Notes under the pieces: generated by a model
Told to the model about the DNA's origin: nothing
Databases searched by the model: none
What the model saw: the letters and a program-made list of their open reading frames with translations, nothing else
Assembly (NCBI GenBank): GCA_964106645.2
Contig: OZ067041.1
Reading direction: 5' to 3' (one strand)
Length of the DNA: 64,000 nt
DNA from: Podarcis pityusensis
Lineage: Eukaryota
Part shown: piece after piece, positions 1 to 64,000 of the stretch
How positions within the stretch are numbered: position 1 is the stretch's first letter
Layout of the letters: each line of letters opens with the position of its first letter
Position numbers and translations under genes: made by a program

Positions 1-779
1 TGGCAAAAGACAGCGTGAGAAGGTGTGCTTGCCTTGCCTCTCCTGCAGGCGACACAATCTGCCTACCAAGGAAACTGTCATCTTCTAGGGTAGGGCAGTG
101 AGTGTTGGCACTAACAGTGCCAGGCGAAGTAGCTCATTGCCACCATTATCGTCATGAATGGATGAAGAACTGTCTACACCTGGTAAAATTACTTTTTTCC
201 AAACAACCCTCCTAAGAATCAGGAGGTGGTTAATATTTGCATCGGTTCAAATTGTATTTCCAAAGGTGTAATAAAAGCAAAAGCAAAATAACCCACTCAA
301 CCAACTCCCCACCACCACCTACCATATTCAATAGTGCTCTGCTTTATTAATACCTTGAGTAGTAGACTGGATAATCTCCATTTATTTTAATTTGGACTTT
401 TTCTGTCAAAAGGTGTTGATTTTGATTGCAGGTCTTAAATACTAGGGTGCTCATTTTGTGTGAGCCTACATGGTTTTATGTATTGTAATTCACAGAAATT
501 ACGATCCATAATATTGTGTAGTATTGGGAAATGCGGAGGTATAATGAACAGTATTATTTTCTTTCATCATAGCATCACTGCATCATAACCTTAAATGGAT
601 AAGTGGGGTCATATTTACCCCACCACTGGTCCATTTTTCTATGTCACCATGGCAACCACTTCCGCACTATTGTATATGATAGAATCTAACACAGAGTTGC
701 CACATTTGGTACTGAAGTACCACATTTTGTACACTTTTGATTACTAAAGTACGGAAATATTACTACTAGTCTTTACCAC

Positions 780-1760
780 TTCTTCTACTACTAAATGAAC
801 GTGCAAGTCTTTTTGCAGCTCACTTGCCTGGCATTGAATTAGTACTGGAAAATCTCCTAGAGCTAAATTTGACGGCCAAAACAAGCAACGAAGTCCACAG
901 AGTTTTCATTATGCTTGACATCTTTTGCCAGTGTGTTAATGTCATCTGTGTGGTACAAAATATTAGCTGGCATAGATATTTGCAACAAGGCCATCCAAGC
1001 TAGAAAGGCAACACTGGATGTTGAAGTAGCCACTGTAGAAGCTCTCCTCACAGAGCTGACAAAACTTCAAAGCAACAGGAAACACGTGTGGAATGAAGCC
1101 GAATTGGTGGCACCAAACAACCTAAATATAGTAATAAAACTCTCCTGTAAATGTGCATGAAGGCAAGGCTGCAGGATGACAACACTTGATGCTAACTTGG
1201 AAGAAATAAAATGATACAGGTGGTCTTCCAGAAGGAGTCTACTTTAGAAAATGTATTTCATTACATTTGCTGTTGAGCAGTTAGCAGGAAAAAAAGTTGA
1301 TTTCTTGTGGAAATATATCACCACGTCCGAAAGGGATGTGGAGAGAAAAGCTTTTGCTTTATTAGAGCAATATCCTGCTGACCTTAATGCTGATGATTTT
1401 GGAAAAGAAATGCGACATTTATCCTCAATACATAAATCTTGTAAATTCACAGTTAAAGCCATTAGATCTGTTGAACTTGTTAGCAGAGTACAAACTTGGA
1501 GGCCTGTTCCAAAATGTTTGTGTTTCGCTTAAGAATGCTATTAACCATGTCAGCAACAGCGGCTTCTGGAGAGAGGTCATTTAACAAACTTAAGCTAATT
1601 AAGAATTATTTAAGCTCTACAATGCCTCAGGAATGTCTTGTGGATTTGGCCAGGCTAAATATTGAATCAAACATTGCCAGAACAATTAATTTTCATGCTG
1701 TGATTTGAAAATTTCCACTTAAAAAAGGGCCAGAAAAGCTCTTTTTTAAAAAAGTAAATA
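780..1760 (+). mobile_element. Decayed hAT transposase remnant with C-terminal dimerisation domain
   Basis: Frameshifted ORFs 915-1708. LRMLLTMSATAASGERSFNKLKLIKNYLSSTMPQECL matches the hAT dimerisation motif (ERSFS-LK-IK-YLR-TM). Boundaries are approximate. Confidence 0.8.
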
Positions 1761-2290
1761 GTAATTTAATCTACCTTTTTAAAATACTATTGTCTTCTGA
1801 TGATTTAATGTGCATTGCTATATGGAAGTGATGCTTCCATGTGAATTCTTCTCCTTATTTGTATTGTAGCATAAACAAAGATGTTCAAATCAAACGTGCT
1901 TTCTGATCCTCTTTTAATTTATTTATATTTATTCATTTATATTTATCATGGAGGGAGTATAAGAGCATATGGCCTCAAATGAAGAAAATTAACAGAGTGC
2001 TCCACTACACTCCTCTTTTGTTTTCCATACCCTTTTTGACCTTACAGGCTACAGCTCATAGAATAAAGCCATAGTGGATAAAACAGAATGGCTAATGGAG
2101 AAGGGAAGGGACCCAAAGCAGAGGTGGGTTTTAGGCAGCAAGACTGGTTCTGCCCCACTGGGTGCTGACCCTAGGAGGCACCACGGGACATTGTAACTAT
2201 GACGTAATGAATTCAGCAGAAGATGAGACATGGGGGTGCCGAATTTTAAATCAAAGGGACCCCACTTTGGATGAAGATTGCAGCTTAATT

Positions 2291-2972
2291 TAGGATTACG
2301 AGAAGTCCCCAGTTCCCGGGGACAGTCCCCGGATTTGCAAATCTGTTCCCGGGAAACATGGAAGCGGCAGTCTCAGCAGCCTGGAGCCAGCCTGGTAGCG
2401 CAGTTGGCTCTGGCTGGCTTCAGGAGCTGCTCGCTGCTTGCTGCCACTGCCAAAGGGGAACTGGGGACGTCTGACTGTACAGATCTCCTGCCCCCTTCCC
2501 CCTTTGTTTTGACAGATCAGGGGAGGCTCGGGAGTCGTGAGTGGGTGGCCGTTGCCCAGAAGGGGTGCAAGGCATGCAGTTTCTCTGCCAGGCAAGGTGC
2601 AAAACTCTTCTTTCGTACCCTGTGAAACATAAATGCGCAGAGTTTTTAAAAAACTGGGCAACGGCCGGCCGGCCACAACTACCAAGCCTCCCCTGATCAG
2701 TCAAAACAAAGGGGGACAGGGGAAGGAGATCGGGGGAGGCTCAGGAGTCACAGGTGGGCGGTGCACCATTGCTGTTTTTTAAAAACTCTGCACATTTATG
2801 TTTCACAGGGTGCGAAAGAAGGGCTTTGCACCTTTATACAATATTCATGTGTGCTTGGGCCCTGGGTCTTTTGCCTCGCCATCCCCACTACTGACTCCCT
2901 GTTGCTACTCAGCTTCAAAAAAAAAAAAAAAAAAATGTCCCCGGATTCATTGAAAAAAATCTCGTAACCATA
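2291..2972. mobile_element. Non-autonomous DNA transposon (hAT-like) with internal inverted segments
   Basis: Imperfect TIRs TAGGATTACGAGA / TCTCGTAACCATA and subterminal GTCCCCGGATT motifs. No clear TSD. Confidence 0.55.
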
Positions 2973-5888
2973 ATTAATGTTTTAGAAGAGCCACTATAAC
3001 TTCTATTTCATCTCTTCATTCATGCAGTCGAATCCTATACATTTCTGCTGAGAAGTACGGGAAGTCCTTTGGTGCTCAGTATGAATTACCCTGAGACAGC
3101 AAAGGTTGGTCCATTGGGGCAAATGGGGTGCTGCCCCACCTATCTCATTCTGCTCTCAGTCAGCCCCCAGCTGCCCATTTTCCTACTTAGAACGAGTCCA
3201 GTGTGTGGCACTGGTTGTCACCCTTCTGTTCCTCCTCAAGGGCATTTTTAGATATCTCTCAAATTTTTCACCTGGCAAAATCCAACCCCTCCCCAATTTT
3301 CAGTACGTCTAAGTTGCCAAGAATCGTTTAGGTTCCAAAGCAAAGATATTAATCCATCTGATTTGATGTCTGCTGATGCTGAATGAACTAAGGGAGGCCG
3401 TAGCTCCTCTGAAGCAGTTCCACATTATGGCAGAGTTTGAAGCAAACTTCTCGACATTAGTTTTCATGCTAGGAAGCATCGATAATTTTATCCTTCATGA
3501 AGATGGCAGATAAAGGAACTTATTTAGAGATGCCTCCTTTCCCTCCATTGTGAAGGTTTCCCTTTGGGCCCAACACAGGGATCTTTAGCACAATTGTTTC
3601 ATATTGCTCAAGCTAGTGTATTTGCAGGCAGAGCACTAAATGAAGTGAACTCCAATAGGTACAAACTGCTAGTTGGTAAAGTTATATGTGGTGCTGAAGG
3701 CTTGAAGGAGGGAGGGAGACCTTGAGGTTCAGCTAGGTGAGTTAAGCTGGAAACACATCTGGGTGAAAATGTGCCTTCTTTATCCAGCCCATCCTTGATC
3801 TATATATCCCAAGGACAGCTCCTGGTTGAAGAGGCTCTGGCCAAAGCGCATTCTGATGGACCTTCCCCCAGCTCTGATGGTGAGCCTTCACAGGCTTACA
3901 CTGCAGCTGTGGCATGTGCCTGAGGGTCACCGCTTTAATCTCTCATAATGCCTTAGAGCAGAAGTGCAGAACTTGTGGCCTTCCTCTAGACACTGTTGGA
4001 CCGCAACTCCCATCTTCTCTGACCATTAGCAAGGCTGGTTGGGGCTGATGGGAGCTAGAGTCTTAACAGCATCCAAAGGGCTACAGGTTCCTCGCCCCTG
4101 TCTTAGAGCACTGGACCAAGAAATGAATAAAGGCAGGAGGTAGAGCAGGGGCTCGTAGTGAATTCTGTCAGAGTGATGCAGCTCCAACGGCTGTCCACAG
4201 ATGCCAGGTGTTGATGGCAGCATGTTCTGAATGCATGCAAAACCTGCTTCAATAGAACGGTTATTGAGCACAAGCCAGAAAAAGGCAAGTGTCACAATTC
4301 CGTTGAAATTCCACCTGACAGGATAAAATGGAAAGGTTTGAGAACCAGAGGAAGAACATCTCATCCATACATGCTACTGCAGAGGGCCCATGTGGGGTGC
4401 CTTGACCCCATTATGTCAATATCCTTCTCCAGCCCATGCCTATTCGACTAAAATCTCAATCCCGTTCATTTCAGAAGAACTTTCTCTTCCAATATTATCG
4501 TGTCTTATCAGCTTCAGAGGTCAAGATACACATTTTCATATGAGATAGGTAGTCTCTCTCTCCCTCCCTCCCTCCCTCCCTCCCTCCCTCACATTCTGTG
4601 GTTGCAGTTTTGTATGTTGTGTTTTCTATTCAAAGAGACTGGGGGAAAATAGAGAGGAGCACAAAACGTTAAAAAAAAACTGACTGGCATGGAACATTCA
4701 GTTACACGGGAAAGCAAAACCGTTTGCAGTCCAAATTCTGTGAGGGGAGGGGGAAATGTCAGCGTGACTGGAACCAATATCTCGCACAGGCTGTGGAAAT
4801 GGAAAGAAATACTAGGAGGTTGGGAAGCTGAGGACTAAAGAGCCCAGGGGGAAGAAGACTGACGGAAGAGTGCAGAACAGTGTACTGAGGAAGATGAACT
4901 TTCAAGAAGGGTAGGTGAATATGAAGCATGAGGAAATGGACGGGAGGAAACGGAGTCAGGAGGTATTGTGTTCTGCATGGAGAGAGCAAGAGGAGAGAGC
5001 TACAAAGTTGGGGTGAAGAGGCAAGCTGGCTAAAAGCAATGAAACAACAACAAAAAGCAGTAGCCTGAGGAAACTATGCATGGAATGGTCACACCACACA
5101 CTGAAAGCACTTCTATACCACTTAACAGACAATGCTTCCCCCAGAGAATCCTGGGAATCTTAGTTTGTTAAAGGTGCAGGGAACTTCAGCTGTGTGTAGT
5201 TCCCAGGATTCTTTGGGGGAAGCCATGCCTGTTAAAATGGAATAAGAGTGCTTTCAATGTATGGTGTGGAAGAGAACAACAGTAGAGGAACAAATAGCCA
5301 GACAATGCCACGGAGAACAAAAATGTCCTCAGTTCATGACAAAATGAAGACAAAGTAGTAGCCAGGCAGTGGTGTAAATTCATAAATTCAAGATCCAAGA
5401 TTATGCATAAATTCAAGATCCAAGACCAAGGAAGCTCTGTTGTATCAGGGCATGGCTAAAACGGCAATAGAAAAAAAGGGAATATGGAACAAGCCTTGGC
5501 ACACAGACCTTAATGCAATCTGATTAAAGAACGACCAATCAATTCATCACATGACATCTACTTGATTCACCTATAAATTATATTTGTATATCAGGGAAAC
5601 CAATATTTCTGAAGCAATACTTTCTTTAGTCTTGGATGGTGCAAACATATCATATCAGGCAGCACCTTAGAAAAGGCGTTTCTCCTGAATGTGAGAGAAA
5701 GAAAGAAAAATGCCACTTTTTAAGGTGGTCCTTGTACTCACTGGTTTTGCTATTGCACCATCAGTGTGTACAACACTTTACAGAGTGCAAGAAACTGGGT
5801 CCCTGCCCTGGGGAGCATGCAAACTAAACTTTAACACATTGGAAACAACAGGAAAAGAGAGAGAGATGAGCAAATGAGGAAAAACTAA

Positions 5889-5894
5889 GTGTGT

Positions 5895-5928
<34 letters not shown>
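5889..5928. repeat. (GT)n microsatellite
   Basis: Direct reading. Confidence 0.95.
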
Positions 5929-5930
<2 letters not shown>

Positions 5931-8900
5931 TGCTATCCAATTAATTGGAAGCACCCTTTTATTTAATTGAAAAGGTTTTTTGGTTTTTTTTAAAAATAGA
6001 CCACTGGAAAAGTGCAGACCAATTGTACCTGCTCAAAAATAAGCCCCACTGTTTTCAAAGGGACTTGCTGTAGAGAAGGTGCTATGAGGCTGCAGTCTAA
6101 ATGTTGCGATCCTCATATATAGGAAAGGCTGATCTTCCTCAGGTGGATTGGACTCACAATCTCTCTGATAAAACTAGGACAGGATAGGACAGGGCAAACA
6201 CTTCTACCAATAAGAAATGGTAGATTGTGGGTTTTCAGTCACAGCAGATGTGTCTGGCTGCGAGCAATTTCTAGAAATAATGAGCTCCCTTTTTGCAGTC
6301 TGTTTACTACAAGGTTGTCATAGTTCCCATGTCTCATGGATCACACCGAGAATCCCAGGATCACACAGAGAAAAAAGCATTTTTCCCACTGGCTTGTGAA
6401 GAGGAATAGGGAAATCATGAGAAGCTTTTTCAGTGCAGCAGAACTTAAAAGTCAGCAAGTTAGCATGTGTTTGTGCTAACCTTCTGCATCAGCCATTTCC
6501 CAGAGAAACTTAGGGTTCCTTGGAATCTTATCAAAAGCTTAAAGATAGCCTGCTGATCATCTTTTAGTTTTACTATAGAGAAGCAAAATGTATGGGCTTT
6601 TCTCCTTAAGAGTGTGGCCTCTTCCACACTACAGAAAGAGGAGTGTGCCATTTGCACAAGTGTGAAATATTATCCGGCACACTGTTGGCAAGGTGTTATG
6701 GATCAGTAGAATACTGCCATACTGATGCGAGGACGCTCCTATACATTTCTACTCAGAAGTAAGTTCCATGGAGTTCAGTGGTGTTTACTCCCAGAAGATA
6801 TAGGATTGCAGCCTTAAATGTGAAAACTCCCTTGGCAGTTTTGTCTATCATGGGCTGAAAAAAGGTAGAACATATTTTGCTTTAAATTGCAGACCACAAG
6901 GGGCTAAGTGGTATTCATTTCTCACTGGCACTAGTACAAATTCAGTTCCACAGTTACCAACACTGTTGAGAATGATACAATATGTATGTGACTTTGATTT
7001 AACCTAGTTTTAATTTCAGGGTGTATGCTAATTCCTATGGAGCAATAATAAAGAAGAGAGTGATTTCAAGCACGCATGGACTGTCTTTTCTTCACACTGA
7101 ATATCCTCAACTAGCCATCAGAATCTGAAGTAAGGGCATTGAGTTCAGATGGCATGGCTTATATCCACTAATTTATACTCAGGTATCCACCAAAATCAGT
7201 GGACTTAATGTTCGTCACAACAAATTCAAGTCCACTGGTTTCAACATTTCTGCTCTGAGAAGATTTAGTCATTTACAACCCTATGACTTTTAGGCTAGTG
7301 TTATGAGTCTGGGAAGCTCTGGTTACAGAAATTAGATATTGGAAAGGCTGGGATAGATCTGTGAGCTTTCTAAGTTCTTATGCTTCACGCATGCATGGAA
7401 GAACCATTTTTTTCTGCCTGGATGCAAAGCATGGAATGTGAACCAGTGACGTGACTCGTTTTCCATCAGCAGAGACCACTATTTCCCATCAGCAAAGTGA
7501 TGGCAAACTCGAATCCAAGCCTGTATTTGTTGCCAACTACTCCCAAACTGTGGCTGAGAGCCTACGCTGAAAAAGAATGAGCACAAAGAGCATAGGAACT
7601 GTCCCTGAATCTCCAAGCATCAGTAACACTAAGGAAATGACACCATAAAGCATCTCAACATCAGACAAAAATGAAGAGGGTTGTCTTTTTTCACATATTA
7701 ACAAAGTGGCTCAAATTAGCAACATCGGCTGGAGACAGATAATAGTATATGAAAGAAGTGAAGATTACCTGGGACTATGGTTGCCCATTGCGTGAGGAAG
7801 CAGAGTGGGGAAGCTTTGGTTAGAGGAGGATTTAGGGCAGCACGACTGGTTCTGCCACACTGGGCGCTGAGCCTAGGGGCACTGCAGGGCATCAGAACCA
7901 TGACATAGTGAATTGAGCAGAACGGAAGGTGAGAGGTGGAGGTGCCCAATATTGGCCTCACACAGACCACTGCTGAAATTTGAAAGGCCTGCTTTGGTCC
8001 CCCAGGTGTTGCTTGACTACAACTCCCATCATTCCTGACCCCTGGCTATGCTGATGGGAGCTGAGGGTCTAAAAATATCTGGAAGACCACAAGTTCTCCA
8101 ACTTTGGTGTGCCCTCTCACTTCTTTTATGCAGCTATCCTGTCTCTAGTCAAAGAGATACCATTGCAAAATAGTAGCTTTTTTATTACACGCACAAAAAC
8201 TATTATTGGGCACTTTTGGAAGCCTGTTCTAAGCACTCTTGTGCATTTTTGTAGCCTCCCACTGTCTAGTCAGGAAGAGGGAAGGCTATTTATAGTCACA
8301 TCATCTGCTTTTGGAATAAAGGCATGCCCTCCCCCTAAATCTTTAGTTGTATTTCCTAAACCTTAAGTGTGTAATGCGAGAATTCCCAAAGGGTGACAAA
8401 GACACATCAGCCAGAGACATTCATTCGCAGTCTTCTCTGGCATTCTGCTTACTGTGGAGTCAGGCTGGTCATGACAACCCACCTTCATCCCACCTTCACT
8501 CCAGGTCAAGCCCAAGGGGATGGGGAGAGGGAGGAAGCAAGAAGGAAAATCTGCCCACCTCCTACTCAGTTCAAAGCAGGCTGCCTTTCAGCTCCCACCT
8601 CCGAGCTTCACTGGTAGCAACCAACTCTGTTCCCCCAAAAACAGGATGGGTACCACAACTGCTGATGTGGGCAGTATCTTCAGTGAACAGCAACGAAGTG
8701 AATTGGTGGAACTGCTATTGCCGCTATCTTGCCATCCCCAGTTCCATGTCAGAAAGACAGGTGAAAAGAGTCTTTCCTCAACCAAACATGGTCAATATGA
8801 CAATTGTGATACCTAGGATGGAGTCCAGAGCCATTTCTTTGTCTCCTCATCTCACAACCCTCACCCAAGCCACCGTCATCTACCTAAGAATGTGGGCAGC

Positions 8901-9221
8901 AAAGATGGGTGAGGATAAAGCCCTCTCAAGGCTGCCACAGACACTTTCCACAGCCTCACTCCTAGTTCAAAAACAATGGACCTTTAGATATATAACATAT
9001 TGAAAGGTTTGGCCTTTCAACAGGTGGGACAACTGTAGAAAGGACTAGTATATTGCTGGCAAGACTGCCTGGGACAATGCTTTGCTTCTCTTCCTTTATG
9101 TTCCTGTTGCTTTTTTGTTCCACAGAACTCAGTGGAAACCATGGCGAATGGGATTAACCCTTATTTTGCGATGTTCTGCTCCTTCATTGGAATAGCACTG
9201 CCTTGGCTTTAATTTCTTATA

Positions 9222-9401
9222 CAGTGGTACCTCGGGTTAAGTACTTAATTCATTCCAGAGGTCCATTCTTAACCTGAAACTGTTCTTAACCGGAGCACGA
9301 TTTCTGTTCTCATCCTGAACAGAGGTACTATTTCTGGGTTAGCGGAGTCTGCAATCTGAAGCATAAGTAACCTGAAGCGTATGTAACCTGAGGTACCGCT
9401 G
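9222..9401. mobile_element. Tc1/mariner (Tigger/pogo-like) MITE
   Basis: TIRs CAGTGGTACCTCGG / TGAGGTACCGCTG flanked by TA on both sides. Internally deleted version of the copy at 37716. Confidence 0.85.
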
Positions 9402-10899
9402 TACAATGACAGAATGTAACAAAACAGAACTCACAGACATGGGCATTAGCCATGCTGGCTGGGACTGACATAAGTCCAGCAACATCTGGAAGACCACAAG
9501 TTCCCCATCTCTGCATTACATTCTGCATCCAGGGGGGAAATGAAATCCCCTTTCCTGAAAAACCATCATTTTACTTTTCCCATGCACTTCTAAAATAGCT
9601 ATCTGTAAGGTAGAAGGGCAGTGGGCGAAAACATTGCAGGAAGACATGCATTTTGGGGGAAGTCAACATGGACAGCTGCAGAAGAAAACACACACACACA
9701 CACACACACACTCCAAGCAGTTTTGCAAACTCCACAATATTCTTTGTGCGACACTTGTTTCTTAAGAAGACTAAATTCTCCTGCCATCCTGCCATTCATT
9801 TTACCTGCCTTAATGCAGGTAGGGCAATCTGACCAGCAGTCCTCAATAGTTTCCCATTTGACCCAGATAGTCTTCTCATCTTGTCTTCCTCTTCCCAGGA
9901 AATAATTGGGGGGGGGGGTGGAGGTTTTCTGTGGTTAAGTTTCAATTAGAGTCAATCGGGCATTTTAAAAGCCTAACTGTCGTGCATTGGGAGGATTTTG
10001 GTTGCGGAGTTGGGGTCCCAGCTAAAGAAGGAAGGGTTAACCCTTCCAACTCCATCCACTGCAACCTTCCCACCTTCCCATCAGAACTGCCTCTGCCTGA
10101 ATTCTGTTCTCAGCAAAACTTTACAGTGAATCTTTATGCAAAAGGGAACCAGTGTCAACCAAAAAGTAACACGAGAGAGGCATCCTCAGGAAAAAAAATC
10201 CGTTTCAGCGACACATGCACAATTACCAAGAGAATCTGTTTAGCCTGGAATGTTCTCCAAAGCAAATGGGAGGCTAGAAGCAAGCCCCATTCCAGGCTAA
10301 GCTCTGAGGGAAGGGAGGGGTGGCGATGGAGCGACCCGCTTCCCGGAGCAACATAGGAGGCCGAGGAAGAGCGGGGCTCTGCATGACAAGCCCAGTGCCT
10401 GGCGCATTAAGATTACAGAGAGAGACTAAGAGTAAGACCGGCTAAAAGGAAAAGCAGCTCTAGGCTTTTGCTATCCTGTTAAGGTCTTTACAGGGATCAA
10501 AATGTCAGGCAATTGGCTTGTTCCGCGCACATTTCTGGCCACCTTCAAGGTATGGGCTTAGATGCTCTCCTTGCCTGGAGAAGGACTCGGTATAGTTGGA
10601 GAGACTTGCCCCAGATGTTTACTTTCTAAAATTTTTAAAAAGCACCACGGAGTCACAGAAGCCCTTCTACGCTATGCCAGCCCTTTGCACGTGCTCAGCG
10701 GCACCGTTTTCTTCCAGATGTCTCAAATCTGAGCTCTAGCACTGAAAATAAAGAAAGATTCAGGGGCGTTCTGTATCCTTCTCTGTTCGTATAATAATAG
10801 TTATGCTGTGAACTACAAGGGGTTCCTCTCTTTGAATCAAAAAAAGCACAGGAGCGTCTTTGATGCCCCCAGTCTACTACCCTGTCGCTCTTGGGATTT

Positions 10900-11750
10900 C
10901 CGACACACACACACCGCTTTTTGCAATACAGCCGAGCCCCTCAATTTAACGCCTTCCACCAGCAAGTAGGGAAGTCCCGTTTCCCTTATGCTCATGCACT
11001 GTCGCGGCTACTTTGCAGAAAAGTTACCAAGTTTCCTACCTGCTCTTTCTTGGTGTGCGCAGACTGCGGGGACATGGCCTCTTCGAAACGAGGAAGGAAG
11101 AGGAGAAAAAAAAACCAAAGTGGGGAAACCACGAGATTAATAATAATAATATTAAAAATATCCAAGGGCAGCCTTCAAGCTCTCCCTAAGGGAGCGCGTC
11201 CGGTCAGATCCATCCCGAGGGACGCTTTCCCACGCTGGTCCTATGAAGGCAGCTCCGAGTCCTTTTCTGCGACGGGAGTCTTTTTTAAACAGGAACGCTT
11301 CACTTCGCTTCTCTGGAAACCCACAGCCTTGCTGGCGCCCGTTTCCCGGAACAGTGGCGATTCTGACCGGCTTCCCTCTTTAGCTCTGGTCACTGGGCGC
11401 AGGGGTTGGGTCCGCGCGCTGTTTCAGTACCAGCAGCGTTGGACAGCTCCAAGCGGGAGGCAGGGAACCGACGCGTTGCGCGTGCGTTTTGCTTTAGTGT
11501 GGCGGCGGCAGCGGCGGCGGGCGCAACAGCCTCGTCAGTCTGCGCTCTCCTTCCTGCCACCAAGCGCGCCTTCCTCCTTCTCTCCCTTTGCGCCTTAATC
11601 TGCCCCAATAGGGCAGCACGCCGGCCAACGAGCCCGCCCAGACCTTCAGGGCTCATTGAGTCCGAGGGCGCCTTCCTCCTTCAGACAGCAAAACTCCATC
11701 TCTCCGCAAGCTTTTGGAGGGCGGAGAGGAAGCTTTCGGTGATATTTGGG
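10900..11750 (-). promoter_or_regulatory. CpG island; probable promoter and non-coding exon 1 of the next minus-strand gene (likely CNGA3)
   Basis: Densest CpG stretch in the window, with GGC repeats and TAATCT + CCAAT near 11595-11610. Minus-strand donor CAG|GTAGGA at 11040/11039. Gene identity is inferred only from the recalled VWA3B-CNGA3 order in amniotes. Confidence 0.55.
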
Positions 11751-12210
11751 TAAGGGGGGAATTCACAGCGTCTGTTTTCAACCAATGGCTTCATTAAACC
11801 AGCTTCTGAATTTTTGCCCCCGCAAAAAAAAATCTACCTAGTCTGTTCCCACCACCAGTTTACTGCTGGCCGCTCTGAAGAATATGGAGAAGCAAAACTT
11901 TGTTTTGCCACTGAAAATACTCTCAACAGGGAGTTGCAAGGACTCCTGGTTCCCTATCATGATGCTAGCTTTGCAAACTTGTTTTGTTCGGGGCTTTTTG
12001 CTTGCACAGTGTTCATGCATTTTTAGGGGTACACTTTAAAACTGCTGCTCCCGACCTGGTGACCTCCAGCTGTTTCCCATTCCAATTCCCACCAGACCCA
12101 GCCCAGCCAGCAAGGCCAATGCCCAAAATGATGGGAGTTGTGTTCCAAAATATCCAGAGGGCACGAGGTTAGGAAAGGGATCTTTAGAACATCTTAGTGC
12201 GCACCTGAGG

Positions 12211-12563
12211 GACCCGGGTGGCGCTGTGGGTTAAACCACAGAGCCTAGGACTTGCCGATCAGAAGGTCGGCGGTTCGAATCCCCGCGACGGGGTGAGCTC
12301 CCGTTGCTCAGTCCCAGCTCCTGCCCACCTAGCAGTCTGAAAGCGCATCAAAGTGCAAGTAGATAAATAGGTACCGCTCCGGCGGGAAGGTAAACGGCGT
12401 TTCTGTGCACTGCTCTGGTTCGCCAGAAGTGGCTTAGTCATGCTGGCCACATGACCCGGAAGCTGTACGCCGGCTCCCTCGGCCAGTAAAGCAAGATGAG
12501 CACCGCAACCCCAGAGTCGGCCACGACTGGACTTAAGGGCCAGGGGTCCTTTTACCTTTACCT
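12211..12563 (+). mobile_element. Sauria SINE (Squam1-type), near full length
   Basis: GGTGGCGCTGTGGGTTAAA head, GGTTCGAATCCC B-box and (ACCTTT)n tail. 17-bp TSD TTAGTGC(G/T)CACCTGAGG. Confidence 0.92.
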
Positions 12564-12837
12564 TTAGTGCTCACCTGAGGAAAGTGATGTGTGAAATGAC
12601 CTTACCCTGGTGCCTGTATGGTTTCAGCTTACCTGAAGGGGTTCTAGGAGTGAGAGACATTGTAGCCACCATTTCTTGGAACACAATAAAAAAAGGCGAG
12701 TTTCAAAAAGGGAGGGACATGTGTTTAAGATTTTTTTATTTATGCCATTCTTTTCAGTGCTCCCAGGAACAATTGTTTTACTTCTTGTACCAAGTTAGAC
12801 CTATAAAGACTCCTACTGGGCCTCTAAAGATTCTCTG

Positions 12838-12930
12838 TCATGGATGCTTTAGCTGAGATTCCTGCATTGCAGGGGGCTGGACTGGATGACCCTTGGGGTC
12901 CCTTCCAATTCTACGATTCTATGATTCTAC
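12838..12930 (+). mobile_element. CR1 LINE 3' end fragment
   Basis: ...GGTCCCTTCCAATTCTACGATTCTATGATTCT tail. Confidence 0.75.
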
Positions 12931-13289
12931 TATACTTGTGCTGGTCTTTCATTGGAGAAGGATTATCATGGTGGGGGTACTTAAGAACTTTCCTCTGGCC
13001 CATGCATCACCCTGTAACTACCATGTGGCAACTGAAGTAGGCGACTTCTTTTTCAGAGTGAAAGAAGAGAAGAAGGAAAATTCTCTACCAAATATGGTTT
13101 TAATATTGCCACTAACATTGTTATATTTATGGGCAGGCAAAGGTCCATCTAGTTTAGCATCCGGTTCTCACAGTAGTTCAACCAGATGCCTACCGGAAGC
13201 CCAGCAGCAAAACCTGAGCACAAGAGCACTTATACTTCCCAGCAACAGACATTCAGATACTTCTTTGGCAGTCACTTGTAGTCAGGTAA

Positions 13290-13602
13290 GATTGTCTTCC
13301 ATAAACACAGTTTTAACAATGAGTCCGTAAGTGACTGTGGAGGCCAGTTCTGGATCCACACGTCCTTCCACAGTGGGGACATTGGTTTCCGGGTGAGAGT
13401 TGATCATGGTGTGGATTTGCCAAGCGTGCCTTCCTCTTAGCACGTTTCTCCCTTTCGTCATGAGTTCAAGTGTCTTCAAAGCCCATGACACCTTTGGTAA
13501 AGGCTGTTCTCCAATTGGAGCGCTCACAGGCAAGTGTTTCCCAATTGTTGGTGTTTATATTACGTTTTTTAAAAATTTGCCTTGAGACAGTCTTTAAACC
13601 TC
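13290..13602 (-). mobile_element. RTE-clade LINE 3' fragment with C2H2 zinc finger, nested in an older CR1-like fragment (~13130-13820)
   Basis: Minus strand reads RFKDCLKAN...NWETLACERSNWRTAF...CPHCGRTCGSRTGLHSHLRTH across a frameshift. Confidence 0.75.
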
Positions 13603-14300
13603 ACTGCCTCCGAAAGTGGAGATAAAATATAGCCACCAGAGTTGGTAGCCTTATCCTCCACAAATTTGTCTAATCCTCTTTTAAAACCATCCAAGTTGGT
13701 GGCTGTAACTATATCTTGTGCGAGCAAATTCCTTGGTTTTCCTTGTGCTGTGTGAATAAGTACTTTATTTTTTATTTTTTCCTGGTCTGAATCTTCCAAC
13801 ACTCAGCTTCATTGGATCCAGCTCAGCTGTTGCTCTGTGGAGAGTGAGTCACAATTCAACAACAACAACAAAAAACACAACATATTGCCTGCTGCCAGAA
13901 CATATAATAAGCCCAAACTCCTTAACCTCTTTGTACGCTGGAATTGCAGCCTCACCTTTCAGGGGGTTTACTTACTATTTGAGGGTACCTTTACTTCTCT
14001 CCACAGGTACACAAACTCTAGTGATTGCAGGCTAGGCAATAACCCATTACTGACATCAGTTCCTCCCTCTTCAGAATAAAAAGGAGGGGGAGCTAGAAAG
14101 GCATTAGAGGTAAAGACACCGTACTGGTAAGATATTTCTGGCCAGGAGGACAGCAGTTGTTGTTCTAAATCCCAGCATGATCTGTGTCATGCCTTTAGTG
14201 TTCATTCTCCTGCAGCTGGGGCACAGAACTGCTGCTGGATATTTACAGGTATTTAAAAGGGTATCATACCTGTAAAGATATACCTGCAAAGGGTATATTA

Positions 14301-14653
14301 TGGGGTGTGGGTGGCGCTGTGGGTTAAACCACAGAGCCTAGGGCTTGCTGATCGGAAGGTCGGCAGTTCGAATCCCCGCAACAGGGTGAACTCCTGTTGC
14401 TCGGTCCCTGCTCCTGCCAACCTAGCAGTTCTAAAGCATGTCAAAGTGCAAGTAGATAAATAGGTACCACTCCGGTGGGAAGATAAACGGCATTTCTGTG
14501 CACTGCTCTGGTTCGCCAGAAGCGGCTTAGTCATGCTGGCCACATGACCTGGAAGCTGTACGCCGGCTTCCTCAGCCAATAAAGCGAGATGAGTGCCACA
14601 ACCCTAGAGTTGGCCACGACTGGACCTAATGGTCAAGGGTCCCTTTACCTTTT
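14301..14653 (+). mobile_element. Sauria SINE
   Basis: Same body as the 12211 copy. Flanking AAAGGGTATA duplication. Confidence 0.9.
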
Positions 14654-15164
14654 AAAAGGGTATAATATTGTGCTGCCATTGAGGATGCAATCTGCAGTAG
14701 CAATGTGCGTGACAAACCAGGGATGTTCCTGGAGTTCAGCAATCGGATGCAGAATTTACCAGCCATCTCTTCCTCTTACACCATTGTTTTTAAAGTCATG
14801 ATGGAATACAAGTATTTCCAGATCTTTCCTGTTCTCCACGCTTAAGCCATCAAAAAGTGTCCGTCCTTCTGTGAATTAAGCCATATCCATCTCGGTTTTG
14901 TGCGGCTTTCAGTTCGCTTTTCTAAACAGCTACCCATATCCCAACTTAGCACTTTAGCCTTGAGTCAGCTTCCAACACAAAACCAAGAAAATACCATGAG
15001 ATCCAGCCATCTTAACTTCCTTTGCTGACCAATAAAAACAAGTGCGAAGAATCGAGGATATTTAGGTTCTGCATTATAGTTCCCAGGACCACTAGAAAGC
15101 CAGTCCTGCAATTCAAATTGGCTGGCAGAGTCATCACAATCTAGCAGCTAAAGTGATGGGTTTG

Positions 15165-15306
15165 AATCATAGAACTGTAGAACTGGAAGGGACCACCAAG
15201 GTCATCTAGTCCAACCCCAGCAATACAGGAACCTTTTGTCCAATGTGAGGCTTCAACCCCTGACCCTCATATTAAAAGTCCCATGCTCTCCCAATTGAGC
15301 TATCCC
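15165..15306 (-). mobile_element. tRNA-Lys-derived SINE with CR1-type tail
   Basis: Minus strand GGATAGCTCAATTGGGAGAGCATGGGACTTTTAAT... followed by GGTCCCTTCCAGTTCTACAGTTCTATGATT. Confidence 0.75.
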
Positions 15307-15760
15307 TCTCACATGTTCTGGAAGATCCAAGTACAGATTCTTCTGGCTTCACTGTTGACGCATTGGACAAACATTAACATTTATGGTAACACTCACCTGC
15401 TTAGATGTTGGTGAGTTCCAAGTCCCATCAGTTCCGGCCAGCATGGCCAATGCGCAGGGAATATGGGAGTTGTAGTCCTCCAAAATCTGCTGATCAGAGA
15501 TACTCCATCCCTGTCTTAGATGTATCTAAGACGTGAACCCTCAACAGCATAACAGAAAGACTGATTCTGTCATTGCCCTCACCTTCGGTTAGAGTTGCTT
15601 CAATTCAACATGTATACAGTTCAGTATTTAGCCCCTAGCTCTTTCTTAGCCTGCAATCAATCACTTACTTAGGAAATGCACATTGGGGAATCATGTATGG
15701 TTGTGGCTTCCTGCAGCGTGTTTCTGCTGTGTACTTTGTGCAAAAATACCTCCCACGGAA

Positions 15761-16170
15761 AATCATAGAATTGTAGAATTGGAAGGGACCCCGAGTGTAA
15801 TCTAGTCCAACCCTCTGCAATGCAGGAATCTCAACTAAAGCATCCAAGACAGATGGCCACCCAACCTCTGCTTAAAAACCTCCAAGGAAGGAGAGTCCAC
15901 AACCTCCCGAAGGAGTCCATTCCACCGTCAAACAGCTCTTACTGTCAGAAAGTTCTTCTTGATGTTTAGCTGGAATCTCCTTTCTTGTAACTTGAAGCCA
16001 TTGGTTCGTGTCCTACCCTCCACAGCAGGAGAAACAAGCTCGCCCCCCTCTTCCATGTGACAGCCCTTGAGATATTTGAAGATGGCTATCATATCTCCTC
16101 TCAGTCTTCTCTTTTCCAGGCTGAACATACCCTGCTCCTTCAACCGCTCCTCATAAGGCTTGGTTTCCAG
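15761..16170 (-). mobile_element. CR1 LINE 3' fragment (ORF2 C-terminus and 3' UTR)
   Basis: FSLEKRRLRGDMIAIFKYLKGCH...RTRTNGFKLQERRFQLNIKKNFLTVRAV plus an ATTCTATGATT tail. Confidence 0.92.
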
Positions 16171-16203
16171 ACACCATCTACAACCACCTCACATATCATA
16201 GAG

Positions 16204-16652
16204 TCATGGAACTTTGAAGTGTCAGGCATAGCCCTATTGGCTTTAGCCCAAACGTAGCAGAGTTTTCCTGCACAGCGAGGAAGCTAGTTGCGGCGGTAAT
16301 GACTAGTCAGCTAGACTCAGAATAACTATTTACAGGATTTATTAAAAGGAAAAATAAAACCAGCAGAGTTTCTGCATACAAATCAAAGCAAAATAAATCC
16401 TTTCTTTCTCTCTCTCTCTCATAACCATACACAGCACTTCTAACTCCTTCTCCTAACACACCTAACACCAAACTGTGCTAGCATTCCCAGATAACAGAGT
16501 TGAGTGCTGGTCGTTAACCAATCAGAGTAAGTAGTTTCTAGGTCAAGCAGACCTTGGCTTTCTGCCAAGAGTAAATTGACACTGCCTTGAGTTAATTGTG
16601 TGAAGCCAGAATCTGCAAGTTCCCATGAGAATCAATTAACAGAAACTGAACA
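16204..16652 (-). repeat. 3' LTR of the copia element
   Basis: Direct repeat of 20927-21375. Minus-strand AATAAA at 16338-16343. Confidence 0.96.
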
Positions 16653-16659
16653 CCCCCTC
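16653..16659 (-). other. Polypurine tract of the copia element
   Basis: Minus strand GAGGGGG directly before the TGTTCAG start of the 3' LTR. Confidence 0.75.
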
Positions 16660-16706
16660 ACAGATTCTGCTGGACAATTAACATCAAATAACACCTATGT
16701 AGGAGA

Positions 16707-19700
16707 TTATTTTTCCAGCAAACCTAAACCCTTGCACATTTGCTTGTTCTTTATCTTTGCCAATGGTTTAGTTAATACATCTGCTACATTTTCTTCACTT
16801 GATACATAAGTACATATGATTATATTGTCTTGTACACAGCAACGTACATTTTGGTATTTTACAGAGATATGTTTGGAACGTGATTTGAAACCCTCTGTTT
16901 TACTTAAGGCTATACAAGCTTGATTATCAATGTAAACTTGTACTGGTTCTCCACAATTTACATTTAAATCTGCTAGCAAATGCTTGAAATAAATCACCTC
17001 GTTGCACAATTCACTCAATGCGGCGTACTCTGATTCCGTTGATGACACACTTACAACGTCTTGCTTGCGTGACCGCCAGCTGATTAAAGCTCCACCAACC
17101 ATTATGACTAGTCCTGTGACAGATTTTCTATCTGGCAAATTTCCCCAGTCACTATCACAGTAGCAACTCAACATTTCGTCCTCGGAAGAATTTAATTGTA
17201 ACAAATAGCCAATTGTCTGTTTGAGGTATCTCAGAACTTGTTTTACCCCTTTCCAGGCATTTAGTGTGGGTTTTGAGACCAATCTACTTAATATGCCTAC
17301 TGCGTAGCTAATATCAGGTCTGGACCACTGTGCTAGATATAATAAACTTCCAATTACAGAGTGATATACATCAGGATGTTCAAATTCAGGACTCTCATCT
17401 ATATGAAGTGTTTTTATGAAACCTGGATCCATAGGCACCGCTGCCCCTTTGCAATCCTGCATCCTGTATGTAGTCAGTAGCTGTTTAACTTTGTTCTGCT
17501 GACTAATTAGGCAGCTGCCATCTTGGGCCCAGCACACTTCCAACCCTAGATATGTCCTAACCGGGCCTAAGTCCTTCACTTTGAACTTACTGGACAATTG
17601 CTTGGCAAACCTTTTAGTTTGTTTATCTGTTTTGCAGGCATACAATACATCATCTACATAAATCAGACAAAACTCTTGATCACTGCCTGTACCACGTACA
17701 TAAACACAATTGTCAGCTGTACTCTGCTTAAAACCAAATGACACTAAGGCCTCATGGAAACATTTGTTCCAAGATCTTGCAGCCTGTTTGAGACCATATA
17801 GAGCTTTGTTTAATTTCAACACTCTATTGGAACCTGTCTCATAACCAGGCGGTTCGGCTAGATACAGGTCTTCTGATATTGATGCATGTAAATATGCAGT
17901 CTGGATATCAAAATGGTTTAACAGGAGTTTTCTCTTTGCTCCAAGTGTTAGAATCAGCCTTACACTGTCCCCCTTAGCAGTAGGGGAAAAAGTTTCGTCA
18001 TAATCTTTTCCAGGCCTCTGAGAATATCCTTGAGCCACTAAACGAGCTTTGTATTTGTACTTTCCTGTCACCAGAGGTTTAAGTTTGTACACCCACCTGC
18101 AGCCTACAATCTTTGCCCCCTCAGGCGCTGCTACTGGTGTAAAAACCTTGTGCTCATTCAGAGAGGACATCTCTTCCTCCATTGCCTGTTTCCAGAGCTC
18201 TGCCTCCTCTTTTGGTAACTTTAACACCTCCTGAAAACTCTTGGGCTCTGCAATTACACTAAACACATTTGCAGTATCTGGAGAAAAACGCACCGGAGGC
18301 ACTCCTTTGTTTTGTCTTTTAGATCTTCTGGGAGAAAATTTTTCTTCTGACCCACTTTCCTCCTCAGAACTACGACCTCTCTTTTGCTGCTTAGCAACTG
18401 GTCTCTGGCTAACTCCACTTTCTTGAGAGCTCTTATCTGAACTTTCCTCCCCCTCAGACTTTGATTCTCTGTGTCTACCTTCAGAGTCATGGAGCTCCTG
18501 GGAAGGTTCAAACCAAACCTCAGTATTGGCATGTAGTCTCTCCCAGCCACTATGTTCACAAAAACTGGCATTCCTGGAGATCACAATGCCATTTGTCCCT
18601 TCAGCAAAGCGGAAACCTTTTCCCAGCTCCTGGTAACCCACAAACACTAACTGTTTGGTCTTAGGATCTCCCTTCTTTCTCATTTGTTTCGGAATTAATA
18701 CCCAGGCTTTTGATCCAAACACATGCAAATGGTCAATTTTAGGTTTTTTCTGAAACAATTTAAAGTACGGGGTTGTACCTATTGTTTGATGAAAGAGCCT
18801 ATTTTGGAGATAACACGCGGTGAGCATACTCTCCCCCCAATAAGACATGGGCAAATCAGCATCATCAAGCATGGCAAACATCATATCTTGTAAAGATCTG
18901 TTTTTTCGCTCTGCAACGCCATTCTCCTCTGGGGAAAAAACGTTTGTTTTTCTATGCCCAATGCCACGCTTTTGTAACCAATCTCTAAAGGCATTTGACA
19001 TAAATTCGCCACCTCTGTCCGTCTGAATCCTTCTGAGTTTAATGGACAGAAATCTTTCCACAGATGCCACCCAGCCTTTAAACTTAGTGAACACGTCACC
19101 CTTATTTTTCATGGGAAAAACCCAAGAGTAACGTGTGGCGTCATCCACAATTGTTAGTGAAAAACGCGCTCCACCCCTGCTTACAGCAAATGGACCAATT
19201 ACGTCCATGTGAACCAGCTGTAGCGGTGACTCACTAACTCTGTCACTTCTGGGGTAAGAGACTCTGTGGGTTTTAACCTTTTTACAAACATTACAATCAA
19301 GGTACTTGTTACAACTCTTTAAATTACCCCCATCAGCCAATTCAGACATTTTTAGTACACTTTTCCAGCAAGCATGCCCCATTTTCCTATGCAATAAGTG
19401 CACACAGTTGTCATGTATAGCTTTGTTATTCACTGCAGGCTGAGATTTACTGACTACTGCTGCAACTTGAGATCCTGCTTTAAGCCAAAACAAGCCTCCC
19501 TCTGACTTAGCAGTGCCTAAAATCTCACCAGCCTTCTTAATAATGCAACTGTCTCCTTCAAAATACACTTTAAACCCAGCTTTTAGCAAACAATCTACAG
19601 ACATCAGATTGCTCCTTAATGAAGGCACACAAAGTACATTTTGCAGGCATTCACGAAGACAAGGAACAAAAACTGCACCCCCCGAAATCACTTCGGAAGT

Positions 19701-20669
19701 ACTTCCGTCTGCTAGAGCCACCTGGCTGCGCTGTGCTGAGTTCTTGGAAACAAACAATTCATCTGAATTTACGATGTGCCGAGACGCTCCAGAATCGACC
19801 ACCCAGACAGCTTGTTTCTCATCAGCAATCTTGACCTCGGCGGTCACCAGCTGAGCCGACTGTTTTTGTTTGAAGAATTTCTTTTTACGCTGCTGCTGCT
19901 GCTGATCTCGTCTCTGCTCCTGCACCGGCAACTGAGACTTGACCAACTCCGGACATTGTCGTTTTAGATGCGCTGAAGACCCACATCGGAAACAACGCCT
20001 AACAGCAAACGCTGACTCCTCACCAGTACGCTGCTTTTGCTTCACCTCTGGCACGGCATGAGAACTCCTTCCAAACCGTCCACCTGTAGAAGCCTCTGCA
20101 GCCAACGACCTTTCTTGCCTCTTCTGCCATTCTTCAATCAAACGCCCAGTAACGTAACTGACTGATAAATCACGCTCCTGTATGCCTTCTAGAGACAAAA
20201 CTAAATTATCCCAGCTTTCCGGGAGAGAACTCAAAATAATAGCCACCTTCTCCTGCTGGTCTAACGCACAGTCTCTTTCCTGTAGCGCAGCGAACTTTAA
20301 CTGTAAACTGTGTAGGTGTTCCTGCATTGTAACCCCAGGCTGTAACATTGCCTTGTACAATGCCTTGCGAATGAACAGCTTGGAAACCGTTGTCTCACGC
20401 ACATGGAGTTCTTTAAGTGCTTGCCACACACCTCTAGCTGTCTTGATTCCCCTCACATACGGCAACTGGGAATCTTCCAGCCCCAAGACAATTGTGGCCC
20501 TTGCTCTTTGGTCTTTATCGAGGTCTTCATCATCAGGCTTCGCAGGAAACTTACTCACCACTTGCCAGAGACGATCCCTCTGCAGCACTGCCTGCATGCG
20601 TTCCGACCACAGCAAGTAATTGGAGTCATTCAGACGCTCAAAAACCATCTGAACTGGTTGTGAGGCCAT
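16707..20669 (-). CDS. Ty1/copia Gag-Pol polyprotein, 1320 aa
   Basis: Gag N-terminus FERLNDSNYLLW; zinc knuckle CFRCGSSAHLKRQC; protease WVVDSGASRH; integrase HHCC and DDE (LVHMDVIGP, TDRGGEF, NGVAERKN); RT (YKARLVAQG, LYGLKQAARSW, YVDD); RNase H (CDSDW, ESEY, IDNQ, ADVLTK). No stops or frameshifts. Confidence 0.97.
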   Translation of the reverse strand: MASQPVQMVFERLNDSNYLLWSERMQAVLQRDRLWQVVSKFPAKPDDEDLDKDQRARATIVLGLEDSQLPYVRGIKTARGVWQALKELHVRETTVSKLFIRKALYKAMLQPGVTMQEHLHSLQLKFAALQERDCALDQQEKVAIILSSLPESWDNLVLSLEGIQERDLSVSYVTGRLIEEWQKRQERSLAAEASTGGRFGRSSHAVPEVKQKQRTGEESAFAVRRCFRCGSSAHLKRQCPELVKSQLPVQEQRRDQQQQQRKKKFFKQKQSAQLVTAEVKIADEKQAVWVVDSGASRHIVNSDELFVSKNSAQRSQVALADGSTSEVISGGAVFVPCLRECLQNVLCVPSLRSNLMSVDCLLKAGFKVYFEGDSCIIKKAGEILGTAKSEGGLFWLKAGSQVAAVVSKSQPAVNNKAIHDNCVHLLHRKMGHACWKSVLKMSELADGGNLKSCNKYLDCNVCKKVKTHRVSYPRSDRVSESPLQLVHMDVIGPFAVSRGGARFSLTIVDDATRYSWVFPMKNKGDVFTKFKGWVASVERFLSIKLRRIQTDRGGEFMSNAFRDWLQKRGIGHRKTNVFSPEENGVAERKNRSLQDMMFAMLDDADLPMSYWGESMLTACYLQNRLFHQTIGTTPYFKLFQKKPKIDHLHVFGSKAWVLIPKQMRKKGDPKTKQLVFVGYQELGKGFRFAEGTNGIVISRNASFCEHSGWERLHANTEVWFEPSQELHDSEGRHRESKSEGEESSDKSSQESGVSQRPVAKQQKRGRSSEEESGSEEKFSPRRSKRQNKGVPPVRFSPDTANVFSVIAEPKSFQEVLKLPKEEAELWKQAMEEEMSSLNEHKVFTPVAAPEGAKIVGCRWVYKLKPLVTGKYKYKARLVAQGYSQRPGKDYDETFSPTAKGDSVRLILTLGAKRKLLLNHFDIQTAYLHASISEDLYLAEPPGYETGSNRVLKLNKALYGLKQAARSWNKCFHEALVSFGFKQSTADNCVYVRGTGSDQEFCLIYVDDVLYACKTDKQTKRFAKQLSSKFKVKDLGPVRTYLGLEVCWAQDGSCLISQQNKVKQLLTTYRMQDCKGAAVPMDPGFIKTLHIDESPEFEHPDVYHSVIGSLLYLAQWSRPDISYAVGILSRLVSKPTLNAWKGVKQVLRYLKQTIGYLLQLNSSEDEMLSCYCDSDWGNLPDRKSVTGLVIMVGGALISWRSRKQDVVSVSSTESEYAALSELCNEVIYFKHLLADLNVNCGEPVQVYIDNQACIALSKTEGFKSRSKHISVKYQNVRCCVQDNIIICTYVSSEENVADVLTKPLAKIKNKQMCKGLGLLEK

Positions 20670-20902
20670 CTTGAGAGCGATGTCCCTGGAACCCGGAACC
20701 AGCTACTCACGACCACCGAGAGAGAAAACAGGAACCACAGCACCCAGCACTCACACGCTGCAGCTGTTGTCCTTGTGTCCACTGCGTCACCAGCTCACCA
20801 CAGTCAGGAACCAGCCAGTGTCCATCTGCTGCACCAACAGGAACAACAACTTCTGGAACTACTGGAACCAACACCGTTGATGCTGACACCACCACAACTC
20901 AG

Positions 20903-20926
20903 GCTGGCAGCACAATGCCCATAACC
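20903..20926 (-). other. Primer binding site complementary to the anticodon region of initiator tRNA-Met (half-tRNA type)
   Basis: Minus strand GGTTATGGGC directly after the 5' LTR, then a 9-nt insert, then CCAGC. Drosophila copia has GGTTATGGGCCCAG. Confidence 0.8.
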
Positions 20927-21375
20927 TCATGGAACTTTGAAGTGTCAGGCATAGCCCTATTGGCTTTAGCCCAAACGTAGCAGAGTTTTCCTGCACAGCG
21001 AGGAAGCTAGTTGCGGCGGTAATGACTAGTCAGCTAGACTCAGAATAACTATTTACAGGATTTATTAAAAGGAAAAATAAAACCAGCAGAGTTTCTGCAT
21101 ACAAATCAAAGCAAAATAAATCCTTTCTTTCTCTCTCTCTCTCATAACCATACACAGCACTTCTAACTCCTTCTCCTAACACACCTAACACCAAACTGTG
21201 CTAGCATTCCCAGATAACAGAGTTGAGTGCTGGTCGTTAACCAATCAGAGTAAGTAGTTTCTAGGTCAAGCAGACCTTGGCTTTCTGCCAAGAGTAAATT
21301 GACACTGCCTTGAGTTAATTGTGTGAAGCCAGAATCTGCAAGTTCCCATGAGAATCAATTAACAGAAACTGAACA
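20927..21375 (-). repeat. 5' LTR of the copia element
   Basis: Matches 16204-16652 and is followed by the PBS. Confidence 0.96.
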
Positions 21376-23027
21376 TAGAGTAGAATTGTGCCCATGTTTA
21401 AATAAATAAATACGTCAAATCTTTCCCTTCTACTGCCAGGTGCAAAGCATTCTTCAGAGTTGTCTGCTCCATACTTTCAGTATAGGTTGCAGAAGGAAAT
21501 ATATATGAGATCCACCAGTACTTTGAACAGTATATTATGAAGAAATTGCAGTGATACTGAGGAAGCAGAAATCAAGGGGAAAGTAGCCTTAAGCTCAGCG
21601 ATGTTTAGCTAGACCTTAGCCAGACACTCTGTGCCTGATTCATTGACCCCGCTCCAATCTGTGATGGTCACCACTTGAAAATCAAATCTGGAAGGGCTAT
21701 TTCTGTTTCCAATAGATGATTCATGCCTTTATATTCAAACTCATTCTAATTAATGCTCAAGACTGAATAAAATTACCATAGCATATGAGTGTCTGAAAAA
21801 TGATATTATATAGTTTGATAGCCAATTTAACATTTGCTCCATATTATAAATTGATGCGGCATTCTGGCATCTGACAAACCACCACTACCAGGTTTTTAAA
21901 ACAATTTCTGAAAAATTGAATTAAACAGTATTCCTTTTATTAAAAAAATGCAAAAGCAGGCCACTTTTCCTACTGAAGTGTCTAGAAAAAAGGACTCTCC
22001 TGATTGCAATACTATCTTCTCCACTAATGCAGAGAATATTTGAAATGTTTTAAAATTAGCTATCATTTCTTTATTGCACTCCTGGTTCTGAACTCAAGAG
22101 CTCCAAGACTCAGTTTCTCTAAGTCTCAGTTAGTTTTAGAAAATGCCTCTTCCAATCCTTTCCCCAGCCCAGTCCATTAGACTAATGAAACAGAAATGAT
22201 CTTGTATCTGTTTTCTTAGGTAAATCAAAGCCATAATTGGTGATAATTCCTTATCCCCTAAATTGATTGTTTTGCTTTTTAATTACATAAAATGTATATA
22301 CCTCTTGGTTGTAGAAAGGCAAAACAAAACTTCTCAACATGGCTTGGGTAGATTTTCTGGTTGGCTGACTGGAATTTTTATCACATAGCCATCAATCCTG
22401 AATGCCTTTACTAGGGAGTAAGCCCCACAGAACAGAATGGGACTTGATTTTCAGTAAACATATATTGGATTGCACAGCAAACTGTGTACTTGGACCATCT
22501 AAATTAAATTTGATTGGATTTACCAAGTTACACTTGGGACTACGTAAATCTGCCCTCTGTTTGTCAATACTACTAGAACCTTGAAAGATAATATCCGTGT
22601 AACAATCAATAAAACTCAATGATTCGATTCCTTCTGAAGCCGTGAAGGGCATCCCTGTCCGAGTCAAAATAGACCGTAACAGTTTTAACTGTATTAAGTG
22701 AGAAATTCAATTTACCATTAGAAGGAGCTATAAGGCACTTTCTTGACTGCGTAGATCAAGGAAGTTGGTCATAGCTAGAGATGAGAAAAGGGCAAATGAT
22801 CACAAGCTGAATAAATGATTCCTTCTGTCTCTGGATTTTTTTGAATAACTTTTGTATCAAGCTGCTATTACAGTAAGAATGCCCTGGATACCATGAGTAT
22901 CCAAAGTAAGGGTGCTTCTTGATGGCACACATAAACACAACCCACAACCCCCACAGTCTTGGTTAATCCTTGTCCACCTAGGGATGGTGGATAAATTAAA
23001 TTCAGTTCAATTTTAAAGGTGAACTTA

Positions 23028-23607
23028 TGCTAGAGGAAGGTGCCAGGGGCAGGTCAGTAATAACTCACACGGCCTGAGCAAAGTCAAAGAAACAAACAGC
23101 TAAGGAGACCTAGTGAGCCCAGCAACTCCTCCCAGTAGATCTTGCCCCAACGAGGCAGTTGTGAAGACTGAAGGTCCCCACTTTCCCACAGTTTCCTAAG
23201 CCTCCTCCTCCTACTCCAGGTCCTTCCCAAGCAATCTGGTCTATCTTTGCTCTTCCCTCTTTATACCTCTTTGTCTTCTGGGAGACCACAGGGGAGTGGA
23301 ACTGGGCACCCCAGGAGGGGGAGACTCCCTGGCTTCTTCAGCCTCTCTACCTCTTGGTGCCCCTTCTCTCCAGCCTCCACTTCTGCCTCCGATTCTGGAC
23401 TGCTCTCCACCACAGCCCCTTCCTGCTCACTAAGCCCTGTTACCGCTTCAGCTTCCAACACTTCCTCCTCCCAGTCTGCTCCCTCTTCTCCCTTTGACCA
23501 CTCATCACTGTCCCACCACCAACCCCCTAACTCTGAGCCTTCTTCCCTTGGGGGCTTCCCAGCTGGTGCCTCTGACCTACTCCTCTGCATCCAGACAGTC
23601 CATGACA
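23028..23607 (-). mobile_element. Probable solo LTR, purine-rich
   Basis: Minus strand starts TGTCATGGACTG, similar in style to 50522-50981. Left boundary and TSD are uncertain. Confidence 0.45.
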
Positions 23608-24579
23608 CCAGCTCTTTCTCACATGACTGGATGTCTCTGTGTACCGTGCACCAAATTGCAGCCGGCAAGATCTACCGGGACATGTTGCTGTGCTCACTAG
23701 AGTTTGCTGCGTTTCCTTGAATAAAGAGTTAGCTTCACTGACTGCGTGTGATTTATTGCCAACTTTCTCCTGTCTACTGAATGAACAACTGCAACCGCAA
23801 AAGGTGCAAACCATTTCGTATACAGTTTGTGGAAGGACCTCTAAACGGCTATGCACCGTTGCTCTACAAAGCTGTTAATGTTTCGTGAATAGACTTACAC
23901 CGAAGGTAAATTTTGTACCATGCTTATAATAAAGTGTGGGCCATTGATATAAATGCAAGGCGGCAGCAGAGGAAATAGGCATAAAAATATGTTGATTGCA
24001 GTGGCTTGAGTTAACTATCTAACTTAGAACAATCCTCCCTCCATAATGTAGGAGGACAGGGCACCTACTTGATAAATGGGTGCATAGTTAAAGATAAAAA
24101 GAAAGTAGCTTGTAGGCTGATGAATGCAGCTAAGCAGATTAACATAAATATATTACTTGAATAGATCATCAGATCCAATACATCTGAGCTGATGTAGTTG
24201 GATTCAGTTTAAGCATATAATTACACAGCACAGCCCCAAGTGATTATAAAACAGATTGTTATAACTTGTAGGGGCTGGAGGAATAATGACAAATGCTCCT
24301 TGCCGCAGAATAAATATGCTGGTATTCTGTTGTATCGATTACCTTTCAAGGGAAGTACGCCACCCATGAAATTCTGGGAGAAATGCTCTATGGGCAGAGA
24401 AACATTTGACTTTGTTATTAATAACAAAAAGCACTCTCCAGTGATTCATGGTTCCTTTCCTATATTTCTTACTCAATAATGTAGTCACATATTGGTTTGA
24501 GAACCTTTATTTGCAACCCAGAATTCCATGTAATTCTCAGGCCCTTCCATGTAAGCTGCAGCGATGCTCCTGGCAGGTG

Positions 24580-24620
24580 GTGTGTGTGTGTGTGTGTGTG
24601 TGTTGTGTGTGTGTGTGTGT
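24580..24620. repeat. Interrupted (GT)n microsatellite
   Basis: Direct reading. Confidence 0.9.
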
Positions 24621-25501
24621 TCCACACACAGTGTCTTTGAATGAGCAGGGAGGAATGAAGCTGCACACTGTATGCAGTCCCTGGATCAGCCCATCATAAT
24701 AGTCCCTGGATGAGGATGAGTGACCTTTCATTGGCTACTTCCCCTGTATAGCACTACTGGTCAGTTTTTGATGGATCTTTTTGCTGCTGCTGCTGCTGCA
24801 ATTCTAATTTCTTGGGGAGCAGGGAATGGTTCGTCCTCATTTTGGTGAGGTATTCTCTGCTATGAGGTGTCTCTGCTATCTTTTAATTCCAAATGTTATT
24901 CTCTGAAATTTTAGTTGTAGCAACAGCAGTCACTGGCAAAAAGAAAAAAAAATACATTTTGCAACTGCACTGTGCTGAGTTTCTATATGCTCCCTATTTT
25001 TTTGCATTTATTTTAGCATTTGCCATTGTGCACACACCTCACCAGACTCCTTGGCTGCAGAATTAAGTCTCTTGACTCAAGACTCAAACCTGTCTCTCAC
25101 AAACAAAAACACAGAGCTGCTCACCTGCACTTGGATTAGCTTTCACATTCCAGCAAATGCTTCCTTGTTGATCTTTAGGGCTGCCTTGTTCATTAAGGGG
25201 GGTGGAGCAAGACTGGGGCAAGTTTGCAGGGGGTAGAAATTCCATAAATACTAGACCACTTGGAGGATACTACCTGGAAGGTCCAACAGCATCCTAGGAA
25301 AATGCCTGGTCTAAGTATTTTTCTCTTTCTAGCCCAATATTCTCTACTTTGGGCTCTCCAGGGTCTCAGGCAGAGAACTTTCACATCAATTGTTTCCTGA
25401 TCCTGAAGACCTTGGGCATATGCTCTGCCACTGACCAAAGGTCTTCTCTCCGAAAAGTTCTTAACTTAACAGGAGACCCCAATAAATGGCTTCTATCTCC
25501 A

Positions 25502-25635
25502 TTGCATCTTTTATAATTGCTCCAGTTGCAGAAGGCTCTTCTGCAGCATCGCTCTGCCAGTGATGTAACCATGCTCAGCAAACATTAATGCTGCAGAAGA
25601 GCCTTGTGCAACTGGAGCAATTATAAAAGATGCAA
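25502..25635. repeat. Near-perfect inverted repeat (48-bp arms, 38-bp spacer)
   Basis: 25502-25549 is the reverse complement of 25588-25635 with one mismatch. Confidence 0.92.
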
Positions 25636-26801
25636 CAGAGATGGAACATCTCCCAAAACCACAAAAGGTGGTCTCCTATAGACTGAATGGAGCTACTAAG
25701 CATTGGAAAAGAATCACAACGGTGTAACAATTTGGTAGAGAAAATTGGATAGAACGGTGGATCTAATTGAAACAGCAGGAGAGGCAGAACCTTAATACCT
25801 GAACCGGCATTCGGCCAGGGCACTGAGGTTAATCCCACCACATCATGAGTGTCATGGGATCGTTAATGACTGCAGGGCTGTCAAGAAGTTGGCATTACCT
25901 ACGCGTCCAAGAGACAGCTGCTGCCCCAACAGCCGTGTCTGCTAATGCCACACGAGAACATGTTGCACTGATAAGAGTGCCTGCTACTGGCTACTTCAGA
26001 TGCATCTTGATTCCACATTCTGATGATGCACAACTTTTATTATTAATTATCAGCATTATTATTAATGCCAAAATAGGCTTTGAAGCAGTTTACAGCAAGC
26101 AGAAATCCATCCCAGTTGGTGGGCAGAGTTCCAAGGAAGCAAAGGTGTGGCTGCCATTTTTACACTGGGTCTGTATTTTGGAGGTTCTGTGTTCCTTGCC
26201 CTCTCCCAGCAGCAGTGGCTGGTGCCCATTGGGAACTGTACGAGAGAAGGTAGGGAGACTAGCAATAGGTGCAGCCAAAGCCATTGATAGGAAAAGCCAC
26301 CTCCTTGCCGTTTGTATGCAATAGGGCAGGCAGATAAGGCTGCTTGGGCATTTGCTCTAATGGACCAGCGTCCACTGCCTCCCAGGCTGTGCATCTTTCT
26401 ATAGGATACGGCAGCTGTTCTGCTGATATAGAAGCTGAAATAAGAATAAAAATGGGGTCCCTGCAAGGGGTTCAGCTTCTTAGGGAAGGCTGGACCTTCG
26501 GAAAGGCTCAAACAGGTCAGGAAATAAACAGAGACCAGACCAGGATATACAAAAGCAAAGCGGCTATAAGCCTGATCTTTATTGAATACAGGACTGTTGG
26601 CAACAGGCTTCCCACTCGTGTGACAGGCAACCGAGAGAGAACCCCGAACAAAAGAATCTGTGGACATTTATACATTTCGGTTACCATACAGGTCAATAGA
26701 ACAGACATTGTCATACAGGTGCGGGGAGGGGATTACAGCAGATAAGCAGGGTATCCAAAGGGAGGGAGAAGATTGTGATAACGTAAGTCATTGTTGTGCT
26801 T

Positions 26802-26897
26802 TTTGTTGTTGTTGTTTAGTCGTTTAGTCGTGTCCGACTCTTCGTGACCCCATGGACCAGAGCACGCCAGGCACTCCTGTCTTCCACTGCCTCCCAC
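26802..26897 (-). mobile_element. Bov-B LINE extreme 3' fragment
   Basis: GGGGTCACGAAGAGTCGGACACGACTAAACGACTAAACAACAAC tail on the minus strand. 11-bp TSD TTGTTGTGCTT. Confidence 0.88.
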
Positions 26898-27352
26898 TTG
26901 TTGTGCTTAGGTGTACATAAAGGGTTTTGGGATGGTTCCTGTTTTTGATTGTTCTGCTAATGACAGTGTTTTTCCTTTATCTACAGGCACCACGGAACTG
27001 GCTAAGTGAAGAAGTCATCTGACAGGATTTCCTCGAGGAATATATTTGACAGGATTGGGGGGGGGGCTGCGTTTGCATGTATATCAGTGACTTGACTCGT
27101 GAGCCTTTATTTATCCTAATAAACCCTTTTGTCTGAGACAGATGAGTTTATGTAAATATTTGAAGGGAAACAGCATTGCAACATGTAGCCAAACTTGCTT
27201 TAAAAATACATGACTTAAGGAAACATTGAGGACATAGAGATACAGAAAGATACATTTTACATGCATTTTATGAGAGGCGTAGATCATATATTTATTAGGG
27301 ATACATACGTAGATATACAGAACTCATTTATGTATAATCATAAGGTAAAGGC

Positions 27353-27791
27353 TACTGGTTTTCCCAGTAGGGATGTATGGAAGTGAGAGCTGGACCATAA
27401 ACAAGGCTGATCACTGAAGAATTGATGCTTTTGAATTATGGTGCTGGAGGAGACTCTTGAGAGTCCCATGGACTGCAAGAAGATCAAACCTATCCATTCT
27501 GAAGGAAATCAGCCCTGAGTGCTCACTGGAAGGACAGATCCTGAAGCTGAGGCTCCAGTACTTTGGCCACCTCATGAGAAAAGAAGACTCCCTGGAAAAG
27601 ACCCTGATGTTGGGAAAGATGGAGGGCACAAGGAGAAGGGGACGACAGAGGACGAGATGGTTGGACAGTGTTCTTGAAGCTACCAGCATGAGTTTGACCA
27701 AACTGCGGGAGGCAGTGGAAGACAGGAGTGCCTGGCATGCTCTGGTCCATGGGGTCACGAAGAGTCGGACACAACTAAACGACTAAACAAC
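27353..27791 (+). mobile_element. 5'-truncated Bov-B (RTE) LINE
   Basis: RVPWTARRSNLSILKEISPECSLEGQILKLRLQYFGHLMR...VHGVTKSRTQLND. 11-bp TSD AAGGTAAAGGC. Confidence 0.93.
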
Positions 27792-30774
27792 AAGGTAAAG
27801 GCACATATAGTGGGAAAAGTAGGAGAGCCTCAGGGGCATGAGGGGTTCATAACTTTTACCCTCCCCCTTGACCAAGTGAGTGACATTTATTCTTATAACT
27901 CAGCAAACTGTCTTCCCTTTGGCATAGCCGGTGTTTAGGATTGCTTTGCCCAAGTGCATGCAATTACTTCCTCAAAGACATTTGCCACAGCAGTAACATG
28001 CAGGACAAAGAACTGCAATTGGCCACGGAAGGAGCACACCATGAGAAGCTCTGCATGACATTAAGGAAAGTTAATTGAGAGGCACACTTTGCACTTAGTT
28101 CTCGCTCTGGGAAGAAATGAAAAGCTATAATTGCTGAACTCCTCAAGCCCTTTGTGAAGGACTATAGAATCAGGCATCAGGTGGCTTCCAAATAAGACCG
28201 GCTGGGACAAACAGAAAGTATCATGAAAAGATTAAAACAAAATGTAATAGCAAACATGGTTTGTGTGGACAGAAAGAGAAATGACTCCTAATTAAATGAA
28301 TCATTTCTTTGGAAATGTCACAACACAGAAAAAACTATTCACAGTCCTCCAGAAATTAAGCCTATTGACATGAATAGCAGCAGTTGCACAATAACACAAC
28401 TCTCCCATTCATTTCAACAATGAGAGAAATATCTCAATGGCTCATCCCTTCCTCCCTGTGAACTCCATGGGACTTGCTTCAGAGTGATGGCATGTGGATT
28501 AGCCTCTCACCTGTGTCTTTGAGTAGTTCACTTAAGGATGCAGTGGAGAGTCAATATGCCTCTCATGCAGAACAGCATCTGACATTTCAGCCAATTTTTT
28601 TTTATTTATTTTTTTGCCTGCACTGTGCAGGCAAAATGTAACCAGACATTATTCAATCAAGGTGTGCGAATGAACAAGAGAATTTATTTTCAGATTATAA
28701 AAATGGTAAACCATGCGAATTTGTAGACTTCTAATAAGGGGTGTTGTAGAACCCACCTCAAAGGGGCCAGAAACTAAGGGCAGAGTAGAGCAGAGTGAGG
28801 GGATTAAATTCAGTTTGCATTTAAAGGCAAACCTACCAAAATCACACATTGATTTTGGAACCCTACATGAATGCAAGCACAGTCATCCTGTGAAATTTAA
28901 CTAGGCAGGCCATTTGTCTAATACAGGAGGACTTTTCTTCATTTTAAACTGAATCTCTCCAAAATTCTAACCAATTTTGACAACCCAGTCAATAATAAAA
29001 TTATAGAAGATCTAACAGATGTGGCAACCCAGTCCTAATCTTTTAGGATGGGTTGCACCACCACTGAGGTCAGAGGTGGGGAATCTATGGTCCTCCAGAT
29101 GCTGTTGGACTACAATTCCCATCAGCCCTAGTCAGCATGGTCAATGATCAGGGATGATGGGAGTTGGAGTCCAAAAATATAGAGAGGGCCACCCCATTAT
29201 ATATATGCTACATAGCAATACAGCTGAGGAGCCCCACTGAAGCCAATAGGCCAACCCAATTAGCTGGGCCAAACCTGCACAGATTCAAAGTCCAGTGCTT
29301 CTCTTTAGCACTGCCACATTTTAGACAATGCAATGGCAGTTTGGAGACTTCCTTTGTCTCTTCCAACTTTGGGCGTCAATTTTATCCCTGTTTTCCTCAC
29401 TTTTATTCAGGCAGTGCATGCTCTGCTTAAGCCTCTCCCTACCTCCCTCCCTCTCCTGTTTTAAGATTAGCAGCCTGCCATGAGATTGCCATTAATCTGT
29501 CTGATGCTTTTTGGAATGTCAAATGAGAGGTGGCAGTACAGCTTCCACTAAAGACAGAGAGAGACTTCACAGCCTCTAGCGCTGTCTGTATTTTACACAG
29601 ACAATTACCATCTATGGGAAACAGGCCTTTTGACAGTCAAAAAATCTGAAACCTGCATAGCGAAGCTTGGAAGCAGTAGCTGTGATATTGAGAAGAGGGA
29701 AATCAGAGCACAAAACTTGACCCAGATTGTCTCATGGAGATCAGTTAATCCCTACTGTATTTCTTCACGGCACACAGAAAGGAGACCAGCAGCATCACTA
29801 AAACATTTCGAGATTAAAGTTAGTACTTACCTGTACATTATGATGAAACTGAGTTGTCCATGCCTGGTTTGGACAATACTCTTGAGTTCATGACGGACAC
29901 AAACATGACGTTTGTTAGGTCTCAGGTACTTAACAATTTTCCATTTCAAACTGGTCAAAGCTGCTCAGGATCTGGTTCAGTTTTCCCAGAGTGGAGCACA
30001 GTGTTACTCAGGGAGTGGCTGTCACCAAAAACCCTGTGTTGTGTTCTTCCCCAACATATGACAATGCATAACTTTGTGTCAAGGGCATAATATTTTTTCG
30101 GAGGTTGCGTGCCACCCCCAATCTCTGCTGAGAAGTAGCATGATTCCTGGGGGTTCCAGGCACTCACCCAGGGTTGTGTTTCCGTCAGGAAAATCAAGGA
30201 GCAGTCAAGGCTAGTGTCGTTAAGAAATAGGTTTTACTTTACACCTAAAGTCTACAATGGAGACGGTGCAGAACATTATACCCTAACGGTGTCTCTCATC
30301 ATCCCTGGCAGAGCTTTAGCAAGCTCACGTTCAAAGCTGCAGTCATGGCTCTCACTCTCTTGCTGCCGCCTCCTCCAGTTAGAGTCAAGATGGTTCTGCC
30401 TACTTCCTCCTTCTTGTTCCCAGAACACCTTTAACCTTTCAAAAGGGACACATTTTCCTGTGACACCACGTCCCCCTCAATTGCCTTGGCAACCTTCCAA
30501 ATCTCTTTTCTTTGTCCATTCCTTGGAGGGGGCGGGGAGGAAGGATAGCTTTTTTGTATTGCCAATGACCTTCATTTTGTATTGCCAATGGTTCCTCATT
30601 ATTTCTCAACAGCTCTGCACTCAAGCTAGCCCAGGCAGGCTGGTTTGCATATGCTAACGTAGGAATTTCTTCTCTGGCACAGTTCTGCCATTTGTATTTC
30701 CCCATCATATCCCAAATATTATCTAAATGCTGCCGTTTATTAATTTCATCAATAGATTCTGGTACCCCAGATGA

Positions 30775-31155
30775 CAGGGACGCGGGTGGCGCTGTGGTCT
30801 AAACTACTGAGCCTCTTGGGCTTGCCGATCGGAAGGTTTGTGGTTCAATACCCACAATGGGGTGAGCTCCTGTTGCTCTGTCCCAGCTCCTACCAACCTA
30901 GCAGTTCAAAAGCATGCCAATGCAAGTAGATAAATAGGTACTGCTGGGACGGGAAGGTAAACAGCGTTTCTGTGCACTCTGGTTTCCGTCACGGTGTCCC
31001 TTTGCACTAGAAGCGGTTTAGACATGCTGATCACATGACTCGGAAAGCTGTCTGTGGACAAATGCTGGCTCCTTCGGCCTGAAAGCAAGATGACCGCCGC
31101 AACCCCATAGTCGCCTTTGACTGGACTTAACCTTCCGGGGTCCTTTACCTTTACC
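30775..31155 (+). mobile_element. Sauria SINE
   Basis: Typical head and ACCTTT tail. 12-bp TSD TACCCCAGATGA. Confidence 0.9.
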
Positions 31156-31369
31156 TACCCCAGATGATCTATGAAAATATCATTGGGACTCTCCCCAATC
31201 CTGCACTGATATAACTGGTATGTTGGTGTTTTAGGAACTACACATGCTCCTGCTGTAGTTAGGTTGTGCTGACTGGAGATCAATATCACCCACAAGGGGC
31301 ACATGGGGCAGATTCTCACTTCAAAGTAATTGCTGAATGCAATTCTGAATGGACAAGATATGCAACAGA

Positions 31370-31580
31370 ACCAGTGTGGTGGTTAGAGTGTTAAGAGTAG
31401 GTAACTGGGAGACCAGGGATCAAATTCCCACTCAGCCATAAATCTCACTGGGTGACCTGGAGTCAGTCACAGTCTCTCAAACTAACCTTCCTCACAGAGT
31501 TGTTAAATAAAAATGAGAGGGGTGAAGAACTGTGTACACCACCTTAAGGTCCTTGGAGGAAAAGGGGAATATAAATGTCA
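31370..31580 (+). mobile_element. Old tRNA-derived CORE/Squam3-like SINE
   Basis: GTGGTTAGAGTG...CTGGGAGACCAGGG...CACTGGGTGACCT...CTCACAGAGTTGTT body. Confidence 0.6.
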
Positions 31581-32107
31581 GTATAAACAACAGGTGTTTC
31601 AAACTTAAGCAACAGAGGAAGAGTCACATTCTTAGAGGATGTAATGACCTATCTTCCGATATCTTCCCAGTCCTTTAAGAAGACTGGGACAACTAGCAGA
31701 TTCATAATTCTGAAGAGACTGGGGAAAAATACTAATACTCCATTATTCTAAGATTAAGAACCTGTCCTTTACAACCACAACTCTTCCATCATACATCTAG
31801 AAACCTAAAGGATGTCTACCTGTGCTAGCCTGATGCCGGTCCCTTTTAGCAGAGGCCACCTCAAGCAGAAGTCATCTGCATAACTGCACAAATAGAGCAC
31901 TGAAAAAGCGATTTTGATCCTTCCTTATTCCTTTGTTCATGCATTCTCTCTGCACCACCACCCTGACTTCAGATTCCTTCAGGGAAGGAGGATACACAAG
32001 ACAAACACCACCATGGGACGGTTCGTCAGAATCCAGGCTCTGACATGACACTGACATACACCTGGAATCACCCATAAAGTGCATCCTATCTACAACTTCA
32101 CATCATA

Positions 32108-32241
32108 TTCATAGAATCATAGAGTTGGAAGGCACCCTGAGGATCATCTAGTCCAACCCCCTGCAAAGCTGCCCCAAATAGGGATCAAACCTGCAACCTT
32201 GGGATGATCAGCAACATGCTCTAACCAGCTGCACTATCCAG
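32108..32241 (-). mobile_element. tRNA-Ile-derived SINE with CR1-type tail
   Basis: Minus strand CCTGGATAGTGCAGCTGGTTAGAGCATGTTGCTGATCA...CTTCCAACTCTATGATTCTATG. Confidence 0.75.
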
Positions 32242-32504
32242 GCAGACAAGAGGGCATCTGTTCTCCATACCAAGTTTAGGCACGTGCCAAAGTGGTTCCT
32301 TTCGTCTGCCTCCTCGTCGGTTTTTAAACAGCACAGCCAGATTTTCAAAGATCTCCTTACAAAGATCTTGTGATGCTGCACAATTTTAATATTAAAAAAG
32401 TTTAATATCAAATTAAATGGTTTATTTGGGGTTGATATAGTACGGTTTCATAACTGGGAACTAGACCCTTCCCCTCCCTGCTCCCTTGTTCACAACTTGC
32501 AGTC

Positions 32505-32510
32505 TTTATT
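32505..32510 (-). terminator. Probable polyadenylation signal of VWA3B
   Basis: Minus-strand AATAAA 5 nt after the stop codon. A second AATAAA lies at 32421-32426. Confidence 0.6.
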
Positions 32511-32515
32511 TACAA

Positions 32516-32784
32516 CTAAATGGCAAGGCTGTTTTTCCTTTGCGTGATGTGGTACTGCTGAAGCCGTCTTGCCAGCTCTTCCACCTTCTCGATGCTCGAA
32601 ATGCTGGTCTCGCTGCTGCTACTGGTGGGAGCCGTCCTAACAAGTTGAGGGGTGCTCTGCTGGCGCAAAGGAGAACCAGAGCTCCGGAGGGCCTTAGTTA
32701 TCCTAAACTCTGAAGCATTTGAAGGCAGCCACGGCTTTCTACCTCGTGAAGAATGAGGACGTGGTAAGCCACGATAAGTAGGTG
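32516..32784 (-). CDS. VWA3B: VWA3B probable terminal exon (APTYRGLPR...EKVEELARRLQQYHITQRKNSLAI*)
   Basis: Strong pyrimidine tract plus CAG acceptor. Phase 1 matches the upstream donor, the frame is open to TAG, and AATAAA follows. Homology is weak. Confidence 0.7.
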
Positions 32785-34550
32785 CTGGCAGGGGGGAAAA
32801 GGGTGGAAGAAAAGGCGAAGATCGATGAGATTAAACAAAACAATTCCCACCCACCCCCAGCCTGTTAGAGGAGATGTAAGAGCAACAGAACTCATTACAA
32901 ACTGCACAGGAAAACATAAAAGGCACCTGGACTGTACAGCAGTGAATAGATATGAGGGAAGGGGACAACATTAATGGCTGCAAAGCTGCCTGACCTGCCG
33001 TAAGAGACTGATGGAGTACGGAGCTTCATCACGCAAGCAAAGGTATGCATGTGTGGAGCTTCATTCTCATTTGTAGTCATGTGAATGGTTGCAATGTGAA
33101 TTTTAAAAATGACTCACGTAAACACCATTGGTTTAAATAGGGGCTACTTTTTACGTTTTGCTTTATTGCTGGTGATGAGTTCTGTTGCTCTCGTGTCCCC
33201 CCCCCCCAATATAGCTGCTTGTTTATTTTAATAAAATAAAATTTGGAAAGTTGGATTTTAGTCAAAATATCCTTTTTCTGTTGGAAAAGCTTGTGAAGAA
33301 AATGTGAGCGGCATTTAAAACCGCCAGCTTCCCCCAAAATACAGCTTCGCTGAATTGAAGTGGATCAACATTTGGAGGTCACGACATTTGCTGCCTTAAT
33401 TCAACCATTTTCATTTCATCGCAAGAGATTTTCCTCTGCAACCACCTTATGGAAATAACCATGTTTCTGCAGAAGGCAGGATCTTTCCCGTGTGGTGAGA
33501 GGGCAACATGAGTTTGGCAAACCAGACTTTGAAAAATGGATCTTATGTGTGCTTTTTAAAGGAAAACTGGAGGAAAGGGAAACAAAGGTATCTGGAATCT
33601 GAAAAAAACCAAATCCATAAAAACAGCTGCACATAAAATCTGTTAGAAAGTAACCATGCCAATGGATGCACAAGGAAATCATGTTTTATTAAAGTCACGT
33701 TTTAAGATTTACAACATACACCATACACTAATGAAGGTAACAGTGATTTATGTTAACAAAGATTTAAGTATGGAAGAGGTCTAAACTATCCCGAAACAAG
33801 GTGGACAATACAATATAAGGAGACAATTCTAACAATAACCGTGCTAGACATTATTTTCTAGACAGGAGATGAGTACTTATTCAAATAAATGGAAGCTGCA
33901 CACATTTAATCAAGGTCTACTTTAGATAAGAGTCCATTTGGTCTGCGGACTTAGGATTTAAAATTCTATTTCATTCAACACTTTCACAGAAAATTCAAAA
34001 CTAGCAGTCAGTGCTTATCTTTAAGAAAGGCACAATCACCATTCAGCATGGAAACTCTGGCTTGCCACTAAAGAAATGAAGACTGTGCAGGCACTGTCAA
34101 TTATTTGCTGATCGTCATACATAATGCTAAACCAAATTATGGCTTAGCGTGCGGGTTCTGAGAGAGGAGGCTGAGGCCACTTTGCTTCTTATTCAGTCCT
34201 GTTGCTGTCCTGTGGATTCAGACGACATGCTACCACGACTTCGCTCACAGCAGAAGGAAATCAGCCGCGCTCTCCTCTCCAGGATCCTGCATTTTTGTGC
34301 TAAGCCATAGTTTGGCTTAGCATTATGTGCAACCTGAGCCACTGCATGAATGTGGGAGATCAGCCTCGGATAATACGAGGGCATAGTCGCTTTGTCATCC
34401 AGCAATGCAGATTATTTAACACATTGATCAAACAAAACCAGGAGACATCATGCGTTAACTTTTCTTTTTCTTGTTTCGTTTCCAAAGTATGGAGGGAGTT
34501 GAAAAGTGTCTGCTGCCATAGGACGCATTATCAGAGAACCTATTATAAGG

Positions 34551-34667
34551 CAATGTTTCCCAAACTTGCTGTTTTTTGTGCTACAACTCCCATCATCCCT
34601 AACTAGCTGGATCAGGAATGATGGGAATTGTAGTCCAAAAATGCTGGAGACAAGTTTGGGAAACAAT
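34551..34667. mobile_element. Palindromic hAT-type MITE (ACTCCCATCATCCC / GATGGGAATTGTAGT family)
   Basis: Self-complementary, with a flanking TATAAGG duplication. Many degraded relatives occur in the window (~3960, 8000, 12060, 15420, 29070, 54215, 63060). Confidence 0.7.
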
Positions 34668-35671
34668 GTATAAGGGATTTACATTGCAAGCTTACAGCTG
34701 TCTACTCAAAAGTAAGCCCCACTAGTTTCATGTGACTTACTCCCAGGTAAGCATGTGTGGGATTGGAGCCTTCATATCGAAATTGTACTATATTGACCGC
34801 AAACTGTGATTTGCAAGAGATATTCAACATACATTATATATACTGAATTTGTATATGGGTCAGTACATTCACATTGATATCTGAAGCACATTCTCAGAAA
34901 GGGGACAGAAATACACATTCCAGGTTCATCCCTTGATGACTAGCATGTGTAAAAGAGCCAACAAAGATCAAACATCTGACAAAACTCTCATTCTTCATCA
35001 CATCATTGCTTCAGATTTTTCAAACATCAGATAATTGATTGGGCTTGTTCCCATGCTCAGTTGCAAGCTGCACAGTGGGACACTGGGTTGCATCCCATGA
35101 AATTCTACTCAAGAGTAGACCCACTGAAATTAGTGGACTTAAGTTAGTTGTGTCTATCAATGTGAATGGGTCTCCTCTGATAAGCAGTAGCACTAGATGC
35201 AACCCACTGTGCCATTAATGTGCATGTATGAATCAGACATAGGCGGGTAAGTCTATAGTAACACCACATTACAGCAACATAATAAAAGCACAAAGGAGGT
35301 GGGATGCAAATGCCTGTCTTCTGAGGCAGGAACCTTCCCAAACTAGGGGAGTTGTGCAACATTACTATTGCTTTTTACTGAGTAAAAAAGAAAAAGACAA
35401 AGTATGAAAAGCAATTCATTGAGAACAACAAATTGCTAGAACAGGTTAAAATGACTTTATAAGAAATTTTACATAGAAACTGGAGAAATATTAATTTGGA
35501 TTACTAGAAAGACATTTGAAGGGTCATATTGCACTGTCTGGGTGACTAAAAGTTAAAGGTTGGGCTTGGGAGGGAAATCTGGGTAAAGCTGCATCCTGCA
35601 AAGGGGTAAAAGCAATTCTGGAATGCACAATTGTCAGCGAGGCAGAAGTTTCTCTTTTTAGTCTCTTCTCT

Positions 35672-35720
35672 TCTCTCTCTCTCTCTCTCTCTCTCACTCA
35701 CACACACACACACACACACA
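35672..35720. repeat. (TC)n(AC)n compound microsatellite
   Basis: Direct reading. Confidence 0.9.
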
Positions 35721-35891
35721 TATGGAGAAGAAATAACTGGAAAAAACCTTTATCACATATTATATCTATAATGTGATAATGGGTTTTTTCAGTTATTTCT
35801 TCTCCGTTCTTTTCTTCTTTCTCTTTTTTATACAACTGTGTTTGTTAAGGATAATGAGTATTCAATTTTATATTTGCTTTTTCATCACCAA

Positions 35892-35927
<36 letters not shown>
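35892..35927. repeat. (TAT)n microsatellite
   Basis: Direct reading. Confidence 0.92.
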
Positions 35928-35928
<1 letters not shown>

Positions 35929-36451
35929 TACTAGCTTGTTATAAATGTGTTGGGATTTTTGTGCACAATATGTTGAAAACCTTCAATAAAAATGTTTTTG
36001 GTTTGTTTTTTAAAGAGAGAACAAGGAAGTTCTTAATGTGGCTCAACAGAACAAAATGGCGGCAGTTTTCCTGGAGACCAATATGGCATATCAAGGGAGG
36101 TAGTAGTCACTTGGGTATTTGCCAAGGAATGGCAAAAAAGCAAAAACCCAAACTCCAAAGCACTGTATCCCTGGAGAAAGTATCATTCCTACAATATGCT
36201 GGAAGATCAGGGACAAGTGTCTGTATTTTCTCTCTTGTTAGGCTAACTGAGAAGATCTCGCTTAGGAACGTGATACAGAAAGCAAGGATTAAAAATAACC
36301 TTGGGCTGTGAAACAATCAAAGTACAGAATCCTAATCACTAGGCAAAGTTATAGTAAATATAGAGTAAATAGACCTAATGCAAGTTTTCCATTTTGGATA
36401 TATCTGACTTTACAACATCACTGGACTCCTGCTCTACTTTACTTGTTGTAC

Positions 36452-36687
36452 CTGCACATCCATCTTTGATATGAGAGGGTGGCGACAAACTACTTTCTCT
36501 TATTTTCACTGTCCTTCTAGGGGCAGCCAGCTGCTCATCAGAGGGCCATGCTTTGCAGAGATCCTTCCTGCTCTTTGCTCTTCCTTTTCTGTTGTCCTTC
36601 TTCTTCCATTCACCTCCAGCAGAGATGCATTTAGTCTCTGCCTCTTCAGCCGCTCTATGGAAATGCTTCACAACTTTTATGTTTGGT
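36452..36687 (-). CDS. VWA3B: VWA3B exon (PNIKVVKHFHRAAEE...HIKDGCA)
   Basis: TAG acceptor in phase 2, open frame, weak donor CAG|GTACAA in phase 1. Confidence 0.7.
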
Positions 36688-36789
36688 CTAGATTAATTCA
36701 AAGCAGCAGATTAGCTAAATGACAGGATTTCAGCAACTGGTGTGTTTTTTTCTCTAACGTGAGATGACAAGCAGAAACTTGTTCCCAGG

Positions 36790-37128
36790 CGTTAAAGGTA
36801 AAGGGACCCCTGACCATTAGGTCCAGTTGTGACCAACTCTGGGGTTGTGGCGCTCATCTCGCTTTATTGGCCGAGGGAGCTGGCGTACAGCTTCTTGGTC
36901 ATGTGGCCAACATGACTAAGCCGCTTCTGGTGAACCAGAGCAGCGCACGGAAACACCGTTTACCTTCCCGACGGAGCAGTACCTATTTATCTACTTGCAC
37001 TTTGACGTGCTTTCGAACTGCTAGGTTGGCAGGAGCAGGGACCGAGCAACGGGAGCTCACCCCGTGGTGGGGATTCGAACCACCAACCTTCTGATCAGCA
37101 AGTCCTAGGCTCTGTGGTTTAACCCACA
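36790..37128 (-). mobile_element. Sauria SINE
   Basis: Reverse-complement copy with 9-bp TSD GTTCCCAGG. Confidence 0.9.
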
Positions 37129-37189
37129 GTTCCCAGGTGTTATCTGATCTCAATTCTGCCCCTGTACCCATTTCCCATTCTTCACATAC

Positions 37190-37700
37190 TCGGTTTGTGC
37201 AGACTCTCTATGACCTGGTAACCTCTAGGTTAGATTACTGCAATGCGCTATATGTGCAGCTGCGTCTGAGGATGGTTCAGAAACTTTAGCTGGTGCCAAA
37301 TTCACTGGCCAGGTGGCTCACTGGGGCAAGACTGCTTGAGCATATAACACCAACACTGACCCAAATACACTGGCTTTCAGTTAGTTTCCAGGCCCAATTC
37401 AAAGCACTGGTTCTGACCTTTGAAGCCTTAAATGGCACAGGACCACAACAGCTCGAAGAATACCTCTCCCCATATGAACTAACCCGGACCCCACAATCAT
37501 CATCTGAGTCCCTTCTTTGTGTGCTCCCTCCACAAGAAATCCAGAGGGCGGCAACACGAGAACAGGCCTTTTCTGCAGTGGCTCCCTGTTTGTGGAATGC
37601 TCTCCCCAAGGAGGCTCACCTGGCCCCTTCATTACTTATCTTTAGGCGGCAGGCAAAAACTTGCCTCTTCACCCAGGCTTTGGCTAATTACACAATCTAT
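37190..37700 (+). mobile_element. L2 LINE 3' fragment
   Basis: RLDYCNALY...HITPTLTQIHWL...FKALVLTFEALNG...AFSAVAPCLWNALP. Confidence 0.85.
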
Positions 37701-37715
37701 GGCCTTTTAGCTGTA

Positions 37716-37941
37716 CAGTGGTACCTCGGGTTAAGTACTTAATTCGTTCCAGAGGTCTGTTCTTAACCTGAAACTGTTCTTAACCTGAAGCACCACTTTA
37801 GCTAATGGGGCCTCCTGCTGCCGCCGCACCGCCGGAGCCCGATTTCTGTTCTCATCCTGAAGCAAAGTTCTTAACCTGAAGCACTATTTCTGGGTTAGCG
37901 GAGCCTGTAACCTGAAGCGTATGTAACCCGAGGTACCACTG
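37716..37941. mobile_element. Tc1/mariner MITE
   Basis: Perfect TIRs CAGTGGTACCTCGGGTTA / TAACCCGAGGTACCACTG with TA TSD. Confidence 0.9.
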
Positions 37942-38353
37942 TATTTGTTATTATGGTATGTATTTTTGTGTCTTTATATTGTAAACCGCCCCATGATCCT
38001 TGGACAAAGGGAGGCATTTAAATGTAATAAATAATTCTAAACCACTTGTACTTTTTACATCTCCATTCACACATCAACACACACACGCACCAGTTCTTGT
38101 TACAATGATGTTGCCCTATTATCTCTCTGCACCCCTTCCTACCACACAGCCCGTCTGTCTCTAGGTCATTTAATATCTCTAGGGTATTTTGGTTGGGACT
38201 GCTGTTCTTGCTTTGCAGAATCAACATTATTACTGTCATCATTCTAGTATTTGTATCGGTAGCATTGCTTGATATTTACCTCATCTCACACACATGTGTA
38301 CATCTATACATATTTATGAAATGGAGGGGAAAATGGGATTCAAGTATACTCAC

Positions 38354-38451
38354 ACAAGATAATCCATCATTCGGGTCATATTTATGTAGCAGCAGGAACA
38401 GGAATACCTTCTATGGCTGATTTTAATAAGCCCATTTCGTACACAGAATGC
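38354..38451 (-). CDS. VWA3B: VWA3B exon (AFCVRNGLIKISHRRYSCSCCYINMTRMMDYLV)
   Basis: CAG acceptor and GTGAGT donor. Resembles human EFCPRSALIKISQNKY. Confidence 0.88.
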
Positions 38452-38953
38452 CTGCAGCAACAAAATCACCACATCTTTAAACTCCAGTGGCTTTTATCTT
38501 GTCAAACCAACCATTCACATGAAGAAACTTGTACATGGAAGTAAAAAGAGTCAAGTTTCCAAAATGCAATGGTTATTTATTTATTTTTTTAAAAGGGGGA
38601 AACAAATTAGACACAATGGATAAAAGGATAACTTACTAGAATAATCTGAAACACAGCAGAACATATGGAAAAACAGTTATTGGTGCCAAGAGAAGAGTTG
38701 ATTAATAGGTTGTTTTAAGGATGAAGTTTCAGAGCAGTAAGAACGACATTAAAATAAAGTGGAACTGAATGAAGAGAGTCCTTATTAATCAGATATGTTT
38801 CTTATGTTAATTGCTCATTTTTCCTGTCAGCTAGCGTCGACAGGAAGAAAAGGTGCAAGCCAAGCTCTATGGTTCCACCAAAGGAAAAGACGCTATTAGT
38901 GTCAAGAATAAAAGGCACTGCAGTTTTCAAGGTCTGTCCGCCTGCCGTCTTAC

Positions 38954-39091
38954 CTTTTTGTTGTTGTATTTCAAAATGGTGTAGACTTTATCATCTAAAT
39001 CAGATTTTAGTGGAGTTGCTATGACAGTACCAGGTACGTAATACTCGTCTCCCAATTGTTTCCTAACTCTTACAAATACATAGTCTCCAAC
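38954..39091 (-). CDS. VWA3B: VWA3B exon (VGDYVFVRV...YYVPGTVIATP...YTILKYNNKK)
   Basis: CAG and GTAAGA sites, 138 nt, phase 0-0, DUF4537-like. Confidence 0.93.
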
Positions 39092-39194
39092 CTGTAGAAC
39101 CAGAAGAAGAGTTAGGTTGAGTACATCAGCTTTAAATTTTAATGGTCTGAAGGTCCTATCTTCTTAACCATTAACAGAGACAAGAATGCAATTA

Positions 39195-39661
39195 CAGTGG
39201 TACCTCAGTTTTCGAACGTAATCCATTCCGGAAGACCATTCAACTTCTGTAACATTTGAAAACCAAGGCACAAAGGAATTTAATTGAGGAAATTGAGAAA
39301 CACTCAGAGGAAGCCGTTCGACTTCCGAGGCACATTCGAAAATGGAAGCATTTACTTCCAGGTTTTCAGTGTTTGAAAACCGAAATGTTCGACTTCTGAG
39401 ACTTTCAAAAACCGAGGTACAACTGTACAGTCATACCTTGGATCTCAAATGCCCTGGAACTTGGACGTTTTGGCTTCTGAACACCACAAATGTTTGTTCC
39501 AGTTTGCGAATGTTCTTTGGAACCCTAACGTCCGACGGGGCTTCCACGGCTTCTGATTGGCTACAGGAGTTTCCTGCAGCCAATTAGAAGCCATGATTTG
39601 GTTTTTGAACATTTTGGAAGTCAAACAGAGCGGATTCCATTCGACTTCCAAGGTACGACTG
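39195..39661. mobile_element. Two adjacent Tc1/mariner MITEs (39195-39425 and 39428-39661) sharing one TA
   Basis: TA-CAGTGGTACCTC...GAGGTACAACTG-TA-CAGTCATACCTTGG...CCAAGGTACGACTG-TA. Confidence 0.85.
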
Positions 39662-40436
39662 TATACTTTGTGAGCTTACAGTTTCAACTAAAAAAAACCA
39701 AAAAACCTAAACCAATGCCTTTCTTCTGCAGCTAAAGTTCTCCCCAAAGCATCCAAGTGGCTTAAACCCAAACTTTATTCACCTGTGAATCAGGAAGTGA
39801 AATATTATGGCCATACTATAAACATTATGCCCTTGTGTAGCAAAGGAGTAGGGCAAAGCGAATTGTTGACAACTTAGAAATGTCCTTAAAAATGTGTCAG
39901 CATGCATTCATCATGTGCCACAAGTTCTGATATCACCGCATAGCTGGCATTTACATTTAAAAACAAACAGCTGAATGAAACGTACTCTCACTAATCTCAT
40001 GTATCATACTGTTTTGGGTCTCCAAGACGTTTTTGCTGCCTGAGTGGCAAAACAGAAAATGGCGCTCTCCCACACTGCCGCCACCTCTTCCACCACTGCT
40101 GTCTCCCACCACCACCACTGCCTCATTCACTGCTGCCGTCTGAGGCGACTGGAGGCAGTCCAGGGATGCACCAGCACACTGAGGGTAATGGGAGGAAGAA
40201 AAAAGGCCTGAGAGGGGCAGCTGCCAGTAGCAGCAGTTCTGCTGTTTATTACACAGTGGCCACAGGCGACAAGTATAGGAGGTGGCGAACTGTTCAGAGG
40301 CCTAGATCTGCCACCCTTCGCAGCTGTCCCCAGTCTGCCTGCCACCTGAGGTGACTGCCTCACCACGTCTAACAGGTGGGCCGGCCCTAGCAATATGTCC
40401 TTCCATCTATGACTGTGTCCCTTCTTTATAGAAATA

Positions 40437-40664
40437 CAGTCCTACCTTGGAAGTCAAACGGAATCCGTTCCGGAAGTCCGCTCAACTTCCAAAACGTTCA
40501 GAAACCAAAGTGCGGCTTCCGAAACCAATCAGAGGCCGCAGAAGCCCCGTCGGACGTTCGGCTTCCAAAAATAGTTTGCAAACTGGAACAGTCACTTCCG
40601 GGTTTGCGGCGCTTGGGAGCCAAAACGTTCAGAACTAAGCTGTTCAAAAACCAAGGTACGACTG
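40437..40664. mobile_element. Tc1/mariner MITE
   Basis: TIRs CAGTCCTACCTTGG / CCAAGGTACGACTG with TA TSD. Inverted relative to the 39428 copy. Confidence 0.85.
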
Positions 40665-40930
40665 TAGTTATGAAAGAGCATTATAGAATAAGTAATAAGT
40701 AACTCTGACTCCACTGAGCAACTACACCCTGCTTTTATATACAGAGAATCAAGGGGAAGTGCTTTCTTTTGGTGGGGAGATGGCAGGATTCCTGCATATG
40801 CCCAGACACCTATACCTCTTTTTCTTTTAAGTTTTCCTGTAAGTGTTTCAGAAATTTTATTCACCAGAGTTGCACCTTATGGCTGGCCACCACATGGGTT
40901 CATCACCCTTCACATGCATCCTTAGATAAG

Positions 40931-41388
40931 TGTTATGTACTGAGTTGAATAGGATCCAAAAGGCAGCAGTCTGACTGGTCCTAGAACAATAGGATTCAGA
41001 ATGCAGCAGTCTGATTGGTCCTAGAACAATAGGATTCAGAATGCAGCAGTCTGATTGGTCCTAGAACAATAGGATTCAGAATGCAGCAGTCTGATTGGTC
41101 CTAGAACAATAGGATTCAGAATGCAGCAGTCTGATTGGTCCTAGAACAATAGGGTCCAGAATGCAGCAGTCTGATTGGTCCACAGGAGCCACCCAATCCA
41201 GCTCCAGGTGGAAGTGAATCCGCAACCTGATTGGCCTACAGGTGAATCCCGGAATTAGCCAATCACGTTGGGCCCATTGTGTAAATAATGTATATAAAGC
41301 AGACATTCTGGGGGAACTTCCATGCCTCCTCACCACTATGAGCTGAATAAAGAGCATGAAATCCACACTCGACTCCAAGTATATTTCA
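40931..41388 (+). mobile_element. Solo LTR with internal 40-bp tandem array
   Basis: TG...CA ends, 5-bp TSD ATAAG, TATATAAA at 41291, AATAAA at 41346. Confidence 0.9.
40951..41180 (+). repeat. 40-bp tandem repeat, ~5.75 copies
   Basis: Unit AGGATTCAGAATGCAGCAGTCTGATTGGTCCTAGAACAAT. Units 2-5 are identical. Confidence 0.95.
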
Positions 41389-41564
41389 ATAAGAAAGCCC
41401 AATATCAACCTCAGACAGGTAAGTTCGCCTACTCTGGTCCCATTTGCACCCAGTAAAAAAGACTGGGCAACTTGGATGAGCTAAAAGGAAGGGGGTGCAT
41501 TCCTTAAAGAAAGAACTATGTAGAGGAGAACATGCATGCACTTCAGAAATGGTAAATCGCCTAC

Positions 41565-41689
41565 CTGCAAGGATGGACAAGGCATTGCACCCCCCACAGG
41601 TATAATGAACTTCAAGGGGACGATCTCCGTGTGCCCACAGTTGAAATCAACAAGTGCGTAAAAAGGAGTGATGGTTCGTATTACCGTCC
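41565..41689 (-). CDS. VWA3B: VWA3B exon (GTVIRTITPFYALVDF...PVGGAMPCPSLQ)
   Basis: TAG and GTAGGC sites, phase 1-0, VGGAMPCP motif. Confidence 0.93.
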
Positions 41690-42413
41690 CTAAAACAAAG
41701 ACCAGGAGAGAGAAAGCAATCCATGATTCAGATTACATGCTGTGCTTTGCAGTGTGCGAAATAAATGGAAACAGCTTTCTTTAAAAACTGGTTTTCAAAG
41801 CTCAGTGCAGAGCATATGCACTGACTACAGATGAGGCAGCTCAACTGCTGGCAGCTCCATTTACAGATCACAACTAATGGAACTGGGAAAGACCCCTTTC
41901 CTTGGGGTCGTGGAAAATACTGGAAAACTGACATTAGCTAAAGCAGACAGTCCTGGGTGACATGAACCAATGGATAACAAAATCTAATGTGTTCCTAATT
42001 CCGGCCCCACAACTGGTTGCAACCTGAGGGGTGTTCAGCTTTCACATGTTAAAAGGCAGCATGAGGGGGGGCACAGAGGGTAGCTGTGCCACCCTCTCAA
42101 CAGCAACCAGCCACAATGGCTATGCTCTACCTCCACTGTCAAGGCAGTATACTTCTAAATGCCAATTGCCGAAAATCACAATTGGGTTCAGGCCCTCCAT
42201 TGGCATCTGGTTGGCCACTGTGAGAACAGAACGCTGGACTAGATGGGACATTATCCAGGTCCATTAGAATGTTCTTACATTCAGGACTCGGCTACATTAG
42301 TAAAGAAACAGCAATCTGAAGGCACTATAAACATGTGACACCAGATGGCGCCAGATAGCAGGAAATTTTTTAAATGCGGTTTTCCATAGAGATTTTTTTT
42401 CTTTTGTTAAAAC

Positions 42414-42562
42414 CAGTGCTTTTTTTTCTTTAAAAAAATGTTTAGGGGTACTCTCATTTCCCTACTCATATTGAAATACTGCCCCTCAGTGAGGCCATAC
42501 TTAGACTCACAAAATGTTTAGGGGTATGCGTACCCCTGCGTCCCCCCAGAAAAAAAGCACTG
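42414..42562. mobile_element. hAT MITE
   Basis: TIRs CAGTGCTTTTTTT / AAAAAAAGCACTG and a perfect 8-bp TSD GTTAAAAC. Confidence 0.88.
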
Positions 42563-42918
42563 GTTAAAACGATCTAATTTCTGACTTAATCATAGCACGT
42601 TCTTTTCCCTGTGTTTAGATCCACCCTCAGTCATGCGTTTAGAAAGTGCGGAAAGGGAACTTGAACGCGTACCAATGTATGCACACAGAGCTGCTTGAAA
42701 CAAGGATCCTTCCTCCTTTGCAATGGCTCTTATGCAGACACATTCTCAAACCCACTGAATGCACAGCCAACAGTGGATACGTAAGAGGGAAGAACTTCAG
42801 CATTCGGTACAAGTTTCCAAGTCTCACATACAGCATTTGTGTTAAGTCTGTAATAGTAGGTTGCCTGCATTGGGAGGGGGTTGGACTATGGGTAACTTTT
42901 AAGGTTGCTTCCAGTTCT

Positions 42919-43801
42919 TGTTAGTTTCTGTTTATGCCACTGTGCAGTGCTTGGAGTCACAAGACTCTGTTTTGCATTCCAGAGATTCCATGTACAACCA
43001 GGGTCTATTTGATTGGTCGTGCAAGAAGCAAACAACAGTAAGCTTAAGTTCTTGTGAAGCTGAACTGAATGCACTATCTTATTCACTTGTGGATTGTGAA
43101 TGGTTGTTACAATTGTGTAGAGACATGAGAATTCCTGTAAAGTGTCCAATCCAGGTTTATCAGGACAACAAAGCATGTTTGGCTTTGCTGACTTTTGAAG
43201 GGTGTAAGCAAAGCACAAAGCACTTGCAATTGAAGCTGCAACATGCTAGAGAATGTGTCCAGAAAGGACTCGTAACGGTGTCCTATATGCCAGGTAATGA
43301 AATTCCTGCTGATTTATTGTCCAAGGTTGTTCCAAGGGATCAACACTGTACCTATGTACAGAAACTGGGTTTGTACTGAGATTGTACTGACACACTGCCC
43401 AGTGGTGTTCACAGAAAGGGGGAGGATGTTAGTTTCTGTTTAAGCCACTGTGCAGTGCTTGGAGTCACAAGACTCTGTTTTGCATTCCAGAGATTCCAGG
43501 CTGTTGGAAGTCTCACGGAAGACAGGAGATGGATGTGATGTTACTGGTTTCCTGTTCCTTTGTTTTTTGGTTGCTCTCTGCTTTCACAGAGAAAGCATGT
43601 ATATTTCTTTTCTGTCTGCGTAGTTAGAAATGAAACCTAGCAATGTAGCTCAAACCTCTCATCTCTTCTGCTGTGTTTGATACTCTGATGAATGGAGAAC
43701 ATCTCTGCAGCCTTATCAAAGGTTCAGGTTGTTAATCATCGTCGGAGGAGATTCCGAAGGCTCGACTGGAGGAGTAGCTCTGTCGAACACAAGTTCCGAC
43801 A
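42919..43801 (+). mobile_element. Internally deleted Ty1/copia element (72-bp 5' LTR stub, RNase H, PPT, 375-bp 3' LTR)
   Basis: 42919-42990 matches 43427-43498 with one mismatch. PPT AGAAAGGGGGAGGA at 43413-43426, LTR ends CA at 43801, 5-bp TSD GTTCT. Confidence 0.9.
42990..43379 (+). pseudogene. Copia RNase H domain fragment (open frame, first catalytic Asp deleted)
   Basis: WSCKKQTTVSLSSCEAEL...VYQDNKAC...TKHL...YMPGNEIPADLLSK. Confidence 0.85.
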
Positions 43802-44146
43802 GTTCTATGGTAACAGGTGCCCCTGACAGTCCCATGTGCGTCCTTCCTTTCTTCCCCACTGCACACTGCCAAGATTTGAAAATTCTGCACACACACGTAA
43901 GCATATACCCCCACATAGGCACTAATGCCCATTCCTCAAAATATGTATAGATCCTAAACATTTGAACCAGCATTGCCAACTATGTAATATCTCTGCATTG
44001 CGAGCTAAATATTACATTTGGTAACTATCCTGGCTGATTAGTTATCACTTCCTGCTCCAAAGGACTCCCATCCACACGCCAGGTCTTGACACTGGTTTTA
44101 GGGTAGAATTCCAAGCCAAACAAACTACTATTTACAATGTAATTAC

Positions 44147-44258
44147 CTGGGTAGTAAAATCCCGTGCTTTCTGATCTTGCAATGACCTTGTGGCCCTTGA
44201 GAGCATCAACCCTTTTCCCTTTCTGCGGCTTCTTTTCCTGTAGCTTTGATGAAAATTT
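44147..44258 (-). CDS. VWA3B: VWA3B exon (KFSSKLQEKK...LKGHKVIARSESTGFYYPG)
   Basis: CAG and GTAATT sites, phase 0-1. Resembles human LKGQKVIARCDENGFYFPG. Confidence 0.92.
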
Positions 44259-44680
44259 CTGTGTTGCATATAAATGAGAAAGAGAGAGATTCGCCCACCC
44301 CCAGTTCTTGAGATGTACATCATAACTAGACAACAACAACAACAACAACAGAAAAAAGGGCATACAGTGGGGCAATATGCATAAAACAAAACTTTTGCAG
44401 CTTTAGTAGTAAGCGCTTAGCACTTTTCAGTGTAATATTTAAGAACAGCTAGCGTTCAGAATGACTTATTGGTCAAATGGGGGGCTGTAGATCAGTAGTA
44501 GGGCAGATGCTTTGCATATAGATGATACCAGATTCATTCCCCAGGACTTCCAGTGGCAAATATATCATTACAGGGTTAGGGAAGTTCTTTACAGGGAATT
44601 TCTCTTCAGCCATTGCTAATCAGGTTGGGAAATATGACTGAAGGAACCAATGGTCTGATTCAAAATAAATCAGCTTCATG

Positions 44681-44815
44681 TCTCAGTCAGCAGAACATGA
44701 GACTCTTAATCTCAAGGTTGTGGGTTTGAGCCCCACGTTGGACAAAAGATCCCTGCATTGCAGGGAGTTGGACCAGATGATCCTTGTGGTCACTTCCAAC
44801 TCTATGATTCTATGT
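44681..44815 (+). mobile_element. tRNA-Lys(CTT)-derived SINE with CR1-type tail
   Basis: CTCAGTCAGCAGAACATGAGACTCTTAATCTCAAGGTTGTGGGTTTGAGCCCCACGTTGG followed by CTTCCAACTCTATGATTCTATG. Confidence 0.8.
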
Positions 44816-45748
44816 TCCTACAGTTTCAAATCTTCTTTTGTAGAATAAAACCACGATGGGGTCCTTTCCTGGCCAAGACCCCATCAACCTCATGAACAGC
44901 AGAACGTTTTGCTCTAATCATGTCTTTGGAAACAAATAGCTGCTCCAGGGGCAAAATGGGATGGAGAATAAAATATATCACCAGCAAATGGGGGGGAAAT
45001 AATCTAGGCTAGACAAGAAAAGGCTATGTGACATTGGATAGATAATAAATGCTGCAGCTGCCTTGGAGCATGAAAAGCAGGTATCTCAGGAGGAGAAACT
45101 TTGAGTGCTGTTGTTCCACCCACATACTGGTTTTTGATCCAGTGAAAGCTTCTGAGGGCAGAAAGGGCATTTTCATTCACCATTCCCACTGCAGCCCCTA
45201 ATACCCACACCCAATTTGTTCCAAAGGTTTGAGGGACCCTCTGAAAGGTAGTTTTTGGGAGCAACAGGGGAAAGAGGGTCGATCAGGGAAATAGCTGCCC
45301 CTATTCCTCTATTAGTGGAAGAACCCACCCAACCCTCTGAGCATCCCCTCAAACCAAATTATTGGGATCCATGCTGAGGGAACAACTGAATCTAGCTCAA
45401 AGAATCTACTCTTTCAAGGGAAGCAGAAAATGTTCCCAATCCCTCTTAAAGCTACTAGCTTTGAATACTCATTTTCTGTAACCCTCTTCATCAGTGCCAT
45501 GGATGTGCGAAATGTGCTAACACTTGAAAGGTGCTCTATTAAATGCCAAGTCTTCTTCCTCCTTTATGCTTTTGCAATTACAATAACATTTCATTTTCTG
45601 ATCTAAGGCAACCTAGTCTAAACTTATGTGATCTGACTTTTATGGAATCTGTTTCAGACAAAAAAAATCTGCTCTGCACATTTCTGCCTTCTAGAAGAAG
45701 TCGTCAGTGCCTCCGTAACTCTGTTTTGAGGCTCGGTAGATCTTTTAG

Positions 45749-46183
45749 ACAGCATCTTAAAAAGCAGAGACATCACCTTGTTGACAAAGGTCCGTATAGT
45801 TAAAGCTATGGAAGTGAGAGCTGGACCATAAAGAAGGCTAATCGCGGAAGAATTGATGCTTTTGAATTATGGTGCTGGAGGAGACTCTTGAGAGTCCCAT
45901 GGACTGCAAGAAGATCAAACCGATCCATTCTTAAGGAAATCAGCCCTGAGTGCTCACTGGAAGGACAGATCCTGAAGCTGAGGCCCCAATACTTTGGCCA
46001 CCTCATGAGAAGAGAAGACTCTCTGGAAAACCCTGATGTTGGGAAGGATGGAGGGCACAAGGAGAAGGGGACGACAGCTACCAGCATGAGTTTGACCAAA
46101 CTGTGGGAGGCAGTGGAAGACAGGAGTGCCTGGTGTGCTCTGGCCCATGGGGTCAAGAAGAGTCGGACACGACTAAACAACAA
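45749..46183 (+). mobile_element. 5'-truncated Bov-B LINE with internal deletions
   Basis: Same peptide as the 27353 copy. 11-bp TSD AGATCTTTTAG. Confidence 0.92.
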
Positions 46184-47600
46184 AGATCTTTTAGCCATCT
46201 GTACAAACAACAGCAATGGTGCAACTCTACCCACAAGCTTAACAATACCAACTTTCCAGCTTTTTTTGATAGCTTACATTAATTCAGCATTAGGTCTGAA
46301 CAGATAGGCAACTGATAAGCTCAGCCATAAAAGGTTACTATTTCTCTTTCAGCATTAATAGGCCATCTCCTCAGTGCTTTTTAAAAAATCAGATTTGTCC
46401 AGATTTGTCCAAAGATTTAAATTCCAAGAAAACAGCATTGCATTCACTAATATACAAAGGAAATGTACCTTGCCAAACATCTTTTTCTAACATCAAGTCA
46501 TGTTGAGTATAGCTCCTGTTTAGGGTGTGTGCACAAAATAAGTTAAGTAAACATTTAGGCAAGACAAATAAAAAACGGGGGGAGGGGGGGACAAGCCATT
46601 GTTTGAAACATTTCATTTCTATCCTGAGCTCAACACCATTTCTGAATGACACCTGCATTTCTACCACTCAGTCCTGAAGCTTTGCAGCTGCAGATTAGCA
46701 ATTACTGAAGATGGGGCTCTGATTAGGCTGCTAATGCAGGTTGTCTCAGGATAAGTGATTGCACGGTGTTAATCACATCGCAGTCAGTAGCATATGTTGG
46801 CATGTCAGGACAGCAGGAGGGAAACACACCAGAAGGAACTGGTAAAGTGCAGAAATGTTTCTGCTCCTGCAGAGCGGAGGAATGAACTGGTGGGTTAGAG
46901 GAAGATTATCAACAGCTACCGTACTCACTTAATGGACGCTTCCTATTTTTATTAGGATATATCAAAGATTTTAGAGATTCAAGGGCACCGGATATTATCT
47001 TCAATCATTATTATTAAGCCAGCTCCCCCCCCCCAGCCCTTTTTACAAGCACCATTCACGGTGAGCCATACTAGCATGAAACAACTTTTCAGTGGCAGAG
47101 TTGAAATGCAGAATTAGAAAGGATCTCCTCTGCCTGTGGGGCAGGACACACACAGTCATTCCAAGGCATCATGTGGATATTTGTTATGCAGAGGCTGACA
47201 GGGAGGGGGGTGCCTGTGGGGAACTGACCCACATGTCAGAAGACTGGTAAGGCATGATGCACGCCAGAGAGGATCAAGGACAGAGGGGCTGTGAGGTGAC
47301 CAAGATGCTGCTGTGTAGCTGTGTCCTTACAGGGAGGAGACATCTTGCAGTCATGCTTTGTGAAATTTAGGTGGCTGTGTTGAGGGACCGAAACCCAAAA
47401 GGGAAGCCTCAGGGAAGTGACTGACTACAGAGCTGACTCTGGGTGGTCTCTACAGCTGTCTGATGTTTGTGATGGTCCCTAGTATCCCTCTAGGTCCTTT
47501 CCTCAGTCTGACACCTCTCCTTTATTAATTGTATACCATTTTTCCTTGAAGGACAGGGCTGTGCCCCAAAATGCCCTCTCTCAGCTCTTAAGAGCCAGTA

Positions 47601-47774
47601 CAGTCATACCTCGGAAGTTGAACGCCTTGCGATTTGAACATTTTGGCTCCCAAACACCACAAGCCCAGAGGTGAGTGTTACGGTCTGCGAACGTTCTTTT
47701 GGAACCCAAACATCCAATGCAGCTTCCGAACGGACTTCCGGAACAGATTCCGTTCGACTTCTGAGGTACGACTG
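47601..47774. mobile_element. Tc1/mariner MITE
   Basis: TIRs CAGTCATACCTCGGAAG / CTTCTGAGGTACGACTG with TA TSD. Confidence 0.85.
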
Positions 47775-47831
47775 TATCTTATTTCTACTTCATGTGGCAC
47801 ACTGTGCTGTAGAAGCGTTGATCGTTTAGGT

Positions 47832-48028
47832 CACAGCTTTCCAAACTTTAAATGTTGGTGACACACTTTTTAGACATGCATCATTTCGCGACACGGTAAT
47901 TCAATTTCGCCAGCAAACTGGAGGTTAAACAAACCCCTTTCCAGCCCCAGGAGGAGTGCGGGGAGCGTTTGCGCTACACACTGCAGCAGACACACTAATG
48001 TGTCGCGACACACAGTTGGAAGGCTCTG
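47832..48028. mobile_element. hAT MITE
   Basis: TIR-like CACAGCTTTCCAA / TTGGAAGGCTCTG and 8-bp TSD GTTTA(G/T)GT. Confidence 0.7.
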
Positions 48029-48685
48029 GTTTATGTGATCAAAACCGCAATCCTATGCATGCTTACTTGTGAACAAATTCCACTGAACTAGAGGTCTTCT
48101 GAGTAGGCATTTGTAGGTAAGATAAGGGCACTTTTCTAAATCTCTCCGCATTTGAACATAAGCCATCTCTTGTTTAACTGGTAGCAAAATGAGAGCTTTT
48201 CACTTTGTTAAGATTGAAAGAAATACACAATTGGAAATCTGCCAGAGGTCTGGCCTTTTCTCAAAAGATAAGCTCCCTCTGTAATGCTTGCCAAAGAGCT
48301 TTTAAAAAGAAATAAGGAAGAAGCTTTATTAGCATTTTGATAACACTTTCCTCAATAATTTTTTTGTTTCCCTGACTGAATGGTTGATTTAGCATAATCC
48401 TGCTGGGCGAAAGTTTTCATTTATCAACTGTCCATTTGAAATTACAGATTACATCAGTCAATCAAAGCGTAGAGCATCATTTCCTCTCCAAGTAGCAGGT
48501 GCCTATTTCATACAAATGAGTGATATTTAAAGCCAAACTGGCTGCTAAATGTGCTGCCGTTTCCCTGCACAAGAGGTTTAAGGAAACTCACATCCCTGGT
48601 ATGTTTAGAAAGTGCCAGTGAAAGCTGCTCCATCCCCATTATGCGCACAAAGAAAAACAACATTTTCATTTTATCAAAAGGTTAC

Positions 48686-48992
48686 TGTTATGTACTAAGC
48701 TAGTACATCCTAGAACAATAGGCAAGTAGGATCCTAGAATGCAGCAACTGATTGGCTTGCAGGAAAAGACCAATCAGGCTCCAGGAGGAAGTTAATCAGC
48801 CTATTAGGCTGCTAGGATCGTAGAATGCAACAACTGATTGGCTCTAGGAGGGAAGCAGAATCAGCCAATCAGACAGGACTCATTGTGTAAATAATGTATA
48901 TAAAAGCCTGAGGTTTGGGGGGCAATTTAATCACTGTTTTACAAGCTGCAATAAAGAGCATGAAATCACTACAAGACTCTGAGTATATTTCA
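48686..48992 (+). mobile_element. Solo LTR, same family as 40931-41388
   Basis: TGTTATGTACT...AGTATATTTCA ends, 5-bp TSD GTTAC, TATATAAA and AATAAA. Confidence 0.88.
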
Positions 48993-49589
48993 GTTACAGT
49001 CATGCATATTTGTCTAAGCCCAATACAATGCACCCTTGTAGGAGACGAACCATCACGCACAAATGTTTCCATTTATATATTTTATAAAGTAGTATCTCAC
49101 TCCTCAACATGGAACACAGCACTAGGTTTGGCTCTAAAAATCCCTCACCAAGGGAAGCAAGCAAGCAAGCACCTTTGCAACTGAGGTTGCAGTCCTCAAC
49201 ATTTCAATTAGATAACATTTTTTAAGTGGAGAAAAGGAATAATGCTGCACGTGACTGGCATACATTGGGAAGTTTCACAGTTCACATTTCTTGTCTGGTC
49301 TTTCTCAGAGGGAGTATCACAGTAACGTACAGATGCTGCGTTCACTCACAAGAGTAAACAATGGTTTGGCGCTAAAGGGATGAGCTGCAACAAGCCCAAA
49401 CAAAGTGTTGGGCTTGCATTTCCTCACCTCCTCCCGCGTGGCTGAGAGGACAACCTCTGCCTACTTCAGGTTTACTGAATCCCTTGGTTGAATACAAGCT
49501 CTGGTCATCTTCATAAGAAGCCAACCATGGTTAGTTTCATAATCATGGCTTACGAAGCTGGCTTATTAAACCAGCAAATTAAAATAGAA

Positions 49590-49727
49590 GGAAGTGGTGG
49601 ACTTTCCTTCCCAGAAGGTATTTAAACAATGGCTGGGTGGACATCTGTCAGGGATGGTCCTGCACTGTAGATCCTGCACTGAGCAACATAACCTTCAAGG
49701 TCCCTTCCAACTCTATGATTCTATGAT
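49590..49727 (+). mobile_element. CR1 3' end fragment
   Basis: GGTCCCTTCCAACTCTATGATTCTATGAT tail. Confidence 0.7.
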
Positions 49728-50251
49728 AGGGCACAAAGTGGCAACCCAGTGCCCATCTGCTGTTGCTGCTGGATGTAATGTTGCACATGAGGAAACCTGG
49801 GTTCAAATACCCATTGAAGCCCAAAGCTTATTTGGTGACCTTTGGAGGTCACCATGATTAAATTTTAAGGGTTTCTTTGTCATGAAGAAAAAAAAATAGA
49901 TCTCTTTTCTTGAAAAGTTGTGCTATATCATTTCCTTTCCATCTTTTATTTCCATACATAGGCAAAACATGCCAAACAAAGCTACCGCGAACCTTAAAAA
50001 CCCGAGTATTTTCAATATGTTGCTTATGCTTGAAAACTATGCTGGTGGCATTGCTAATGAAGTGTGTACTCTACTGCTCTTTTAAAATGCACTTCACTTT
50101 GGCTTCTCAGTTCGTCCCTAAGATTGCGTTTCTTTCTTGCATTTTACTGATTTTTTATTTATTTTTTTGCAAGCTGTCTTGTGCATTTCTTGTAAAAAAA
50201 CAAAATGAAACACCCCATAAATAAATAAATAAGTAATGAAATACCACCTAC

Positions 50252-50471
50252 CTGTTTAGCAGGGCAGATCCGAAGGGGACAGATTCTCTGGGGTTCCTCT
50301 TTGGAAGCTTCTTTAAGTTCAATGGCCTGCTGTTCATACGTTAATCCTGTCAGAATCTCATCTTCCAACAACATCACCTCTTCGTAGGAGATGGGCCAAC
50401 TCGCATTTTCTAAGGCCTGGAGCAAAGATTCCTTACGTTCTATATACGAGACCGGCTTGTTCTGTTCGAAC
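50252..50471 (-). CDS. VWA3B: VWA3B exon (FEQNKPVSYIERKESLLQALENASWPISYEE...PAKQ)
   Basis: TAG and GTAGGT sites, phase 2-0. Resembles human NKPIQYLENK...WPISLKEL. Confidence 0.93.
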
Positions 50472-50521
50472 CTAAAAGCGAAAACGGGACTTGCACTCTG
50501 AGGCTACATAACAAGAGATAC

Positions 50522-50981
50522 TGTCAGGCTTAAGGGAATCCTATCCCTCCCACTGTGTCAACCAAGAAGCAGATAAACAAGAAGAGTTCTTACCAAGTGA
50601 TTTATTCAATATTCACAGAGAGAGATGAAGGAATGTGGTCTCTCTTAGATAATGGTGTTGCTCCAAGTAAAGTCCCACCCCCTTAGTCCCTGTGCCAGCT
50701 AACCAGTGCTTTCTGCCTCTGAGCTTTCAGTTCTACTACTCTCAAGGCACACCTAGTCCTGGGAGAGGAGGGGTCATGAATGCTTTCTAAAGACAACGAG
50801 TCTGTCATCTGTCTCTCCCCTGGTGCTTCTTCTTCCTACTGCTCTCCCAATATTTCCCAGCTTCTCCCCTCTGCAGCTATGACCTTCTGCAAACCACTGT
50901 TTTAAATCTATACTGTCCTCCTCTTCTCGGGAAGGTTCGGGGGGTGGTCCCCACCATTCCTCTTCAGTCCAATCCCTGACA
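50522..50981 (-). mobile_element. Probable solo LTR
   Basis: TGTCAGG...CCTGACA ends and minus-strand AATAAA near 50601. TSD is only partial. Confidence 0.6.
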
Positions 50982-51505
50982 TCTACGTATGTTGTGGGTG
51001 TCATGATCAACCAGTTGAAGAGTTTACAATAGACATAAGGAGGATTAAGTTTGGTCAGAATCGAGTATACACTTCCTGAGTTAATGCAAAATACATTACT
51101 TCTGGTCAACGAGCCACCATAGTCGCTAGAGGGGTGTGAAAATTTGCGTCCTGGGGTTTATAGACTTGTCTACCCATGTACTATCTGAAACCAAGGGAGT
51201 ATATTGGTTGCCAGGTGTGATTTTTTTCCCCTGGCTCTCCTATGCCACTAAGGAAGAACAAGCAGCAGCCTCCTCTAGACAACTTCGCTTTGACTTCTGG
51301 AGGCTTCCCGGCTTGGAAAGTATGGTGATGGGGAAAGTTGCAACTATTGAACTTGGCTGTTTTATGCTGTAGTTAAAAGCATGGAGCCCCCACGACGAAA
51401 AATGACGGCAAATTCATAGAGGTCAACCAGGGGCTCTTAGCTATGACAGGTAAATGGAACCTCCCAGGGTACAATCTGAAGGCACTTAAGACTACTACCC
51501 TGCTA

Positions 51506-51560
51506 AAGCTAAACAGGTCTGGGCCTGGTCAGTGCTTGGATGGGAGGTCGCTTGAGAACT
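51506..51560 (+). mobile_element. 5S rRNA-derived fragment (SINE3-type head or 5S pseudogene)
   Basis: AAGCTAAACAGGTCTGGGCCTGGTCAGTGCTTGGATGGGAGG resembles the 5S internal control region AAGCTAAGCAGGGTCGGGCCTGGTTAGTACTTGGATGGGAGA. Confidence 0.7.
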
Positions 51561-51779
51561 GCCTTGGGTTCCATGATGTAAGCAAAAATAACAGTACCTA
51601 CACAAGCACAGTATACATTTGCATGCCAGAGGCTGGGGACAAAGAAAGGCACTTCCCTTCATGTCCTGTTTGCAAACTGCCAGAATAATAAGGGTGATTG
51701 CTTCATGAAGCAGAATGCTGGACTAAGCAGACCTTCTTTTCCAATCAAGTAAGGTGAGACTTATCTTCATTTTGATCAT

Positions 51780-52160
51780 ACTGTGGTACTATGAGAAAAC
51801 CATACATTGGTGGGTTGGACGAGGACTAATAAACTGACTTCTGGCAAGACAGGGCTCTGTGGGTGTTTCCTGGGTCTGGGAAGTAGGTAAGTTGGCTGCC
51901 CTGGATGGGGTCGAACTCCCCTTGAAGGAACAGGAGTGCAGTCTGGGACTGCTCCATGATTCAGCTCTGTCACCAGAGGCTAAGGTGTCCTCAGTGGCTA
52001 GGAGTTCCTTTTACCAACTTCGGCTGGTAAGACAGCTACAGCCATTCCTGGACCAGAATAGTGTGAGCACAGTTGTCCATGCATTGATATCCTCAAGTTT
52101 TGGATTACCGTCATGCAGTCTATGTGGGGTACCCTTGAGCTTGGTGCAGGGGCTGTAGCT
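51780..52160 (+). mobile_element. L2 LINE RT-downstream fragment
   Basis: LGLLHDSALSPEAKVSSVARSSFYQLRLVRQLQPFL...VVHALISS. Confidence 0.8.
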
Positions 52161-53367
52161 AGGTTGCACTGGGGAGCAAAACACCTCCAGTGTATAACAG
52201 CCTGCCTGTAATGGCTCCAGGGTTCTTAAATAGCAGCTAGAGCGTTATCACGGCAGTTGCTGAAGGAAGGAGTGGCAGACCTGCTCTCAAAAAACCGTGA
52301 GAAAAGGAAGTACCACAGCTACCAACTCAGCAAGGGTCAGGTGACAGAAGGGCCCAATAGGGTTCCACTTGCACCAAAAAATCAACTATGTATGGGCTCC
52401 TGACAGAACACATTACGTAAGCACGGACTAAACCTGTGTTATTTAATTCATGCGAATTAGGCTAGAACTTTGCAGAATTAAACATATTAGGCTATTGGTA
52501 CAGGCTGGATACACTTCTTATGTGCCCAGTCATGAGAGAGGCATCCTCACCCACTAGCAAATGCAACATCAAGTGATGCTTTGCATACATGAAAAATATG
52601 ACATCATTTCCTATTAGCCACAACCAATACCCTCCAACATTTCTCCAGTGAGAATAGGGACATCCTATTCCATAAGAATAGCACCCCACCCATCTGACTG
52701 GGTAGCCCTAGACACTCTGGGCGGCTTCCAACATACATAAAAACATAAAAAAACATTTTTAAAAAGTTTAATAAAAAAACCTTCCCTATACAGGGCTGCT
52801 TTCATTTCTCCAACATTTCTCTGATGAAAAGAGGGTCGTCCTAAGGAAAAGCAGGACTTTCCAGGATCAAATCAGAAAGCGGGACGGCTTCTGTAAATCT
52901 GGGACATTCCCTTGAAAATAGGGACACTTGGAGGGTCTGGCAACCCCTTATGGATCTTGGAGCCGCTAGAGTCCGGGTGCGTGGGGGGGAGGGACAACCT
53001 GCAACCCTCAGTGAAGTTTCATGAAGATAGCAAGGAAGGGAGATAAGTCAAAAGGAGATGACAGAAAACAGAGAGAGAGAGGTCAAACAGAAAGAAAAGG
53101 GGGTGCCCCACCCACTTTTACCTCCAGCCCCCCCCATCACTGGCATATGGCCCCTGACAAACTTTCCCTAAGGGACTGTGGCCCTCAACAGAAAGCCCCC
53201 CCCTGCACTATAGAGATGATTTTAAAAAGCATGAAATAAAATGCCTAAAACTCAAGGTGCACTTCCAACGGAGACATGAAACAGTGGCTCCCATTCCATC
53301 TATACTTTTTAAAAAATAAAAAAAAAAAAAAATTCTTGAGCTGGAAAGCAAGAAGGCAGCATCTTAC

Positions 53368-53418
53368 TTGTCTTTTTCCTCCTGGGGTAACGCTCTCCAA
53401 ATAAGCTGATCAAGTCGC
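53368..53418 (-). CDS. VWA3B: VWA3B exon (RLDQLIWRALPQEEKDK)
   Basis: CAG and GTAAGA sites, 51 nt, phase 2-2. Resembles human RLNKIVWRALSQEEKEK. Confidence 0.92.
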
Positions 53419-55507
53419 CTGTTAATGAAAACACAACAGTTTCTCAGAGCGCAGTAAGTGCACTTAACGAGATTAAATAAAACAGAACGCTCCATTCTTT
53501 TTAAAATAGGGGAGGGAGACCTGTGGCAAATCTGTACTCTGAGAGGCCGTAAAAAAGAAGTGTCAAGCTGTCCTCATCGGCCAACTATGAAATTCAAAAT
53601 TATCCTCTGAAAACAAAGGCATCAGGAAAACATTGCTTTTCACAGTAACAATGTGACACAACCAGGGACGTGGAAGAATGCAGGTGAATTCCCATTGTAG
53701 CCTGCACAATGCTGTTCCATTGGGAGTTCCATCCAGTACAGAGTAATATAAACAAGCCACACAGCTGATAAAACATTAGTTGGTCAGGATTGATGCTGGC
53801 TTCACATATAACACACAATGGCTTGGTCTACAGATGTCCTATGTAATCTGAAGGTGCTTCTACTCATGCATGGGAGTAGAGGGGGCTGGAATCTGCATTG
53901 CACATCATTCTAGTGGGACAATTGACCCTCAAGGAGCTGAAGCTGGGGTGGGGGGCTTTCCAGGGTCTCAGGCAGTGGTCTTTCCCATCATCTCCTACTT
54001 GGCCATTTAACTGGACATACCGGGAACTGAACTTGCAATGCATATACTCTCCTACTGAGCCATGGCTTTTCCTTTCGATTTTATCAGTCTGGTAGCAAGC
54101 TACTACTCCACTAACAGGATATGTGGTGGTTTTCTACTGAAGGCCTGCTGAAACAATTAAGTGCCACCTTGAAGGTAAACCAACAAATCAAATCATTCAA
54201 CGGTTTCGGTAAAGCAGGGATGCGGAACCTGTGGCCCTTCCATACGCTGTTGAACTACAACTCCCATAATTCCTGGCTGTTGGCTGATGGGAGTGGAGTC
54301 CAACAGCATCTGGGAGGCAGCAGATGTTCTCCATCCCTGTGGTAAAAAAAAGGATACCAAGAGGACCTGCAGAATGGCAGCTTCTGGGAGGTTTGTTCCC
54401 ATGAAACGGGTCTGGTGAAGAGCCCTCAGGTGCAGCACAGCTCCCCCGGAAGGAATTTGGCAGCAGTCCTGAACTAACCCCGTCTCTCTCTGAACCACAG
54501 GTGCATCCTTTTGGCAGTCAGGGGCCAGAGCTACGACAGCATGCCAAGGGCATTTGTGCATTCCAGGGTATAATGAAGCATTCCAGGATAATTTTTGTGT
54601 CACATACTGAGATTCCCTAATTTATTCACAGGCATAAAATCTGACAGCCTCGGGATATTTATTTCTGAAGGGCACATGTTGCTTTCTGTTCGCCACCTGC
54701 TCCTTTTCTTATGCCTGTGATTATTCCAAACAATAATTCACTGTAGTTTTAAGATCTCTTTGTTTCGGGGGTGGGGTGGGGTGTCATTCACCGCCCAGCA
54801 GGAAATATTCTCCTTCTTTCTGGAAGGTATGGCATTATTGTTACTGCCATTTTTTGCTTCAACTAAATATCATGCTAATAGCGCTTGGGTTATTTATCGA
54901 GGAGGACGAGTTAATGTCATGCGTCCTTCTTCATTAAAGCTTTTCCGTGCAAAGACAAATTGGACAATTTGGCAGGCATCAAATAAAAGTTCGACCTATC
55001 GCGATTCAGAAACTTGCGCTTCAACCCCTGCAAATTCAATTTGCAGAAATATAATGTACCATTCGTGGCGTAATAGACAAGCCTGAACAGCTGCTGTGAG
55101 AGACATTTAGAGTTATTGCTTGGTCATTTGCAAACAGCTCCATATTGAAATTTGTCCTCTTGATATTCCAGCTTGGAGAAGTCCCATAGGGAAAACAGTA
55201 ACTGTTTCAAATATATAATGCTATTTTACAGCTGAAGAAATTCAAATCGTACAGTTGTCTTCCCCCAAAACGCCAACCAATCTTAGAGAGGAGCAGAAAA
55301 CACATTTCTGTCTTGAAAAGCAAGTTAAAAACTTTGAGGAAGATAAATGCATTATTTCCAAATGCCTAAAATCAACTCTATGAATAACTAATGGAGTATT
55401 AATAAATATTAATGGCCAAATGTATCTTGCATATTACATTTATTTATGTCCTAGTCTTGAAAATGTCAATTAATAAAAATACTTTGTGTGTACAAGAGTA
55501 GACTTGC

Positions 55508-55626
55508 CTTTCATACACTTTGATTGCTTCTTGCAACTTCTTCTTATAAGCATCAAGATCCACTGCTTGAGGATTGATCAGCGTGACATATTTCTTATTG
55601 TTGCTCACATGGGCAAAGGGGAGAAC
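55508..55626 (-). CDS. VWA3B: VWA3B exon (VLPFAHVSNNKKYVTLINPQAVDLDAYKKKLQEAIKVYER), GC donor
   Basis: CAG acceptor. Donor AAG|GCAAGT gives the required phase 2. Confidence 0.9.
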
Positions 55627-55986
55627 CTGCCGCAGAAACACAGGATCAGGCCTTTGAAACTTGTCACTGTCAAATTCTGAAGCATGCACAGCCATAGAAT
55701 GTATTGAGTCTAACTAGGCTAAGTAGGGAACAAAAAGAAAGCTTTGAATGCTACTAGCCCACAAATCCCCAGCACATGTGATTGTTTACCTAGCAATTAT
55801 AGGTACGCTTCCAGGGGGCAGGGTGGGGGATTACAATAGAAAAAGGCAGTTAACAAATTACAATTTAGCTAAAAATAACTATAAGCCAACAAGAAATAAA
55901 ACAGTAAAATCCAAGCAGCTTTAAACAGTAAAGAAGCCTTTCGCAAGGGCTGACATGAATACAAAGTAGGCACCAAGCAGACCTCA

Positions 55987-56138
55987 GCCTGGATAGCTCA
56001 GCTGGTTAGAGCGTGGTGCTGATAACGCCAAGGCTGGAAGTTCGATCCCCATGCAGGACAGCTGCATATTCCTGCACTGCAGAAGGTTGGACTAGGTGAT
56101 TCTCAGGATTCCTTCCAACTCTACAACTCTATGATTCT
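55987..56138 (+). mobile_element. tRNA-Ile-derived SINE with CR1-type tail
   Basis: GCCTGGATAGCTCAGCTGGTTAGAGCGTGGTGCTGATAACGCCAAGG...GTTCGATCCCC followed by CTTCCAACTCTACAACTCTATGATTCT. Confidence 0.82.
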
Positions 56139-56558
56139 CTCTGGGGACAGCATTTGACTCACCTCACATTCAGATGGTGAGGGCACACAGAGGAGGCCAT
56201 CTACTGAAGACCTCATGGGAAATCTAAAATACTACCAAAATTATGCCAGGTGTCACTGTGATTCATACAATAACAGTGGGCTAACGTCTGTGTACTGCTG
56301 GGTTTATTACCACCCCACATTAACATACCACAGCAAAATTAAAGCAGGAGTTCACTCTACAAGCTCGTTGTAACTATTATGTCTCAACCGGTGTCTCTGT
56401 GTGCTTATTTTTCCTCTTCCCTCCACATTCCCTTTGTGCCATATCTACTAGATTTCTGTAAGTGGCAGAACGCCACTAGATGAATGTGGTGCCCAAATAA
56501 GGAATAAAGCTAACCAAATGGAAGGCACTTAAGTCCCTGCCGTTTAACCATTTGCACA

Positions 56559-56778
56559 GAGAGAAGACTCCCTGGAAAAGACCCTGATGTTGGGAAGGAT
56601 GGAGGGCACAAGGAGAAGGGGACGACAGAGGACAAGATGGTTGGACAGTGTTCTCGAAGCCACCAACATGAGTTTGACCAAACTGCGGGAGGCAGTGGAA
56701 GACAGGAGTGCCTGGCGTGCTCTGGTCCATGGGGTCACGAAGAGTCAGACACGACTAAACGACTAAACAACAACAACA
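56559..56778 (+). mobile_element. Bov-B LINE 3' fragment
   Basis: GAAGACTCCCTGGAAAAGACCCTGATG...CACGACTAAACGACTAAACAACAACAAC. Confidence 0.9.
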
Positions 56779-57427
56779 AACCTAATAGAATGTCACAAAT
56801 GCAGCATAAATCACACAAATCAATTAACCAATCATCAGTAAAAACTATTATAATCTACAAAACACTAATAACAAAAAAGGAACTTAAAAATAAGCTGAAC
56901 ATCACAATTACAGCAAAATCAATACGGCGTTTATAATCAATAAAACATTAACAACTTTAGCTAAATAGCAACTAAAGAAATAAGCTAAGCGCTGCTAAGG
57001 TGGTTGTTCTTTAAAGCACTTTAGAAACCACAATGAAGCCTCAAGAATTCAGGGATCCCACAGAGCTCAGTCTCTTTTCCAGGCTGGCTCACCAAGCGCA
57101 AAATGTTGGCGTGCCAGTGGCTTCACATGCAACCTAAGTGATCTGTGACCCAGAGTCAGTATTTGAAAAACAAGATGTTAGTACACTGCCACCTATTGGT
57201 AAAAAAGGGAGGAAATGCAATTAAAGGAATCCTGGACTGGGAAAAGTGAACAACAACAGGGGAGGGGGGGTGTTGACTACAAAAAGGTTTGTGAGAAACT
57301 GTAGAATTGTGAGGGTGTGAGGGCAGAGGTGAACTTCACTGGTGGAGATGCAAAACTCACTAGCGCTCCCCCCAGCTTATCTCTAGTAGCCAGGGGGCAA
57401 CCATTCCCCCCACAGAATGGCCCTTGA

Positions 57428-57950
57428 ATTTATTATTTTGGTCACAGACCAGTTCCAGCCCACATACAATATCAAGGAAGTCATAAAACACAATAGGGAT
57501 TCATTTGAATTTGCAATTAGATATAACAGGGACACTACAGATATAGCAACAGTTAAAAAATATATAAATTAAAACTTAGTCACTAACATATAACCTAAAA
57601 TTATTATTTAAGGCCTTAATCATTAGGATAGCACAGCTTGTTCCCTAAGTTTTATGGCAAACACACAGAATTTGGCTACCCTTAATGTGATCTCAGGATC
57701 CTTGTCCTCTACCAGGGATTTTAGACATTGAAGTTCAGATTCATTTGGAGATTTTTGCATAGCAGGGGTAATAAATACCGAGCGTATATCCCTGTAGAAA
57801 CAGCAGCGTAACAAGGCATGAGAGACAGTTTCTACCTCCATCAAGCCGCAGGGGCAGACTCGTTCCACGTATGGTTTACCCTCGAATCTGCCCTGCAATA
57901 AGGCAGATGGCAGCACGTTGAACCTAGAGAGGGTAAATGACCGTCTGTAT
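57428..57950 (-). mobile_element. Non-LTR retrotransposon 3' fragment with CCHC finger (RTE-X-like)
   Basis: RFNVLPSALLQGRF...ERVCPCGLMEVETVSHALLRCCFYRDIR. The clade assignment is from memory. Confidence 0.7.
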
Positions 57951-58716
57951 TTATGCCCCTTGAAATTTCGGGAGGGGGGGAGAGAATGATGGCCATCAGC
58001 ACAGAGATGTCAGACATGCGAGCTGAAGCATTGATTCATTTCACTCCCATGCCCTTGCCCTCAAAATGGGGCCGTGAAACTTTGCGGGAGATTGGCACTG
58101 CGTCAGAAACAGCATTAATCCAAAGCAGAAATTAACTTTTCTCAGAGACTAATCCCTTTCCTAAAACTGTTGTTTATTTCAGGTACATACACTGAAAACT
58201 CACACGTTATCAGGATGGCTTTAAAAGAGGATTAGACAAATCATAGAATCATAGTTGGAAGGGACCCAAGTGTCATCTAGCTCAACCCCCTGCAATGTAG
58301 GAATCCCAGCTAAAGCACCCAATAAGACTATCAGCAATGCCTTAAAAAGTTTGTCTTCTCTCCTAACTGACTTCATATGCCCCCAGGCAGTCACATCTGA
58401 TTGGCTGCATAGCATCTTGACATCATGCAATTGACTAGATGATCCTCAATTGGCTGGGATCACACATGTGACTTGATCCAGAAAGGAGGAACAGCACAAA
58501 AGAGGTAAGGATGGCAAGAAATATAGGATTGTGAAGGAAAGCAGACTGTCCTTGCAATTAAAGGGTTTACAGTGAAATATTTCTGGACGCTCTCTTATCC
58601 CCGTCAACAGTCCCAGATATCAAAATGGGAACATACTCAACACAACCTGAATCCTTGCTTGATTCAGAGTCACTCTGTTGATGTGGAGTTTCCCCAGAAA
58701 CAACTAAGAGACTTAC

Positions 58717-58873
58717 ATCATCAAATACTCTTGAAACAACATGTTTGTCTAGAATCGGAATGTATTTGGTTGTGCGAGGAACAGCTGTTGGGGCCAAAGC
58801 ATCCATTATGGTGAGTCGCCTAGCAACCAAACCATGAGTCTTCAGCCACTTAGCAGAAGGGATATCTAAAGGG
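58717..58873 (-). CDS. VWA3B: VWA3B exon (PLDIPSAKWLKTHGLVARRLTIMDAL...HVVSRVFDD)
   Basis: GTAAGT donor. Acceptor AAG at 58873 (phase 2), with an alternative TAG at 58865 (phase 1). Strong match to recalled human WLKTYGLVAKKLTLMDAL. Confidence 0.92.
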
Positions 58874-58970
58874 CTTTTTAAAAGACAGAAGGAGAAAATA
58901 AATGAGACACTGAAACCCATTCAAAAATACCCCTCCACCCTCCAAAATCAAGTTCATCAAATCTACTTAC

Positions 58971-59001
58971 TCTTTATCTATCTTTTTATCTTGTGTCTTC
59001 T
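58971..59001 (-). CDS. VWA3B: VWA3B 31-nt micro-exon (KTQDKKIDKD)
   Basis: CAG acceptor, perfect GTAAGT donor, phase 1-2 bridges the neighbouring exons. Confidence 0.65.
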
Positions 59002-60202
59002 CTGCAGCAGGCACTTAAAAACAAGATTATTGTGTCATTTCACATGTGCCAGTACTGGAGAACGAACAGTCAGGAGCACAGGGTTGCCTAGAGTATAAAG
59101 TCCCGTCTGCACTACACATTTAACGGAGTATCATACCACTTTAAATAGTCATGGCTTCCCCCAAAGGATCCTGGGAACTGTAGTTGGTCAAGGGTGCTGA
59201 GAGTCATTAGAAGACCCCCTATGTCCCTCACGGAGCTACAGTTTAAAGTGGCATGACGCTGCCTTAAATGTACAGTGCAAAGGGGGCCTAAGTCCCAAAC
59301 GAACCGAGACCAAAGTTAGAAGGGCAAGGGTGAGGCACAGGCAGACCAAAGAATAGATGGGAAAGCCAGACAGTTGGAAGGCTCTTGAGACAGCCACTCC
59401 ACCTGGCTGCTCTGCCCAGGTGACAGGCCCAGGGCCCAGTGAGCTGATGGAATGGGTTAGGCTATTCTGGAATTTGGGAGTGTGGCACGACACTTGCAGC
59501 CTTCTCTCTGCAGCCATGATTGGCTCACCAGGGAGGGGCAGCCAAACACAAATCAGGAGCACACACCAAAGAAACACCTAACAACATTCTAGTCCCAGCA
59601 TGAAAGCACGCCCGCCACTGCATTTAACATTACATTAAATGCACAGCAGGCAGCGGCACTGCTAGCTTTAAACGAAAAAAGAAGTTAATACTGAGCGCAG
59701 GAAGACCCTATTTTAACAAAAAAAACCACCGTACACTGAGAGAGAAGGTTCAATATTTAAGCTTTAATCCTTCCCTCCTCCAGAGGCAATTAAAATGACG
59801 TCTTACCCACCTGCTGTTAGAAAGCTTCCATGGGCACCAAAGGGAGCTTTCCCCCATAAGGGTGGTTTTCATGGGATATTGGATGATTTGACAGGGGGCG
59901 ATCCCACCAACCTGTCCAAGTTGGTCTACAGGGGGCAGGAGTGGAGATAAAGATCTGGCCCAGCAGGCCATAAACGTTCTCCACCGCTGGCTCAGAGGAA
60001 TCAAACATGGATTCTGTACAGCTTCCCCCCTGCATAACCGCAGTGGCCTCAGGACCCAGTAGGTGATGGAGGAGAGGGTTTCGTTCTCTCAGGAGCACAG
60101 AGTGCAGTTCAATATTCAGTTAACTGGATATTCCATGGACAGGGCTAAGGCGTGCGGAAACAAATGGAGGCCTAAGCATTAATGAAAAGGGCCACAGCTT
60201 AC

Positions 60203-60295
60203 TTTTTCTTTCGGGAGATCCTCTTTCATTTGGACTTTGTTCAGAAGGCTTTCCTGCATAGCGTTGCGTCCTAAGCATGCTGCTCCTTGTTTGTT
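60203..60295 (-). CDS. VWA3B: VWA3B exon (EQTRSSMLRTQRYAGKPSEQSPNERGSPERK)
   Basis: CAG and GTAAGC sites, phase 1-1. Confidence 0.82.
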
Positions 60296-61878
60296 CTGCA
60301 GAAAGATGTTCACAAACACACACAAGCAACTTAATAACAAACCAGAAGTCTGTTCAGATTCTGAAAGGCAAAAGAACTTTTTAGTGCCTCCAGCCCTTTA
60401 GGCAAGAACTGCCCTGGAAACCTCCTCACAGACAAAATGCACAGCCTCCATAATTAATTCTCTACACTTTTCAATTCACTATGTGACTCAGTTGAAGCTA
60501 TAGCTGCTTCTGGGCAGAGTTGGGACCACACTCATAAGCTTCGAATATGCACTTTAAAATATATATGCTGGAATTTTGACATTTTGATTTTGCATGCCAA
60601 GATAAGGCAGCAAATCCAGCTGTTTGGGAACAGGGCCATACAGCCATTTTCAAAAAGGTAACAGGTCAAAGGAGTTTTTCTCCCAGAGTTTCTGTTTTTT
60701 AATGATGTGTTCAAAATGCGAAAGGTTCAGATATAGAGTGCAATCGTACGTTAACTTACCTGAGCGTAAGTCCCACAATACTTAAGGAAACTCACTACTG
60801 AGTACAGTATACATGAATAGGATCGTGCTGTTCAGGAAGACTCCATTCATGGTGCTATCCCAAAAAATTACATGAATTTCCCACTTAAGAAAAGACACTG
60901 TGTTTCCTTGCGAATCGGAAGGAATAGCACTGCTAATTCATTCAAAACCCTGATTTTGTCCAGTTTTAGATGTTTCAGATAATCAGAAATCAGGATGCTG
61001 TTGAGCATTATAAAATTGCATTGTACCTTCAGATTTTCATGTCTCCATGCCACAAACTTACAGGGAACTTTCCAGACTCTCATCCCACTGACATCCACAG
61101 AACCCCTTTCTACACTGGAGAACTGAGGTCAGCTCTTCGCGGGCCGAAGGGAATTCCTTTCCCCTTCAAACCAACAGGACATGCAACACAGTACATGCAA
61201 CTAGAAGCAACTAGAAGCAACTAGAAGCAGGATTCTCTTTTTGCCCCACAGCAGGTTAATAAAGGGAGGGTTGGCAAAAGAATCATTGGAAGGATCAATG
61301 GGGACAGATCCCACTGTTCAGGATTTTTTTTCCCAGCCAAAACTCGACAGAACCCAGTTTCGTCACCTCTCAGGTAGGCGCCATTGCTATTCTAAGAGAA
61401 TGAGAGGGGTGTTCATGGTGAGTTCTGGCACCTCTTTTTCCAGAAAAATAGCACTGGCACCGCTATATCCTCATAGCTGTTCACAAATCTGCAGATTTCC
61501 CACTGCAATCTGGTACAGAAAACAGAAAACCACCTGAATATATATATTTTAGTGTCATTTTAAAAACACAATTATTTTATTTTTAGTGAAGGGACCACAA
61601 TAATGAGGCAGACTGGAAAACAAATAATAAGAGAAAGTTCTGGCGCGCGCATGCGCGCGCACACACACACGCACACACAGAGATCCATTTTAGACTTCAG
61701 TTGGAACTTTCTCCATGCTAGTCGTCTTTCGAATGTAGTTTTGAGAGGACTGCATTTCCATGGTCTGTGCAGCACCTAGCACACATCTGGTGTTAAACCA
61801 TGTGGAAGAAGAGGTTTCATATTCAAGCTGTCAGAGACGGGACATGTTTCACTGAGGAATCTCCACAATCTGTTTTAC

Positions 61879-62063
61879 CTGCGTATAAGGCTTTCTTCCT
61901 TCTGGTTGGACTTTCAGAGCGACCCTGACGTCCATCCGTACCAGGTTCTGGTGAAGCCGTTGCAGGCTCTTCAGAGGCCCAATATGGCCTATCTGGAGAT
62001 GGGGGATTCAGTCCCTCACCGTGTGTGGTTGCTGCGGATGCAGCAAAAGGCTGCCTGCGATGT
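61879..62063 (-). CDS. VWA3B: VWA3B exon (HRRQPFAASAATT...SPTRRKKALYA)
   Basis: CAG and GTAAAA sites, phase 2-1, open frame. Confidence 0.8.
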
Positions 62064-62195
62064 CTGTTTAAGAAACAGGCAAGTCACTACCTGCGCCGAA
62101 GCAAGCACACACATACACACACCCACATATTTGGGAGAAACCGCTTTGAGAAGTGAGAAGCCTGAAATAAACACACATATTGTATTCAACTAGGT

Positions 62196-62332
62196 CAGGG
62201 TTTCCCCAAACTTGGGCCTCCAGCTGTTTTTGGACTACAACTCCCATCATCCTTAGCTAGGAGGACCAGTTGTCAGGAATGATGGGAACTGTAGTCCAAA
62301 GACAGCTGGAGACCCAACTTTGGGGAACTCTG
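62196..62332. mobile_element. Palindromic hAT MITE
   Basis: TIRs CAGGGTTTCCCCAAA / TTTGGGGAACTCTG and 8-bp TSD AAC(T/C)AGGT. Confidence 0.8.
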
Positions 62333-63254
62333 AACCAGGTCCTAGTCAGAGTATACCTGTTGAAATCAATGAATCTGTTAGTCGTGTCTCTTAACTTCAA
62401 AAGGCTTACTCTGAGTAGGACTAGCATTGCATACCACGCCGTGTTTCTGCATCTTGGTGTGCCTCATATGAACCAGCACTTGATGCTCAAAAACTGGCAT
62501 AGAATTCTAGGTCTTGGACAACCAAGCAGCACCTAAAGAAAAGCTTAAGAGAAAGCATAAGATCAGCAACCACACATATTTCCATTTGGAATCCAAGGAA
62601 CCTGACTCTGCTATGAGCTCCTGAGAGCATTCTTTCCAAAATCTGTTTCTCCATGTGCAATCAGTCTTGGAGCAATCCGCATGCAACCTTACTGGTGTTC
62701 AAAACAACCACAACCACCAGCTTTTCTATGTGGATGAAACACTTCTCCACGACAAAGTAAAGGGTGAGGTAGGGGATCATCCCATTTGTAGTAGTCTCTT
62801 TTATTCTTTGGCCTTGGGTTCTCCACTTGTGGCAACATGGACCTCTCTGATTGGTTCAACAAGATCAGGCATTTGCGTACCACCACTGAAGCCACATTTA
62901 GCACAGCTGTGGTGGCTCACAGACACAAAAGGAGCAGCAGCTTTTGGGTTAATCCTTTGGCAGAGAATCATCCTTGCGATGAGAGGAGTGAAATTTACCA
63001 ACATATAGAGGGGAACACATTATATTACCTACTGAAATGGATTTCTTAATGTAACGATGAGGAAATGGTGGCCCTCCAGATATTGTTAGACAACCATTCC
63101 CATTGTACCTGAATGCTGGCCAGGCAGGCTGTGGCTGATGGGAGCTAGAGTCCAAGAATATTTGGAGGGTCACAGGTTCCCCATCCCCACCTCAGTGTTG
63201 TGAAAATGAGCACTTTATTTTCCCGTTCATATTTCCCTCCCAATATAAACATAC

Positions 63255-63382
63255 TTATCCTGACGGTCTTTTGCTCCATTAAACAAATCCATCAATACGC
63301 TGTCAGTGTAAAAGGTATGTATTGTCTTCAGTTCTTTTTCTCCTCTTTCAATCTCTTTCTTTAGTAGATATATATCCTCACA
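63255..63382 (-). CDS. VWA3B: VWA3B exon (CEDIYLLKKEIERGEKELKTIHTFYTDSVLMDLFNGAKDRQDK)
   Basis: CAG and GTATGT sites, phase 0-2. Resembles human SEDLTLLVKEMEQG...LIMDWWYNAEKD. Confidence 0.88.
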
Positions 63383-63479
63383 CTGCCAAAAATGAGGAAA
63401 CGGTGACTGAAATTAATTATGAACAAGTTCTAAACCAGATACCAAACCTACACAATAATACCAAGAGGGGGGCAAAGTT

Positions 63480-64000
63480 TTATTTATTAAAAGAGCTATA
63501 TCCCATCTTTCAGGACAAGGTGGTTTGCAAAACCCATGATAAAACATATGAAACAGTAATTTAAAATAGCAATTTAAGCCTACAAATAAACCTCTTTAAA
63601 ATTAACACTAAAACCACAGAAAGGCACATTAATTGATAAGAATAATGAAACACAGATGAAAATAAAAACATATTGAGGGTCCTTTTAGCAGTCATGGGGG
63701 AGGAAAGTTACAGGCACTTCATGGGCAATCTTTAATTGATACGGGGCCAGTACAGAAAAGGCCCCATCTCTGAATCACTCAGCCTAGTCTCTCTTAATGG
63801 CAGGTAAGAGAGCAGAATTCAGACAGCTTCATAAGGCAGTCCTTCAAGTAACATGGTTCAAAACCACTGAGGGGTTAAAGGACAAAGCCAGCAATTTATA
63901 AACTGCGCCAGAAACAAATAGGCAGCCGCTGTAAGCCGTGCAGAACAGGTGTAATACGCTTTGATTGTTGGTCTCCTACAAACCATTCTTGCCTCTGCAT
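63480..64000 (-). mobile_element. Degraded L2 LINE 3' fragment
   Basis: Minus strand ITPVLHGLQRLPI and GCCTTTTCTGTACTGGCCCC motif typical of the L2 C-terminus. Confidence 0.55.

Follow-up and report, generated by a model that had tools for sequence, protein, structure and literature searches.

A copia element with TG…GA termini

The window, by which we mean the whole 64-kb stretch of Podarcis pityusensis DNA analysed here, carries a young and intact copia retrotransposon on its minus strand (16204-21375). Read along the element strand, a target-site duplication (TSD; 21376..21380, TAGAG on the plus strand) precedes a 449-bp 5' LTR (20927..21375), a primer-binding site (PBS; 20917..20926) that abuts this LTR with zero spacer, a single uninterrupted gag-pol ORF (16707..20702, 1331 codons from stop to stop, first ATG at 20669), a polypurine tract (PPT) GAGGGGG (16653..16659) placed without spacer before the 3' LTR, the 449-bp 3' LTR itself (16204..16652, with AATAAA at LTR position 310) and the second copy of the TSD (16199..16203, again TAGAG on the plus strand). 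The domains follow the copia order Gag-PR-IN-RT-RH, with integrase before RT, and Pfam assigns copia gag to residues 36-199 of the ORF, Pol_BBD to 300-377, rve to 492-588 and RVT_2 to 852-1091; the integrase region (18555..19415, minus strand) comprises an HHCC motif, a DDE core and an SH3-like domain. The element therefore has the two direct LTRs, PBS, PPT and 5-bp TSD of Ty1/copia (Pseudoviridae) elements, but lacks the TG…CA termini that are usual, though not obligatory, in that group: both LTRs are TG…GA and adjoin the 5-bp TSD, as in TGGA copia elements.

The two LTRs are identical at 449 of 449 positions at an offset of 4723 (16204-16652 versus 20927-21375), and identity stops sharply at 16203/20926 on one side and at 16653/21376 on the other. 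On the element strand both begin with TGTTCAG and end with TTCCATGA, so that the non-canonical GA of the 3' LTR (16204..16205), the U5 end, is joined to host DNA. The TAGAG match has a chance of ~1.0e-3 at one fixed register. The PBS reads GGTTATGGGC, a motif that is likely of the tRNA-iMet anticodon-arm (half-tRNA) type; motif and zero spacer agree with those of 17 comparator loci (see below). It retains 10 nt only of the 14-nt motif usual among those loci, and our literature search returned no match for the PBS motif in connection with copia.

Placing the LTR end

We scanned the LTR boundaries for TSDs. No TG-starting parse had its end at the internal CA, an end that yields no TSD and leaves TGA inside the LTR-LTR identity, in agreement with the initial annotation, which had argued that such an end destroys the TSD. 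The same annotation held the boundary to be fixed twice over, by TSD and PBS; both do abut the GA end, but a second TG-starting parse, with a 6-bp TSD (TAGAGT) and TG…TG ends, shifts the boundary by one base. Taken by themselves, TSD and PBS are thus ambiguous by 1 nt, which was settled by comparators.

The comparators came from an alignment-based scan of prokaryotic assemblies that yielded 78 loci with distant copia relatives, 21-50% identical in their best segments and evidently on eukaryotic contaminant contigs and used as an outgroup only. The same PBS type occurs in 17 of the 78, and in all 17 an A directly precedes the PBS, the last two bases being CA in 13, TA in three, AA in one and GA in none (second-last base C 13, T 3, A 1). 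The six complete comparators with both LTRs and flanks are all TG…CA with matching flanking 5-mers; for one of them, inserted in an AT repeat, the match extends over 8 bases. LTRs apparently ending in TA (three) or AA (one) were seen at L019:4494, L025:3162, L054:1628 and L038:5497; each of these loci has a PPT, a TG LTR start, a PBS and long ORFs, and they have no TSD because their contigs appear collapsed and circularly permuted. Repeat-induced mutation was considered for the TA ends and set aside, the TpA/ApT ratio being 0.50-0.76 in the three TA loci, in which long ORFs remain. As to the provenance of the set, most likely eukaryotic contamination explains the copia-type proteins of L001-L078 within prokaryotic assemblies; some of them sit on long sequences, L001 and L016 sharing a 2.77-Mb contig and L062 and L066 a 6.65-Mb record labelled chromosome, so that the assemblies concerned may be chimeric or mis-binned. 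A direct protein query for close relatives in prokaryotic assembly contigs confirmed none of 137 pattern matches.

The A before the PBS in 17/17 comparators and the 5-bp TSDs in 6/6 argue that the LTR ends at the base preceding the PBS, and the terminal A adjoining the PBS is present in both LTRs of the element. Were the boundary off by one, the LTR would end in TG, the TSD would be 6 bp long and the A before the PBS would be a chance spacer; although the TSD scan does return this parse, it requires a 1-in-4 chance match and a spacer found at 0/17 loci with the same PBS type, its TSD length departs from the 5-bp duplication of all complete comparators and it does away with the 3' A used in joining, all of which makes it very improbable. 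The GA ends might also be ascribed to faulty assembly, or to gene conversion after a mutation in one of the LTRs, as collapse or conversion can yield 100% identical LTRs; yet each GA lies in its own unique junction, one on the TSD side and one on the PBS side, and because the ORF is intact and the LTRs differ at 0 of 449 positions there was little time for two rare post-insertion events, so that we find this origin scarcely credible. The TG…GA ends reported for both LTRs in the initial annotation are thus real, given the 449/449 identity, the TAGAG duplication, the abutting PBS and the comparator register, and the placement of the LTR end at the A of GA is well supported.

The window holds a second copia insertion, E2 (42919..43801, plus strand), which we traced from a tblastn match at 42990-43373. 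E2 is an internally deleted element of another family, with TG…CA ends and a 5-bp TSD (GTTCT). What is left of it is a 5' LTR stub of 72 bp, a remnant of RNase H, a PPT and a 3' LTR of 375 bp, the deletion running from LTR position 72 to the RNase H domain. Its LTR starts with TGTTAGTTTCTGTT and ends with AAGTTCCGACA, compared with TGTTCAGTTTCTGTT and AAGTTCCATGA in the main element. The heptamer AAGTTCC lies at an equal distance from the LTR end in both (chance ~7e-5 at one register), and this shared register places the GA of the main element where E2 has CA. Because E2 can also be parsed with a 7-bp TSD and a GA end, the argument from register presupposes the usual TSD length of 5 bp. We also considered whether 3 nt had been inserted after an ancestral CA, in place of a substitution; the ungapped register with E2 favours substitution, though not decisively.

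Despite their alike LTR ends, the two elements share only 36% identity in RNase H. We examined E2 as a sister family and rejected this placement: the main element ranks 25th of 160 for E2's RNase H, and E2 forms a long unplaced branch in an RNase H tree of 51 rows (the 45 best RNase H matches, E2 and a few matches close to E2, with no identified Mtanga reference among them). Both insertions lie at or next to repeats (15761-16180 and 42880-42918) that resemble what we take to be CR1-type LINE 3' ends, a proximity that probably reflects repeat density.

Integrase and the origin of the GA end

When LTR retroelements replicate, the parent's 5' LTR serves once as template for U5, which is copied to both daughter LTRs, and the GA in both LTRs is for this reason one fact and not two. 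The clean TSD implies that an integrase has joined a GA end at least once, unless that end arose by post-insertion change, which is unlikely with 0/449 differences. The earlier proposal that the integrase must accept a GA end consequently holds for U5 and not for both ends, as U3 is canonical. In the scheme that we envisage, a tRNA-iMet fragment would prime directly at the LTR edge and, because no spacer intervenes, a blunt cDNA would result, as in Ty1, with no dinucleotide to be trimmed; the integrase would then join U3 by its canonical CA-3'OH and U5 by its GA-3'OH, with a 5-bp stagger. Constraint on U5 may fall mainly on the terminal A and the subterminal bases, leaving the second-last base free to drift.

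The best solved relatives of the integrase are a 635-aa integrase (7z0h_W), which we take to be that of Ty1, and the PFV integrase. Element residues 591-595 align to PFV Pro214-Gly218. This PFV segment wedges at the viral DNA end (PMC6784120). Among 261 aligned homologues, the end-contact segment is conserved at P591 (252), N594 (259) and G595 (249), as is the next helix at E598 (256), R599 (253) and R602 (241), whereas E592 is common to 53 of the 261 and E593 to 10 only. Unusual residues are found at F609 (0/261), F637 (0/259) and S625 (4/261); at 609 and 637 the closest homologues (45-50% identical) likewise lack the common residue, which looks like lineage divergence. The comparison of end-contacting integrase residues suggested by the initial annotation thus uncovered a conserved segment but no evident specialisation: no unique signature was found at the end-contact segment across the 261 homologues, and an ordinary integrase tolerating GA is likely the simplest reading of these alignments. 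Experiments reported for Ty1 bear on such tolerance, since its integrase joins blunt cDNA and is relaxed in vitro, and in yku70 yeast cells it inserted DNA with C/GA-3' ends and generated 5-bp TSDs; AC ends, by contrast, cut its activity in vitro more than 100-fold (PMC2939329).

We favour, with a probability of roughly 0.7, the reading that in the family, or in a subfamily of it, the second-last base of U5 has changed from C to G, a change probably tolerated by an ordinary copia integrase. This reading generalises from one copy, and none of the 17 comparator ends is GA; that Ty1 strongly disfavours some altered ends, and that the element integrase has a few unusual residues, also counts against simple tolerance. 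The family might instead end in CA, with this copy or its donor having gained the C-to-G change and passed through one leaky integration, the altered base having been the second one made in minus-strand priming, or having arisen in the donor's 5' LTR, before being copied to both LTRs. LTR identity cannot separate such a private mutation from a family trait, GA is acceptable to Ty1 integrase, and E2, the six complete comparators and the corn-snake copia (see below) all end in CA; a one-off error at a given base is rare, however, altered ends would presumably be selected against, and the non-CA ends in 4/17 comparator loci and in whole plant families shift the prior towards a family or subfamily trait, so that we regard a private change, by either route, as unlikely.

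A family fixed for GA could also have an integrase whose specificity has shifted to prefer GA. The deviating F609, S625 and F637 lie near or after the helix with the catalytic Glu, and the element's end differs from that of E2 at three of the last four bases, as might be expected of co-adaptation; but the closest homologues share the deviation at 609 and 637 as part of lineage divergence, the end-contact segment is conserved and the same enzyme still joins a canonical CA at U3, and we accordingly consider a switched specificity quite improbable. A wider reading joins several of these strands: this would be the first amniote LTR-retrotransposon family fixed for TG…GA, half-tRNA-primed copia elements would be asymmetric, with U3 remaining TG and U5 needing a terminal A only (CA, TA, AA or GA), and the integrase would be in the early stages of adapting to GA, by changes close to the catalytic helix. 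We put this forward as speculative and give it, taken as a whole, an outside chance.

Relatives, precedents and other features of the window

The best full-length homologue of the gag-pol protein is 44% identical over residues 480-1000, and no integrase above 51% identity appears among the 150 representatives listed. Close relatives of Gag are found in Podarcis lilfordi, where a short predicted protein is 97% identical over its 72 residues and a 230-residue protein is identical at 210 of the 219 positions aligned without gaps. These two annotations of a near-identical Gag lie on separate P. lilfordi contigs, of 103 and 137 Mb; by them the family is multi-copy in that species, and they point to Podarcis or a closely related lacertid as the probable host of our element. 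By blastn, no second family copy or solo LTR is present in the 64-kb window; a motif-plus-TSD scan (150-700 bp) returned a single match, 31230-31592, in which no LTR features were seen on reading and which we took as chance.

Copia elements abound in squamates: in a survey by Klai et al. (2025), all 750 amniote copia elements analysed belong to the Mtanga clade, and P. muralis carries 1004 copia copies in 44 clusters (PMC11889832). Squamate Mtanga copia elements share the host group of our element, and from the host group only we infer that it may belong to this clade; the tuatara supplement (PMC7116210) contains no text on Mtanga. A literature search on copia in Podarcis led only to a paper on another lizard. 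A young squamate copia insertion with a 5-bp TSD has been described in the OCA2 gene of the corn snake; it resembles our element in these respects, but, judged by eye from Supplementary Data S2, it is TG…CA and has a PBS of a different type, TGGTAGCA after a 3-nt spacer (PMC4657000).

Drosophila copia and Ty5 are known to be primed from an internal part of tRNA-iMet (PMC10886601), and a truncated tRNA primer defines the Hemivirus group (PMC8515867). Elements of the Drosophila copia/Ty5 type share with ours a 5-bp TSD and, if our assignment of the PBS is right, an anticodon-arm PBS abutting the LTR, but they have CA ends and a 14-nt PBS motif where our element has GA and 10 nt. Ty1 resembles it in the 5-bp stagger and, if our scheme is correct, in the joining of blunt cDNA; its natural ends are TG…CA, and its tolerance of GA was seen with foreign DNA and is not a fixed trait (PMC2939329).

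The initial annotation had cited rice Tos17 as precedent, aptly so, and lotus copia elements with TGGA ends can be placed beside it. Non-TGCA elements, mostly copia, were reported in 42 of 50 plant genomes, and Tos17 ends in TG…GA (10.1101/137141). In lotus, 820 TGGA copia copies were described with a mean LTR of 266 bp and an internal region of 4384 bp (449 and 4274 bp in our element), and non-TGCA copia elements there mostly cluster with elements of other ends (PMC9804982), a pattern that to us speaks for recent changes that have occurred repeatedly and against integrases dedicated to one end. Tos17 and the lotus elements share with ours the TG…GA ends, the copia order, a short LTR and an internal region of ~4.3 kb; they differ in having a plant host rather than a lizard and show no sign of common descent with it, TGGA ends being not monophyletic even among plants (PMC9804982). 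Other ends also occur in animals: an annelid survey gives 89% TGCA alongside several other motifs (PMC8220671), and Drosophila errantiviruses have non-TG/CA ends (PMC3601003, PMC5408687).

The claim that no amniote example is known agrees with our search, which found no vertebrate report of TG…GA ends and, by title, no vertebrate non-TGCA study, although its coverage excluded Repbase Reports and most subscription journals and this is weak evidence of absence. What is new here is a TG…GA copia in a host group for which we found no report, such ends being already known in plants, and the element likely represents a modest extension of known variation and not a new mechanism. If GA proves family-wide, non-TGCA copia elements, catalogued mainly in plants, would extend to an active amniote family, and this family would be a natural test of whether copia integrase needs the terminal A, the second-last base or the subterminal bases, with CA-ended copia elements in the same genome allowing comparison.

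We could not uphold the statement that standard LTR finders would miss this family. The LTR_retriever motif library includes TGGA (10.1101/137141, PMC8220671), and a published LTRharvest pipeline used '-motif TGCA -motifmis 1' and was also run without a motif (PMC8220671); the LTRharvest settings listed in the squamate copia survey name no motif (PMC11889832). As TGGA is listed and common settings allow one mismatch, such finders need not miss the element, and the effect on annotation is small: strict zero-mismatch TGCA runs alone would lose it, while element boundaries in squamate repeat libraries might be misplaced by a few bases.

For plant non-TGCA copia elements, a trend towards genic or intron targeting has been reported. 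At the level of long ORFs we recognised no host gene in the window, 0/68 other long ORFs reaching a Pfam curated cut-off. A ~340-bp repeat, probably a SINE, is present in four copies that are 73-90% identical (12216-12560, 14309-14652, 30776-31156 and 36793-37129), and a further repeat family, whose copies are 79-99% identical to one another, lies at 26802-26897, 27376-27793, 45807-46184 and 56560-56780. A weak tRNA-like match at 55987-56059 on the plus strand (tRNA-Ile by ARAGORN, 33.9 bits in Rfam) overlaps a dispersed repeat and is probably a repeat-derived pseudo-tRNA.

What the first reader, a model, noticed from the sequence alone, without database searches (positions are those of the whole stretch)
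16199..21380. Intact, probably recently active Ty1/copia retrotransposon in a squamate genome
Seen: the two 449-bp LTRs show no differences by eye, the TAGAG TSD is perfect, and the 1320-aa Gag-PR-IN-RT-RH frame is uninterrupted with all catalytic motifs present. Known: LTRs are identical at insertion, and copia elements are scarce and poorly characterised in amniotes. Inference: this is a very recent, possibly polymorphic, transposition-competent insertion.
Basis: partly seen in the sequence, partly recalled or inferred. Interest (0 to 1): 0.75.

Follow-up and report, generated by a model that had tools for sequence, protein, structure and literature searches.

The report
Young intact copia retrotransposon, wall lizard
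This is a complete, recently inserted jumping gene of the copia type in a wall lizard genome; such elements are already known to be abundant and active in lizards and snakes, so it is mostly ordinary, apart from an unusual end sequence.

Summary
Observation confirmed. A 5,172-bp Ty1/copia element lies on the minus strand (16204-21375). Its 449-bp LTRs differ at 0 of 449 positions, the 5-bp TSD is perfect, and one unbroken 1320-aa Gag-PR-IN-RT-RH frame keeps all catalytic residues. The host is a Podarcis wall lizard (neighbouring VWA3B exons), and the insertion is about 11 kb past that gene's stop codon. The family is multi-copy: two P. lilfordi Gag pieces (98%) and two other full-length 1320-aa frames (99.4%, 98.6%) exist. 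The premise of scarcity fails: a 2025 survey found copia in 23 of 24 squamates and 1,004 sequences in P. muralis, and an active, polymorphic copia is documented in corn snakes. LTR identity only bounds the age (95% upper limit about 0.17-1.05 Myr); polymorphism and present activity are untested. The termini are non-canonical, TG...GA as in rice Tos17. The primer-binding site abuts the LTR and pairs with nucleotides 30-39 of initiator tRNA-Met, the half-tRNA priming of Drosophila copia and Ty5; the corn-snake element has neither feature. No close non-lizard relative was found, so horizontal transfer has no support. New member of a known kind.

The parts
16199..16203 (.). Target-site duplication, left copy (TAGAG)
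16204..16652 (-). 3' LTR, 449 bp, begins TG and ends GA; one AATAAA at 16338-16343
16653..16659 (-). Short polypurine tract (7 purines) directly before the 3' LTR
   Evidence: role as plus-strand primer inferred from position
16707..20669 (-). Single Gag-PR-IN-RT-RH open frame, 1320 aa plus stop
16710..17162 (-). RNase H domain (D1172, E1214, D1248, D1297)
   Evidence: motifs, conservation; no Pfam hit for this part
17430..18149 (-). Reverse transcriptase, RVT_2 (D921; YVDD with D1006, D1007)
   Evidence: PF07727 E=5.6e-68
18543..19391 (-). Integrase: HHCC zinc site, D489-D551-E587 core, SH3-like C-terminal domain
   Evidence: PF00665, PF25597
19572..19805 (-). Aspartic protease (DSG at 292)
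   Evidence: PF22936
19953..19994 (-). Gag nucleocapsid zinc knuckle CX2CX4HX4C
20106..20597 (-). Gag capsid region; best solved relative is the 'Copia VLP protein' 8vvw
   Evidence: PF14223; PDB E=1.5e-17
20670..20916 (-). 5' leader, 247 bp; no unusual fold stability for the LTR end plus leader (z = -1.0)
20917..20926 (-). Primer-binding site, 10 nt, abutting the 5' LTR; pairs with nt 30-39 (anticodon arm) of initiator tRNA-Met
20927..21375 (-). 5' LTR, 449 bp, identical to the 3' LTR
21376..21380 (.). Target-site duplication, right copy (TAGAG)

Best explanation
The element is a young, full-length, autonomous Ty1/copia retrotransposon of a multi-copy Podarcis family, most likely in the squamate (Mtanga-like) copia radiation, inserted between genes. 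Shown: every cis element and every catalytic residue of the copia cycle is present. Inferred from established copia biology: RNA polymerase II transcribes from the 5' LTR and ends near the AATAAA of the 3' LTR. The single polyprotein is cut by its protease, and Gag forms intracellular, non-infectious particles (there is no env and only 54 bp between the stop and the 3' LTR). Minus-strand synthesis is primed by a 5' half of initiator tRNA-Met paired to the 10-nt site, and plus-strand synthesis by the short purine tract. Integrase joins the cDNA with a 5-bp stagger. Both LTRs end in GA and the TSD is perfect, so the parent RNA already carried the GA end and integrase accepted it. The insertion is probably less than about 1 Myr old.
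For: LTRs differ at 0 of 449 positions, with TSD, PBS and PPT in place. Domains and motifs are complete. The copy differs from both full-length siblings at 6 of 1320 residues. None of these lies in the 203 columns that are at least 90% conserved, and all 27 departures from such columns are shared with both siblings. All 7 members of the 90% cluster are 97.5-99.4% identical to the window protein, among them two unbroken 1320-aa frames and two P. lilfordi pieces on different contigs that are identical to each other over 262 aa. In the IN+RT tree the family groups with a Pantherophis copia and two unnamed proteins at 100/100 support (also SH-aLRT 100). The PBS pairs with nt 30-39 of 72-nt eukaryote-type tRNA-Met(CAT) genes; the chance of this 10-mer at this fixed position is 8e-7. 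Precedents: TG...GA in active Tos17, anticodon-arm priming in copia and Ty5, active squamate copia.
Against: There is no transcript, particle, cDNA or population evidence. If the 6 private amino-acid changes all arose after insertion, 1.8 LTR differences would be expected and zero still has P = 0.17 (assuming 76% of changes are non-synonymous), so the copy may be some hundred thousand years old. The PBS pairs over only 10 nt and the PPT is only 7 purines. No TATA box was found in the LTR. The tRNA genes used came from a scan whose pattern already held the motif, so one search shows where in tRNA-Met the motif lies, not an unbiased best match, and they are not lizard genes. The unnamed full-length siblings lie on 4.5-kb contigs without context and may be collapsed assemblies or this same locus in other animals. 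Both named P. lilfordi proteins leave the frame just after Gag. Mtanga membership was not tested against Mtanga itself.
Confidence: 0.85

Rival explanations
1. The copy is intact but silent and fixed: it inserted some hundred thousand years ago, is epigenetically repressed, and the family no longer moves.
For: The 95% upper age bound is 0.17-1.05 Myr, or about 285,000 generations (rates from PMC9995274). The copy has 6 private amino-acid changes. The named P. lilfordi copies are out of frame after Gag.
Against: Three unbroken 1320-aa frames are 98.6-99.4% alike. Two P. lilfordi loci are identical over 262 aa. A second young copia family lies in the same 64 kb. This rival differs from the best explanation only in present activity.
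Confidence: 0.45
2. The LTR identity is secondary, made by assembly polishing or by gene conversion between the LTRs of an older insertion.
For: Not testable here: no reads are available. Conversion between LTRs is a known process (own knowledge).
Against: The TSD is perfect and the frame unbroken. The frame carries 6 residues found in neither full-length sibling, which argues against overwriting by family-majority reads. The frame is within 0.6% of a sibling, so the copy is young regardless of its LTRs.
Confidence: 0.07
3. The family entered wall lizards by recent horizontal transfer from an arthropod, fish or plant.
For: The clade sits in a starred 27-row group that also holds an Anopheles darlingi element. 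The metazoan survey leaves horizontal acquisition of Mtanga open as a deep event.
Against: Outside the Podarcis cluster the best RT-RH identity is 46% among 409 hits. Apart from the family's own 99% fragment, the best of 150 listed representatives is 42%. The nearest named relative in the tree is a snake element, 43% identical. Protein sets under-sample eukaryotic transposons, so absence is weak evidence.
Confidence: 0.07
4. The GA end is a dead-end defect peculiar to this copy, and the family itself has canonical TG...CA ends.
For: The other copia family in the window has a similar LTR end but finishes in CA, and so does the corn-snake element (read by eye). No sibling DNA was available.
Against: Both LTRs carry GA and the junction has a clean TSD, so at least one round of replication and integration used this end. 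Tos17 is active with the same end.
Confidence: 0.25

Closest known systems
Squamate Mtanga-clade copia (PMC11889832; P. muralis 1,004 sequences, 44 clusters, 22 placed in Mtanga)
   Same: Same host genus, superfamily and single-frame layout. The survey calls Mtanga the only terrestrial copia clade in deuterostomes.
   Different: Clade membership could not be tested because the reference FASTA is unreadable here. The passages and tables I saw do not describe termini or primer sites. This family may already be among the P. muralis clusters or in Repbase.
Corn-snake copia inserted in OCA2 (amelanistic) and CLCN2 (stripe) (PMC4657000, PMC11948899)
   Same: Squamate copia with a 5-bp TSD and near-identical copies; shown polymorphic, and proposed by the authors to be currently active (85 copies).
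   Different: It is 5,832 bp long with LTRs of about 260 bp, TG...CA ends and a PBS for the 3' end of tRNA-Met after a 3-nt spacer (read by eye from the supplement). The window element is 5,172 bp with 449-bp LTRs, TG...GA ends and a half-tRNA PBS, so it is a different family.
Drosophila copia and yeast Ty5 (anticodon-arm priming)
   Same: Priming at the anticodon arm of initiator tRNA-Met; Gag similar to the solved 'Copia VLP protein'; one long frame.
   Different: Distant in sequence. Copia makes Gag from a spliced RNA (recalled); no such RNA is shown here. The pairing here is only 10 nt.
Rice Tos17
   Same: Autonomous LTR element with 5'-TG...GA-3' termini that can be activated.
   Different: Plant element, 4.3 kb with 138-bp LTRs; Tos17 itself was not in my trees, where the plant rows fall far from this family. 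The shared end is most likely convergent (inference).
Pantherophis guttatus LOC117676053 (P0100)
   Same: Nearest named protein in the tree. It shares a short motif after the integrase SH3-like domain that, among the proteins held, otherwise occurs only in the Podarcis family.
   Different: 43% identical; a partial frame with an unrelated tail.

Membership tests
Ty1/copia LTR retrotransposon | Direct LTRs flanked by a 5-bp TSD | tested here: met
Ty1/copia LTR retrotransposon | Domain order PR-IN-RT-RH (integrase before RT) | tested here: met
Ty1/copia LTR retrotransposon | Copia-type RT (RVT_2) and Gag (Retrotran_gag_2) | tested here: met
   PDB Copia VLP protein
Ty1/copia LTR retrotransposon | PBS after the 5' LTR and PPT before the 3' LTR | tested here: met
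Ty1/copia LTR retrotransposon | TG...CA termini (usual, not defining) | tested here: not met
   TG...GA; known exception in Tos17
Half-tRNA-primed copia (copia/Ty5 type; Hemivirus by recalled ICTV usage) | PBS complementary to the anticodon arm of initiator tRNA-Met rather than to its 3' CCA end | tested here: met
   10 nt pair with tRNA nt 30-39; the tRNAs are not from the host and were found with a pattern holding the motif
Half-tRNA-primed copia (copia/Ty5 type; Hemivirus by recalled ICTV usage) | A tRNA fragment is really used as primer | not testable with these tools
   needs cDNA-end or small-RNA data
Mtanga clade | RT/RNase H groups with Anopheles gambiae Mtanga and the published squamate references | not testable with these tools
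   reference FASTA not readable; indirect support only: grouping with a snake copia and Mtanga as the sole clade listed for squamates
Corn-snake OCA2/CLCN2 copia family | Same LTR, termini and PBS | tested here: not met
   (by eye)
Active (transposing) element | Intact frame and cis elements | tested here: met
Active (transposing) element | Near-identical copies at other loci | tested here: met
   (protein level; two P. lilfordi contigs)
Active (transposing) element | Insertion polymorphism, transcription or de novo insertion | not testable with these tools
   no vertebrate genomes or reads can be searched here

The most novel reading that the evidence does not exclude
A currently transposing, autonomous Podarcis copia family whose members all end in TG...GA and use half-tRNA priming. 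It would be a vertebrate counterpart of Tos17 that annotation pipelines demanding TG...CA miss, and a source of segregating insertions in wall lizards, this one lying about 4 kb from a CpG island. I found no description of such termini or priming for lizard copia in four searches, but these cover open-access text only, and Repbase was not searchable.
Probability: 0.3. Interest if true: 0.45.

Novelty: new member of a known kind. Interest (0 to 1): 0.25.

Why it matters
Its importance is modest. Squamates are already known as the main vertebrate reservoir of copia, and an active one has produced colour morphs in corn snakes. This copy adds a well-defined candidate source element for Podarcis, a model genus for colour and island evolution, and a ready insertion marker. 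If the GA end is family-wide, it shows that a vertebrate copia integrase works without the canonical CA end, and that motif-filtered counts of intact lizard LTR elements are too low. The different primer sites of the lizard and corn-snake elements suggest that squamate copia use at least two priming modes.

Tried and rejected
A scan of bacterial and archaeal genome contigs for contaminating copia relatives with DNA context found 21 pattern matches and 0 relatives. A paper search for the PBS motif gave 444 papers, and none of the 40 listed was about this primer site. The readable supplements of the plant survey name the half-tRNA-Met class but do not give the motif. Two peptides of the element were not found in the readable supplements of the metazoan survey; three image PDFs, a slide file and the reference FASTA could not be read. 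Folding the LTR end plus leader gave z = -1.0, so no special structure. Candidate splice sites for a Gag-only RNA (2 donors, 3 acceptors) are mere consensus matches and support nothing. No coding exon was recognised between 1 and 32,500 outside transposon remnants, so an intronic position was rejected for VWA3B; an intron of a non-coding or unrecognised transcript is not excluded. The idea of a copia scarce in this host was rejected. Identity with the corn-snake family was rejected. No structure prediction or complex job was run, as neither would decide activity.
Full report
OBSERVATION. The element spans 16204-21375 on the minus strand. The two LTRs are 449 bp and differ at 0 of 449 positions, and TAGAG flanks both ends. 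One frame of 1320 codons runs from 20669 to 16707. Pfam finds copia Gag, the protease-like barrel, integrase core and SH3-like domain, and RVT_2, in the copia order; the best solved relative is the 'Copia VLP protein'. The zinc knuckle, protease DSG, HHCC, D,D(35)E, RT and RNase H carboxylates are present. All 15 such residues scored against 30 distant homologues match the conserved residue. The element is the only copy of its family in the window.

First, both LTRs begin with TG but end with GA. The last base could instead be counted into a 6-bp TSD, but neither reading gives CA. The 5-bp reading fits the usual copia TSD and the register of the similar LTR end of the second copia in the window. 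Both LTRs share the end and the junction is clean, so the parent RNA carried it and integrase used it (inference). Rice Tos17 is an activatable element with the same TG...GA ends (bioRxiv 10.1101/137141, passages). Second, the 10 bases directly after the 5' LTR do not match a tRNA 3' end. They are complementary to the anticodon arm of tRNA-Met(CAT): a scan with a 17-base pattern holding the motif gave 72 loci, ARAGORN called 44 tRNA genes in them, all tRNA-Met(CAT), and in the 72-nt eukaryote-type initiator genes the pairing covers nt 30-39. The pairing is built into that scan, so it locates the motif rather than ranking primers. The chance of this 10-mer at this fixed place is 8e-7, and it occurs once in the window. 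Priming at the anticodon arm is known for Drosophila copia and Ty5 (PMC10886601, passages) and for a few plant lineages (PMC6317226, passages and one supplement table).

HOST AND SITE. An exon at 38954-39091 matches DUF4537 and is 100% identical to Podarcis lilfordi VWA3B. Fourteen exons map from 63397 down to the stop at 32516, on the minus strand. Over the 13 exons shared by all five lacertid proteins compared, identities out of 569 aa are 561 (P. lilfordi), 561 (P. raffonei), 560 (P. muralis), 540 (Lacerta agilis) and 533 (Zootoca). The host is therefore Podarcis; the species is not resolved. The element lies 11,141 bp past the VWA3B stop and about 4.2 kb from a CpG island at 11.0-12.0 kb. 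Its left neighbour is a repeat at about 15760-16170, whose translation I recognise from memory as the end of a CR1 LINE.

FAMILY. The exact protein is not in the 15-billion collection, but a 99% identical fragment is. Its cluster has 7 members: two named P. lilfordi proteins on contigs of 53.9 and 41.3 Mb, and five unnamed ones. All 7 are 97.5-99.4% identical to the window protein. P0291 and P0292 are unbroken 1320-aa frames with 8 and 19 differences, and the two P. lilfordi pieces are identical to each other over 262 aa. Both named pieces leave the frame just after the Gag knuckle, through decay or assembly error. The window copy has 6 private residues, none in the 203 strongly conserved columns. 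So this is a young multi-copy family, and the locus is unlikely to be a polishing product. The caveat is that the unnamed frames have no genomic context.

AGE. Zero differences in 449 bp give a 95% upper bound of 1.05 Myr at 3.17e-9 per year, 0.17 Myr at 1.96e-8 per year (two gecko estimates), or 285,000 generations at the reptile mean (rates from PMC9995274, passages). If the 6 private residues all arose after insertion, zero LTR differences would still have P = 0.17. 'Young' is shown; 'very recent' and 'polymorphic' are not.

RELATIVES. Outside the Podarcis cluster the best RT-RH identity is 46% (unnamed P0002/P0122), and named insect, fish, plant, oomycete and fungal proteins reach 32-41%. 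I built a tree of integrase plus RT from 55 of 273 eligible proteins: the family, 12 named references and the top scorers. I rebuilt it carefully on 36 rows after dropping 19 rows: near-duplicates, two long branches and two rows left unplaced near the root. Both trees join the family with a Pantherophis guttatus copia and two unnamed proteins (100/100), inside a wider starred group that holds an Anopheles element. The snake protein is only 43% identical, which fits an old squamate lineage and gives no sign of recent horizontal transfer. The snake-lizard pairing itself is weak (91/52), the branches are long, and transposon proteins are thinly sampled.

WHAT IS KNOWN. PMC11889832 (abstract, passages, methods, supplement tables 1-3 by search and table 3 in full) reports copia in 23 of 24 squamates, holding 66% of 49,920 metazoan copies and listed only under the Mtanga clade. 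It gives 1,004 sequences in 44 clusters for P. muralis and 304 for Zootoca. Its reference FASTA and tree figures could not be read, and they may already hold this family. PMC4350176 (passages) states absence from birds and mammals only. PMC7116210 (passages) calls a Mtanga-like copia especially abundant in tuatara, and PMC4131045 (passages) finds Mtanga-like elements in frogs. PMC4657000 and PMC11948899 (passages; one supplement read in full) show two polymorphic insertions of one 5,832-bp copia in corn snakes, one base apart, with 85 copies in the genome. Read by eye, that element has TG...CA ends, LTRs of about 260 bp and a PBS for the tRNA 3' end, so it is a different family. PMC10214862 (passages) gives LTR content for Podarcis, 1.4-2.4%, with no family detail in the passages seen; PMC3118150 (passages) added nothing for lizards. 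A search for Podarcis with copia and transposable element returned one paper, on another lizard (listing only). The searches cover open-access text only, and bioRxiv supplements were closed.

MECHANISM. Shown: the parts. Inferred: LTR-driven transcription, polyprotein processing, intracellular particles, half-tRNA priming, purine-tract priming of the plus strand, and integration with a 5-bp duplication through a GA end. How excess Gag is made is open; a shorter spliced or early-terminated RNA, as in other single-frame copia (recalled), is the likeliest route, and the splice-site candidates found are only consensus matches. My odds are about 0.85 that this is a young autonomous member of a squamate copia family, and about even that the family still moves today.

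VERDICT. The element is real, clean and young, but it is a new member of a known and abundant kind, with a published active precedent in the same order. The non-canonical end and the primer type are worth recording. Interest 0.25.

Noticed in passing
window 42914-43806 (+): A second, different copia with an internal deletion: the first 72 bp of the 5' LTR (42919-42990) joined to an open RNase H end (36% identical to the main element), a purine tract and a full 375-bp 3' LTR (43427-43801). It has TG...CA ends and a GTTCT TSD, and the shared 72 bp differ at 1 position. It lies antisense in a VWA3B intron.
   Followed up: partly
window 32516-63397 (-): The 3' half of VWA3B, 14 exons mapped, 98.6% identical to Podarcis proteins.
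   Followed up: yes
window 11001-12000: CpG island about 4.2 kb beyond the element's 3' LTR. It may be the promoter of the next gene (CNGA3 follows VWA3B in human, recalled); no exon was recognised.
   Followed up: no
proteins P0288, P0289 (P. lilfordi): Both annotated relatives stop shortly after the Gag zinc knuckle, in different off-frames, within an A-rich stretch. This could be decay or a homopolymer error; a route to Gag-only product is a speculative third reading.
   Followed up: partly
window 15760-16170 (-): Repeat fragment directly left of the insertion, recognised from memory as a CR1 LINE 3' end; related pieces at about 12830, 15165, 32110, 44750, 49590 and 56070.
   Followed up: partly
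window 12216-12560, 14309-14652, 30780-31150, 36793-37129: Four copies of a repeat of about 340 bp, 82-90% alike, recognised from memory as Sauria SINE.
   Followed up: no
window 27376-27793, 45807-46184, 56562-56780, 26802-26897: Young 3' fragments, 93-99% alike, recognised from memory as RTE/BovB LINE.
   Followed up: no
window about 760-1740 (+): Decayed hAT transposase remnant; weak Dimer_Tnp_hAT hit just under the curated cut-off, E = 4e-4.
   Followed up: partly
window 40948-41181: 40-bp minisatellite, 5.8 copies, 96% matches, in a VWA3B intron.
   Followed up: no
window 55987-56059 (+): Weak tRNA call (Ile, GAT anticodon; 33.9 bits) overlapping a repeat; probably a tRNA-derived remnant.
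   Followed up: no
L006, L014, L026, L051: Eukaryote-type initiator tRNA-Met genes inside bacterial MAG contigs, probably contamination.
   Followed up: no
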